A DNA stretch of 64,000 nt from Amphiscolops sp. MND2022 (taxonomy: Eukaryota): positions 54,932,001 through 54,996,000 of the forward strand of contig OZ076410.1 in NCBI GenBank assembly GCA_964187785.1, written 5' to 3'. The notes beneath the pieces were generated by a model. It was not told where the DNA came from. It saw only the letters and a program-made list of their open reading frames with translations, and ran no database searches. Positions 1 through 64,000 of the stretch are shown in pieces (position 1 is the first letter of the stretch; each line of letters begins with the position of its first letter). The translations under genes were made by a program, and so were the position numbers.

Positions 1-54
1 CATAGTTCTGAAAGTATCATATGCTACGCTTCCACAATCAGTAGCCTTGTCAAT

Positions 55-3000
55 GTGTTTCAGTCACTTTTTTACAAATCCGGCCTCCGCAGTGCTTCAC
101 TTGTGAACCAAGCAGTTAGCAAATTGCCGCCTAATATGAGAGAGGGGTGGTGTTTACACACTGTTAAACGGAACTTGTACAGACGCAAATTTCTCGATTT
201 TAACACTTGGCTCCGAGGAAAGTCAGAGGCCTATGACAGGATGCAAGCCACCCAAAAAAGCAACCATGGATGAGTCTGGTCAAGGTGGAGCAAAGCCAAA
301 ATCTCGAGGCATTTTCTTCCAATGTCGAGTCATCAAGATACTCAAAGTCCGTCAAGACCAGTGTCCCTATCAAAACGTTCTAGCCTTGTATCGCTTGCAA
401 AGGACGTCATCCAGTTTGGCGGTGTGCAGTCTTCAAAGAAAAAACACCGACGCAGAGAGCCAAAATAATTGCTGCACACAAACTCTGCTTTTCATGTCTA
501 AACGACGAGCATAGTTTCCGCAAATGTCCGAATCCACGTAAGTGTACGAAGGAAGGAAGCACAAGTAGTCACAATACTTTTTTACATGGAGCTGAACACA
601 TTTTTCTGAGCCGACCAAAACCCGCTGAACAGAGCCAGAGCTTGAACAACCCCAGCAAATCATCCAGCCAAAATCTTCATGACAGCAATTCCTCTCTGAA
701 TTCAGTTACCCTTGTGTCTAAGTCCGATGTGAAAGGACTACTGCAGATAGTCAAAGTGAATCTATCCAGCTCCAATGGTTCACAAACAGCCTGGGCACTC
801 TGAGATTCGGCGTGTAGTCATTCGTGGATGACATGGAAGCTCGCCCAGAATCTGAAACTCGTAGGCCGATCCATTTGTTTGACAGTAAACGGTATCAACT
901 TCCAAGAAGTTGTTAATAGTGAAAGGGTGGAGCTGAATTTGTCGAGTCTCGACAGATCGCGAGAGACCTATAAATTGTCTCTTTACCTGAAAGACAACAT
1001 CAACGTTGGCACTCATGTTATCGATATTGCGTCTCTCCAATCAATTTACCCAAACCTTGCACCGTTAAAAGACGAAAAATACAGCTACTCTGACGTGGAA
1101 CTAATTTTGGACAGGATGCGTTTCAAGCCATCCGACTGATGGTGTATTTCGAGTCCGATTTGAAAAACTTCCCCGTCGCAGTCCGTCTACCTCTAGGATG
1201 GGTCTTGAGCGGTCCTCTTCCAACCAGTTTCGGTCTGATAGCCACATGCTTCGAACCAAATACCGATCCCGACTCGCTTCCGGCTCAGCTTCGAGCTTGG
1301 TATGACATCGAATCATTCGGTGCAATGAAACAGGTGGATCCGCGTTCAACTGCCGACAAACGAGCGCTGGAAATCCTGAACGATACAACTTACCACGACG
1401 GTACTCGCTACTAAGTGGGATTGCTTTGGGCTAATGATGACGCCCTACCAGATAACTATTATGCCGCTCTCGTCCAACTAAAGTCACTTGAAAGGAGACT
1501 TGAGAAAGACCTCGTATTGAAAAATAGATACCGTGAGACAATGACTTCCGACCTGGCGAACGGCTACATCATTGAAGTACCTCCGTACGATCGCACGAAA
1601 AGATCAAGACGTGAATGGTTCCTTCCTCACCAACCTGTGGTGAATCCCAATAAAACTGCAAAAGTGGGACGCGTTCTCAACGGTGCAGCCAAGTTTCAGA
1701 AAGCATCGCTGAACAACTCTCGCCTTAGAGGACCCGACCTGCTTCAAAAGTTAATGCATACCCTACTCCGTTTTCACGAGTATAAATTTGCCATTTCCGC
1801 TGATAACGAAGGCATGTTCCTTCAAGTCGGTGTTTTGGATCAAAATCAGCCATCCATTCAATTTTTGTGACGGGATGACCCCAACGACGACATTGTGATT
1901 TACCAATATGTGCGACACCTATTTGGGGCAAAAGACTCCCCAAAAGAGGCTTCAAACTCACCAAGTTTGCAAGTAATTTTCCGGCACTAACTGCTGAACT
2001 GAATGCGATCGAGTTACCTCTCGACACGGAACAAACCAAAAGTATCTCAGACATTTTGGGCACTTCCTCCCACGTGCTTGGGCTGAATTGGGATCATTCA
2101 AGTGATAGCCTCGTCGTCAGTCGAGGAATAAATAAAGATGTCCCCTCCACTCTAACACAGCGAGCTGTGCTAAGCCTAGTTGCTGCTGTTTTTGAGCCCA
2201 TTGCGCTTGTCGCACCGTTCACGGTCAGAGCGAGGCTCCTGTTGAAAGACGTTTGGCGCGTTTCTGGTCAAGAATGGGATGACTAACTCTCAACTGACAC
2301 AGCTCAGAAGATTACTGAATGGATAAACGAGTTACCCCGTCGAAGCGTAATGACAATCCACGGCAGCTATTTTCCCGTTGATGTTGATCAAATTGAATTG
2401 CACGTATATGGGGACAGCTCACAGGAGGTTTTCAGCGCTGTCGCCTTTTTACGTGGAAGGCCGTGTGTAGCTACCAAAGGAAATCCATTTTTGTTGTTTG
2501 TCACCGGAAAGCCCGTGTAGCTCCAATGAAATCGTTGACAGTCCCTAAAGTGGAACTGCAAGCTGCACTCGTAGCCGCTAGGTTGTGTGCCGAAATTCAC
2601 CAAGCTCTCACCCGTCCGATTGATAACACTTTTCTTTGGTCTGATAGTACCACCGTTTAGCAATGGTTTCAATCTACTGCAAAGCAACCCATTTTCATTG
2701 CGAACAGAATTTGTGAATTTGTGAGATTTTAGAACTGACAACCATAGACCAGTGGAATTATGTTAGCTCATCCGACAACCCCGCCGACGCTGGGACTAGA
2801 GGCCTCTCCGCTGAAGCCCTCAAGTCTAGCAGCTGGTATTTGAGGCCTGCATTGTTGCGGTCAGGTGATTGGTCCTTCAAACCTGACAATGCTGTTCTCA
2901 AAGATCTGAAAAGTGGTACTGGCGAGGAAAGCGCTTTACCCTCCACCGAGATCGTCGAAAGTCCACCGAAAATAATCCAATGGGAGAACTTCAGTTCCTT

Positions 3001-4423
3001 CAAGAAACTACAGCGCATTATGGTTTATGTTCTGCGCATCCTCCCGAAACATAGTCACTTCCGAACTCCCGACAGAAGGATTGTTGACTATTCCGAACTT
3101 TCTCTCGCTAAATCAAAGTTTTTGTCCATGGCACAACGTGAATCGTTCTACCTTGAAATGGAAAATCTCCTTGATGGACAACATCTCCACCCGAAAACCG
3201 TATACGTGCCTATTCACCGTTCATTAGTGCTATCGGCCTAATGCGATCCACCGGTCGTGTCAAACGTCTGAGCGAAACCACTTACGATGTCAAGCATCCA
3301 ATCATTCTGGACGGTCGACACAGGCTTGTCCATTGGTTACTCCAGCACCTGCATGATTTGCATTACCACCCAGGTGTGGACTTCATGCGGGCTCAAGTCC
3401 AACAACACTATGCCGTTCTCAAATTGACGAACATCTTGCGTAAAATTGAAAGTTCCTGTCTGGTGTGTCGTCGTAGAAAGGCTGAGACGTTATCTCTTAT
3501 GATGGCAGAGCGACTTCCGAAACAGCGACTTCCGTTCCATAAACCACCTTTCACAATGACAGGTGTGGATTATTTTGGGGAGAAGCGATGGGCTTTCTTA
3601 TTCACGTGCTTGACGACCTGAGCCCTACACCTAGATTTCGTCCCCTCTCTAGATACCAATTCGTGTGTCATGGAAATAGTCAGATTTGCCGCGTGCCGCC
3701 GATCGCCGTCCGTAATTTGGCCAGAAAACGGTACGAATTTCGTCAGGAGAGCGACTGATCTTGTCGAGAACAAAAGAAAATGGAATGAGCAAGCACGCGA
3801 ACTCCTGGTTCAGTGAAAAATACTTGGAAGTTTAACCCCCTGGCACACGTCACCAAGTGGGATTGTCGGACCGTTTAGTCCGCAGTTGTAAACGGGCCTT
3901 TTACTTCATCCTTGGCGACCGTCGTCTCACCGATGAAATCCTCTTGACTGTCTTCTGTTTGGTCAAACAGACTTTGAACGCACGACCATTAACCCCAGTG
4001 AGCTCTGATACAAATGACACAGATGAATTGACGCCCAATCATTTCCTCCTTGGGGTACTGAACACCGGGTTTCCGCCCACCACCTCCGCAATAGACTTCA
4101 AATCATCAGAAACGGTACGCGCGGGCACAATCTTAAGCTGATGCAATCTTGGCACGATGGTTAGAAGAGTACATTCCCCTACTTAATCGCCAAAATAAGT
4201 GAGCCACGGATAACAGCAGAACCCTGAACCCAGACGATCTTGTCTGGATAGTTGAAGCGTCCAATCCCAGAGGCCATTACCCTACTGCGCGAATCGACTC
4301 GCTAAATTTTGGTTCAGACGGGATTGCACGATCCGCAAATTTGACTTCGGAATCCCGAACCTATACGAGACCCCTGATAAAAGTTGTACCTTTATTTGAG
4401 CCGACACTTTCCGGGGCGGAGAA
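55..4423 (+). mobile_element. Decayed BEL/Pao LTR retrotransposon (gag-pol remnant with many stops and frameshifts)
   Basis: Fragments in BEL order: protease region AL*DSACSHSW (~790-825) and PLGWVLSGP; RT WFLPHQPVVNPNK...GPDLLQKL...ADNEGMFLQV; HVLGLNWD; RNase H ELHVYGDSS, KARVAPMK, FLWSDSTTV; integrase HPIILDG...HPG...CLVC, PFTMTGVDYFG, LTPNHFLLG; C-terminal RPLIKVVPL. Recognised from established BEL/Pao motifs. Confidence 0.9.
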
Positions 4424-5012
4424 TGTTGACAATTGTTTGTCAACAACAAATGAAAATCGTGTTTCACCTAATTAAAATACCAATGACCTTCACGTTACCG
4501 ATGAGTTTTCGAAACCCGCCAAAGGACGGTTTGGGCGAACCGATTCTCTTTTTTGATTAACCATAAAACATAAACACAAAACTTTCGCACTCTGAATTTA
4601 CTTGACATGTAAAAATGACGGATATGCCATTTTGATTGACAGCTGACTTTTGTTGTGAAATATTCAATTTCATCGACATTTAATTGTACGCACTATGGAT
4701 AAACATTGAATCATCGGTGCTAAAATTCATGTACTTACAATATTAAAGCTGCCATTTTGTGTTCACTGAAACGTTGCAGGCTCAAACGCCTATCCGTTTT
4801 TGTTCATGAATGAATCTCGAAGCCTTAGCATTGTACAATGACCAAGTTATTTCGAAATCCATTGTTATTTTAATAACATTGTTTCTTTCTCACCGAATCG
4901 GCAGACTTAGAGGAAACATTTTGGTTCCGCCACACGGGATCAGCTACCATCCCGAACCAATTATTTCCCACCCAACATTTTCGATGTGGAAGTGACTCCT
5001 CAACGGTCAACA
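4413..5012 (+). repeat. Polypurine tract (4413-4423) and candidate 3' LTR of the BEL element
   Basis: GGGGCGGAGAA is followed directly by TGTTGAC at 4424; a reverse-complement GTCAACA at 5006-5012 is a possible LTR end. No second LTR is in the window, so the right boundary is tentative. Confidence 0.4.
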
Positions 5013-5334
5013 TCCCACGACCCAACTTCGCACTGCCATTTCCGAAGTTTGCATCAGATCAACAGAGCTCTTCAGTGCACGGATGAACCCGCAGCTACAA
5101 CAACCCATGTTCAGCTAAGTACATAAGGGTTGCTAAATGAAAACAAACTTTGAAATTTTTTGATTGAAAAACAAACTGTAATACTTCAAAAACGTTATCC
5201 CTTGTCCCTTTTCTAATCCACGTTGCTAATGTGTATATTCGTTGTGTTTTTTCAGAAGGACAATGGGCTAATCTCTAGTAGCGAACACTTGTACTCAAGT
5301 TCCTAGCCATACCTTTCGCGGGCTCGAAAAAAAG

Positions 5335-5631
5335 TTGATGGTGTTCATCTTAGGAGCTAGCTCGCTCCATCATGCAATTAAAACTTTGCCAAAAAACACT
5401 CGTAAGCAAATCAAGATGCGTGTTTTCACTGTACCTGGGTTGATTTGTAACCCAAACACCGTCAATAAAAGGAAACCCATTCAATTGTTGTTGAATAATT
5501 GCTTCAAACGCGAAGGATCAAAAAATTTATCTGCCGTTTTTTCGATTCATCCCATTTTACGTTACAGCGATTTCGTGAAAATTGCAAACTATATAGTTTA
5601 CGGAAAAAAAAGATCCAGGGCATTTAGGTGA
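5335..5631 (+). other. Short ORF or fragment of unknown origin (VFILGASSLHHAI...)
   Basis: 98-aa ORF between the BEL remnant and the Gypsy-1 5' LTR. The N-terminal beta-strand plus GASS resembles SGNH block I only loosely. Confidence 0.25.
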
Positions 5632-5785
5632 ACGAAGCCAACAGTTTCTGGCCATGGAGTCTATTTAAGTATTGCTTTAAAGTATGGAAAATGTAATTTT
5701 GTTTCACACCAACAAGTATAAAACCACTCAACTGCTAAAAAAGCAGAATTAAATGAAGATATGTGAATGTAAAGCACAATCCAGT

Positions 5786-7865
5786 TGTCACGACCCGCTC
5801 CCGGTCGGTGCTACACTTGCCATGAAGGGATACAAAAATTTGCCACCGGACTCGGCCATGGAGCTTTCAGAAAGTGAATAAGTAAATCTTTTACCTTGTC
5901 TTTCCTAAGTTACAGCACGACAAAATTGCTAAGGCGGAAGAATTTTTTCAATAAACGTAACCGTTACGTAAGAATCCAAAAGTGATGTCTGACAAGAAAC
6001 TCCCGGTCTATTGATTCACGCCTAAAATATTTTATTTCCGGTCTCAGTCCGCACCGTTTTCCATATCAATCTAAACGAATAAAATTAAACACGAATGAAA
6101 GAAGAGTAATTTCTTTTCACCCTGAAATTCAAAACAGAGACCAATATTTGAATTCGCGATCCCAACGGATAACCTTGTCAAATAGTCTAAAAAAGGAAAA
6201 TACAAAAAACAATAGAAATGGCACAGTAGTGGTTGAAGGAGCTGTCAAAATCTATTCAGGTTACAAGTGCGTAATCTAAATAAACATTAACAACGTAATG
6301 GACGCAGCTGAGACTGGGACAGGTGATTTGTATTTTCTAATTTTACGGACAAATAGCGTTGCAGTTAAGACCAGCGTATTTGCGCTCAAACTAGTAAGAA
6401 GTATTCAAATGACGTCACTGAAAATGATTTGGAATGATTTCGTTGCTCCGCTATACCTCCTTTGCTAGCTAGCTCGCTATATCCAATCTTAATACGTAGG
6501 GAGCAACTACAGAGCGAATTATAAAGCTAAGGTCTGTTAAGCTAGATATAACCAATTTTATTACGTACGGAGCAGTTACGGAACAAATTTCAAAACTAAA
6601 TGGTGTTAAGCTTGCTATTAACAATTTTAATACGTACGGAGCAGCCACGGAACAAATTGTAAGATCACGATTGCCTTAGTCCGCCATAGTTGACAATTCT
6701 AGAACTATATTGTTCCGAATACCTTCCGTTTTGATAAGGATGATTCAGAAAGTCGTGCTGTAGGTTAAGGCAACGATTTTAAATACCTTTGCATGGTGTG
6801 ATGATAAACAAAGTTGCTCTTCACTACGCTATTGTCTTGTCGATTGTTTGCTTGAGAAACCTATCTGTTACAATTCATGAACATGTAAAGTTGCTGTATA
6901 TTAATACGATGTTATAGAACATGTAAGCCCAATTGTTATCCCGTATTCATCACTTTCCAGTGTCATTTGCTCCTTCCACGAAACAGCTCAAACATTTTAG
7001 CCTCTTAGCTAGGATTTTCCGCAATATCACCGGAGTTTTTTCTGCTTGTCATTGTTTTACCGTGAAAGGATGTTTTTTCGCTAGTCTAGAGCTGAATCAT
7101 TGTTCACGTCAGCGTGCTTGTTTCGGTAGAAATTTAACTAGACTTTTATTTTGCCGCCATTTCTTTGACTAAACCGGAAATGGAATTGTTAAACAAAAAT
7201 GTTTTCAACGGACACTCCGTAAGGGAGCCGCAACTAGGAAATTTGAAACCTGACCAAACGATCAAAGGGCTGAAATAAAAAGGATGATTAAGCATTTTTA
7301 GTGATCAAAACCGCTTTTTAGGATTCCTATGAATTTTTAGGTCAGGATCAAATGATGCTGAGGAAGAATATATATCTAAGGCGCATGCAAATATTCAATT
7401 CAAACCCTTTTGCCGTTACGTGAATAAAACCTTGAAAAACCAACCACTTTTCTTTGAAGAATTCCAAAATTTCCAAAGAACTCTCTTTCTCTTTTTCTAA
7501 AATGACTACTAGAAGCCAGAAAAGGAAAGATGTAGAAGAATTGTTTTCTGTTGACCAAGAGACTCCTTAGAGTGGAAATAATCATAGTGAAAATCCCGTA
7601 GCTGGAACGAGTAAATCACCAAAAGTTCGAACTGAGAACTTAGAGGAAATCTACTCTTGGGAAAGAGATTCTTTCTGATCTCACAAAAATTTTAGCTGAA
7701 AACCAAAAAGCAATAGCACCTATTGCCAAAAAACAAATTACGTTGACCGTTCCCAAAGAAATTGATTCTGAATTCGAAAACGTTCCGTTAGCAGTAACAT
7801 CTACACCTAAAAAGCTAAAACCACTGCAACTACTCAGAAAACTACTCCGATAAATAGTCGTAACA
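5786..7865 (+). repeat. Gypsy-1 5' LTR (2080 bp)
   Basis: Colinear with 14950-17017, with many substitutions and small indels (roughly 85-90% by eye, not computed). Confidence 0.88.
6479..6665 (+). repeat. Three ~69-bp degenerate tandem units in the Gypsy-1 LTR (also at 15636-15822)
   Basis: Core TTA(A/T)TACGTACGGAGCA..ACGGAACAAATT recurs three times at ~69-bp spacing in both LTRs. Confidence 0.75.
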
Positions 7866-8859
7866 TGGTGACAGGAGTCCTTAATGAATCCACGAATCTG
7901 GGGAAAAGGAAAACACGCCCACATCGGCCACAAAGTCTGCCGCCCAACGAACGTCCCTCGGCATCAAGACTATTGTTCACACCACAAACGGACGTATACC
8001 AACCGCCGAATTTGCCCCCTATGCCAAAAGCGCTCACAGCATTACTACCATTGTTTGATAATAAGTCTGAAAAATTCGGACTTCACGAAGACTTTTTAAG
8101 GAACAATATAAAAACGCATCCGCACATAACCGAGATACAGAAAATTGACTACTTCCACTCCCTACTCCGCGGCAACGCACTTCAAGCGTACTGCAACTAC
8201 GGATGACGTTTATAAAGATAGTCTTGAGGAGGTAATCACCACATTCAAATGTCGATTTGGAAATTTTCAACCGTCCGCCAAGGCTAGATGTGCGTGGGAC
8301 TCGTTACAATTTGACCCAACCAAACAAAAGCTCCACGAATTTCTTGACGTACTGCAAAAGACTGCAAAAGAAGCCATATATGCAAAAATGCCGCACCATG
8401 TCAAAAAAACCCTCAACCGCGCTTACCTCCAAGACAAACCGTATAACGACATCGTCCTACATCTCGAAAGAGAGATGCGCCTCAACGGCCGAGCGCTCAT
8501 GACGACACCACTCTCATACCGCTAAATTCAGTTGACGTTGCCTCGTCGGAAACCAAGAAAGAACCAAACCAGCGAGGAAATTGCTTTCTCTGGGGCAAAT
8601 ATGGCCTCTATAAAACGCGGTGTCGCAAGCTGAGAACAAACAGATACCACGACATTAAAGCGCAGATTGGAGCCATCAACACGGTTGCACTGCCAAAAAC
8701 AAAATGTGACACATGTGGGGAAACCCATAAAACAGAGAACTGTTGGAACGGAGCAAACGCGGCAAACGACCCCAGAAAACGACGCCACGAGTTTGCCATA
8801 CCACAAGTCAAATAAGCGAACAACCCATTCCCACAATTGAAATCCAGACAAAAAACTAA
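7502..8859 (+). pseudogene. gag: Gypsy-1 gag remnant, starting inside the LTR (MTTRSQKRK...)
   Basis: Fragments ALTALLPLFDNKSEKFGLHEDF, AKMPHHVKKTLNRAYL, and knuckles CFLWGKYGLYKTRC and CDTCGETHKTENC; ends AAAAAAC-TAA at 8850-8859. Confidence 0.8.
7866..7879 (+). promoter_or_regulatory. Primer binding site TGGTGACAGGAGTC (probably tRNA-Leu type)
   Basis: Directly follows the LTR-terminal CA; identical over 14 nt to the PBS at 25144. Close to the complement of the tRNA-Leu 3' end (TGGTGTCAGGAGT); the tRNA identity is inferred. Confidence 0.75.
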
Positions 8860-11800
8860 GATCGCCGAGCCTACGCTTCGGGGAAACGGTAGACGCGAGT
8901 GCATTTACCATCGAGGATCCCCCGAATCGATTTGAACAAGACTTTATGATTGAGTGTAAATAAGAACCAACCCAAGACTGGCAACGGCGATGGAACGTCG
9001 GCATGATCCTCCGCCACAACGCCAGACACCCGAATGACCCAAAACAACTCCATTTATGGATAACGGAATCACCAGATGCCTATACTACACTCAAACGACC
9101 ACTGCCAGAAACGAAAACTGACAGGATTAATCTTTATGACATAGATTACCGAAGTCATAACCGCTGAAGCAGCCATCTACGACGCAAACGCCCTCTCTTT
9201 CAAGGTACAGATCACAAATCCACAGGAACATCCCGAAACAATACCGGAATTCCCTCACCAATGTCACCGATCCTGAAAAAGTCAGACTCAACACCGACAG
9301 CGCCCGTCACTGTCACGTCTACACCAAAAGACGCCGAGGACATCATCTGTATTGAAGACAAAACTATTTGGTCACGACAAGCAAAACAACAAAGGGAGGA
9401 CATACTTCCTCTCTCCCCACCACCACAAACCGCACATACAACGGAAGCACCTAGCAACAACGAAAGCGTAAACGGAATGCCCACAACAACTGCCTTACGA
9501 TCTCAATGTCATCAGAGAATTCATACAACACGATAAAGATGACGATTATATCCCGTTATTATCAACGATTGCACTTAAGAAAAAAAGAGGATGCTTTTCA
9601 TCCCCCTTGAATTCCAAAAGGTCAAAATCAACGCTCTAGTACGACTCAGGGGCCTACATAAATGTCATCAGCGATCGAGACGCGGAGAAAAAACAAAGGG
9701 AATCACATGCGTCCATAATCGAAAAAGCACCACCACCTTCTTTCAAAATACAATAGGCCAACACCAAACTTGAGAACGCCCTTGCCTCATACACGCTGAA
9801 ATTCAAAATCGAAGACAATAAGTTCGAAGAAACCTTAATCATCATGACCAAAACGTCCTACCCAATAATCGGTCTGGCTTTCCTCCGAAAACACTCCGCA
9901 ATACTTGACACCGCACAAGGCACTATCGACTTCACGAAAATACAAATCACCTTTGCTCTAAGAGACGAGCTGCAGAAGTGCAACCCGAAACCCATAACCA
10001 TTAAGACTGAGGGAAAACGTACCATCCCAGCTTAGGCTACACGAATCATCCACGCGTCTATAACTGTGAGTAATGACCACCCAATAACTGCCACAGTTCG
10101 ATGAGGCAGCGAAACTCATCGTATTTCCAGCCATAACAACAGCTCGAGACAAACGCGTAGCCATAAAAATAGCCAACACAACAGATTTACCTCACACAAA
10201 TAACCCACACGAAATTGGCAGAACTACAAATACTAAAAACCGAAGAAACGAAATCGATACAGCCGGTAGACATAGCATCACTCAACTTTCTCACAGGACA
10301 GAACGACGTTGTCGCGTATGCCAATGCCCTAATGCAAGTCGATTCCCCAGAAAATACAGAAGAAAAATTCTGGTTCCCAACACCCGAGAATCCCGGAGAT
10401 GAGTCAAAACACACCCCCATCCAACAACGACTTCTCAGAGAATTACGAGAACTACACTACGAGACACTAAACAAGACGAACGCTCTAGAACGCAGTGTTT
10501 AAATGGAACAACTCACTAATAACGGGAGAAGATCGTGAAAATCGGGAGTCCATCATTGTCGAATTCAATGACATTTTCCCCCGCCACCGCCTCGACATCG
10601 GAATGATTACTCAATTCAAGGTTTGTTCAACTCCCAAAAATGACAAGCTAGTATACACACTGAGCTTACCAGTACCCATAAACCTCAAGGACGACCTCAC
10701 AGTGGAACTGGCCCTAATGCACAAATATGGGATCATCACAACCCTTCCATTTTCCAGATACACCAGCCTCATCTTTGCCCAACGTAAACCCTGCGGAAAA
10801 CTGCGTCTACTAGTGGACTTACGGAAGATCAACGCCCTCATCTCCGATGACTACATCAACAACAACCACCCCATCAGCACACTCTCAGATGCTGCGCAAC
10901 ACCTAGCGGGGAAAAGATGTTCTGTAAACTCGACTGCTCCCAAGCCTACCACTGCCTTCAAATGGCAGATCAAAGGTCAGTAGAACTGCTTGCGTTTAAT
11001 TTTGCTAGTAGGACATTTGCGTACCGCAGGCTGGCCCAGGGACTTAGTAGGGCCTTGTCAGCATTCTCGAGCTTCATGCGGGAGTACCTCGACACTGTCA
11101 TCAAAGTCGATCAGTGTGCCCAAAATGTAGACGATATTGGGGTTGTCGCCAATACAACGGAGCAACTCATAGAGAAAATCAGAGCAGTTTTCAATTGCAT
11201 ACGCAAAGCTGACCTAAATTGGACAATTGAAAAAGGCCGCTTTGGCGTCACCCAAGTTGAATCATGCAGCAGGTTCACAAAACACTGCCGCCGACTTCCT
11301 GTCTCGGGACGATGTCATAACGGCGCCCATCGAAATCAACCTACAGTCAACAGATGTCGCTGATGAAGAACAGCTCGTTTTCCTACCAGACGAGGAAGAA
11401 GAATCGGAACAAGGAATTTTCCCAAGGAAAGAACTTAGTAAACAACAAGCAATCGAAGACAAAAAGCAACGAAACCTTTCTACAGAAATAACAGAAACAG
11501 TCAGAATACCACTCATTACATCAGTCTACGCATTTGGAGCGATCGAAGAAAACGCCCGAAAACGTAACGAACAGGACTCAGACTCACTCCTGAAGGCACA
11601 AAAGTTGCGCCTTCTACACGAAGAATGCAACACGCATCTTCTCAAAACCAAACCACGAGGAAGAAGCCTCTTACGCCACGAAGTAAGAATAGTAGTCAAA
11701 GATGGAATCCTCATGCGGAAAATTACGGAAAGGACGGCACAGTCACGCACCACCAAATTCTGATACCGAAGCACAAAATACGAGAACTACTATCAACGCT

Positions 11801-13303
11801 ACATGGAAAAACCAATAAACATCCAGGAATAACCAAAATTATCCAGCAATGCTGAGCAAAACACTACTACCCGGTACTAGCACGGAAGATTAGGGCCTGT
11901 ATCATCAACTGCCGTAATTGCATAGCAAACAAACGCATACATATACGGCAAATACGCCCGAAAATGCTTAGCAACGCAGAATTCACATTCGGACCCGAAG
12001 ACTGCTTGGAATTTGACATACTACCGAACCTAGCTTCATCAAACAGCTACAAGCACATGGTTGTCTTCTCCCGATACCTCGTCGCATACCCTACCCAAGA
12101 TATGACAGCCAAGACAGTCGGCCGTTGCATTGTCGACATAATGACACGTCACTGTTACCTCCCAACAGTGGTCCTCACAGATAAGGGGTTTTAATTTCGC
12201 TCGGATGTCGTAAACCAAATATCCCCGACCCTTGACGTACGGATCAGCCACGCATCGACAGAACATGCCCAAACAATAGGGAAAGTTGAAACGACACATG
12301 CATCACTAAAAACGTCCCGAAAAGTATCAACGGGAGAACGACGCTCAATGTGGCATAGATATGTACAAATTGCAGTCATGAACTACAACACGAGATACCA
12401 TGAAAATTTAGGCTGCGAATCGACAACAGAATTTCACGGACGAATTCCGTACAATATCCTGGACATCGAACTGGGGCTTAAGCCAGAATGAAAAAAAAGA
12501 ACACAACGCAGAACGTACGGACGAATTACAGAAACAGATAGCTGATATCCACCAAGCTGCCAAAGACAACCTCATGTAATCCTACTTGAAATACAAGCGA
12601 TACTGTATTAAAGAAGCGACAGCAACGCCATTGAAAGTCAATGACTATTGCTATGTCCTGAATCCGAAGGCTGTAACCAGTCAATGGAAATTGCATTCAA
12701 AGATTGCATTTTGACTGATCCCTACATAGTAGACAAAGTTCTCTACGAAGAACAAGAAGACGTTACACTCGAACCCTCCATAGAATTATAGAATTCGCCT
12801 AAGGCTCTATGCGCCCAATCATCGAGTACCTGAGGTAACAGTCAAAGTGGAAGATCAACTTCTGGATCCTGAGGTTAAAACAACCCATGACGATTGGTAC
12901 GCGCAAGCTTGGGAATCGGAATTCGGAGAAGTTCTTTTTCGGAAACGCATCGGAAAAGTAAAATGAAGAAGCTACAATAACAGAAGTACCCATTGATGAC
13001 GGAATTACAACGGAAAACGGAGCGGTTATAACAATTGCAGATGAAAATTTAGCAGAGATACAAACATCCTCCGGAGATATTACGTCAATCAACTTAGATA
13101 TTAGTGACAAACCCTACATAATGACTCCGCCGCCTATGGCAAGCCCCCCAATACCACCTACTCTGCTGCCTATAGTTGTTGGATATAATCCACGAAAAAC
13201 TGAAAGATACAACTTACGTCCTAACCCTAGACCTATCGCAAACCCAGAGTTTAGGATGCTTGACGCTGTCACTATGGCAGAAGAACCTCAGACTCGAGAC
13301 TGA
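8860..13303 (+). pseudogene. pol: Gypsy-1 pol remnant (PR, RT, RNase H mostly deleted, IN)
   Basis: ELALMHKYGIITTLPFSRYTS, FCKLDCSQAYHCLQMAD, AQNVDDIG, NTAADFLSR, HGKTNKHPG, FDILPNL, TDKG, and C-terminal RYNLRPNP. Confidence 0.88.
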
Positions 13304-15045
13304 AAGAAAACAATCAGTTGAGCAAACCCAACTGGAACGGTACAGTTAATTTTTTTGGATTGCACTTTCTCCTAAATCAGCTAATTAAATAACAGACACA
13401 AAAAAGCTCAAAAGAAAGAGAAGGAAAACAATCAGAAATATACAAACTTACATCAACAATCCATCAATCAACAGTCTAAAATTTCTTTATCCTGTGGACG
13501 ACATCCGGATCATCATCCCTCGTATCATTTTTCTATTGATTTTTGGCACTACTTTTTGGTCTTTTCAACGACCCTGCTTTTGGTGCATCTTTCTTTGCTG
13601 GAGATCAATCAGAAGCAGCACTGCGAGAAGCAGCGACTGAACCCTTAAACTTCTAACAAACAACACTTGAAGAACTGCCCGTCTTCAATGCGGAAGCCGA
13701 AACACCAACACGAGCAAGCCGGTTCGCTTCATTGCATTCCACATAATGAACGTGGAATCCTTAATTGCATTCCTAGCCGAGACAGGAAGAGGTTCGTCTT
13801 CTTTTTCCATTCCGGCAGAACAACTAAGAGAATCTTCAAAGCAATCTAAAACGAAAAAAAAAACAATAGGAAAAATAGTAGAAAAGAACAACAAAACTAT
13901 TCCGGAAAAAACCGGCAAGAGAAAATTTAACATCGTCTAGTTACTATTAGAAAAAAGAAGTACACCATTCATTTTCACCCAAGCATAATATGGCACTGAC
14001 GGAAGCCTATCGCTTTCAAAAAATTCAAAGGCTAATTAAATTAGTCAAGAACTCTTGAAAAAAGGCCATTTTTACACTTATGACGTCACACGAACGTTAT
14101 TACTTTTGAAAGAAATTGATGACGCCAAAACGAAGTTGAAATTCAGAAGATTTTTCCTTCCTAGTTCAGCCAAACACAGTGTAGACGGAAGCAAACCGCT
14201 TTCCGAACCTAAGTTGGACCGGAAAGTCGGAACGAAGGAATAAAAAGCGGTCAATAGAATTTCAGTGAAAATTACGAGCGGAAGAAAGTTGACCACTCCA
14301 TTTGCCGTACATCAAACCGAAAAACAGTTTTCTGAATTTTGCAACAAAAATCTAATCGAAATCAAATGGATAACTACGCTCTCGTTATCGATATCTCTTC
14401 GGACGAGGAGAGCAATATATGCAGTACTTCCATTGAAACCCTGTAAACCTGTACTTCCATTAAACCTGTAAAAATGGCGGGGAGGGAAGTTGAACGTCAG
14501 CGATTCGTCAGTGAAGTGTGGAGGGGGAGCGAAGCTGAATTAGAATCTACACAAGAGTCCATCTCTACATTCGATTCTGACCAAGAAGAAGCTTTCATTG
14601 TTGAAAGTCAAAAGGAGAGAGAATCCGACGACTACTACAAGGAACCGGATTCTTCCCGAGATATGCCCGAGTTAACGCCCGCCACCGTACTAAAAGACGT
14701 AACAAATGAAAAGAGGCGAGAATACGTTCCCCCACGACAATGGAAAAGCTGAACGACTCGGGTGAGCCATCAGCAAAAGAGATTGAAAAAGCCATGGCAT
14801 CAAACGACGACAGGGAGTTCTACTGTATAGCTGGACGCGGAAATTCCTTCACTTCCACAAAGATTCAACGACTGAAAAAACAGCCTGTACGAGTGGTATG
14901 CGAGATTGCCCAATGCCCTGGGGTCCAGCATCAAGTGCCAGAGGCGCCTTGTCACAACCCGCTCGTGGTCTGTACACTTGCCATGAAGGGATACATAAAT
15001 TTGCTACGGACTCGGCCATGGAGATTCCAGGAAGTAGGTAAGTAA
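13304..15045 (+). other. Gypsy-1 accessory 3' region with short sense ORF fragments
   Basis: ORF pieces 13746-13940, ~13990-14243, 14474-14752 (acidic) and 14740-15045 (Cys/His-rich, running into the 3' LTR). No recognisable family. Confidence 0.35.
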
Positions 15046-17017
15046 ATATTTTACTTTGTCTTTCTTAAGTTACAGCACGACAAAATTGCTAAGGCGGAAA
15101 TAATTTTTCAATAGACGTAACCAATACGTAAGAATCCAAAAGTGATTTCTGACAAGAAACATCTGGTCTAATGATTCACGCCTAGAATATTTTATTTCCG
15201 GTCTCAGTCCGCACCGTTTTCCATATCAATCTAAACGAATAAAAGAAAACACAATTGAAATAAGAATAATTTCTTTCCACCCTAAAAAACAAAATAGAGA
15301 CCAATATTTGAATCCGCGATCCCAAAGAATAACATTGTCAAATCTAAAAAGGGAAAATATAAAAACACAAAAAAATGGCACAATAGTGGTTGATGGAGCT
15401 GTCAAAGTCTATTCAGATTACAAGTGCGTAATCTAAATAAACATTACTAACGTAATGGACGCGGCAAAAACTGGGACCGGTGATTTGTAATTTCTATTTT
15501 TACGGACTAATAGCGTTGCAGTTAAGAACGGCGTATTTGCGCTTAAACTAGGAAGAAGTGTTCAAATGACGTCACTGAGAATGATTTGGAATGATTTCGT
15601 TGCTCCGTTATACCTCCGTTGCTAGCTAGCTTGCTATATCCAATTTTAATACGTACGGAGCAACTACGGGGCGAATTGTAAAGCTAATTTCTGTTAAGCT
15701 AGATATAACCAACTTTATTACGTACGGAGCAGTTACGGAACAAATTTCAAAACTAAAAGGTGTTAAGCTTGCTATTAACAATTTTAATACGTACGGAGCA
15801 GCAACGGAACAAATTGTAAGATCAAGATTGCCTTAGACCTCCATAGTTGAGAATACTAGAACTATATTGTTCCGAATACCTTCCGATTCGATAAGGATGT
15901 TTCGGAAGTTCGTGCTGTAGGTTAAGAGAAGGAATTTAACTACCTTTGCATAGTGTGATGTTGCTAAAACACGTGCTCTTTTCTACGCTTTTGTTATGTC
16001 GATTGTTTGCTCGAAAAACCTACTTGTTACAATTCATGAACATGTAAAGTTGCTGTATATTATTACGATGATATAGAACATGTATGCCCAATTGTTATCC
16101 TGTATTCATCACTTTCCAGTGTCATTTGTTCCTTCCACGAAACAGCTCAAATATCTTAGGATTTTCCGTAATATCATCAGAGTTATTTGTTTTCTGCTTG
16201 TCATTCTTTTACCGTGAAAAGATGTTTTTTCGATAGTCGAGTGCTGAATCATTGTTCACGTCAGCGTGCTTTCTTTGGTAGAAATTTAACTAGACTTTTA
16301 GTTTGCCGCCATTTTTTTGACTAAACCGGAAATGGAATTGTTGAACAAAAATATTTTCAACAGACACTCCGTAAGGGATCCACAACTAGGAATATTGAAA
16401 ACTGAACTAATGATCGAAAGGCTGAAATAATAAGGATGATTAAGCATTTTTAGTGAACCAAACCGATTTTTAGGATTCCTAGGAGTTTTTAGGTGAGGAA
16501 CAAATGATGCTGAGAAAGAATATATATCTAGAGCACATGTAAATATTCACTTCAAACCCTTTTGCCGTTACGTAAATAATACGTTGAAAAACAAAACATT
16601 TTTCTTTAGAGATTTCCAAAATTTCCAAAGACCTTTCTTTCTCTCTTTCTAAAATGACTACTAGAAGCCAGAAAATGGAAGCTGTAGCAAGAGACCCCTT
16701 TGAGTGGAAATAGTCAGAGTGAAAATCCCGTAGCTGGAACGAGTAAATCACCAAAGGTTCGAACTGAGAATTTAGAGGAACTAAAATCTACTCTTAGGAA
16801 AGAGATTCTATCTGACCTCACAAAAATCTTAGCTGAAAACCAAAAGGAAATGCTCAAATTAACAGCACCTGTAGCCAAAACAAAACAAACTATTTTGACC
16901 AACCCTGAAGAATCTGATTTTGAATCCGAAAACGTTCCGTTAGCAGTAACATCTACACATGTAAAGCTAAAACCACTGCGACTACTCTGAAAACTACTCT
17001 GGTAAATAGTCGTAACA
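14950..17017 (+). repeat. Gypsy-1 3' LTR (2068 bp)
   Basis: Direct repeat of 5786-7865; ends GTCGTAACA followed by CCAGA. Confidence 0.88.
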
Positions 17018-18782
17018 CCAGATTTTGATTGAGTTATCTAACAGCCTCCCCGGTATAGTGCTGATTGAACTGTAAACTGTAAGGAACAATATGGAACGCT
17101 TATAAACTCACATCTGGGTATGTCTCATGAAGTTTTGAAAACATATTTTTGATTGAATCAATTATACCAGTAGTTCATTGTCTCCAGCTCCATAAATCAT
17201 GAGAATGCCAATGTGTTTAAGGATTTCAAAGATACTGACAAAAATTTACCAAAAGAAATATGAAGAAAAAGAAGAACTGCCTAGTATACGTACTCCATCA
17301 GTGAGTAAAGCTGTTGGATAGAAAGGAACGAGAAACATGATGTTTTGTATGTAGAACACTCGTGTCACCCATAAACTCAGCAAAGTGACCTCGTTCACAA
17401 AGTATCTTCTCGAATGCATGTGACCCAGTGTTGACCCTTGTCAGCCGCCTTTCATGCAATCAAACCTCTTCCAGATATTTATAGTTTTGTCTTTCAATTC
17501 GCCGATTAAAGTGCCACATGCAAATTGCAGAACTGGACCTACGCTGAGTCCATAGTTATGTATGCACTCAATTGCCAAAAAGCTAAGCTACTGATGCCTG
17601 TTTTCTCCAAAGAAATGGACTTTATGGAAGTTGGGTGGAAATTTGGGTGAAAAAGGTGTTGCATTCCTTCAAGTTATTGTTCAATAAAATTACGCACATA
17701 CTGCTTGTCTATTTTATCCTCAGCAAAAATGTGCTTTTCTCACAACATTTTTTGAAAATTTCCGCCGATAGGGGTATGAAAAAGCAGGAAGCAAACTAAA
17801 ATCTAGAAAAATAATCATTCAGATAATATCAAAAACTTATGAAAATATTTAGCGGCCTTTTTTGCTATTACAAACTTTTTTTCTGCCAAAATGGCATTTT
17901 TCTCGAGATTCAACAGTCGTGGATAAATTGTTGTACCATGTTGAACTATTAACTCGAAACCGCTGTTTTGATAAAAAACAATATCTAGAGCTTTTTGAAT
18001 GTTTGAAGTTTTATTGACTTCAACAGTTGGCGTTAGCTTTTTGAGAGGTGACTGACTACCCTACAGAAATCGAATGAAATCATTTCAGAATGAAAAAAAA
18101 ATGAGTCATCAGATCTATTTCAGCAAAACTGTCAAATTCATACGTTTGTCGAAGTTGCGATACAGTGATATTCAATCAATTCATGAACTGACTACTTCAT
18201 TCAAGAGAAATTTAATCACGCTAATTGGAGTTTCAACAAAATAATTCCATGAGAAAATCACTTATCCAGTAAACTATAGTCATGATATGTGACATCGGAT
18301 AATCAGATTCTTCGATTTACGCTGTTTCAGAGATGGCTGTTTTTCGCGTTTTTGTGGTAGATTTCAGGCCCATATACGACAAAAGTCAGCCAAGCTCACC
18401 CTATAGTAAAGGACTGCTTGGCTACTAAAATAAATTACTTTTTCCGCAAAACTGGAAAATAACTCCATTTATACGACAAATTGAGTACCTGTTTTAATTA
18501 AACTGGAAATTGAGTAAAAGCGGGATATTGAAATGACAATGTATTAAAAAAATGTGAATGTCTTTCAGGTAAACGTGTCAATGATAGAATTTCATATTAA
18601 GGACAACAAAATGTTTTTCTCAAATACTAATGATTTTCGATAATTTCGAAATTCGAGCGCGATTGTCATGAAATTGCACGCCCTAAACTACTGCCATCCC
18701 TGTGCTCACCTAAAAGATCTTCATCCGGTATAATTAACCAGCTAATCACCAAACACTGTTTCCCAGGTATAGAATAGCTGCA

Positions 18783-19051
18783 TTAATGTTTAGGTAGAAA
18801 CCATACGGTCAATAGTATGCAAATAAGATTCAATAAATTGTATTCAAATGTCAACTTCCAAGAGAGACTGTTTTCCATTTTCGCCACTGATTGAGATCTC
18901 AACTTGTCCAGGTAGAACGTCACTCGAGCGTACACTGTCGGCGAATAGGTGCCACAGGGTTTTCCCCCGGGTCCATAACTGGTCACCCCGTACAGGCACA
19001 CGGGTCTTTTGTTCTGGGGATCAATAATGAAGAGAGGACCACCAGAATCAC
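18783..19051 (-). CDS. Serine protease terminal exon B (GDSGGP to stop, hydrophobic tail)
   Basis: Acceptor TTTTGCGTTCAG|GT; encodes GDSGGPLFIIDPQNKRPVCLYGVTSYGPGGKPCGTYSPTVYARVTFYL...LLNLICILLTVWFLPKH*. Confidence 0.88.
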
Positions 19052-22000
19052 CTGAACGCAAAACTTATCGAAAAGCGAGACACAGAAAGACCAAAAACTT
19101 CCTATTTCACGCTAAAAGGAAAAGAAGATTGTCTCTTAGTTGGCAAATCAAGACTGCCAAAACTTCCCCGAGGTTGAAATCCGGTTTTTGTGGAAGTTGG
19201 AATTCAAAGACTTCGGATGCATTCACCATCGTTCTTGCAGGAATGTTTCGTTATTCCATTTTATTTGAAGTTTTACAATTCACTTTTCTGGTGGAAGGTC
19301 TTCTGCTTTTGAATTGTCAGTAGTGTTTCCATGGTATCCTGTTTTTCTTCACAGAATCTTATACTTTTCATGGAACGATCATGATACGACATCACGTTAA
19401 CTGTAGTGGAATAGTGGTTTGTTTCTACAACTGTTGTAACAATTGAATTAATACCAACTCAATTCAATTCAAGGATGATTAGGAATTGTACAGATGTTAA
19501 CCTTTTGTTTTATTCACAAAAATATTTAAAACGGCTCTAGTAAGAGTGTTAATGTCCTTAGCACGTCGCGTAGCTTCAAGTAAGGAATTCAAAACATTTT
19601 CAAAGTGCCCTTCTCCTTTGGTTACCTGAATTTGTTTGCCTTTTTTCGCAACTAGAAAGACGAAAGAGTCCTTGGGATTTTTCGGCATCGTGCCATTTTT
19701 TTCTCCAAAAGACGTTCTTTCTTAGAGTCCCCGTTTTGAGTTTTTTCTTTTATTTTGGAGAACCCGAAGAGCCCCTTGTGTTTTTATGGCATCAGGCATC
19801 TGTTTTGAAAACGGATTCTGGACCAATTTGAAGGAATCTGCGCTTCTCGAGCCACGTGAAGCGTCGATTTGGTAAAACTTTGAGCTGCATGTAAGAATTT
19901 ATCTACTAATGCTGGTATGTACTCTTGTCAGATTAAGACCTCGACTAAAAATCGGGGTACAAACACGTAGTTTTGTCAACGAAAATGATCGAAACTCAGA
20001 TGACAATCATATCAACTATGAGGTTTAGAAGGAAGCAAAGTGTTCAACTCACCGACACAAGTGTCCTTGTTTCCCAAAGTTTTAACGCATACTTCGCTGC
20101 CCTGTGGAGCAGTACCTTTGAAAAACCGTCTGCATTCTTCGTCGTTGACTTCTGTCAACTGGACCTCCTGAAATCAAGTGACCGAAAATTGAACACTTAA
20201 CGCATTTTTGTCATGATACGAGATCAGAATACATTAAAGCAGTCGAAGAAACAAATTCTGGAAAATTATGAAATTTTTATTGTTCGTAAGGCAAATTTAT
20301 TGTTTGTATGTGAGGCAAATGTTAAATTTTCTTTGCGAAACGTAGCTATGAACTGAAAAATGCCAACGTTTCTTTTAAACCCAACAATTATGTTTCCAAA
20401 AGCTTAGTTTACACTTTCAAATTGATTTGAAATATACTTTTCGAATATTAAACTTTTTCACCATACTTGGGATTTTTTTAAATGCATGCAATAATAAGGA
20501 AGGAGAGGAAAAAAAACTACCATTTCCCCAATTCCGGGATAAACGCCGAATAAACCATGCTCTCCTAACCACTACACAATGTACCCAAAAATAGGATTAT
20601 AACAAAACGAAACAGTTCTGAAATGATTTATTTCGTTCGCATTTATGATGCTGAAATTATGTCAAAGTTGTCACAACCAGAAATTCGAATGATTCAACAA
20701 TGGATAAAAAAATTTTTCAACAATTTGATCAAACTAATTCCATCATCGAATTAGAAAATCTTTGAATTCAAACTACAAGTTTCCCATATCTGATTTCATC
20801 AAATAATCAAGCTCTCTGTGAAAAGGGATTTTCTTTTATTTTGAAGCTTATTAACTGCGAATCATAACAGTAAGAATTGTGGGTTTCTGCATAGAGAAAA
20901 GCTGAACTACTGTTTGTGCGTAGATAACACTGTGAGTGCGATAAAGAGAATTTCCCAGCGAACTTCTGGAATTATCGCAGTGTATGAGTTTTTGTTTTTC
21001 ATTTTCTCCGATCTCTTGGAAGACCTCAGTCGCCACAGGTAGTAAGATACCCGGCAGAAAACCACAGGGCTGTACGCCCCACATCGTTTGCCAGACACGG
21101 AATAACTGGTCACCCCATATAAGCAGACGGGTCTTCCGTTTTGGGGGTCCATCACAAACAGTGGGCCTCCGGAGTCACCTTAAAAATGAGAAAAGGTGAG
21201 CGAGAAAAAAGTGAGAAAAATGCGTTGATTGATCTGTACTTCCGATTGTTTTTAGAGCCTTCTGGTAATATTTAGTCACTTCAAACTAAAGCTTGACAAA
21301 TTCGGAATTTTGGAGCAACCCAACGTAACGTTCATAGACACTTCTCAGGAAACTATATGAAGAATATCAGGCTTTTAGTTAGCACATTTCAGCAAAAAAA
21401 TGCGCACGACTATCACAATGTTTTTTTTAGTCGGCGCATTTTCCGTTAAAGGAAAAATGCCCAATTCTTACAGTGACCTCATCTTTTTTTTCTTCAGACC
21501 ACAGACCTCACGCTGAAAGGCCAGCGGAAACTGAGCGCAAAGGGTCCCTCAAAATATTTTTTTAAAACTTTTTTAACGTAACCTACGAAACCGGACTAGA
21601 TTAAAGTGCCCCCTTTCTATTTTTTGGCACTGTGTGACTTTTTGTTCGGAAATTTTTCAATGTTTGCAAAGGGTCCCCTTTTTACATTTTTCGGCACTAT
21701 GGGACATTTTTTCCGAAGGAAACAAATCCGAAGTGTTTTTCGAAAAAAATGTATTTTTTGTTCCCAGTTGGGAATACGTCCTGGGCATATTTAAAAATTT
21801 TGCGCTTTTTGAGCAGTAGATACAGCGCCGACTTTAGACGTTCTCGTCTTGTTTTCTTTTTTTTTTGCCAGAAGATATTTCTCACACTGAATGGTCCAAT
21901 TTTTGCACTATCTCCGCTAGATACGCCTGCGGCCGCCGCAACCCAACACGCTATATCCGAATTTTTGACGTTATATACGAAGTAAATTGTGTTTTACTAA

Positions 22001-25000
22001 AGAGAAAGCGGAAAATCGATTATATTGCACTATATCATAACTTTTGACAATATATCAGTAGTAAATTGCATTCTACTAAGGAGAAGGTGATTCGAAACGA
22101 TTGTACAATATCCGAATTTGTTTTTTTTTCTAAGATCAGCTAACTGACCTAATTATATAAGCAGATCGTTAAGTATGGTAAGTATGGTACAATCTAACTG
22201 CCACATGGCTTTCAAGCATACAATGCTAACTTTTTATAAAAAAACTTGGAAAATTGCCGGAGCCTTCTTGAAAAACCTTATATGATTACAGTGCAGCTTC
22301 CACTATTTCAATGGAGCCTGAAAATCTTTCAAACTTTTTCACCGACTCGATCACTTTATTTTCGCACTTCATTTGAAATGGCGGTAAGATTGATAAGGTC
22401 TGCACTACATTTAAAAATAGAACTGAAACATTTTAAAACTTTTTAAATGAATTTTCAGAAACTTTTCATGATACGTAGTGAATTCAGTAAACTATTCGTG
22501 GTAGAACATTAGGACTGTTGTTCAGATAAAATTGTAAAATTTGAAGGCTTAAATTTATAGTCAAACTTAGGATGCTCCTTCCAAGCAGCTTGATAAAAGT
22601 CAATTACAACAGAAAAATATTTTCACATTACGTTTACGTAAGAGTTCTATAGAAACCCGGGTTGACCCTCTTACTAGCATCTTGGCTGTCTTGGCAAGAT
22701 CTTGTCAAATTCTTAGTACATCTTGGCAGCCATGGATCCCATGGCAAGATTCTTATTAAGATCTTACTAAGATAATACTAATTCCAAGATCGTATCTTAT
22801 CACGATGGACAAAATTTTAAGATTAATAAAAAACACTATACCTTCGGTACAAGCAGCCGAGACTCAATCTAAAGGCTCATTTCACCCAACAACGACTATT
22901 TCTACTCGTTTTCATAATCAAAATGCTTAAACCTGCTGAAAAAATTTTGCATGCAAAAATGCGTGAAAAATTACGATAACGTAGTCTGGCTTCAGAAATT
23001 CTGACGAGAATCCTAATAATTCCTCACCTGTTTAAGACTGAAAAATGCCGAATGTACCAAATGAAAGGTGATTTCAAGGGCTTTTCAAAACTTGTAATTT
23101 ATCATTCCTTTCGATTCCAGAGACGGAGAAATATGCTCTCAAACGTCCAGATCCACTATCGGAAAGTTACAAAGGAAAGACCTTAAAATCCTGGAATTTT
23201 GGTAAAAATCAAATTTCCAGCTTTCTTTGAGCCTGTTTAGCAGCCTTATTACTGCTAGAAACGGCGGTCATTGCTCTATTTTGGGTAATGATTCAGCTCA
23301 AGGCTTATCTGACGCCGTTTGTGGCGACAGTTTTGCAATTGAAAAAAAATCGATATCGAAATGGTTGTAAAAATCATTCAGTAATTTTGTTTTGAGTGAT
23401 GTCGACTATTTTTGCATAACTCTTAATTTAATGGTTTTCTGATTCTACTCTTTCTCGATATCGAGCAGTTCGTAGCAATTTTTTTCTTGCCATATTCGGC
23501 TTCTTAGTTAGATTTTTCTTGCCATATTGGGCTTCTTAGTAAGATTTTTCTTGGAAACATGGCTCTCTTGATAAGATCTTACCATGGCATCTTGCAATTC
23601 TTGGCAATATCTTGTCACGATCTTAGCTAAGAATTTTCCAAGATCTTGGCAAGATCTTGCCAAGATCTTACTAAGATATCCATGGAGGGTCGACCCGGGA
23701 AGTCATAATAAAAGTTGCTGGCAACTTTGAAGTGCTTCAAGCAATTTTAACAAGGGAGCTTGATTAAATTTATTTGAACACGTGAAATTGTTAGGCATGG
23801 AAGTTTCATTGAGAGTTCTGTAAAATTATATTAAATTAGCTTGGCGACCTACAAAAAGCAATTTGAACCAAGGAAAATAAAAATGGGTCAAAAATGTAAT
23901 CATTTCCTTGAAATCAAATGGTATTACTTGGATGCTTCAGGAGATTCATATGCTTTCTTTAATCTTGAAATCGGTTTTAATCTTGCTTTCATTCAAAGAT
24001 GATATTGATTAGACTTGTCCTATTGATTGTCCTATTGAATATTGTCATGCCCGCCAAGCATGAAGAAATGAAATAAACTCTAAAACATTAGTTCTTACAT
24101 CAAACTCCCTAAAATATAGATCATCATGTAAATACATTGCAGTAATTTATTAGCTAAATATCACAGTTGGCTATACGACGACTGAAACTAGCAGTCATCA
24201 ATACCAAATTTCGTTTATGTTATGGTGCATCGTTTAAAAGCTAAAACTGAAATATTCAATCATTTCCATATTTACGACTGAAACAATCAGTCATCATCCA
24301 CAGTGATAGTGCATCGTTTAACCGTTCTTTATCCATTTTTTATATTACATGTAAAGTATTACCAGAATATTCAATCATTTCGTTCATTCATATTAGCAAT
24401 TTGTACAATGTCCTGCAGTAATTATCCTCCAAACGATAATCGAATCAGTCACCATGATGATAAGAACACGCGGTAGTGAAGCCTCAGTTTAAAGAGCAAT
24501 TGAGACAATTAAGTGCTAAAATGACTGGTGCTTGCGGTCATACTAAATCAAACACGAACAATTAAACGCCGATCATCACCCGTCATGACTGGAACCACCA
24601 GTCGTCAAGTGCAATTAAATAGTAATTAGCAAGTCGAATGTTATTGGCTGAAAGAGAAAAGGTGCTAACACACCTTGATAGTGACACGGTCGGGTAAAAC
24701 CGAACTCATTAACGAATTGTGACCATTGATATAACCGGTTGCTTACTACCTTGCTTACCAGTCATCAATAGTTGTTATAACATTAAAATACTTCAATTCA
24801 ACTTAAAACTTCAGACTTTTCATGGTAATCACCAGATCTCAAAGTAGTCGAAATAGACAGATTGATACTGAGAACATGGATAGAACTAGTGATAATGAAA
24901 GTGAAACCAGCTTCCCTGAACTCTTGTCTAGAGAACAAATGGTAGACCTTGACTCTGATGACGTTTTAACTAGACGTCAAAATAGTAGTAATTACGACAT

Positions 25001-28000
25001 TGACCGAAGATTTAACGAGATAAATAGGCAAATCGGAGACCTTACAAACATAGTCCTCACGCTAACCAACCAGTTTGCCTCCGTTAATGGAGAAGGGAAT
25101 AGACTGAATCCAGTAACTACTAGTACTGACAGTCGTTCCGACATGGTGACAGGAGTCTCGAATCCACGACCATCAGGATCCCGAACAACACCACCCAACG
25201 GGACACCAAGGAGTGACGAAAGCATGCCGCAAATAGCAGATGTGATGACGGAAATCCACCATCTCCGAAGTACAATGGGGGAAACCTTGACGCACCCAAA
25301 AATTCTGCAGACCCAAGTACCCCTATTCAAGGGAAACCGAGACAAATACAATGAATTCGAGCATTTATTGCTCAACCACTTACGACCACATGCCCACAAA
25401 CTAACCGAAGAACAAAAACTCAACTACTTCCAGAGTCTTCTCAGGGATGATGCAATTGAGTTTTGGCAAACCCTAACAATCACAACAGAAACGACACTGA
25501 GAGATATACTGACGGCATTCAAAAAAGAATACGCAAAGGAAGAACTCTCAGAAGTCTCGAAGTTCAAATTCGACCAACTACGATACGATCCAGCTACTGA
25601 GTCATTCAGTACCTTCCTCGCCAATTACAAAAAGATTGCCAAACAAGCCTATGGCGAAAAAGCACAGGAAATCGTCCAGACTTTCCTATTTGCCAAATTA
25701 CCCATCCAGCTCCAAAACGAACTGGCAATTGCAGGAAAACACAATGCCAGCATTGAAGACATCAAAACATTCGTCCAGAGAAGATGTCAATATGCCCAGT
25801 TACTACCAAACCAACAACTGCTCCAACCGTTCAATCAGGCTATTCAGACGCAAGAAGTCCCGAACAAGCCAGTCACCCAGAAACGAAATGAAACTGATCG
25901 ACCAACAATCAAAAGGAAATTCGACGGCAACTGCAGATACTGTGCGATATACGGACACAAATGGGCAGAATGCCGAAAACGACAGCGAGACGAGGCAGCA
26001 GGTAACAACAACTCCCAGGCACAGAAAAAGCCCGAACAACAGAACAACAACCACGCAGAAACACAACCGAAATACAACGCCAAACTGGTCTGCCAAATCT
26101 GCGGATATACAGGCCATTCTGCAAAAGACTGTAGGCATAGAATACCTCAAACCTCTGCCTACGGAAGTGTGCCCTACAACAGGCAAACCACAACTGAAAA
26201 CAGGGATTTCCGACGTGACTTTAGAAGAGCACACAACAGCCCTTACCCAGCAAATGAAATGAATGACGTTGCACCAGGGGACCAACAACAACAAATCAGT
26301 GATGAATACTACCAACAGGACTTCATTGAACCATCATCTAGCCAGCCAAAAAACTTCTAAAGCCACGTCATTCGACCGACCACTACAATAACAAAGTGCG
26401 CAACACAAACAACTACTACTACACAAAAAACTACAAAAAATGGACAACTGATCTTCGGCAGGATCAGAAACCCATGACTTCAATTACCCACGAGACAACC
26501 AACAACGAAGCGAACTCCCCATCCGAACCAACGGATGTGAAATTACAACCGACAGAAGACGGACAGCACTCTAACTTGACTACGACGACTGACTGTACAA
26601 AGAAAACAACAAACCGAAAGAAGGACGTGGCGATCCAGGTGTTAACAGCAACACTTCAGTTAAACAAAAAGGACAAGATGTTATACGTCCCATTGCAATT
26701 CAGAGCATACGAAAACCATGGACTCCTCGACACGGGAGCAATAAGAAGTGCCATGTCAGAAGACGAACTCAGACGAATCCTGTCTGCACACCCAGCTGCA
26801 CTCCTTGAGGAATACCCAGCACCGGACTTCAAAGTCCAAATTGCCAATGGGAGTATCGTCCCAGTCCGGAAACAGGTATTGCTCCGCTTTTTCATCGGTG
26901 GTAAAGTATTCGAGGAAACCTTTATGATTTTACCAACCATGGGCAACATCTTGATCGGAATGTCCTTCTTCAAGAAATACTCAGTGACGCTTGACCTTGC
27001 CAATAACGTAGTCAAATTCCCAGACATTACCCTGCAACTTAAACCAGAAAGAGGACGATACAAAGTCCAGATGCTCGAACTACGTACATCGCAAAAAATA
27101 GTGGTACAACCGGATCACCAAATCATGGTCCCTGTCATAGCAGAAAAGGACCTCGGGACAATCCAGGGCACTGTAGAAACCTTTCCAGCCTTTGAAAGAA
27201 AGACCCAACTACTAGTGTCCCCCGCCTTAACACAAATCACTGAGATGAAAAGCCATGTCCAGATCACCAACCTTACCTGCCACACAATCACCCTTAACCC
27301 GAACACAACGGTGGCCACATTCAGAATAATGACCCCCAACCAGGCAAAGAACCTACAACCGATGTCAAACGAACAATTGACACTGATCACCAAATACCCA
27401 GACGAAGCTGATAATGTACTAAACCAGCTGTTCCAAGAGCCTGGCACCGAAACCAACCGTCGATGGTACCCAACACCGGAGACCTGTGACGACCCGTCCA
27501 AGTTGAACCGCATTGAAAGACGGATATACGACGAAATCACTAAACTCCGTGAAGAAGAAAAACTGGACCCAACAGCAGACGATAAACAACGCCAGGAGTT
27601 CCTTGCCAGCTTCAAATGGGAAAACTCAATCCTGGATGAGCACGAACGACAACAGATTGAGAACCTCCTTGTGAAGTATAACAATGTGTTCGCCAGACAC
27701 CGCCTTGACATAGGCATCAATACCGATTTCAAAATTAAACTTACCCCGAAGCATGATGAGCCAGTTTACGCACAGAGTTTGCCCACACCCACAAATCTCA
27801 AAGACGACCTGCTCGTCGAACTAGCGCTGATGCAAGAGTACGGGATAATCACGACGTTGCCATACAGCAAGTATTCCTCACCAATATTTGCTCAACGCAA
27901 ACCCAATGGGAAACTTCGCATTCTTGTAGACCTGCGCAGAATCAACCACCTTTTGAAAAATGATTACAACCAACATAATCATCCAGTCACCACCATCGCC

Positions 28001-31000
28001 GACGCCGCCCAGCACATGGCAGGGAAGAAGTATTTCTGCAAGCTGGACTGTTCGCAGGCGTACCACTGTTTGCAGATGGCGGACGAACAATCCATACAAC
28101 TCTTGGCATTTAATTTTGGAAGTCGAACCTTTGCTTATCTACGACTGGCACAAGGACTCAATCGATCCCTATCAGCATTCAACAGCACGGTGCGAGAATA
28201 CGTCGACGCACTGGTGAAAGCGGATAAATGTGCCCAATATGTCGACGACATTGGGATTGCTGCCCACACTGTAGATGAGCTACTGTCAAACATTGAAGCT
28301 GTGTTCCAACAAATCCAAAAAGCAGGACTGAAATTGTCGATGTCAAAATGTGCGTTTGGCCACCCACAGATCGACTTCCTCGGAAGAAGCATCACATCAA
28401 AGGGTGTTGCCCCACTCGAAGACAAGATAGACAACTTCCTCAAGAAGATCAAATTGCCCACATCAGTCAAATCCCTCCAAAGGTACATCGGGTTCGTCCA
28501 GTTCTACAGGCAGTACATACCACGCCTAGCAGAAAAACTCACCCCACTGTACAAACTACTTCAAAAAGACGTCAAATTCCAGCTGACCCAGCAGCAAAAG
28601 GACATTATCTTCGAGATTAATGAAAACCTTGCCAAAGCCGCGAAACTTTCGCTGCGTCTGCCGTTACCCGATAAACAGCTTGTTATAATGTGTGACGCCA
28701 GCGAGCATGCGGCAGGATATGTCCTCCTGATAGAAGACTACACCGAAACTAACGACGGACCAATGAAGACGTACGCACCAGTATCATTTGGATCCCAACG
28801 ATTCACGGAGGGCCAAATGTCACTTACTATGTATGCAAAAGAATTCCTGGCAATGCATTTTGCATTCGACGAATTTGCACACATACTCTGGGGTGTCAAG
28901 AAACCAACAATCGTAATGACGGACAATAAAGCACTAACCCGTTTCTTCCAGTCCAAACGAATTCCACCGAAGCTATGGAATTACTGCGATCAGACGCTTC
29001 AATTTGAATTCGTACTTGCCCATGTTCCCGGAACCGAGAATCCTGCTGCAGACTACCTGTCTCGTCTAGACATACGACCGGAGGAGAGAATCCACCTCAA
29101 ACTCAACGACGAGATACCAGTCTTCCACGTCGAGATCGATCTGGCGTCACGAACACCGAAGCAGGACGAAGAAGAAGAAGAATACATACCTGATGACCAA
29201 CAAACCACCACCACCAAACAAAATGAAGCCATCAACGCCATACTGGACCAGGTCCCCATATGCAGTGACGAATCGAGTGGACAGTTTCGCGAGAGGATTG
29301 AAACCATCCGTCATCAGATCACACCCATCATCACAGGGCAGCATGACGAGATGACGTTCACCCGATTCAGGCGAAAGCTTCATGACAACGTGGTAAACCA
29401 GGTATGCCCCAATGGGGAGTTTCAAATCATCCAGGACCAAGCCGTAAACCTTGACATCCAACGCATGATTAGAATTTTGAACCAAAAGGAAACCCTTCCT
29501 AATCATGTGAACTTTGAAAGTCAGTTTTTCCAAAAACTAGTTAAAAACAAGAAAAGACTTGAAGTAGTGAACAACGTTTTGTACAGGAACTTTTTCGATG
29601 GTACAGGTAAAATTAAGTGTAAACAAATTGTCACCCCCTCTGAAACCATTCGGAAAATCATTCAATCCCTGCATGATGACCCTCTGCAAGGTCACCCTGG
29701 CTGTAACAAAATGCTCCACGAACTGCGTAAAAGGTACTACTCACCAAACCTCTCTGAACTGGTACTGCAATACGTCTCGAACTGCCAGGACTGCATCCGC
29801 TCAAAACCAATCCGGAAAGCTGAAATCACACCACCACTCCAACAAATATACGACCCCTGCAACGGACCAGAAGACATACTAGAAATCGATTTAGTCGGTG
29901 AACTCCCACCTTCCAACGGATTCACACACATCCTCACTGCATGCGACTACTTTTCTAGGTACCTCTTCGCAATACCAATCCGTAAACCGGACACGAAGTC
30001 GGTCGTCGAAGCACTCATGCAAATCTTCACGCAGCACTCGTATGTACCCAAAACAATCTTAACTGACAAAGGAACGACATTCACATCTCAACTACTCACC
30101 GCTCTGATGGAGTCTGCCGGTATAAAAATCGAACACGCCTCTGTAAAGCACGCACAAACGATTGGGATGGTTGAACGTTCACACCAAAAACTAAAACAAA
30201 TTCTCAAAATCAACGTCTCAGCCGATTCACCACAATGGCACAAATACGTAAACATGGCCGTGATGGCCCATAACACAACCTACCACCAGGCTATCCGATG
30301 CACACCCACTGAAGTTTTCCACGGACGCATTCCGTTCAATGCTCTTGACGTCAAATTTGGCCATCCATTAACTGAACAACGCAACACCACTGACGTCACT
30401 GGAATACTAGATAACATGAACAAAAAATTCCAACAAACACATGACAACATAATCGAAGCCTTCCACAAATACAAGAATTACTACGACCGAAAAGCGCAAG
30501 CTTCACCTCTGAAAGTAAATGATTTCACCTTTCTGCTAAACAAAAGACTGTCTCAACAATCTGACAAAATTCCTTTCAAAGAATTCAAGTGGGAAGGCCC
30601 GTACAAAGTGGTAAAAGTCTTGTCCAATTCAAATTACATTATACGTAAGATTGGAACTCTTCGCACCCAATGCGTCCACAGAATGAGGCTCCGCCCATTT
30701 ACACCAAACGCACCAATTGAAGACATTCAAGACGATACATCACAATACTATGAGGATCCTGACGCCCTCAACGAGCAGGAGTTGTTCGACAACCACCTAC
30801 CCGATCACGTCCACGAACAACCACAACAAGCAATACCTGAACAATCGGACTTCGAAGAACTACATGCTGACCATGGAATGATATACTATGAACGCCATAG
30901 CCTAGAACCTGATCAAAACATTTCCATACCTGAAAGCCGAGCTGAAACACAAGAACCACAACCGGATAATGTTAGCATGAACAATTCCGAACGCCAAACA

Positions 31001-34000
31001 AACGACTGCCCTCCAGCGACATCGCGAAACACCATGTCTCGATACGGGCTCAGACACAACCCAAAACCTACCACGTACCCCGATTTCCTAATGCACGAAT
31101 TACATGGAACGCCTTCGCTTCAACAGCTGCTTCTGAAAAACAGAAACCTATAAAAACACCCACCCATAATCACACTTATTAAACCAATGACTGCTAACAA
31201 CAGTCACCAACAGCCTTTCTATCTGACCGTAAAGGTAATTGTTTTACAATTACACCCTAGTACACCAAGCATCCAGCAAACAATAGTGAAAGCTCTGAAC
31301 AACCTAGCAAACACTTCAATAAACGACCGTTCACTTCCGTCGTCGCTGTGTAAACTATCTAATCTATCAGCACCAATTGTTAGCGAAACAACCAAATAGT
31401 AAAGTAACGACTGCACAAGCCTATCATTCCAACACTCGCGGTCCGGAAGTACATGTAACGCGCAAAAGTGTGAACGATAATTTATTCAATTCGCACCAAA
31501 TTTACTACATCCACAACCGGAACTAAAGCAATTTGCTTAGCAAAATCTTGATGCATAACTAACGAAACGTGAACGAAAACAACGTTCCCTACAAACGCAA
31601 CAAACTAACAATGATGATCTGCTGCCTGGCAAACGTTAGGACAACATAACCAATACCCCACCTATCTCGCTTTAGACACATAGTTCTGGCTGTGTGGGTG
31701 CGTCGTCAAAAGCGTGCTTGTGTGGTTGGTCATACATACAGATGAAGGTTGCTCTTTAGCAACTGGATTCAGTGTTAGTTTTGTATAGGTGGTTCCGACG
31801 GGAATTCACCTTTCCCAATGAACTGAACATTTAAACTGAAAACTAATCACCAGAAACTAACAGAACGCCGGTACGAACAAGAACTTACCAACTCCCGAAA
31901 ACAATGATCGCCCGGCCCCTTACACGTAACCTAGGATGCGAAGGCTTTGCCTCTTTAGGGAAAAGAGTAAGGAGTACGCGGCCCCAAAAAGCTACTTAAC
32001 GAGGAAACCTAAACATGTCCATCCTTCCCAGCCTAACAACTTGGTACCACTGCAGTTAACATAACGTAAGAACTCGCGATCTTGACGACACACATCACGT
32101 GTGATGACGTCCCAGGACACACATCAACGATGATGACGTCGCAAACATAGACCGCTGCATGTAATAAATCGAAACACCAACATACATGTAAAGTAGTCCC
32201 TAGAACTTATAACACGTAACACTTACATGCATACCTAATAAGTCATGTATCAAGCCAAGGATCCACCCCTTGGGAATTCAGCCTTGGAAATGAGCGAGCT
32301 GCTCAGTCACGTACCTCGCGGCGCGGTGCTAAGGACCGAAAGCCACAGTCATCCTGTCTCGTTACCATTCTCGAGCATTCACGAACAACGAAGAGGAGGA
32401 CTTGACTTTCGAGTACCATGCACAGCACAGCTTGGCGCGTGAACAATTTTTATGTCGGTGGTTACCGCGGTGACCACCATAACCATCATGAACTTGCTGG
32501 AAAAATTCACTTAAGACGACGCAACAAATAGAGCGAAACACCGCATGAAACTATAGTCAAGGTATGGGTAACCCCATACAACCACCCAAGAACGATAGAG
32601 GTAGTTTAGCATCATGGACACATAGATACTCCAAAAACACGCGAAGAAGAAACCGTTTAAAACAACCCTAGATTTCACGCACTACAGAAAAACAAATCGT
32701 TCCTAGACTACATTACACCAACGAAGAAAAAATGACGAGTACATGCAGTCAGACTGAACACTACAACATGCAAAAATTCATTTTTTTTCCCTACATGCAA
32801 CAAACCGCTAATAACGCCCTAACTGCCCAGTACTACAGAAAAACAGAGAAAAGTTTTGGACGGCAGAAACCATCTAACTAAATTACTACATCATGTAAGA
32901 CCAACTCAGGCCATAATAAAACACAGCATAACATCAAAACACAATATCAATATGTAATCAACATGTAAAAAGTTCTGCAAACAAATTAGCAAGCCAAGTA
33001 GCAAAATCTGATTACTGCGACAAACCTGGAAGATAACTAATACTCTTTGGAACGACTACCATCTTCCTCATCACTGCTCTCCTCTAACGTGAAAGAACGC
33101 CCGCCAGCCGACTCAGGTTCAGTTTCAACAGTAGCTAATGTACGTTTTCCTTTCTTGCCTGGTTTCCCTCCCGTTCTCTGACCACGATTGCTTCCAGACG
33201 TCTTACAGGCAGATTTACGTTTTGAAGCTGAAGTACTCGGGCCCTCTGTTGGTAACACGACTTCAGCCTGCAACTTAGGCGCTTGCGACACAGAAAGCCT
33301 TGCTCGCCCAGGACTCCGATGAAGAGCAATTGGGCTCGAATCCATTGTGCGCAACTGATCACACACTATAGACCTATAATTGTCGACAACAGGACGAGCT
33401 GGGAGACCACCAGTCGATTCCAGAACACCCAGGCAGCGATCCAGTAGTTCATCAATACCCCTCTTGACCAGCTGGTCCCAGGGAATAGCCCTTGCTACAT
33501 CGGACAGACGAGAAACCTGCATGTCAGTATTATTGCAGTGCCTGACAAATCCAATCATAGAGCGGCGTGAATGCCCACTAAACCCACTTGACATCCAGCT
33601 CCGAACTATGTGAAGACTGGACAACATGATGCCATCACTAAGAGCAGTGTTTCCCACATCCTGGAAATTGGCGACATATGGGTCATGAAGCATCCCCACA
33701 AACAGAATCTCCATTATGCCCTGGAATTCCTGGCACCGGTCCCACGAAGGGTATGACAACCACAAGGACACGGCGTCGTCAATGACCGGCACCCCCGAGA
33801 CACTGGACTCCCAACGGCGCTGAAAATAGGTGACCACTTCCCGATATTGTTGAATGACGATGGCCCCCTGGTCTCCACTGCAAAGATCACCGAAGCTTAA
33901 CACCGAGAGCGTACCCACGAGTATGTCCGTCAAGCGATCCATGGACATCAGCTGAATCGCATGAGGATCCAACGGCAATAAGCTCAGATGCTTCACCCAC

Positions 34001-37000
34001 CCCTGATCATAGTCGCAGATGCACATTTCACAGATAGCCCTCAGGAAATTTTGTACTTCTTTGTAGAAGAACGACTTTTGACTGACAACGTCGAACCGGA
34101 AGTACTGACCAAACAACACTTCAAATCGGGCTTTGTTCACTGGCTCACTCTCTCCCAGTCGCATCTTCAGTACGGCAAGTACCTCGAAATCGGGTGGTAT
34201 TGTTGCAGACTCGACCACTAGAGACAATAACTCCCGAAGGAAAGCAGCCAGCTCACGCTCAAACCATAGGTTCCGATCCCGCCCAGCAGAACACAAACGG
34301 GGACACTTGGCAACAACTGAAACATACAGATGATCCCTGACCAACATGTTGAAACACTCAACAACACACCCTACCAGCCCGAACGTCCTAACTCCCTCAC
34401 AATCCACTCATCAACCACATAGCAGAAAGGAAAAATAACCATAGAGTGGATGTACTCGGACACAGAAATAAGCACAGCATTTATACTGACCTGTCTCAGC
34501 GAGAAACTTCAACACTGCGAACCGCGGCCTGGACATGGCATCACTGAAGACCTGCGTCTCCATACTTGCAATATTGCGGGTCTCAGAAACTGTCTGCGAA
34601 CGGTGACCACCAAAGTATGCCCCGAGATCGTCCCACCGATCCACAATTTCCGTGCACAGAACTGCTAACTCCCGGAAACATGCAGCACCACCACGAACGA
34701 ACTAAAACAAAACAGCATAAAATTATATACAGTGCATGACTAAAAGCCTCCACACCCAAGCGTACCAGTCATCACAAACGAGGAAAACACATACACACCA
34801 GACCAACCCACCCCCAACCAGAATGACTAAATACTGCTTGAATTACCTCTCGAAGTCTGGGCATATTGTCGAAGGATGACTCTCCGATGACTGCAGAAAG
34901 CCGGAACCGAAAATATTCCAAAACGCAGAAGGGTTCAAGTCCACTCAAGTGCTGCAGAAAAGTACGGCGAAGCAAGTCCCTCAACCAGACCACATCCAGA
35001 CGACGAGTCACTACAGGCATGATCGGATGTGCAATGCTCGCCAATGCCCGCCCAAGACGCAGATTCTCGCCTACGCTAATCGCACATAAACCAGCATGCG
35101 ACTCCACACAAGCCAGAACGGAGACAAGAATCCTCAGCAGGGTTTGTTCCCACTCAGCGCCACCAGGAATCGCAACCAGAACCACAACCTTGATAGTCAC
35201 AGAGGCGAAGATGTGACAGTCCACACGCTTCAATGGCCCATCAGTGCGGACATGTAAGCCAAACCGCACCCCAGAAGAGAGAAGATCACTGACTTTCTCG
35301 ACAACGAACGGATAGAGACCGTATAACACGAGACTCTGCAACAAAACGAAAACCATGTCACTCACCACATAGTAAAGCATATTTTGTTCAAAATAAGACA
35401 AACCCATTATCCAACTACGTACAAACACCACGAGACACAGGCATACCAATAGCAACTTCAAACAAAAAAAAAAAAAAGACAAAATGATAAAAAAGGTATT
35501 ACCTGACATTTCGGGTAAGATAGCGCCCTCTCAGCGAACACCAGCTCTCCCCGCATACTGCTGACCCATGACTCCATGGCTCGGACCACACTTGGAAACG
35601 TTTGAAGCTCGACGAAATTGCTTATGAAACAACAGAGCCAGAGGTACGAAGCACTAGACTCCGATAACTCGGGCTTAGCTCCTGCAGCCTCCTCCTCGCG
35701 CTCTATCGCAATTCTCTCCTCCACTGTCAGTTTCACATCAGATTCTAGGATGACAGGCGGCTCTGATACTCTCGCGGCGCGAATCCTCCTATCCTCCTCC
35801 AAGGACACAGGCCTGCAGGACTTGTCCAACAAAGGCATATTGGACATGATCCGAAAACGCTGCTCAAGCCGGGTGTGCTCACGTCCCTTCCAATGGTCCC
35901 ACAAGTTGTGCAGACCACGTCCGGCAATACTGAGATCGACGCGGCACAGACGACATCTTGCATAACCATCGACCACCCGTTTGTTCCGGGGGAAACCAAC
36001 GAAGGTCCCCACTACCCCAGACACAAAAAACGAAGGCTTGAGAGTCTTAACAGCACGCTTCCGACCTGCTAAAACACACAACACCACATGTAAAACTTCA
36101 AAAAAAAAAAAAAAAAAAAAAAAAACTGCGTTTGTCACCAACTATTAGTAGTATGTTGTATATAATTAGTCCTACCCTACCACTAAAACCCCCCACATGA
36201 TCTTTTGAGAGTTCTTACCAGGCTTTGATGTGGAGGCAACAGCACACGATGTCCCCCCAGAAGGCACAACACTTCTCTCACCAAACTCAGAGGGAACACC
36301 CGACTCTGATGGCGCACGACGATCTTCTCCACCAAAGAGGCTTCCGGCCACAGAACGTGGGAGAGATGGCACATCATCACTCCGGGAAGCAACGGGAGCG
36401 TGACGCAGATCTTGTATTGCCTCTTTCAGCTTACTTAAGAACTCCTCCACAGCAAGGGCACCCACTGTCCCCAGTTGGCCGAGGCGGGACTCTACTGCAG
36501 CTTTCACCCAATGCTGTATCTCTTTCTCCACACGACGGAACAATTCAGCGAATTGCCCCTCGACGACCTCAGCTCTGATGTTTGCATCTGCAAAGTTATC
36601 CACAACTCACAGAACTTACCTTGGACTCAATGCCTGAAGACCCCTATCATCAATTTATTATAGAACAGCAAACCACACACGGCGTGCAATTGGTACTTTG
36701 GACAAAAGCCCCCCCCCTACGAATAACCTAGATTATAATGCTAACAACAAATAACTGGGTAACAGCTAATAGCCTTTGATACCAGAAAAATGTGAATAAA
36801 CCTACCCATATGAGATGACAGAAAGGCATCTAGACGATGAAGGATGGACGCCGAATCTATTCCTGGACTCCCAACAGTCCCAGCAGCAACCGAAGCACGA
36901 TACCGACGTAAATAGTCGGTCACGTCTGACATGTTGACATCGGCTACAAGAACGCAATACCCTTAGTTACAAGATTATGACCAAACACTCCCTAACACTA

Positions 37001-40000
37001 CAGGCACTATCTTGGGCAGACGACAAACTGATGATATTACCGCTTACTCACACTAAAAGCAAAATACGAGAGCCACACTTACCGAATTCCTGGGACAAGA
37101 CGACGTCCAATAAATCGCCCAAACCAGCAATGTTTAATGATGATACGCGAGTTGCAAACTGGCAACATTGACTTGTCTCCAACATAAGATCGGGCAAATT
37201 CAGCCCGCCTCCACCTAGCTCAGCCCCCTGCATGGCCATCTGATCTTCAACTTCAGTAACCATCTCCTCCAATTCGGGCCCGAACGACTGATTTGCCTCA
37301 TCTTCCAACATGCTGGCTCACAATATAATTAAACTCCAACGTTCCAAGGGAATAATAACAGGCACACAGGACACGACTGCAAAAGCTCATTCTTCCATTT
37401 CTTGTTGTTATAGACTGATCACCTATCTCAATACACAATGGATACCCAACCTCCCTATCAAACAGTTTTACCCGCGTACCACTGGATATTCAAGGAACCA
37501 TATTTTGGATCTACCTCCGTCAAATTTCAAATGCTATTCACACGAAGCAGAAAAAAAAGCAGTCGTGGTTCCTCACCAAAAAAGCCTAGTATCCTTCCCC
37601 ATTCCCTCTTCATAAAAGTACAATCAACACCCGACAAAATACCAGACTTCCTGGGAAAAACCCATAGATAGCAATATTGATATTATTGTGGAAGAATGAG
37701 CAAAACCAACGGTTGCCAAACGAAGGTGAATGATTTCAAGTTTGAACAGGCTCAAATTCTCTCCAAATATAACAACAATACTCAACTGACTTTCACTATG
37801 GTAACGCAACAAATCAATCAACTGCCGATGATCGATGAAAAGTTGCTTAAACAAACATTCCACTATATGCGCACCACACGGATGACGTGGCTGACCGACA
37901 GTTACTATAAATAAACCCCAACTTCCGACTGCATATTATTTGCCTGCCTCGACTTGGCCATTCACGCTTCCGAATAGCTCTCAACCGCTTCATTTGCAAC
38001 CCACGCGTTTTCCATCTACCTTGCATTGCCACTTCAGCCGCTGTTCAATTCTCAACTTAACCACCTGCTACCACTCACCTCAGTCATTCACCTTTCCTAC
38101 TACCCCTACAGCTCACTCTCTCTCAAAAAGGGGGGGAATGTCATGCCCGCCAAGCATGAAGAAATGAAATAAACTCTAAAACATTAGTTCTTACATCAAA
38201 CTCCCTAAAATATAGATCATCATGTAAATACATTGCAGTAATTTATTAGCTAAATATCACAGTTGGCTATACGACGACTGAAACTAGCAGTCATCAATAC
38301 CAAATTTCGTTTATGTTATGGTGCATCGTTTAAAAGCTAAAACTGAAATATTCAATCATTTCCATATTTACGACTGAAACAATCAGTCATCATCCACAGT
38401 GATAGTGCATCGTTTAACCGTTCTTTATCCATTTTTTATATTACATGTAAAGTATTACCAGAATATTCAATCATTTCGTTCATTCATATTAGCAATTTGT
38501 ACAATGTCCTGCAGTAATTATCCTCCAAACGATAATCGAATCAGTCACCATGATGATAAGAACACGCGGTAGTGAAGCCTCAGTTTAAAGAGCAATTGAG
38601 ACAATTAAGTGCTAAAATGACTGGTGCTTGCGGTCATACTAAATCAAACACGAACAATTAAACGCCGATCATCACCCGTCATGACTGGAACCACCAGTCG
38701 TCAAGTGCAATTAAATAGTAATTAGCAAGTCGAATGTTATTGGCTGAAAGAGAAAAGGTGCTAACACACCTTGATAGTGACACGGTCGGGTAAAACCGAA
38801 CTCATTAACGAATTGTGACCATTGATATAACCGGTTGCTTACTACCTTGCTTACCAGTCATCAATAGTTGTTATAACATTAAAATACTTCAATTCAACTT
38901 AAAACTTCAGACTTTTCATGGTAATCACCAGATCTCAAAGTAGTCGAAATAGACAGATTGATACTGAGAACATGGATAGAACTAGTGATAATGAAAGTGA
39001 AACCAGCTTCCCTGAACTCTTGTCTAGAGAACAAATGGTAGACCTTGACTCTGATGACGTTTTAACTAGACGTCAAAATAGTAGTAATTACGACATTGAC
39101 CGAAGATTTAACGAGATAAATAGGCAAATCGGAGACCTTACAAACATAGTCCTCACGCTAACCAACCAGTTTGCCTCCGTTAATGGAGAAGGGAATAGAC
39201 TGAATCCAGTAACTACTAGTACTGACAGTCGTTCCGACAAATATCTTTCCCATTCGTTTTGTGCTCACATGAAACGTATGAATCAACTGTTTCCAATTGA
39301 TTGCATTTGAAACTAGATCCATTATTAAGGACCTTTTCTCAGTTGCAACATATTTTGAGCCAACAGGTGTCAAATTGGGCAGCTAACCTTACCTCCTAAA
39401 ACATCACTTCAAGTGGCCTACTAGAGAAGCCCTGGAAACAGTAAGATTAAATATTTCACTCTTCAAAAGTTTCTAGTTATTATAATTCCTGAGAATATTT
39501 TGAAGCCACTACTTGTTCAAAACAAAAGTTATATTTTTGTTAGATGGCACAAGAGGGTACGAACGTTATCACACTGACCAACTTAGAAATGATTTTTCAC
39601 GTCACTTTGAACTTACCAACACAAGGAGCTCTTGAACCTTTAGTCTTCACGCAAATTTCACTGTCCAGAGGAGCAGAACTATTGAAGGTTTCGCGGCACT
39701 CATCAACGTCAATCTCGGTCAATGTAACTTGCTGCAACAATCATCCATTGATGAAACACTTAAAATGACCAATTGGTGAAGAATTCCAAACGTCATGCTA
39801 ATCGAAAAGAAAATTAATGAGGGTTGATTATTAATTTCCGCCCATGTTTCAATTTCAGAATACAAAGTACTTATGTCTTCTTTTTTTTCTGATTCTGTCA
39901 TGTTCTATTTTGATATTCAAAAGAAACGGGTTCTTCCACAGAATTCAACTAACCGAAAATTAGTTTCGTAGCATATGTAGTGTGAAGATGTTTTAATTTT

Positions 40001-43000
40001 ACTGAAAAAAGTGCCAACAAGAAAGTACCCCAAAAATAGACAAAACCCACATTTTTTGTTTTGGGCCGATGCACCCAATTTTGGTCCAATTTTTAGTCGG
40101 CGCTTCATGAAATAGTAATTTTTTGTTGTGCTTTTCATTGCTTTGTTTTTAAACGTTGAAAGAAACCTTTCAGGAAGTCTTAACAATTAAAGTCTTTCAG
40201 TCTAATTATCTCAATCATGAGCTTCAGGTGCTATTACTAAGTAATACTTTACTTTTTGAAGATATCGCCCGCCGATTGATGCTTTCTTGTCACTCTCTAC
40301 ATTGAAGAATCACCAAAAGATGATCGAAATCTAGAAAATGATCACCTGCGCCAAATGTTCAAAAAGGAACGAAATGGAAACTACTTCAGAGAGAAAGCAT
40401 GTATTTAAAAAGTCCTTTGAAGAAAGTCGCTTTGAAGAGAGTCGCTATGAAGAAAGCAAATGGTTGAAAAAATGGAAAATGACAAATTGTTCTGGAATCT
40501 ATATTTGAAACTTTAAAAAATGCAAATCATGCCCTTTCGTTATTAAACCGAGTTCAGATCAAAGCATACTCTTCGAAGAAAGTATAATTGTATGATTTCC
40601 TTTCCTTTCATAATTTGGTACGGATAGTTGTTTTCTACAAATATTGATGTACATATTGTTACGAATTGTTACGACTGACGCTCGTGGCGTTTGCTTCCGG
40701 GGTATAACTCCTAAAAGATCTCGTTGGGATGTAGACATTAGTAAACTAGCTTTTAGTCGGCGCATTTTAGTAGAAAATGTTGTGCCCGACTCTTACAGTG
40801 GGTAGTTTTTTTAGACATGAAAGGTCCACTTTTTTGTTCATTTGTTCAACAACGTCAAACCTCAACAACTCCAACCTCAGAAGCGCGTCCAAAACGGAAA
40901 GAAAAAACAAAACAGACGTCAAGAACCTCGAAAACACACTAAGAATCCCCACATAGCCCCACTTTTTTTCGGCACCATGAGACTTTTTGAAACTTTTTGG
41001 ATTGCACCAAAGGGTCCCCCCTTCATTTGTTTCGATATTTTGCAACACAATGGATGTCAAAAAATCGCAAAGGGTCCCCCCTTTTATATTTTCGGCACTG
41101 TGACACTGTTCAAGAATCTCATTTTAAAATTTTTTTGGGAAATTTTTTCATGTCCCCAAAGGGTCCCCCCTTCATTTTTTTTCTTTTTTTTTGCAACCAG
41201 CTGGAGTTTCACAAAGCCCGAAGGGTCCCCCCTTTTCAATTTTGAGCCTTAGATATGGCGCCGACTTTGGCCGTTCTCGGCTTGTCTAGACTTGAACGGT
41301 TTTCCTCGTTCTCAATTTCTCTAGATTTAAGTTTTAACACTCTCAGCGACTGCTTCTGTAACTCCGAGAGCAGCCCTTTTAACTCTGATGTTATTTATTC
41401 ATTCGAAGATGTTTTCAGACTCTCTAAAACGCTGTTTTGATCCTCAGTGACTTGGCTTTGGATGGACCCGCCACCATGACGTCCTGCTCACCAAGTTCAA
41501 CGTTTTCTACCAAAGTTGGAGAAATTTTACTTTCGCCTTCATTTTTGGTGGTCTCCTGATGAAAGTTCTTTCTCTTTTGATTTCTGTTACACATCTTGAA
41601 GGAAGATTCTGGCTTTGAATTGTTTTATTCAAGTAAGTTTGTTTTGGCAAATTCAATGTTGGCAGTTTATGAAACTGCAGATTGATTGAAAGTCTTTTAC
41701 AAAACTCAAGTATATATACCCTCCTAGCATCATTTGGTCATACTTGCGTACCCTGATTTTTTTCCAACTTTTAGTCTTCGCCAGTTTTTCATAGCAAAGT
41801 TCCTCTTTAGGAAATCAGCATAGGTCGATAGTCGTCGAGATTCATAATCTCCCTATAAATTATCCGATATTAGTCATCAAGCGTGCTCATTTGATTTTAT
41901 TCCGGCGTCTGTACATTTCCTCAGATTGGAAAAGTAGATTTTACTTCATCTTAGCAAACCGAAAAAAACTTGCCAACTTTTCATCGGGATTCTTTAAGTT
42001 TTGCTCGATATACAGGGGAAAGTGTGACGAAGAGCTAACGCTGGCGTTAACAACTATTACTTGATTTTGTGTTTCAACCCGAGAAAATTATGACTAATTC
42101 CAAAAAAAGTACAACAGTTTGATGTCAAGAAGAGATGTACCTAACTCAACCGTGAAATGTGACTTTCCTTTTGAATTCACTAGAAAATTTTCAAAGTGTT
42201 TTTCCTAAAGAAAATTATCCTAAACCTTATTCCGAACGCTATAGATCTTTAGTGACGCTAATACGACGTAAAGAAGCAGAGCCCACCGACTGACTCATTA
42301 TTTGACATAGGCATGACGTAGATTCAAAACGGTTTCAACCGATAACTTCGTGCTGAAATAGTGTCATTTTATAATTCAATATTGACCTAACCGCCTAGTT
42401 TCATAAATTTGCGACGTACCACGGTCGTCGTAAAATTGATACCAGGCCTAATTAACCTTACTGGTGGACGTAGAGCGGACGTAAATTTGAAACGAGATTT
42501 ACTTAGCTGCTATAGTTGTGACTTAGGCGTGACGTAAAATTTCTCTAGCTATGCTTTGACGGGATTGTGACGTAACAACTATATTCGTTGAATCTGTCTA
42601 CGTCGTCGCGACGTCGTCACGCATGTAATAGCACTGTCAGGCATTATTGCATATGTTTGTTTAACAACGTATTGACGTCCTAAATGACACTAATTCCTTT
42701 TGAAAGCTATATTTAAGCGGTGTTTCTCAGAAACACGTAATGCTTTATTGTACGTCCATGAGTAAATTATCTTTCAGATTTGTCAATGATCCTAATTGGA
42801 AGATATTTTTAAGTTTACTTTCAGGCGGAGAGTGGCTTTGTTTCGGGAGTAGCGGAAGTGTGTGAAATCACTTTAGTTTTTTCATTGTGCTAATCTTTTC
42901 CATGTTGGATCCTTGGATGATCTTAGCCAGTCACAGTTTACTTACTTTAATGGAAGTTTAAAACCCGAAATAGAATTGTTTTAGTTTTGGTGTGCACCCA

Positions 43001-46000
43001 TGTTTTCTCTCAAATCATACGCATGCACAACCGCAACCCAGGCCGGAGCGGACTAAGACAGGGCAATTGTCATGGGACGGAAGACTCTTCCTGGCTGATG
43101 AAAGTGATGAAATGGGTCTTTCATTTCGAAAACATGTGGGCCTGCTGCTTCGTCTCTTGAACGTGGTAATACGCTGCGCCCTTCTAATTTTTCTAAATAG
43201 TTGAGTGGCTCATTGTAGGCTTGTTCCCACCTCCTCAATTGTACGGCCGGCGTGTCGAATTAGGGTGCTGGGTCTTCTTGTGCCACATGTTCCAGATAGT
43301 TGACCACTTCCCTGCTCGTTATCGATTGAGTTTCCAGAGCATTGTGGCCTTCTACAACAAATACCCATGTCATTTGGAAGCTGTCCGGGTTTCTGGGCCA
43401 TGCGCTAATTCTTTCCCCTTTTGTTGTCCCGGGAGCCATTCGGAGCAAGGATATTCTCCTGTCTCAACGAACTTGAAGCTCGTAGTTGTTTCCATTCGTT
43501 TACATTCTGTTTCGAGTAACTCCAGTGATAAATCGAAATACTCTTCTTATCCAGCTGTGGCTTCCACAGACAAATGTGAGATTTCCAGCACTTTTGCGCT
43601 CGTTGGGAGGGGGGTAGAACGTTTTACCGGCTCGTTTTTGTCCTCGCTTGACAAACAGATGTCGATCAAATCCTAAACGTTTTTGAGACATTTCGTCCTG
43701 TCTTGGCAGCTGTAAGGGATAAATTATTGCTTGACAATGATGTTTGTATTAGGTAGCATTACTGCGAAATTTTCCTGCAATTTGACCGGCTAATAATCCT
43801 AATAAACCTTTCAATTCCTTATCACTGACAGCTATTGACGTTTTGCCAACGTCGTGCTTTCACTGGCTCAGGACTTGATTTAATCCGTTGAGCCATCTTT
43901 TGTCAGCGTTTTGCTAACGTCAATTTTTATTGGCTCTTTTCTTTTCTTTCATTCTCTGTTGACGTCAAAATGATGTCACATCAATTCTGACCTCTTTGAA
44001 TCCTGTCTTTTGTTTTTTCTTCAGATTCTTCGCTGTTCATGATGGATTCTACTTCACCTTCCCCACATCGGACTGATCTCGACAAACGGATAGAAAATGA
44101 TACGCAGTTTGTGTTTTCGGAAACTGATGTGCGCCAGAAGGACGCTTATCTCCTCTCTATCCAGCTGGCAGTTGGTAGGTTATGATTCCTCGTTCCATTA
44201 AGCGTTAGTGAACACTACTTTACTAACAGGTAGGACTTTTCTGTTGTTTGTACTTCCACGGCTCAGATTTTTGAACACGTCTTCACCGGGAATGTACTTC
44301 AGTGCCTTGTACGGGATCTCTTTCTGCTCCTGCAACCTCACTGCTTCTGCTGATGCTGTTTGTCATGGTTTGTCTCTTCAACAGGACGATCTTGTGTTGC
44401 CTGCTCCTCGCGAAGTAGGAGTAATTTGCCCTCAGGAAGAGGGGTAAAGCCAGCCGGGAGGTAGTACTCCTATCACTGGGACTGGCGTTCATTCTGTCGT
44501 TTCCACACGGTTTACGTTTTCTTGCCCGAGTTTTTGAGATTGTCCAGAAACTAACTTCCTCTCGTACCGCGAAATGGGTAAGTTTATTTGTGCTTGATTT
44601 GCTTGTTTTTTTTTTCGTTTTTTTTTGCTGCCTTCCTGCATTGTCAATCCGTTTACGTCTTGTGTTGCTTTACGAGGACATCTCCAAAGCCTGAGGTGAC
44701 TGTTGTTGGATTTTCGTCTGGGAAGAGGCGCCGTCTGATCCCACCTCGCTAATAAGAGTATTGATAGGCTAGTTTGGTTACTTCACGGTGTTTCAACGTT
44801 GGGTTTTGTAGGCAGTGATGACAATTACGCGGGTGGTGATTCTTCAGCGTGTGCTTTCCAGGAGGTCTCTACTGTCAGCAAGCTGTTGGGCCTTTTGTAG
44901 CTAGTGAGTGTAGCATTTATGAAGTTGTTCATGTAATATTTTGATTTGTTTCTGGGTTTTTTTTTCAGTTTTACGTTCTTGTGGGTTTGATATGATGTAG
45001 TGTTTTGTTATAGTGTTATAGGGATGCAGGAGTTTGTGTCTCGTATGGAAACGAGCTTGGACAATGCTGCAAGTTGTCAGCGGACTAGAAAATAAAGCAG
45101 TCGTCATCAGTTGCGGAAAGATATGGTAAGGGCCCACCCTGTTCTGAGTCTTTTTGTCAGTGGTTCGAGCATTGGTTCAGTCACGTCTTTTCATTGCATG
45201 ATCTGCCGACGAGACGTCAATACAATCCCGCGGTGCCAGGGTGTTCACTCGGAATGTTGCTCCTGATGAGCATTTGTTCCAGGATGTGGCCTACCGGTTC
45301 AAAAAGATCTCCCGGTTTTCATTCTTATAATGGAGCCTCTTCTTTTGTCGACCAAGCAGCGGGCTGATTACCAGAACCAGGCTGTTGTCGAGAAAGATGA
45401 AGGATTCCCTACTATACTCTCTACTTGGGTCGAGTCGCGGGTTCCGCTATTGACGATTGTGAACTGTACTGCTCAACTGTATAAGTGCGACGGCAGTTAC
45501 TCCTTGTTGCGGAAGCCTCTGGCAGCTTTTGGGCAATCTTGGTCCTTAGGATCCTCTGTAAAACGAGCATTGGAACTGGTCTTAGACATTGGTTGGTATA
45601 TTTGTGATCGCATTGGTTCCTCCTGTGGCAATTGTGTTTTGTATCGAGTTGTGAAGGGTCATTTGATGAGTGGTTTCTTTGATTCCAATCGTTGATTTGT
45701 CGTGCTCTATCCCCTCATGTGTTGCGATCTGTGATCTCCGTAGTGGCAGCTTTTGGGTTTTACAGCGGTTTTGAAGAGCAAGCGGACGGAGAAAACTGTT
45801 TGGTTAGGACCTGGGAGTGCAACAGTCTACGAGACATTTGTGGGAACGTTGAGCTTCTTGAACACTGCGTGCCGCAAGCTTAGTTGTCGTCGTTGTCACG
45901 TGTTAAGTCGAATGTGCCTTCTTCGCCGCTGCTAGTCAGTATTCGTGGCATTAGTCATTCTGTGTTGCGGGTACAGAGCGATGAACGATCTGATGGGCGT

Positions 46001-49000
46001 CTATTCATCAATGCTCGAGAGTTTTCTCCTGAAACCTTTTCTCACTGCTATCGAGTAGCTCCTCGAGAGATCTTTGGATTGTTGAAGTGATCATTATTGT
46101 CGACTTTTCAATCGAAAATGTGTTGCGCGGGGATTTGCAGGAGCCTTGGATTGGATTGAAGACGTTGTCAATGTTCGACACTGTGTCATGGCTGGTAAGG
46201 TGACTTTTTCAGAGCTGCGAAGTCGCCGCTGAGGTTGTTGCCGTCTGGGACATCATTCGCGAGTACCTCCGGTATACGGGTTCTCGTCATATCAAGAACG
46301 CATTTGATATGATAGATATGATCAGTTGCTTCCCTTTTCTTATGTAGTAGCCATGATTTGTATTTGTAGGATTGCTTATCTATTTTTCCCTTGCGTTGCT
46401 ATTTATTCCTTTCGCTGTATCTGTTTTAGCTGCGAGGGACGGATTGGCTGGTGAACAATTGCGGTGTGGTTGGGGGTTCTGCTTCACGTCTTTACTTTGC
46501 GTCAGTCATTTGCGTTCGGTTGATGTAGTTTCTTTTTTGTAGCGACTTTCCAGGCACTTTGTCTCCGACAGTCGGTGTTTGGACGATTCGTTAATAGGGC
46601 GTAGTTTGAGTTATTTGATTTTGAGCCGTGTTTTGTGTTCACAATACTGCATCTTCAAAGAGCAAAGAGCTGGACGAGACGATATCTCTGGATTTTGTCT
46701 GAGGGGTTCACAGTTTCTGTCCCGAGATGCTAGTAGAATCAGATGATCAGCACATCTTCCAATTGTATTCGCAGTTGCGTCGTGTTCGGGAGAGGACTGG
46801 TTGCCCTCAATGAAATGACGCTCGGTCCCATTTGGAGGAATTCACAACCTTCGTTTTTGATGTTCCTGATCGGCATAGTGGATCTTGTCGCCGCGATGAA
46901 GAGATTGGGGACATTGTGACAAATTTGTTGACTGACTACAGTTTTACGCACCGTAGAGACTTGAGCCGCGTTTTGTAACTGTGTTGTCTCGTCGTGGTGT
47001 CGTCCTCCTAAAAAATTCCAGATATCGATTTTGATTTAAGAAGTTGTGACGTTCCTGCTGCAGTGGTATCTTCGTCTTCGAGAGGTGTGCTGAGTCTCGT
47101 CTCTTCTGCGAATTACAATTTGTACGAAATTCAATGAACTTGTACGAACTTTGAAATAGGGAGCTTTCTTCACTCAGGGTGCAATGGAGAGCGTGCGTGA
47201 TGCGATTTCTTCTAGTCGCGAAATAATGACGTTTTCTGTTGACCCTGTGAGAGTGTTTGTTGTTACAGGCGACCTGATTTCCTTGCTGTGGCTTTTGATA
47301 GTTATCTGTATTGGACAAGAAAGAGGCTGATGGGCGTTTTCATGAGGCGACTTGTCAATCACGACATGTTCCTTTCCCTGATCCTGGAGAATCAGTTGTG
47401 TTTGGATCAAGTTGTTACCCTAAGGCAACTTTGTTGCCAGCTTCTCTTTTCGTCTTTTCTTCGCCTGTGGCTGAGGCTAGTGTGTGTGATAGTTCCAGTT
47501 CGTCAAAGCGTCGCAAAAAGTCTCCGAGGTCTACTTTGTGTGCAGGTTTGGGTCTGAAAAAGAGAGTGAGAAGAATACTGTTGTGGAGGGTGGGAAGACA
47601 AACTTGAAGAGAGATGCGAAGAAAGATGTTCAGAAGGATCCGAAAAGGACCCGAAGAACTGGGCGAAGGCGACTGGTAGTAAGTCTGAATCTGGTTCCAT
47701 GAACAAATAAAACGATGTTTGTTGTGTGCTGAAACAAATTGGTCCTTTTCTATCATCTGCTTTTTGTATTTATCGCTGCTGTCCGTTTGGCAGTTTTCTG
47801 TCATTCAGTTCCAATAATCAAGGAGGCGTTATATGTGTATGTATATATAACAAAAAAAACGGTTTAGAAGAGTCGTAAAAAAGAGTAAATGAAAAAACAA
47901 TAAAATGCCTTTAATTGCAAAATTGTCGGAGAGGTTCTGTCTGAACTTCTAATTATGTCTTCTCTCTATTGAGTCGTAGTCATAGCGTCACGTCGTCTGA
48001 AGTCAAGATCAGCGTTACGTTTAATATTGGGTCGTAAGTTAAATTTCGCTAATTTTCTCGGATTATATCCAATGATTGTAGGCTGTGGCATGGGGGGTAT
48101 AGGCGGCCGTCAAATGAGCGGGGGATTCGTATGAAAGGTAAGAATTATCCCCCACGATAGTAGTAAGGTTTGAAAAACCCGCGGACGACGGTTCAGTAAC
48201 ATTTGTTCCGCCGTGGTTTCTTGTACGTCTGTTTCTGTATCTGCAGTTGGAAATGTGGTTGTATTTTGGTCAATCTGGTTACCGAAAATCGTTTCCCAGG
48301 ATGTGGCGTATCATTCGTTGTGCGAAATTGTGACGTCTGGATCCGGTAGATTTTGGTTGTTTGACTGTGCCGTCAGGCACACCTTGCTCTGGTTTGCTCT
48401 GGTATATAAGATAGGTTTCTCATTCGATGTAGTGTTTGACCATACCATATACCGTGTTCCGGTCCTTCGCACAGTATAATTGTTATTCGATAGGACTTTT
48501 ACCAGTATGTACAGTACTGTCCAAATGCCGTTCTGGAATGCGAAAATCGACAATTGATTATAAGCCCTCTGATTTAGGGTTTAGCAGTAGTCTATCATTT
48601 TGAGCGGCGCAAATGACACTTTACGGTCGTAGTTTCTTTTTTATTTGAGATAGGACAGCATGATGTTGTCCTTCAATGACGCTCGTACTTCGTCGATTTG
48701 TTTTTGCAATTGCTCTGCTACATCTGAGCTGGGAGTGATTTTTCGTTTGGGTTTCAATCCCAATTATAGGTCAAGCACATTATAAGATAAGCGTCCATGA
48801 AAGACAGTGGACGGTTCCCATCCCAGTGTTCCATGGTATGTGTTATTCTACTTCATCACTGCACTTTGTACGTTCTCCCGTTGAAAATTTAGGTGATTCT
48901 TTTATGGAAGCGTGAGTTCTTTCGAGTATTCCAGTTGTTTGGGCATGCTTTGTCGACGCGTGGCCTGATTGAATGTCTATGGTTACTGCTGATTCAGCTA

Positions 49001-52000
49001 CGACTTCCGATTGAAATTGAAAGCTCTTTTCTGATAAGATGAGCGTTGGTAAACATGCGTATCTCGTCATGAACACGATGATTCATCGTCAAATTCTCTT
49101 GGCTGTTACGTTTTGTGTCGGATATGCAAATCAATAAAATCAATATCGCGAGACGTTTATCTTCGTGAAGACCATTTGAAATCTCGCAGAACTCGGTATG
49201 TTTGGTAGTATGTAGACTGCTAGTACTCCGGCCCGAGCGCGTGTTCGGTTTTGTTGATCATTTTCGGTCGGATCTGTACGTTGTCATATGTTTTGTAGGT
49301 CATGAATTCTTCACAGCTCACAACTCACTGTTTGATTTGTTTTGTTAATCCTGAATAGTAGTATTTTGAGCGGCATTCTTGGATCATCTTGGTGATTCCT
49401 GGGTGTTTTTCATTGCCATAGTATTGCTCGTAGTAACTTTTCGCATAGGTTTTCAGGTATTTGTATTTGGTGATGCATCGTTTTCCGCATAGTCATAATA
49501 CTTGCGTATTTATATGCTGTCTTTTACTGCTAGTCTGTCTTCATGCGCTAGTAATCGTTTGGCCTCTCGTCGGTTTTTAGTATGTCAATCTCTTCGCATA
49601 TTAGTTTTTGTTTGACTGCTTGGAATACATGATCAGCATCCTGGTTGACTCTAATGTGTTTTTGTTGATTGGTATGGACGTAGTCTTTTTCATTGTAAGT
49701 TTGATTTTAGTTGCCTCTTCGTCGGGCGCCCTCTGTTTTGCTTGTTCCTTATGTGAAATTTTTTCTTCATTCTCCACTATTTTTGGAACCAAAAACTAGC
49801 TGTTCTTCTGCTATGTCAGTAGATACCATGTTGACTTGTATTAATCGATTTGCTGTATCTTCTCGTAACTTGAGTTTGACCTTTTTTTGGATTTACTTCA
49901 ATCCTTGAAAAGAAATCTGCTGCCGTATTTTGCGCCCCATCGACGTGCATTACTTGGAAGTTGAATTGCATTACGTAGTCACATGCGTTTCGTAGTGTGG
50001 GTGACATCGCTTTTGAATGGAAAAAAATGCGACTGACCTATTGTCGGTCAAGTAAGGCTTTGGTAGTGTCGTTTTTGACAATACATGGCTCTACTCTAAG
50101 GAAGCGCAGTATATTGCTAAAAAACTTCAACAAAATTTGAACATTTTAATTGAGCTGGAAAAACCTTTTGATCCCAAAGCAATTGGCGCGAAAGGTGTTT
50201 CTTTGAATTCAGTCTTTTCTTGTTTTTCCTCGATCATTGCGCATATTCCGGCACTAGGATGTATTGAGAGCCAAACCGCAAGTTTCTGTTAGCGCTGCGT
50301 CGATCGCTTTCTAGTTGGCGGGCAGTTCCATTGGAATCCAAGCAATTTTCCAGAGAGACCGGGGATGCAGTTGCAGTATTTGTTGACAAATCCGAAATTT
50401 CTTTGAACTTGCTTTTTTGATTTGTGAAATTGCACAATTGTCAAAAATTTTAGGAGTTTTTCAATCTTCGAGGGAAACTTGTTGTGTAGGTGATTGTTCT
50501 GCTAAAAATATCTACCTCTGTAAATCCAAAAAGGTAATTTTCAATAGTCAATTGCAGGACTGTTCTCCTCGTGCATTCGAACACGGCACGTATGTTACGT
50601 ATTAGCTGCGTCGTTGTGTTGTCGGCTATTCCAATACCGTCGACATAAGGTGCACATTGAACTGCTGTAACCACCTGATCTAGGTACTCTTGCACACACT
50701 GGGGAATGCAGATTGTGAACAATCCAATTTGCAAAGTAGCAATTGCCCGCTAGATGCTGCGCTGCATCGGATAGGGTGATAACTGGAAGGTTTTTGTTTT
50801 TAAAATCGGCTGAGTTTAGTGCTTTGATTTTTCGCAGGTCAACAAGTACGCGCATTTTTCCGTTTGATTTGCGATGTGCCAATCTTGGGCTGGCGTATTT
50901 AGAGAATGACAAGGTTGTTATAATGCCAAACCTGTGCATTGCAAGGTATTTGAACTGTTAGACATCTTTCAAGTTGATTGGTACTGGTAGGTTTTGCGTG
51001 TAGACTGGGGTTCATCTTTTGGGGTTAATGTTACTTTGAAGTTGTTATTGATGCCAATATCCAGTCTGTGTCGGGCGAAAATGTCTCCATCTTTGACGAT
51101 AGTTTCCTCGAGTTGTTCTTTGTCTGTGCCCGAGATTAAGGATCTTTCCCATTTGAAAATGTCCATAAATGTTTGGCAAGATTCGGCCATTCTTTTGGGG
51201 TTAAGTCCTTCTTTTCTGATGAGTTGCCTTATTTCCTTGAGTATGCGTCGCTGTATAGGCGTGTGTTTGTCTTCGTTGCCCGGGTATTCTGGTGTGGAAA
51301 CCAGAAATCCTTCTCATTCCGGTTGCCCCCTCCAGCCTTCATGAGGTCCATCACGTTTATGTGTGTGTTAAAGTATTTTAAGGGCGGCTGCGTCGATCGG
51401 ACGTCTTTGTTTTGTGCCCTATTGTGGAGTCCCGGCTTTTTTGTTTGGCTTTTCATGGTGTAGGGGAAATCTGTTGTTCTGGACATTCGAAGGTGGATGT
51501 GTTTGTCTGTAGCTGTGGCCAACGCTGGTTTTACAATTATTTTTGCTGTTTTGTCGAATTGGGGTAGTGGTAGCACTGCTACTGTGATGGCGTTTGCGCT
51601 GTTTGTAATAAGTTTTGCAGGAGACGGTCGTTGTTTGGTTGGGGGTTTTGTTTGATTCCATTCAGCTAATATCTGGAGAGGTTTTGGGTTGCAACGTTTC
51701 ATTTCGTCCGTCATTGTCATCATTATGTCGACGTGTGGGAACTTTTTTGTTCCGTTGGCTGTATCTAGGACAACTTGGCCGGTCCGCGTGAAGCTTAGGA
51801 CAATTATTGGGCAAGAGGTTGTTGAAAATATCACGATCGTATCCATGATCGTATATTAACCGATGTGACTTTCATATCGGCAGTGAAGATGCGTTGTTCT
51901 AGTTGTGCGTTGGCGCACTCAATTTCAAACGGTGATTGTGGCTATTTTTTGATAACGATGTTATCGCAGTTGACTTTGATCATGGTAAAGTCAGACCATG

Positions 52001-55000
52001 ACATAGCTTTGAAGAATGCGCCCGAGTTTACTAACCTGTCGATCGTGATTTCTTCAAATTCTAGCGTTAGGAATAATCCTTCTTATCTTCAGTAGTATCT
52101 TCGACTGCAGGGGTATGTAGCTATTGCCATCTTTTTCTGGTATATATTCTGGGATGGAGTTGAGTGACGTTGGGAAGTCGTCTGGGATTATTAATTGTGT
52201 TGTTTCAGTGAGGCCGGTTGCATCTTCCCGGTGTGTTTATTGTTGTTCGTGTTCTTGGGGAGCATTTTCATTTTGTTGTTCTGGGGAAGGACCAGGGTAG
52301 ACTTTGAAGGTGAGGGAGGATTCGTCGTAAATGTCGGAGTTGCCCAAAGATCACATCTGTAGTCCTTGTAATATTGGTATATATGTCTTGATTGGAACCT
52401 GGTAGTGGTCTTTTAGTAGATATGTATTGGCCATCAGACTCTACGATCCAGTGTTCTTTTTGTTTCTCATTCTTGGCATTAGAATTTGGTATCGATGCGA
52501 TCTGTTGTAGACGTTGCCATTTTCTGTTGGAATTTAGTTACACTTTGTTTCCGAAGTGTCGGTGTGTTTGTTTGGAAGATCGATTGTAATTGCCTTCGCG
52601 TCCACTGTTTCCTCGAAACGCAGGCGAGGCCTAGCTAGTTTTTTGGTCCTTCTGTGTTAGTTCGTTCGACGGTAGTTGCCGGCTTGCGTTCTGGCTTGAA
52701 TGGACGTTTCGGCCGCGGATCGTTGGCAGCATTGGCTCCGATCCAACTGTCTTCCAGTTTGTTCGGGCCGTTATGTATACAGATTTGTTGCCATTTATCC
52801 TGGTCCATCTTCCGGCTTTCTGCCTTCAAATGGCCAGATTAGTTGCTATAGAAACAGTGTTTTTTTTGGTTTCTCTGTTTCTATTTTTGTTTTTTCTCAA
52901 ATTGTGGTTGGGCCGGTTCGAGTTTGTTCAAAGAGACGAGGGTCACCTCGTCCGACGTCTCTTGTTCGTTAAATTGCATCTCTCTCTCTAGGTGCAGGAC
53001 TTCTCTTTGTTTTCCAGATACGCTCTGTTGAGTATCTGTTTGACGTTGTCCGGCATCTTTACGATTCTGGCCTTATTGATAAATTGGTGGGTTCCGGCCC
53101 CAAATGTTCTTTGGCCGTTTTTTTTGTAATGTATCCAGAAATTCGAGTACGTTTCGTTTTGTGGGATCGAATTTGAGCGCATCCCATTCGCAACGTGCTC
53201 TTGCCACGGACAGGTAGTCGCCGAAACAACTGTTGAATGCCGTCAATATTTCCTCTGCAGAGTTCTTTTTGGAGTCCTCCAGGTTTCGGAACGCTTGTAG
53301 GGCGTCGTGGCGTAGTAGGAGATAATTGATTTTCGGTATTTCCGTTGAATGTGGATGCATTTTGATATTTTTGCGGAAAAGGTCTTCAAACAGTTGGAAT
53401 TTGTCTGATTTCCCGTCAAATATAGGCAGTGATTCCGTGAGGGCCATTAATAAAAAGACTATTCGTCATAATTTTCTTGTTTTGAATTTTTATCCGAATG
53501 TTTTTTTAAACTGAAATGCTGAGGTGTTCTAGCGCAACGTCAACAAAATTAAGTGTGCTCGAAGCCGAGCTCGGCATTTCCTATTTTTATTTTTTCCCAT
53601 CACGGCTACATGGCCATAAAAATTTAGCCAATCTTGAAAAAGTCGAATTGACTGAAAGGGTTTACTTATTTATTTTTATGACTTACGCAGTCGGATTGAA
53701 AAGAAGTTTGAGTGGGTTTTTTGGACTGTGCAACTTTTTGGGGAAGGGAATTTTTCCAAAATTTCACAAGAGGGTTCTCGTTTCGGTGGTTTGATGTTTC
53801 TGGTGATGAAACAGGGCAAAAATATTGTTCTTGTGTAGTTTTGGTTCTAAAAATCATCTGGAATTAAACCCCCCTTTGGGTTTTTTGAGCTATGAGATTG
53901 AACTTTTTCACAAAAAAATTATTAACGCTTGGAAGTACTTTTGCTCTTTTTGAGCTTCAAGTGGGGCACCGACCTATGCCTTTCCCGACTTGTTTTGTTT
54001 CCGTCAGGATTTTAATACTGAATTAGGTGGGTCACGTTAATGATCCATAAAGCAGCTTTCTGAATCTGAGAGCCTTGCAGTTGCTTTGTTGCCGGCGCCA
54101 CATAAGTGTACCACAGTCAGAATTAAATAGGAATCGCGGCGATCGATTTTCCAGAAATCGATGGCGTTTTTTCGTTTTAAAACAACCTGAATCTTTTCTG
54201 CCACATCTGACCAACCGGTGACCTATTTGTTGAAAGTTCACAAATTGTTGGTATCACTGCGGTATTTTGGTGGAGCATAAGAAACAATTAGGCAGATTGC
54301 GATTGATTTTCAACACTTTTGGCAATTACAACATGAGCAAAATCACCGAGATCACGGGTGAAAATCTTCTTGTGATAAAAGAACATCCCTACCTAGTGCA
54401 AAATATCTTGAAACTCTTGCCAAAATCTCGCATATCTTACATAATTGCGTTTACTTTTGAAAGCCTTGATAAGATTTTGTACGCTGAGCAAGTTGCATTT
54501 GGAGAAATTTTGTTTGTTTTCATTCACCTTTGTTTGCTTTTCTCTTGATCTTGCAAGATCTTGCAAGATTGGACGTACTCTTGGCCCTCTTGATAAATAT
54601 CTTGCCAAGATTCTTACCAAGGGTTTCGCAAATACGCAAGAATCTTATCAAGAATTCCAAAGGTTTCACACTGGGTATTCATACTGTAAAATAGCCCCCG
54701 GTTTCCTTGAGCAACAGTCCTTCCAAAAACAGGGTGACAAGTAATCCAACGTATTCAACTAACGCAGGCATCTGATGAAGTTATTTAATGATCATGAATC
54801 AATGTGCCGACAATGTGCCTCAGAATTGCGGACCCTATCGTAATCATTTATTTTTAAAATATCTCGACATTTTATTTTTCGCTCTAAAGTAAATGGACAC
54901 TTTCTGCATGATTTTATTAAAATTATCCAAGCAATTATGCCGATATTTTTACAGGGAGTATTATTTTCTGACACACTAGTGAACGGAAAAATGAACCCTA

Positions 55001-58000
55001 AGCGAAGCTGCACCCGGACCAATCGCTATTTTACACGAGACAGAAAGACATGAAAACCTCAGAAGTTTCTGCTGTTTTTGCTGGAAATACAACAGGAGAT
55101 TTCTTTGCCTCCTTTTTGGGGTATTTCTTTTACCAAGTAAAATTGCTTGCTTTTTCGGGTAATTGTGCTCGCGTCATTTCACAGTGTATCAGAATTTCTT
55201 CAATGCATATTAAACTCTACAGTAATTAAAGATATTTCCATCCCCGCTTTTAGAAAGACTAGTGCTACAAGGAAAACAATTTTGCATTCAATTTTACAAA
55301 AGTCAGAAACGCTTTCTTGATTGGCCAGCACGGGAAAAACAGCTAAGAGTGTGCGCTCTCTAGATTCACATCTGAAAAAATTAATAGTTTAGAACCATTA
55401 AAAATGAAGAAATTACCGTTTAATAACCAATATCCATCACAAAACTGGACTGAGTTGTAGCTGTTTTTTGCAAGGATATTTGGCTCAAAAATTATTAAAG
55501 CAACTCAAAATTTTACCTCGGTCAAGTTTGTGATCTAAAACCATTCGTTTGAAGTAACGTTTATTTTTTTAATTAACCGGAAAGATGTTCAATCTTAATT
55601 TTCGAAACGTCTTGATTTTCACTTTTCGATTGAATCATATAATCATCTAATTGCATAGTCTAAGAATTGTCACGAACCTTTGAGAACGCAGCCTGAGAGT
55701 GGTGAACTTGATCCAACGACATCCCTATCCTTGTCGAACACCCATTATCCTGTTTGCGTAGTCCAGTACTTGAATACTATACAGTCGTCTTTAATTAAAT
55801 GTCAGGTCGTTGTAAACAGGAGAATCGAGAACATGAGGAATTAATAAAGTTATTGTGTGCGTGTGTTATCATGAGCATTTCCACCTCTCAAGAGAGTATC
55901 AGTGTCGAAAACCCTTGCTGGAAGTGAAATGGGTGTCAGGACACTTGCTACTAGGGCATTTGCCACTACGGTGTTTGCTGCTTGTCATACCAGTACAAGT
56001 TGATTACTTTTATTTTCAACGTTTGCACGCGCTTTTAGTCATTCAAAACATCTCACGTCGAAAATGGGTTTGCCGCCGTGTTCTAAATGAAATTTTTGTC
56101 ATTGAGGTCTCTCGAAGTGCTCGAAGGTCTTTATCAAAGTACTGCGAAAATCAAGTGTGTACGTCTAAGCGACATTGAAAGTGTAGTAGCGAAATTACGG
56201 TATCCGGACACTTGTTACTAGTCAATTTGCTATTTGGACATTTGCTACTAGGAAGTTTGCTACTAGGGAATTCGAAAAACTGCGTAGTAACAAATAGACC
56301 CTAGTAGCGAAATGTCTAGTAGCAAATGGCCTAGTAGCAAACGTCCTCTTTAGGTTGAAAAAATATAATTCTTGAAAATATCTTGCTTAATAACTGCGAG
56401 GTCTTGCAAGATTCTAACTTATCATCTTGGGTATGCGGAAAACTCGTCGAAAACAACTCGCCGAATGCAACTCGTCGAAAACAACTCGTCGAAAAGAAAG
56501 GGCGGAAAACAGGGCGAAAACTAACTCGTCGAATAATAACTGAGTGCTAACTCGTCGAATAATTAGAGATTACCCACAGTGCTATTTATGGATTAATTTC
56601 TGTTAATTGATGCATGAAATTATCAGTTTCGCGCATAATATAACTTTTCTAGTTATAAAATTGCTTTAAATACAATCCAGTGATAAAAGAATGGAACCCC
56701 TAATTGATAATAATGTTTGGAACACCTAATTTGTCTGCCCATATCTCGAAAACTATTGGTATTCAAAAAAAATGCTTCTAACAAAAGTTTCTCAAAATTT
56801 AATCTAGTTTACATTCGTGTTTGTTTGAAACTTCTATGACAAATATCGGGGAAGTTAGTTTTCAACGCCTCTCTATGTAATATTTGGTTTGCAAACCAAG
56901 TTTTAAATTTTGGCTCATTTACAAACAATTTTGATTTGTTTATCAACCGTTTATCAACCGTTAGTTTCTGTTTATCATCCGGTTCATCGCTGTCCACTGA
57001 TTGCACTGTCAAACTTTGGGGAACTTAGTGTTTACATGTCTAAAGAAAATCGATAATCTTCACTGAATTAATTCCGGTACATGTATTAAGATTGGTAATA
57101 GATTTAGGACTTATAGATTTGTGATTTTCTTTTCACATGTACACTCTAGGGTACTGAAAATTTTCGCGTGTAATTAGTGAATGATTGGCACCTTGAATAA
57201 TATGAAAAAGTAAATAATGACCAGCTTCCGCTCCTAATTTAGAGGCTGCATGTGAATTTCCAAAATTCTCGATGTAAAAATATTATTTACAAACTTGTCT
57301 CGTATTAGTTTAAAGGCTTCCAAAATTGGATGAATGTAAACTAGACAAATATCCAAGGAACTTTTGCATCTATCATATTTCGGAAAATTTGACAGTTTTT
57401 GAGAAATTGGCAAACTTATTAGGCGTTCCAAACTCTATTACCAAACAGGGGTTCCATTCTTTTATCACAGGACTGTATTTCAATTTTATAGTTAACAGTG
57501 TAATACTTCATAATAGGTGGGAACTTAATAACATAGTACGATCACAAAGTTAGCGCTATATTTGTCTGAGATTATTTTCTGTTCTTGCGACAATTTTTCC
57601 GGCGGAGAAATTTCGGCGAGTTCCTTTTCGACAAGTTTTCCGCCTAGTATTTTCGACCAATTGTTTTCGGCGAGTTGTTTTCGACGACTTTTCCTAGATT
57701 CATCATGTTGCAAGGTTTGCATTGTTTTGCAAGATTCTTGCAAGACTGACACCACGGGCTTGCACGAAACTTGCAAGAATCTTTGTAAGAAACTTGAAAG
57801 ATGAGTGCAAGATTTCAGTGTCTTCCAAACCAGGGCTGTAACTCGAAATTACATAGTAGCAGATGTACAATAGCATGCGCACCATACGTGCGAGTGGCCT
57901 AGCAACAAACGTCTTTGTAGAAAACTGCCTGGTATGAAATGACCTAGTAGCAAACGCCCATTAATGAGCAGTCAGATTAGTGTTGAAGAGCAATCAGACA

Positions 58001-58687
58001 ATTGTTGAAACCATAATTAATTAAATAAATAATCGGATAGGGTCTTGAGATTACTATTGGCCGAGGTTACTATTGCTCAACCAATCGGCTGTGAACATGT
58101 TATCAACACTTGATTTACGAATGAGGAAATGCACCGATTTTCAGCAGCACATAGCAGCTTCTGCGTCCACCTTGGGATTGGGGATATTCAGTCTCTACGC
58201 TCTCCCAAAATAACGATATATAATACAACTGCAGCCAGTGTGGGTTCCAAAAAGAACTATTTTCGTAACAGTCAAAACGACATAAGCAATTTCAGCTTTT
58301 ATGGTTAAAACGTGTAGTGAATTTATCATAGAAACAAAATCAGATGAAAAATTCTGCGAGCGAGGAAGGAAAAAAGCTGGGGATGGAAATATTAGTTATT
58401 GCTAGGGCGTATTTTGCTCACCATTAATCGAACCGCACTTTCTTCTCCAATTTTTCCCAGTCCAACTGCCTTCAAAGGTCTCTTGGTCCGCTTGGATGGA
58501 GGGTCTTTGCAAATGTTATCGAAAGGAATTCTGAATCGGTCAAATTCAATCTTGGGATTGACAATCAGTATGACCATGTCGTAACCATTTTTCGTACGGC
58601 CGTTGTACTCTTTGAAATACCGGTATTCCGAAACTGTGTGCACTTGCGCATGTGATGATTCATCTTCTCTGTCTTTTGTGTAATCAC
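18783..58687 (-). CDS. Host S1-family serine protease gene, partial (5' exons with His57 not found in the window)
   Basis: Exons 58687-58422 (phase 1 to 0), 39731-39617 (0 to 1), then 21178-20907 or 19051-18783 (1 to stop) join with GT-AG boundaries in frame: ...GYDMVIL...ICKDPP...VGLG...AVRLM|QVTL...C...EIC...APCVG|DSGGP... Confidence 0.85.
20907..21178 (-). CDS. Serine protease terminal exon A (paralogue of B)
   Basis: Long pyrimidine tract then TTTTAAG|GT; encodes GDSGGPLFVMDPQNGRPVCLYGVTSYSVSGKRCGAYSPVVFCRVSYYL...WEILFIALTVLSTHKQ*; AATAAA about 70 nt past the stop (20835-20840, minus strand). Confidence 0.88.
21421..21852. mobile_element. Non-autonomous repeat with asymmetric subterminal inverted repeats (Helentron/DINE-1-like, tentative)
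   Basis: Begins TTTTAGTCGGCGC and ends GCGCCGACTT...CGTTCTCGTCTTGT, with internal AAGGGTCCC units; related copy at 40751-41285 and a degenerate piece at ~19600-19800. Confidence 0.55.
22656..23699. mobile_element. MITE-like element with CCCGGG terminal inverted repeats and AAGATCTT subterminal arrays
   Basis: CCCGGGTTGACCCTC ... GAGGGTCGACCCGGG (14/15 inverted match); flanks AA and AA; many (C)AAGATCTT(G) motifs at both ends; no ORF. Confidence 0.7.
24043..25143 (+). repeat. Gypsy-2 5' LTR
   Basis: TGTCATGCCC...GTTCCGACA; direct repeat of 38139-39239. Confidence 0.97.
24822..26360 (+). CDS. gag: Gag (512 aa), first 107 codons inside the 5' LTR; two CCHC zinc knuckles
   Basis: VPLFKGNRDKYNEFE capsid-like segment; CRYCAIYGHKWAEC and CQICGYTGHSAKDC (CX2CX4HX4C). 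Confidence 0.93.
   Translation: MVITRSQSSRNRQIDTENMDRTSDNESETSFPELLSREQMVDLDSDDVLTRRQNSSNYDIDRRFNEINRQIGDLTNIVLTLTNQFASVNGEGNRLNPVTTSTDSRSDMVTGVSNPRPSGSRTTPPNGTPRSDESMPQIADVMTEIHHLRSTMGETLTHPKILQTQVPLFKGNRDKYNEFEHLLLNHLRPHAHKLTEEQKLNYFQSLLRDDAIEFWQTLTITTETTLRDILTAFKKEYAKEELSEVSKFKFDQLRYDPATESFSTFLANYKKIAKQAYGEKAQEIVQTFLFAKLPIQLQNELAIAGKHNASIEDIKTFVQRRCQYAQLLPNQQLLQPFNQAIQTQEVPNKPVTQKRNETDRPTIKRKFDGNCRYCAIYGHKWAECRKRQRDEAAGNNNSQAQKKPEQQNNNHAETQPKYNAKLVCQICGYTGHSAKDCRHRIPQTSAYGSVPYNRQTTTENRDFRRDFRRAHNSPYPANEMNDVAPGDQQQQISDEYYQQDFIEPSSSQPKNF
25144..25157 (+). promoter_or_regulatory. Primer binding site TGGTGACAGGAGTC
   Basis: Directly after the LTR end; same as the Gypsy-1 PBS; lies within the gag reading frame. 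Confidence 0.85.
26348..26354 (+). promoter_or_regulatory. -1 ribosomal frameshift slippery site A AAA AAC
   Basis: Canonical X XXY YYZ heptamer just before the gag stop; the -1 frame is open from 26351 into pol. The same AAAAAAC-stop motif ends gag in Gypsy-1 (8850) and Gypsy-3 (52644-52638). Confidence 0.8.
26351..31153 (+). CDS. pol: Pol polyprotein: aspartic protease, reverse transcriptase, RNase H, integrase
   Basis: LLDTGA; KLDCSQAY...YVDDI; CDASEHAAG...TDNKAL...NPAADYLSR; HDDPLQGHPG...CQDC; EIDLVG...TDKG...GMVERSH; WEGPY; no stops. Confidence 0.96.
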   Translation, partial: KLLKPRHSTDHYNNKVRNTNNYYYTKNYKKWTTDLRQDQKPMTSITHETTNNEANSPSEPTDVKLQPTEDGQHSNLTTTTDCTKKTTNRKKDVAIQVLTATLQLNKKDKMLYVPLQFRAYENHGLLDTGAIRSAMSEDELRRILSAHPAALLEEYPAPDFKVQIANGSIVPVRKQVLLRFFIGGKVFEETFMILPTMGNILIGMSFFKKYSVTLDLANNVVKFPDITLQLKPERGRYKVQMLELRTSQKIVVQPDHQIMVPVIAEKDLGTIQGTVETFPAFERKTQLLVSPALTQITEMKSHVQITNLTCHTITLNPNTTVATFRIMTPNQAKNLQPMSNEQLTLITKYPDEADNVLNQLFQEPGTETNRRWYPTPETCDDPSKLNRIERRIYDEITKLREEEKLDPTADDKQRQEFLASFKWENSILDEHERQQIENLLVKYNNVFARHRLDIGINTDFKIKLTPKHDEPVYAQSLPTPTNLKDDLLVELALMQEYGIITTLPYSKYSSPIFAQRKPNGKLRILVDLRRINHLLKNDYNQHNHPVTTIADAAQHMAGKKYFCKLDCSQAYHCLQMADEQSIQLLAFNFGSRTFAYLRLAQGLNRSLSAFNSTVREYVDALVKADKCAQYVDDIGIAAHTVDELLSNIEAVFQQIQKAGLKLSMSKCAFGHPQIDFLGRSITSKGVAPLEDKIDNFLKKIKLPTSVKSLQRYIGFVQFYRQYIPRLAEKLTPLYKLLQKDVKFQLTQQQKDIIFEINENLAKAAKLSLRLPLPDKQLVIMCDASEHAAGYVLLIEDYTETNDGPMKTYAPVSFGSQRFTEGQMSLTMYAKEFLAMHFAFDEFAHILWGVKKPTIVMTDNKALTRFFQSKRIPPKLWNYCDQTLQFEFVLAHVPGTENPAADYLSRLDIRPEERIHLKLNDEIPVFHVEIDLASRTPKQDEEEEEYIPDDQQTTTTKQNEAINAILDQVPICSDESSGQFRERIETIRHQITPIITGQHDEMTFTRFRRKLHDNVVNQVCPNGEFQIIQDQAVNLDIQRMIRILNQKETLPNHVNFESQFFQKLVKNKKRLEVVNNVLYRNFFDGTGKIKCKQIVTPSETIRKIIQSLHDDPLQGHPGCNKMLHELRKRYYSPNLSELVLQYVSNCQDCIRSKPIRKAEITPPLQQIYDPCNGPEDILEIDLVGELPPSNGFTHILTACDYFSRYLFAIPIRKPDTKSVVEALMQIFTQHSYVPKTILTDKGTTFTSQLLTALMESAGIKIEHASVKHAQTIGMVERSHQKLKQILKINVSADSPQWHKYVNMAVMAHNTTYHQAIRCTPTEVFHGRIPFNALDVKFGHPLTEQRNTTDVTGILDNMNKKFQQTHDNIIEAFHKYKNYYDRKAQASPLKVNDFTFLLNKRLSQQSDKIPFKEFKWEGPYKVVKVLSNSNYIIRKIGTLRTQCVHRMRLRPFTPNAPIEDIQDDTSQYYEDPDALNEQELFDNHLPDHVHEQPQQAIPEQSDFEELHADHGMIYYERHSLEPDQNISIPESRAETQEPQPDNVSMNNSERQTNDCPPATSRNTMSRYGLRHNPKPTTYPDFLMHELHGTPSLQQLLLKNRNL
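33037..34316 (-). CDS. Antisense gene terminal exon: helical region, hATC-like segment and basic/acidic tail
   Basis: Open for 426 codons including the stop; LSLLPLDP, SLWLSYPSW...IMEILF, NTALSDGIMLSSLHIV; tail SKRK...GKPGKKGKR (NLS-like) then EESSDEED. Confidence 0.75.
33037..37311 (-). CDS. Antisense 7-exon accessory gene inside Gypsy-2; predicted 1092-aa zinc-finger plus hAT-transposase-like protein
   Basis: Exons 37311-37083, 36943-36806, 36587-36219, 36065-35503, 35335-34847, 34701-34491, 34316-33037 (3279 nt = 1093 codons including TAG). Introns 139, 218, 153, 167, 145 and 174 nt, all GT-AG, phases 1,1,1,0,0,1, all compatible. Confidence 0.82.
35503..36065 (-). CDS. Antisense gene exon 4 with a C2H2 (BED/TTF-like) zinc finger
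   Basis: RCRLCRVDLSIAGRGLHNLWDHWKGREH; acceptor TTTTAGCAG|GT and donor CAG|GTAATA. Confidence 0.8.
38125..38138 (+). promoter_or_regulatory. Polypurine tract AAAAAGGGGGGGAA
   Basis: Abuts the TG start of the 3' LTR. Confidence 0.92.
38139..39239 (+). repeat. Gypsy-2 3' LTR
   Basis: Direct repeat of 24043-25143; its ORF 38918-39310 matches the Gag N-terminus for 107 aa, then reads into host DNA. Confidence 0.97.
39617..39731 (-). CDS. Serine protease internal exon (QVTLTEIDVDECRETFNSSAPLDSEICVKTKGSRAPCV-G)
   Basis: Acceptor TTGTTGCAG| and donor G|GTAAGT; 115 nt, phase 0 to 1; supplies the two Cys and the C-x-G that precede DSGGP. Not shown in the ORF track. Confidence 0.85.
40667..42700 (-). 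repeat. Gypsy-3 3' LTR, split by an insertion; inner boundary unresolved
   Basis: Encodes a Gag-N-like remnant (TRNQKRK...VAGPSKAK...ITSELKGLL...YIPTRSF...SRN) homologous to the Gypsy-1 LTR ORF; same terminal GTCGTAACA. Confidence 0.6.
40751..41285. mobile_element. Second copy of the Helentron/DINE-like repeat, inserted into the Gypsy-3 LTR
   Basis: Same ends as 21421-21852 (TTTTAGTCGGCGC ... GGCGCCGACTTTGGCCGTTCTCGGCTTGT); repeated AAGGGTCCCCC; no clear TSD. Confidence 0.6.
43053..43500 (-). pseudogene. Gypsy-3 accessory sense ORF remnant, unknown function
   Basis: Pieces MLRMAPGTTKGERISAWPRNPDSF...EDPAP and ...YLEKLEGRSVLPRSRDEAAGPHVFEMKDPFHHFHQPG, broken by a stop and a frameshift. Confidence 0.4.
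44030..46400 (+). pseudogene. Decayed antisense zinc-finger/hAT-like cassette of Gypsy-3
   Basis: FHCMICRRDV...RG..VF...EH..QDVAYR..KDLPVF...MEPLLLS (~45190-45360) parallels Gypsy-2 exon 4; ICRALSPHVL...FGF...VRTW (45692+) parallels exon 5; GT/AG splice-like sites remain. Confidence 0.6.
46739..47804 (-). pseudogene. Gypsy-3 sense ORF remnant directly downstream of pol, unknown function
   Basis: Overlapping fragments 47804-47415, 47410-47174 and 46951-46739 in shifting frames; no env-like signal peptide or TM pattern recognised. Confidence 0.4.
47960..52630 (-). pseudogene. pol: Gypsy-3 pol remnant
   Basis: RHRLDIGINNNFKV, HRFGIITTLSFSKYASP, PYVDGIG, HVDGAQNTAADFFSR, GILERTHASIK, FNLRPN. 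Confidence 0.85.
52635..53447 (-). pseudogene. gag: Gypsy-3 gag remnant
   Basis: ALTESLPIFDGKSDKFQLFEDLF, ARARCEWDALKFDP, KMPDNVKQILNRAYLE; ends PKN* on AAAAAAC-TAG. Confidence 0.85.
53560..53995. repeat. Diverged repeat related at its end to the Helentron/DINE-like family
   Basis: Ends GCACCGACCTATGCCTTTCCCGACTTGT, resembling GCGCCGACTTTGGCCGTTCTCGGCTTGT; left boundary uncertain. Confidence 0.35.
54380..54674. repeat. Partial MITE arm with AAGATCTT-type motifs
   Basis: Repeated TCTTGCAAGATCTTG and CAAGAATCTT motifs ending CACACTGGG; same motif vocabulary as 22656-23699. Confidence 0.4.
55930..57960. repeat. Foldback repeat with TTGCTACTAG / CTAGTAGCAA motifs, interrupted by another MITE
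   Basis: GGACACTTG(C/T)TACTAG at ~55938 and ~56208; inverted CTAGTAGC arrays at 56300-56345 and 57895-57955. Confidence 0.5.
56380..57840. mobile_element. MITE-like element with inverted arms of AACTCGTCGAA repeats
   Basis: Left arm AACTCGTCGAA arrays (56440-56560); right arm TTCG(G/A)CGAGTT-type motifs (57610-57690); shorter sister copy at 62120-62630. Confidence 0.65.
58422..58687 (-). CDS. Serine protease exon containing the catalytic Asp (GYDMVIL)
   Basis: Acceptor GATTTTAAG|GT and donor ATG|GTGAGC; 266 nt, phase 1 to 0; DYTKDRED...HTVSEYRYFKEYNG...GYDMVILIVNPKIEF...ICKDPP...AVGLGK...AVRLM. Confidence 0.85.
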
Positions 58688-59339
58688 CTTAAAATCACTA
58701 GAAATTAAATTTTTCGAAAACTTTCAGGAAAAATCAAATATTTTAACCAATAATCAGTTTCGTTCAATGCTGGATGATAAAAGCGAATGACCAATTGATT
58801 GAAGTGCGATTGTAGAGGACCTAGACAGCTTAAATGGATTAGTCTACATTTGTGGTATTTTATTAGTACATGCCAAATAAGTGCAAAAGAAGCATGAGCT
58901 GATTCATACTGAAACAAGATAGAGAACAAATGAGTTTGATGATTGATTTCCTTTTACATAACAAGATAGAATACAACACGGCGCATTCAGAATAACCATT
59001 AAGGTTACATCCAATAACCGCAAAATTCAACAGAACGATATGAAGGAAACATGGAAACAACCCCAAGGAGTGGGGGAACAGGAATGACGTCGACGGAACC
59101 ACGGTCAAGTGGACAACTACTACCCAACGATACATTGAACAGGACGGCAGACCGGACCTATACCCAGAAACTTACCATTCCAACATTGGAAAAGCAGGAC
59201 CAAACCGATGCAAACATGAGGTAGCGGAAGTTTGTATAGTATGAAAAAATGACAAATTACATCGTTCTGTTAACCAAAACAAAAAGCAAGGAATTCCTTC
59301 CAATGCAGCGATCAACCGGAAACAAAAATCAAAGGCATA

Positions 59340-62300
59340 TTCTTTTTGCGATTAGACGAACCGCTCTCAACATAGCAGGGCTGATTTTCTGACATCAAAC
59401 GAGAAAACGGAGAAGCAGCAGCAGACGTCTTGAAACGGATCCTTGAAGTAGAAAAGAACCGCGGCTGATTTCCTACCATAAAACTTTCTATCTCTCATTG
59501 GAAAGTCTACCAGTGATTGCGATCGAGAGCTAACGATCAGGAAAAGCGATATATAGGTAGATGCAATAACGAATGCAATACATGAGTACTTGTACGAAAA
59601 GCCGTGAGTACATGTTCCGCAAAAAGGAAAACTCTCTCCCCCACCTTTGGAGGCAGACCTGCCAGTAAACGCTGGACTCTCCCAACGTGTTTTCTGCACT
59701 TGAGACACTTCAATTTAACATTTCGAAGTTTAATTATCCAATAATTTTGCAGCAAAAGACTGCGACGATATCTCTTCCTTCGTGATAGTTATTTCCGCAT
59801 GCATCTTCAATCATTTTTTCCTTAGTGTGGCTTCGCAGATAGCAAAGTTGTAAGTTTCATATGATAACTCGCTTCAGCATGACAAAGTCGTCCTCTTAAG
59901 CCCATGAGGTTCTGATCGTCCAATAATGGTGATAGTTTGTTCAAGTGATCAGATGCTGTCATTGGTTTAGCTCCAGCAAATGCTCGATGAGTTGGACCAA
60001 AGCTATCAGTTTGAGTTTTCCGCAGTAGCTATCGGATCACCAGCTGCACTTTTTTCACTTTCGATCGGACACGAACGATTTAGTCGAAGATCCGTGTAAG
60101 ATTTCAGAAGGAACTGAGCTTCTCACAATCGATGTCCTTTTCTTCCAACTCGACACTCCAAACTTGTTCCGTTTCTTCTGGTTTCTGTTGAGAAAAAACT
60201 GCGGTGAGGTTTGTGGCCATGCAACTTTTACTCTCGAAGCCATGCCGGACCTGTGATCAATTCGATCTTTCTCAATTCATGAACAGATTTTCCTCTTGTT
60301 CCAATGACGGCCGGGTTTACGGTTCCTTTGGAATGTCTCCATTGATCAAAGATTGAATTATCCAAAATTTCTGCCTCGGTGTTTGCCACAACACCGGTTG
60401 CTTCTTTGTCAGCTTGATACAACCATTGCCAAACCGTTGTCGATTCCGTCCAAAAGAAAGTTGGTTTAATTTCAGTATAGTGTTCATCTACATTGCGTTT
60501 AGTGTTTTCAAGCTCTTTTTCATCAGCAATTATCACAAACTTTTTTTTGTCCACATCAATTGTCTCTTGGTTATGTTATCTCTATTGCTCCACCTATTCC
60601 AGTCGGCGCTCGAAAATTTGCCAGTAACTCATTGCTGGATTGTAATGACTTGGCAAAAGTGACTTTACGGCTTTCGAATGTAGTCCGACCTCACACTACT
60701 CTCCTTCGAACTTCGTGATTGCCTTGAGCATTTCAAGGGCTCGCTCATCTTCCTTGGACCTCTCTGACACGCTGCAGTTGGAAGCATACGATTCCCTTAC
60801 CCACCAAGTTTTCCTCTGATCCGCCAATGTGTACACTTCTGCTGCAACTAGGCTTCCAGTGCGGGATTCGCAGTCTCTCGTAGAAGCAAAGGTCTACAGA
60901 GCATCCATCTTAACTTCGTTCGCACTGCCCAAGTCTTTGAATTTCCACATTTTCTGTGTTCTGTTGCTTCAGGCAAGTGATAAGAATCTTGGCCCAAGAT
61001 GACTTTAATATCTTCCAACTTGATGGTAGAGTCTTTCCAAAATGATATGAGAATATGCTTCCTTCAATTTTCGAGATTCTACAATCAATTTTCCTCATTC
61101 ACGTTGGGATGACTAAAGACCATAATGTTTTCGTCATTTTTTGCGTGCTGGAGACCAATCTGTACTCGAAATCTTTTGCTACTGATATCTGACGTTCTAT
61201 TGATCCTTGCGGGTTTGAAATCAACTGGATGCTCCGTCAAAATTAGAGTTTTCATCTAATTTTGGTCTACAAAAGACAGAATTGCTTCAGAGGTGTACAA
61301 AGAGAGCTTTTTCAGTGTTGTGCTTCCTCTCCCTAATGTTACCGGAATGACTGGAAGCACTACACTCTTTCTCTTTGAGGACAGGTTAGAGACCTCCTCA
61401 AAATTTTCAATCATTTGCGTTTGTTCCACGTTCTTGCACGGTCCATGAATCACTCTGTGATGAAGTTTTCTGCATCCATTGATGTTCCACGCCCCATATT
61501 ATATTTCAGCAGTGTATCCCAAACCAGCAATCGCATCTTTGGTTTTGCCCGTGAACATGGTATTCAGGTAATTCATCTTCAAATTGTTTACTATATTCCG
61601 CGTAGATGGTTGTTTGAAATAATTGTGACAATTCTGGCTACTTCAAGTGTCCCTGGAGGATCTTTATAGCTCTTACTTTGGCCGGCCGGATCTGATGTTA
61701 TAGTCGTCTCTTGCATTCGTAGCAGTGTTTGGCCCTTGATTTGGCAAAAACTGCTTTTGCGTGTTCGCGGACTGTGGTACTTCAAATGCACCACTCCGGA
61801 TGACTCCATTTGTAAGCTGTAACCAATTGTGGCCGGCACTAATTGTCATTGACAACTTCGATATTTCAATTTTCACTTCTGGTTGTACCGTTGCGCCTTA
61901 CTGCCAGCACAGTGGTCAGTCGTTCTTCTGTCCAGTCCATTATCCAGCAAAGTGGTTTCTGTGGATATGGTCAGTTCCAATGAGGGTCAAGTCTCTTGCT
62001 TTCGCGGAATATTGTCCTCCGTGTGTTTGTTCTACTGTATTCACGGGTCTTCAGCCTAGCCACGTTTTCAGCTGCTCCGGTTTTGTCCATCCATACTGAC
62101 AGGTTCTTCAAACTTTTGTCCTGTAACCCGGCACGCAAGACACGCGGGGATATGCGAAAAACTCGTCGAAAACAACTCGCTGAATGCTACTCGTCGAAAG
62201 CAACTCGTCGAATCCAAAGGGCGGAAAACTGGTTGAAAAATAACTGATCGAATAATAATTGAGTGCAAGCTCGTCGAATAACTAGAGATTACCCACAGCG

Positions 62301-63500
62301 CTAATTATGAAATAAAGTTTGTTAATTGATGCGTGAAATTTTCAGTTTTACGAATAACATAGTTTGGAAACATTTCACTTTTATAGTGTACAGTGCAACA
62401 CTTCATAATAATTTAGAACTTCGTTACACGATATGATCACGAAGTTAGGCTTATATTTATTTCTCTGAGATTATTATCTGTTCTTGCGACGAGTTTACCG
62501 CCGGACAATTTTCGGCGTGTTGCTTTTCGACAAGTTTTCCCCTTAGTTATTTTGAACAGTTGTTTTCGGCGAGTTGTTTTCGACGAGTTGTTTTCGACGA
62601 GTTGTTTTCGACGAGTTTATTGGATTCTTTTGAGGGACAGTTCTTCTTTCAAGTCAGCTGTTTCCTTTCGTTTTGCTTCACGTTCCAGTTTCCCCAGACG
62701 GGTTTGCCGTTCTTCTTGCTCTTGTAAAGCGTTTAGTTCCAATCGCAGAACTCGTCTAGCACTTGTTTTGTTTTAAATCATATATTTTTTTGTTGCTTTT
62801 GATTTTTTCACAATTGTATGCTCAATTTTTCTGATGGCAAGGATCTAGCTTCTTCGTTTTGCTCCTAGTTGTCATCCGCGTTGTGACCATCACGCCTGCT
62901 AGTATTTGTTTGACGTTTTCCAGATTTCGCAGAATGGCTCCCGCTTCTCTTGTTTCCAATGAACCTTCGGATTCTACTTTGAGTTCAGATCGTTTTCGAA
63001 GCAATTATTGATTTGCTTCCGTATAATTTTCTTCGACCGTTTGCGATTCGATCATCACGCAACCTATCGTTGCTTACAAGTCTCTCATCATTAGCACGTC
63101 TCTTTTCCTCAAGATCTAAAAGGCGTTGTATTTCATCGTGCATTGCTGACATCTGTTTTGCTAGAGTTTTGTCTCCTTCCAAGGCTAGAGTTTTTTGCTG
63201 CAACTCACCAAAGCAGTTCCGCATCGCTTCGTTCATTTGTGAGAACATTTCGGGTATCTGCGGTTGGTACTTGAGTAAAATTGCATTTTCGACAGCCTTT
63301 ATCAGTCGTTCTTTCCTGCTAATGGCATCTGTTCCTCGTAACAGTAACTCTCCTATCTGCTTGTGGTCTACGAGCTAGCTTCTCATCAATTTCGCTGACA
63401 GCCCTACCGTGCCCGACAGCTGTATCCCTGAAATTCCCAATTTGGGCTCTCCGCTGAGTTCTTCAGAAAGTCTTAAATTTTGTTGAGGTCAATCCGTTTG
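59340..63500 (-). mobile_element. Heavily deleted BEL/Pao element
   Basis: Gag-like MTTRSKTKK and coiled coil (62.8-63.3 kb); VLPVIPVTL; FFWTESTTVWQWL; QWRHSKGTVNPA..TRG...GPAWL; YWIIKLRNVKLKCLKC. Large internal deletions. Confidence 0.75.
62120..62630. mobile_element. Short copy of the AACTCGTCGAA MITE inserted in the BEL gag
   Basis: Shares both arms with 56380-57840 (AGAGATTACCCACAG; CTGAGATTATT.TCTGTTCTTGCGAC) but has a shorter interior. Confidence 0.65.
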
Positions 63501-64000
63501 TACTCAACCATATCTTGCCTCAGCACTGGAGTTCAAGTTCCATAGTCACAATAGCCCAGTCTTCCAGCGACACACTGGCACCAACCTCACAGAGACACAA
63601 TAGCTCCAATCTCCCAGAGACACCATAGCACAAACACCACAAGTCACACGATTATCCTTCTTGGACAATCTCCTCCAGTTGTTTCCACCAACGAGTGGTC
63701 TTCTTGGTCTTTGTCCGGGTTGGCAAACCAATTGTACCGGCTGCATGCCCAGATACAACGCTGAAGGTTCATGCGCTTTACACCTACAAGCCCCTCCTCG
63801 CCTCCGATCTGGTCCGGTGTTTCGTACTGTGGATGATTTCCTGGCTTTTGTGTTCTTGTAAAGGACTGGACTTATGGTGGGTCCGATTTGCCCTATAGGA
63901 TCTCCCGTGATCCGATTTAGCACTAGCGAAAGAGTCTGAAGATATGAGCAGTTAATTAGTCTCATGATCCTGAGACCAAACTTCGCAAAATCTGATGAGT

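Follow-up and report, generated by a model that had tools for sequence, protein, structure and literature searches.

An intact Ty3/Gypsy-type LTR retrotransposon carries a seven-exon antisense gene with six predicted introns

We found that an intact, recently inserted Ty3/Gypsy-type LTR retrotransposon carries on its opposite strand a genuine gene of seven exons, with predicted splicing, for a 1,092-residue orphan protein, and that related elements have kept this protein and its six introns under purifying selection. The DNA analyzed, referred to here as the window, was a stretch of 64,000 nucleotides that contained no N. A sequence-only reading of the window had proposed that seven minus-strand ORF pieces join into a single frame inside an LTR retrotransposon, and this observation was confirmed. 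Its interpretation, that the element encodes a regulator expressed from its own mRNA, was supported only in part. The gene is protein-coding, antisense to gag-pol, and carried and copied with the element, but its expression and its role as a regulator remain inferences from sequence alone.

The carrier element occupies positions 24043-39239 (15.2 kb) of the window. Its 5' LTR (24043-25143, plus strand) and 3' LTR (38139-39239, plus strand) are 100% identical over 1,101 bp, have TG..CA ends, and are flanked by copies of a 5-bp target-site duplication, AATAT, at 24038-24042 and 39240-39244. A primer-binding-site-like sequence, assigned from sequence only and starting with TGG, directly follows the 5' LTR (25144-25161, plus strand), and a polypurine tract lies next to the 3' LTR (38125-38138, plus strand). 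The gag ORF (24822-26360, plus strand) encodes 512 aa with two CCHC knuckles, gave weak Pfam hits to DUF1759 and Retrotrans_gag, and has its first ATG inside the 5' LTR. The pol open frame (26342-31153, plus strand) is in the -1 frame relative to gag, which it overlaps by 19 nt across an A_AAA_AAC heptamer. Its domain order is PR-RT-RNaseH-INT, with a weak protease-like domain at residues 108-194, RVT_1 at 501-663, RT_RNaseH at 758-866, Integrase_H2C2 at 1081-1138 and rve at 1157-1249; the RT_RNaseH and Integrase_H2C2 domains are Gypsy-type.

The antisense gene lies between pol and the 3' LTR, and runs on the minus strand from its ATG at 37311 to its TAG at 33037. Its exons are located at 37311-37083 (exon 1), 36943-36806 (exon 2), 36587-36219 (exon 3), 36065-35503 (exon 4), 35335-34847 (exon 5), 34701-34491 (exon 6) and 34316-33037 (exon 7, including the stop codon). 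Together they sum to 3,279 nt, or 1,092 codons plus TAG, with phases 0,1,1,1,0,0,1 and no internal stop. The six introns, on the same strand, are located at 36944-37082 (139 nt), 36588-36805 (218 nt), 36066-36218 (153 nt), 35336-35502 (167 nt), 34702-34846 (145 nt) and 34317-34490 (174 nt). All of them are GT..AG introns that begin GT[A/C]AG/GTAAT-type and end in a pyrimidine-rich tract plus AG, and intron 3 contains a 26-nt T run on the gene strand. An in-frame TGA was found 9 nt upstream of the ATG. At the composition of this strand, a stop is expected about once in 22 codons, so that 1,092 open codons are far beyond chance.

To determine whether this structure is conserved, we compared the window with related loci, here numbered L001 to L011, all of which come from unannotated metagenome assemblies, most of them from a single assembly. 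Diverged subfamilies, and contigs from three other metagenome assemblies, keep the same exon layout. The window and L001 are 99.5% identical but have different flanks and different target-site duplications, showing that independent insertions both hold all six introns. The same antisense layout next to pol occurs in L001 and L003-L009, including L004, which has 98%-identical LTRs and a pol that is only 58-73% identical; L003, L004 and L009 are decayed copies. GT and AG sit at the same codon positions in L002, L003, L004, L005, L010 and L011, although intron sequence changes and intron length varies from 118 to 219 nt. Homology in ORF translations stops exactly at the exon 4 boundaries. Exon 4 is the most conserved exon (62-90% amino acid identity between subfamilies), and exon 5 aligns without gaps in 7 lineages down to 23% identity. 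All copies with an open pol (the window, L001 and L005-L008) have all seven exons open.

Purifying selection and splice-site conservation among copies had been set beforehand as a test of the gene model, and the outcome was positive. Non-synonymous divergence (pN) was 0.12-0.43, whereas synonymous sites were saturated (pS 0.62-0.84), and dN/dS was about 0.10 for the window versus L003. Exons were more conserved than introns, with 76% against 59% identity for L003 and 68% against 58% for L005. The third-position composition of the gene (A.16, C.21, G.32, T.31) is the complement of that of pol (A.32, C.33, G.19, T.17), while the host flanks are symmetric, which indicates long residence in the element. 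The gene region is the most diverged block of a mosaic family, and its tree disagrees with that of pol, so the region recombines.

We next looked for relatives of the protein, working exon by exon in every search and prediction. Pfam searches of every exon at E values up to 10 gave only sub-threshold zf-BED and chance hits, and NCBIfam gave nothing. Protein searches returned only unnamed, ORF-sized ENA calls of at most 497 aa, and no longer or named cellular protein matched exon 7 among 1.84 billion representatives. Searches of PDB sequences with the exon 4 and exon 7 profiles and with the finger piece gave nothing meaningful. AlphaFold2 models of exon 7 (pLDDT 57.9) and exon 4 (pLDDT 61.8) were poor outside of one confidently predicted all-helical domain in exon 7 (33700-34272, minus strand; exon 7 residues about 15-205; pLDDT about 75-93), and Foldseek searches against PDB and BFVD gave no match at E<=0.001. 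In exon 7, this domain is followed by a low-confidence tail with a basic patch and then an acidic patch, while exon 1 encodes an acidic N-terminus (pI 4.1). The only lead was a C-x2-C-x16-H-x5-H motif in exon 4 (35875-35955, minus strand), preceded by conserved aromatic residues and resembling a BED-type zinc finger (PF02892). Its four putative metal ligands are conserved among 30 homologs (C37 in 29, C40 in 28, H57 in 28 and H63 in 29), and zf-BED was the only Pfam family hit repeatedly by family members (7 of 30). However, every score was below the gathering threshold (12.8-15.4 bits against 20.6; best E 0.0061 among the 30 homologs), and no solved BED structure was retrieved by sequence or fold.

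These results show that a clade of Ty3/Gypsy-type LTR retrotransposons carries, between pol and the 3' LTR and on the opposite strand, a seven-exon gene for a protein of about 1,090 aa. We also regard the following as established: the element is copied through its plus-strand RNA, on which the six introns read as their reverse complement and cannot be spliced, so that every new copy inherits the gene with its introns; the protein has been under purifying selection across lineages with saturated synonymous sites; and the gene region recombines between lineages. The remaining steps are inferred. After integration, a promoter in the conserved 0.8-kb block between the polypurine tract and the ATG, or in the 3' LTR, would drive minus-strand transcription, and the host spliceosome would then remove the six introns. 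The product is probably nuclear and DNA-binding, given its acidic N-terminus, the BED-like finger in the most conserved exon, its helical domains and its basic C-terminal patch. We infer that it acts in trans on the transcription, chromatin state or target choice of the element family, as an accessory factor rather than as a structural or enzymatic replication protein. We assign this overall reading a probability of roughly 0.6. A more far-reaching and tentative possibility is that a clade of non-plant Ty3/Gypsy elements encodes its own intron-bearing, DNA-binding accessory protein of a previously undescribed family, which lineages exchange as a unit while selection preserves the protein, as expected for a factor that controls the transcription, chromatin state or target choice of the element in conflict with host silencing. 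If so, it would be a retrotransposon counterpart of retroviral accessory genes with a full host-like gene architecture. The sequence-only reading also took the element to be from an animal, but scans of the rest of the window with Rfam, tRNA and Pfam models gave no host marker, with no rRNA, tRNA, Rfam hit or named protein that identifies the organism, and a search with pol returned no named hit.

Other explanations were considered. It is possible, although unlikely, that a host gene was captured at the DNA level and simply hitch-hikes, with any selection reflecting a host function or a relic of one and the protein doing nothing for the element. Retention of the introns suggests that the gene was probably acquired as genomic DNA rather than as spliced RNA, and L002 holds exons 2-7 with no pol within 10 kb. 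However, L002 also carries LTR-like and spacer-like pieces and an inverted fragment of another copy, so it looks like a rearranged element, and no copy was found outside of a retrotransposon context. In addition, synonymous-site composition has equilibrated to the strand bias of the element, purifying selection is seen between multi-copy element lineages, the gene is open wherever pol is open, and no longer or named cellular protein matched exon 7 among 1.84 billion representatives. Less likely still is a nested second mobile element, such as a BED-finger DNA transposon, that inserted into an ancestral Gypsy element and has been co-propagated, the protein being a transposase or a relic of one. 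BED fingers are typical of hAT transposases and there is a weak zf-BED hit, but no terminal inverted repeats or internal duplication bracket the gene, no DDE/RNase H, hAT-dimerisation or other transposase family was found in Pfam, Foldseek matched no solved transposase, and other Gypsy elements in the window lack the gene. Similarly improbable is that the antisense transcript matters only as RNA, through dsRNA or small-RNA production that dampens the element. Antisense transcription as a regulatory layer is discussed for plant elements (PMC7264820), but an incidental frame would not keep 1,092 codons open in several lineages, hold pN far below a saturated pS, or keep exons collinear without gaps down to 23% identity; an RNA-level role in addition to the protein is not excluded. 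A chance arrangement of ORF pieces and splice-like dinucleotides, which has nothing in its favor beyond the absence of expression data, is refuted by the comparative data.

The closest described cases are the antisense additional ORFs between pol and the 3' LTR of plant Ty3/Gypsy Tat-lineage elements, namely maize Grande gene23, rice RIRE2 and Silene/angiosperm Retand with the TRP28 or PMD domain (PMC7264820, PMC11963269, PMC4408406). These share the position and orientation of the present gene in a Ty3/Gypsy element with a long pol-to-3'-LTR region, are present in most copies of a lineage, and have no known function, although a nuclear or DNA-binding regulatory role has been suggested. In contrast, they are described as plain ORFs, and the word intron is absent from the two papers on antisense ORFs (PMC7264820, PMC11963269), whereas the gene described here has six conserved spliceosomal introns, as predicted from sequence, and a 1,092-aa predicted product. 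No match to TRP28 (PF04195) or PMD was found in any exon. Sequence relatives of the present family were found only in metagenome assemblies, and one of the four assemblies that hold it is a marine biofilm. The sequence-only reading had also named the HBZ-type antisense genes of deltaretroviruses, which are protein-coding genes on the minus strand of an LTR retroelement, with an mRNA that is spliced by the host and a plus-strand genomic RNA that carries the gene unspliced (cited in PMC11963269). Those genes are short, with one intron and a bZIP domain, and are transcribed from the 3' LTR, while in the present gene there are six introns, whose splicing is predicted and conserved, and no bZIP or other Pfam domain above threshold. 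The claim of novelty in the sequence-only reading fits the literature, in that our searches, in an incomplete library, found no spliced antisense gene in a non-plant LTR retrotransposon.

LTR retrotransposons are usually treated as gag-pol machines with an occasional env-like gene. Antisense extra ORFs are known almost only from plants, and their function has been an open question for twenty years. The present gene, with a complete host-like architecture that has demonstrably been copied with its introns, and with clear signatures of long-term selection and of exchange between lineages, offers a clean natural case of how antisense orientation protects introns through an RNA intermediate, as well as a well-defined orphan protein family in which the accessory-gene question becomes testable by expression and structure data. 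It also warns that ORF-based transposon annotation, and prokaryote-style gene calls on metagenomes, will miss such genes, since each exon had been called as a separate unnamed protein.

Finally, we examined the non-coding regions that flank the gene. The block upstream of the ATG (37312-38124, minus strand), a candidate promoter and 5' UTR, is conserved at 88% mean column identity among three subfamilies and contains a shared CACGTCA motif. It is possible that this block instead serves the plus-strand RNA or cDNA. No TATA box was found by pattern, and upstream ATGs are numerous if transcription starts far upstream. A possible 5'-UTR intron, suggested by a CAAG|GTA donor and a TTGCAG acceptor shared upstream of the ATG in three subfamilies, was not supported in the diverged L004 and remains speculation. 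No canonical AATAAA lies within 1.5 kb downstream of the stop codon, and only AATGAA occurs, at +255. The spacer between the pol stop and the stop of the antisense gene (31154-33036), the presumed 3' UTR of the antisense gene, holds two 28-nt repeats with CACGTG and TGACGTC motifs.

The seven minus-strand pieces described in the sequence-only reading are present exactly as it described them, at 37311-37083, 36943-36806, 36587-36219, 36065-35503, 35335-34847, 34701-34491 and 34316-33037 of the window, and its observation is confirmed. Together they add up to 3,279 nt, or 1,092 codons plus TAG, with matching phases and no internal stop. The six introns are 139, 218, 153, 167, 145 and 174 nt long, and each begins with a good donor (GTAAGT, GTAGGT, GTAAGA, GTAATA, GTAATT and GTCAGT) and ends in a pyrimidine-rich tract plus AG. 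Intron 3 contains a 26-nt homopolymer at 36100-36125 (A on the plus strand, T on the gene strand), and a similar A-rich run lies in intron 4 at 35454-35484. An in-frame TGA is located 9 nt upstream of the ATG. Given the composition of this strand, a stop codon is expected about every 22 codons, so that the open frame is not a chance product. The window contains no N runs, and nothing in it or in the loci retrieved for comparison looked human.

The gene resides in a complete LTR retrotransposon at 24043-39239. Its LTRs are 1,101 bp long and 100% identical, have TG..CA ends and are flanked by the 5-bp duplication AATAT. A TGG-initiated, primer-binding-site-like sequence follows the 5' LTR, and a polypurine tract precedes the 3' LTR. 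On the plus strand, gag (24822-26360) encodes 512 aa with two CCHC knuckles. Its first ATG, at 24822, lies inside the 5' LTR, 322 nt before its end, and the same ATG in the 3' LTR therefore opens a 130-aa ORF (38918-39310) that runs into the flanking DNA. The pol frame is open from 26342 to 31153, in the -1 frame relative to gag, and its domain order is PR-RT-RNaseH-INT with Gypsy-type Pfam domains. The gag and pol frames overlap by 19 nt (26342-26360), with an A_AAA_AAC heptamer in the gag frame, which is the classical arrangement for -1 ribosomal frameshifting. In the window copy, gag, pol and the antisense gene are all unbroken.

To determine whether this is a real gene, we searched exon 7 and exon 4 separately against sequence collections. 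They found 34 and 112 relatives, respectively, in a word-indexed collection and 127 cluster representatives in an exhaustive HMMER scan, all of which are unnamed, exon-sized ORF calls from ENA metagenome assemblies. We then examined the genomic context of a subset of these relatives, here designated L001 to L014. L001 belongs to the same subfamily (99.5% identical) but is inserted at a different site with a different duplication, GCTAT. The element has therefore transposed with all six introns in place. L003 has exon 7 at 77% and pol at about 90% identity, L005-L009 are five insertions with exon 7 at 68% and pol at 97.7%, and L004 has exon 7 at 40% and pol at 58-73%, with its own 98%-identical LTRs. 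All of these loci carry the gene antisense to pol, between pol and the 3' LTR. In L002 (assembly ERZ25074608, contig ctg185869), exons 2-7 of a 50%-diverged gene copy occur with no pol within 10 kb, next to an inverted fragment of another copy and LTR-like and spacer-like pieces, and this locus is a rearranged or non-autonomous derivative. L010, L012 and L013 (assembly ERZ1742291), L011 (a marine biofilm metagenome, SAMN08714533, PMC6355793) and L014 (ERZ27264286) show that the family exists in three more assemblies.

Comparison of these loci supported the exon-intron structure. In L002, L003, L004, L005, L010 and L011 the exon boundaries fall at the same codon positions, and every intron that could be placed has GT..AG, while intron lengths range from 118 to 219 nt. 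One L003 boundary could not be placed, because that decayed copy is broken in exon 4. In an alignment of 30 ORF translations, homology begins and ends exactly at the exon 4 splice sites, and exon 5 aligns without a single gap in seven lineages, down to 23% identity. Exons are more conserved than introns, at 76% against 59% for the window versus L003 and 68% against 58% for the window versus L005.

We next tested for selection on the protein. Counted exon by exon and summed, non-synonymous differences per site are 0.12-0.43, whereas synonymous differences are 0.62-0.84, which is saturated; for the closest pair, dN/dS is about 0.10. Every copy with an open pol (the window copy, L001 and L005-L008) has all seven exons open. 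The copies with a broken pol are L003 (four pieces, two stops), L009 (two pieces, two stops) and L004 (two pieces, two stops). L003 and L009 also have frameshifts in exon 4, while in L004 exons 1-3 were only partly matched or not matched by the window's peptides.

The base composition of the gene indicates long residence in the element. Its third codon positions (A.16, C.21, G.32, T.31 on its own strand) are the complement of those of pol (A.32, C.33, G.19, T.17), whereas the flanking host DNA is strand-symmetric. Thus, the silent sites of the gene have equilibrated to the strand-specific bias of the element, which argues against a recent capture. Identity between the window and L005 is about 100% at 29043-31543, 88-95% in the rest of pol, 81-83% in gag, 52-72% across the antisense gene and 85% upstream of it. 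For the same pair, pS in pol runs from 0.00 to 0.45 in blocks, while it is 0.64 in gag and 0.81 in the antisense gene. The nearly identical block of about 2.5 kb covers the 3' half of pol and the start of the pol-to-gene spacer, in two subfamilies that differ by 30-40% elsewhere, and indicates very recent recombination between lineages. In addition, the window's pol is closest to L005, but its antisense gene is closest to L003. The family is therefore a recombinant mosaic, of which the antisense gene region is the most anciently diverged block.

To ask what the protein might be, we queried the exons singly against domain and structure databases; only composition and substitution counts were summed over exons. 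No exon reached any Pfam or NCBIfam threshold. The only recurrent hit was zf-BED in exon 4, with an E value of 0.019 for a 66-aa piece and hits in 7 of 30 homologs at a best E value of 0.0061. The motif, C-x2-C-x16-H-x5-H, has its four ligands conserved in 28-29 of 30 homologs. Exon 1 is acidic (pI 4.1), exon 4 is basic (pI 9.3), and the C-terminal tail has a basic patch followed by an acidic patch. No convincing membrane segment was seen. AlphaFold2 predicted a confident all-helical domain for exon 7 residues of about 15-205 and little else, and Foldseek and PDB sequence searches found no relative. No inverted repeats bracket the gene. The protein is an orphan, with a probable metal-binding and possibly DNA-binding finger.

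Our results show that the gene is inherited with its introns through retrotransposition and that the protein is under selection. In retroelements of this type the genomic RNA is the plus strand, so that minus-strand introns are never presented to the spliceosome in the right sense. The remainder of the model is inferred from sequence alone: minus-strand transcription would start from the strongly conserved 0.8-kb block upstream of the ATG, the host would splice the transcript, and the product would be a nuclear DNA-binding accessory factor acting on the element family. The upstream block has 88% mean column identity among three subfamilies, well above the gene's own nucleotide identity between subfamilies (52-78% in 500-nt steps). 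However, no canonical poly(A) signal was found within 1.5 kb and no TATA box was found, and the conserved block could equally serve the plus-strand RNA. The interpretation offered in the sequence-only reading, an element-encoded regulator expressed from its own mRNA, is thus supported in part: the gene is real, element-borne and under selection, while its expression and its role as a regulator remain inferences. Candidate regulatory sites include a CACGTCA motif, at about 37885 on the minus strand, that is shared by the upstream blocks of the window, L003, L005 and the diverged L004, and two tandem 28-nt repeats containing CACGTG and TGACGTC motifs in the pol-to-gene spacer (32087-32143).

Antisense extra ORFs between pol and the 3' LTR are a recognised feature of plant Tat-lineage Ty3/Gypsy elements, namely Grande, RIRE2, and Retand with TRP28 or PMD domains. 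Their function is still unknown, and a nuclear regulatory role has been suggested (PMC7264820, PMC11963269, PMC4408406). Neither of the two papers on those antisense ORFs (PMC7264820, PMC11963269) uses the word 'intron'. Deltaretroviral antisense genes are spliced, but they are short and of the bZIP type, and no bZIP domain was found here. Our literature searches, which covered an incomplete library, found no description of a multi-intron antisense gene in a non-plant LTR retrotransposon; that the present host is an animal remains an assumption of the sequence-only reading.

The two other Gypsy-type elements in the window have no homolog of the gene. One is an older LTR retrotransposon at 5785-17017, with 2.1-kb LTRs (5785-7865 and 14949-17017) that are 87% identical and decayed Gypsy-type pol pieces on the plus strand. 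The other consists of remnants of a third Gypsy-type pol at 48455-51295 on the minus strand, in several pieces that are 25-54% identical to the pol studied here, and the surrounding 44-54 kb shows the opposite strand skew. Finally, direct repeats at 82-86% identity, about 5.7 and 4.9 kb apart, were observed at 56429-57690 and 62147-62589, and these may be LTRs of another element.
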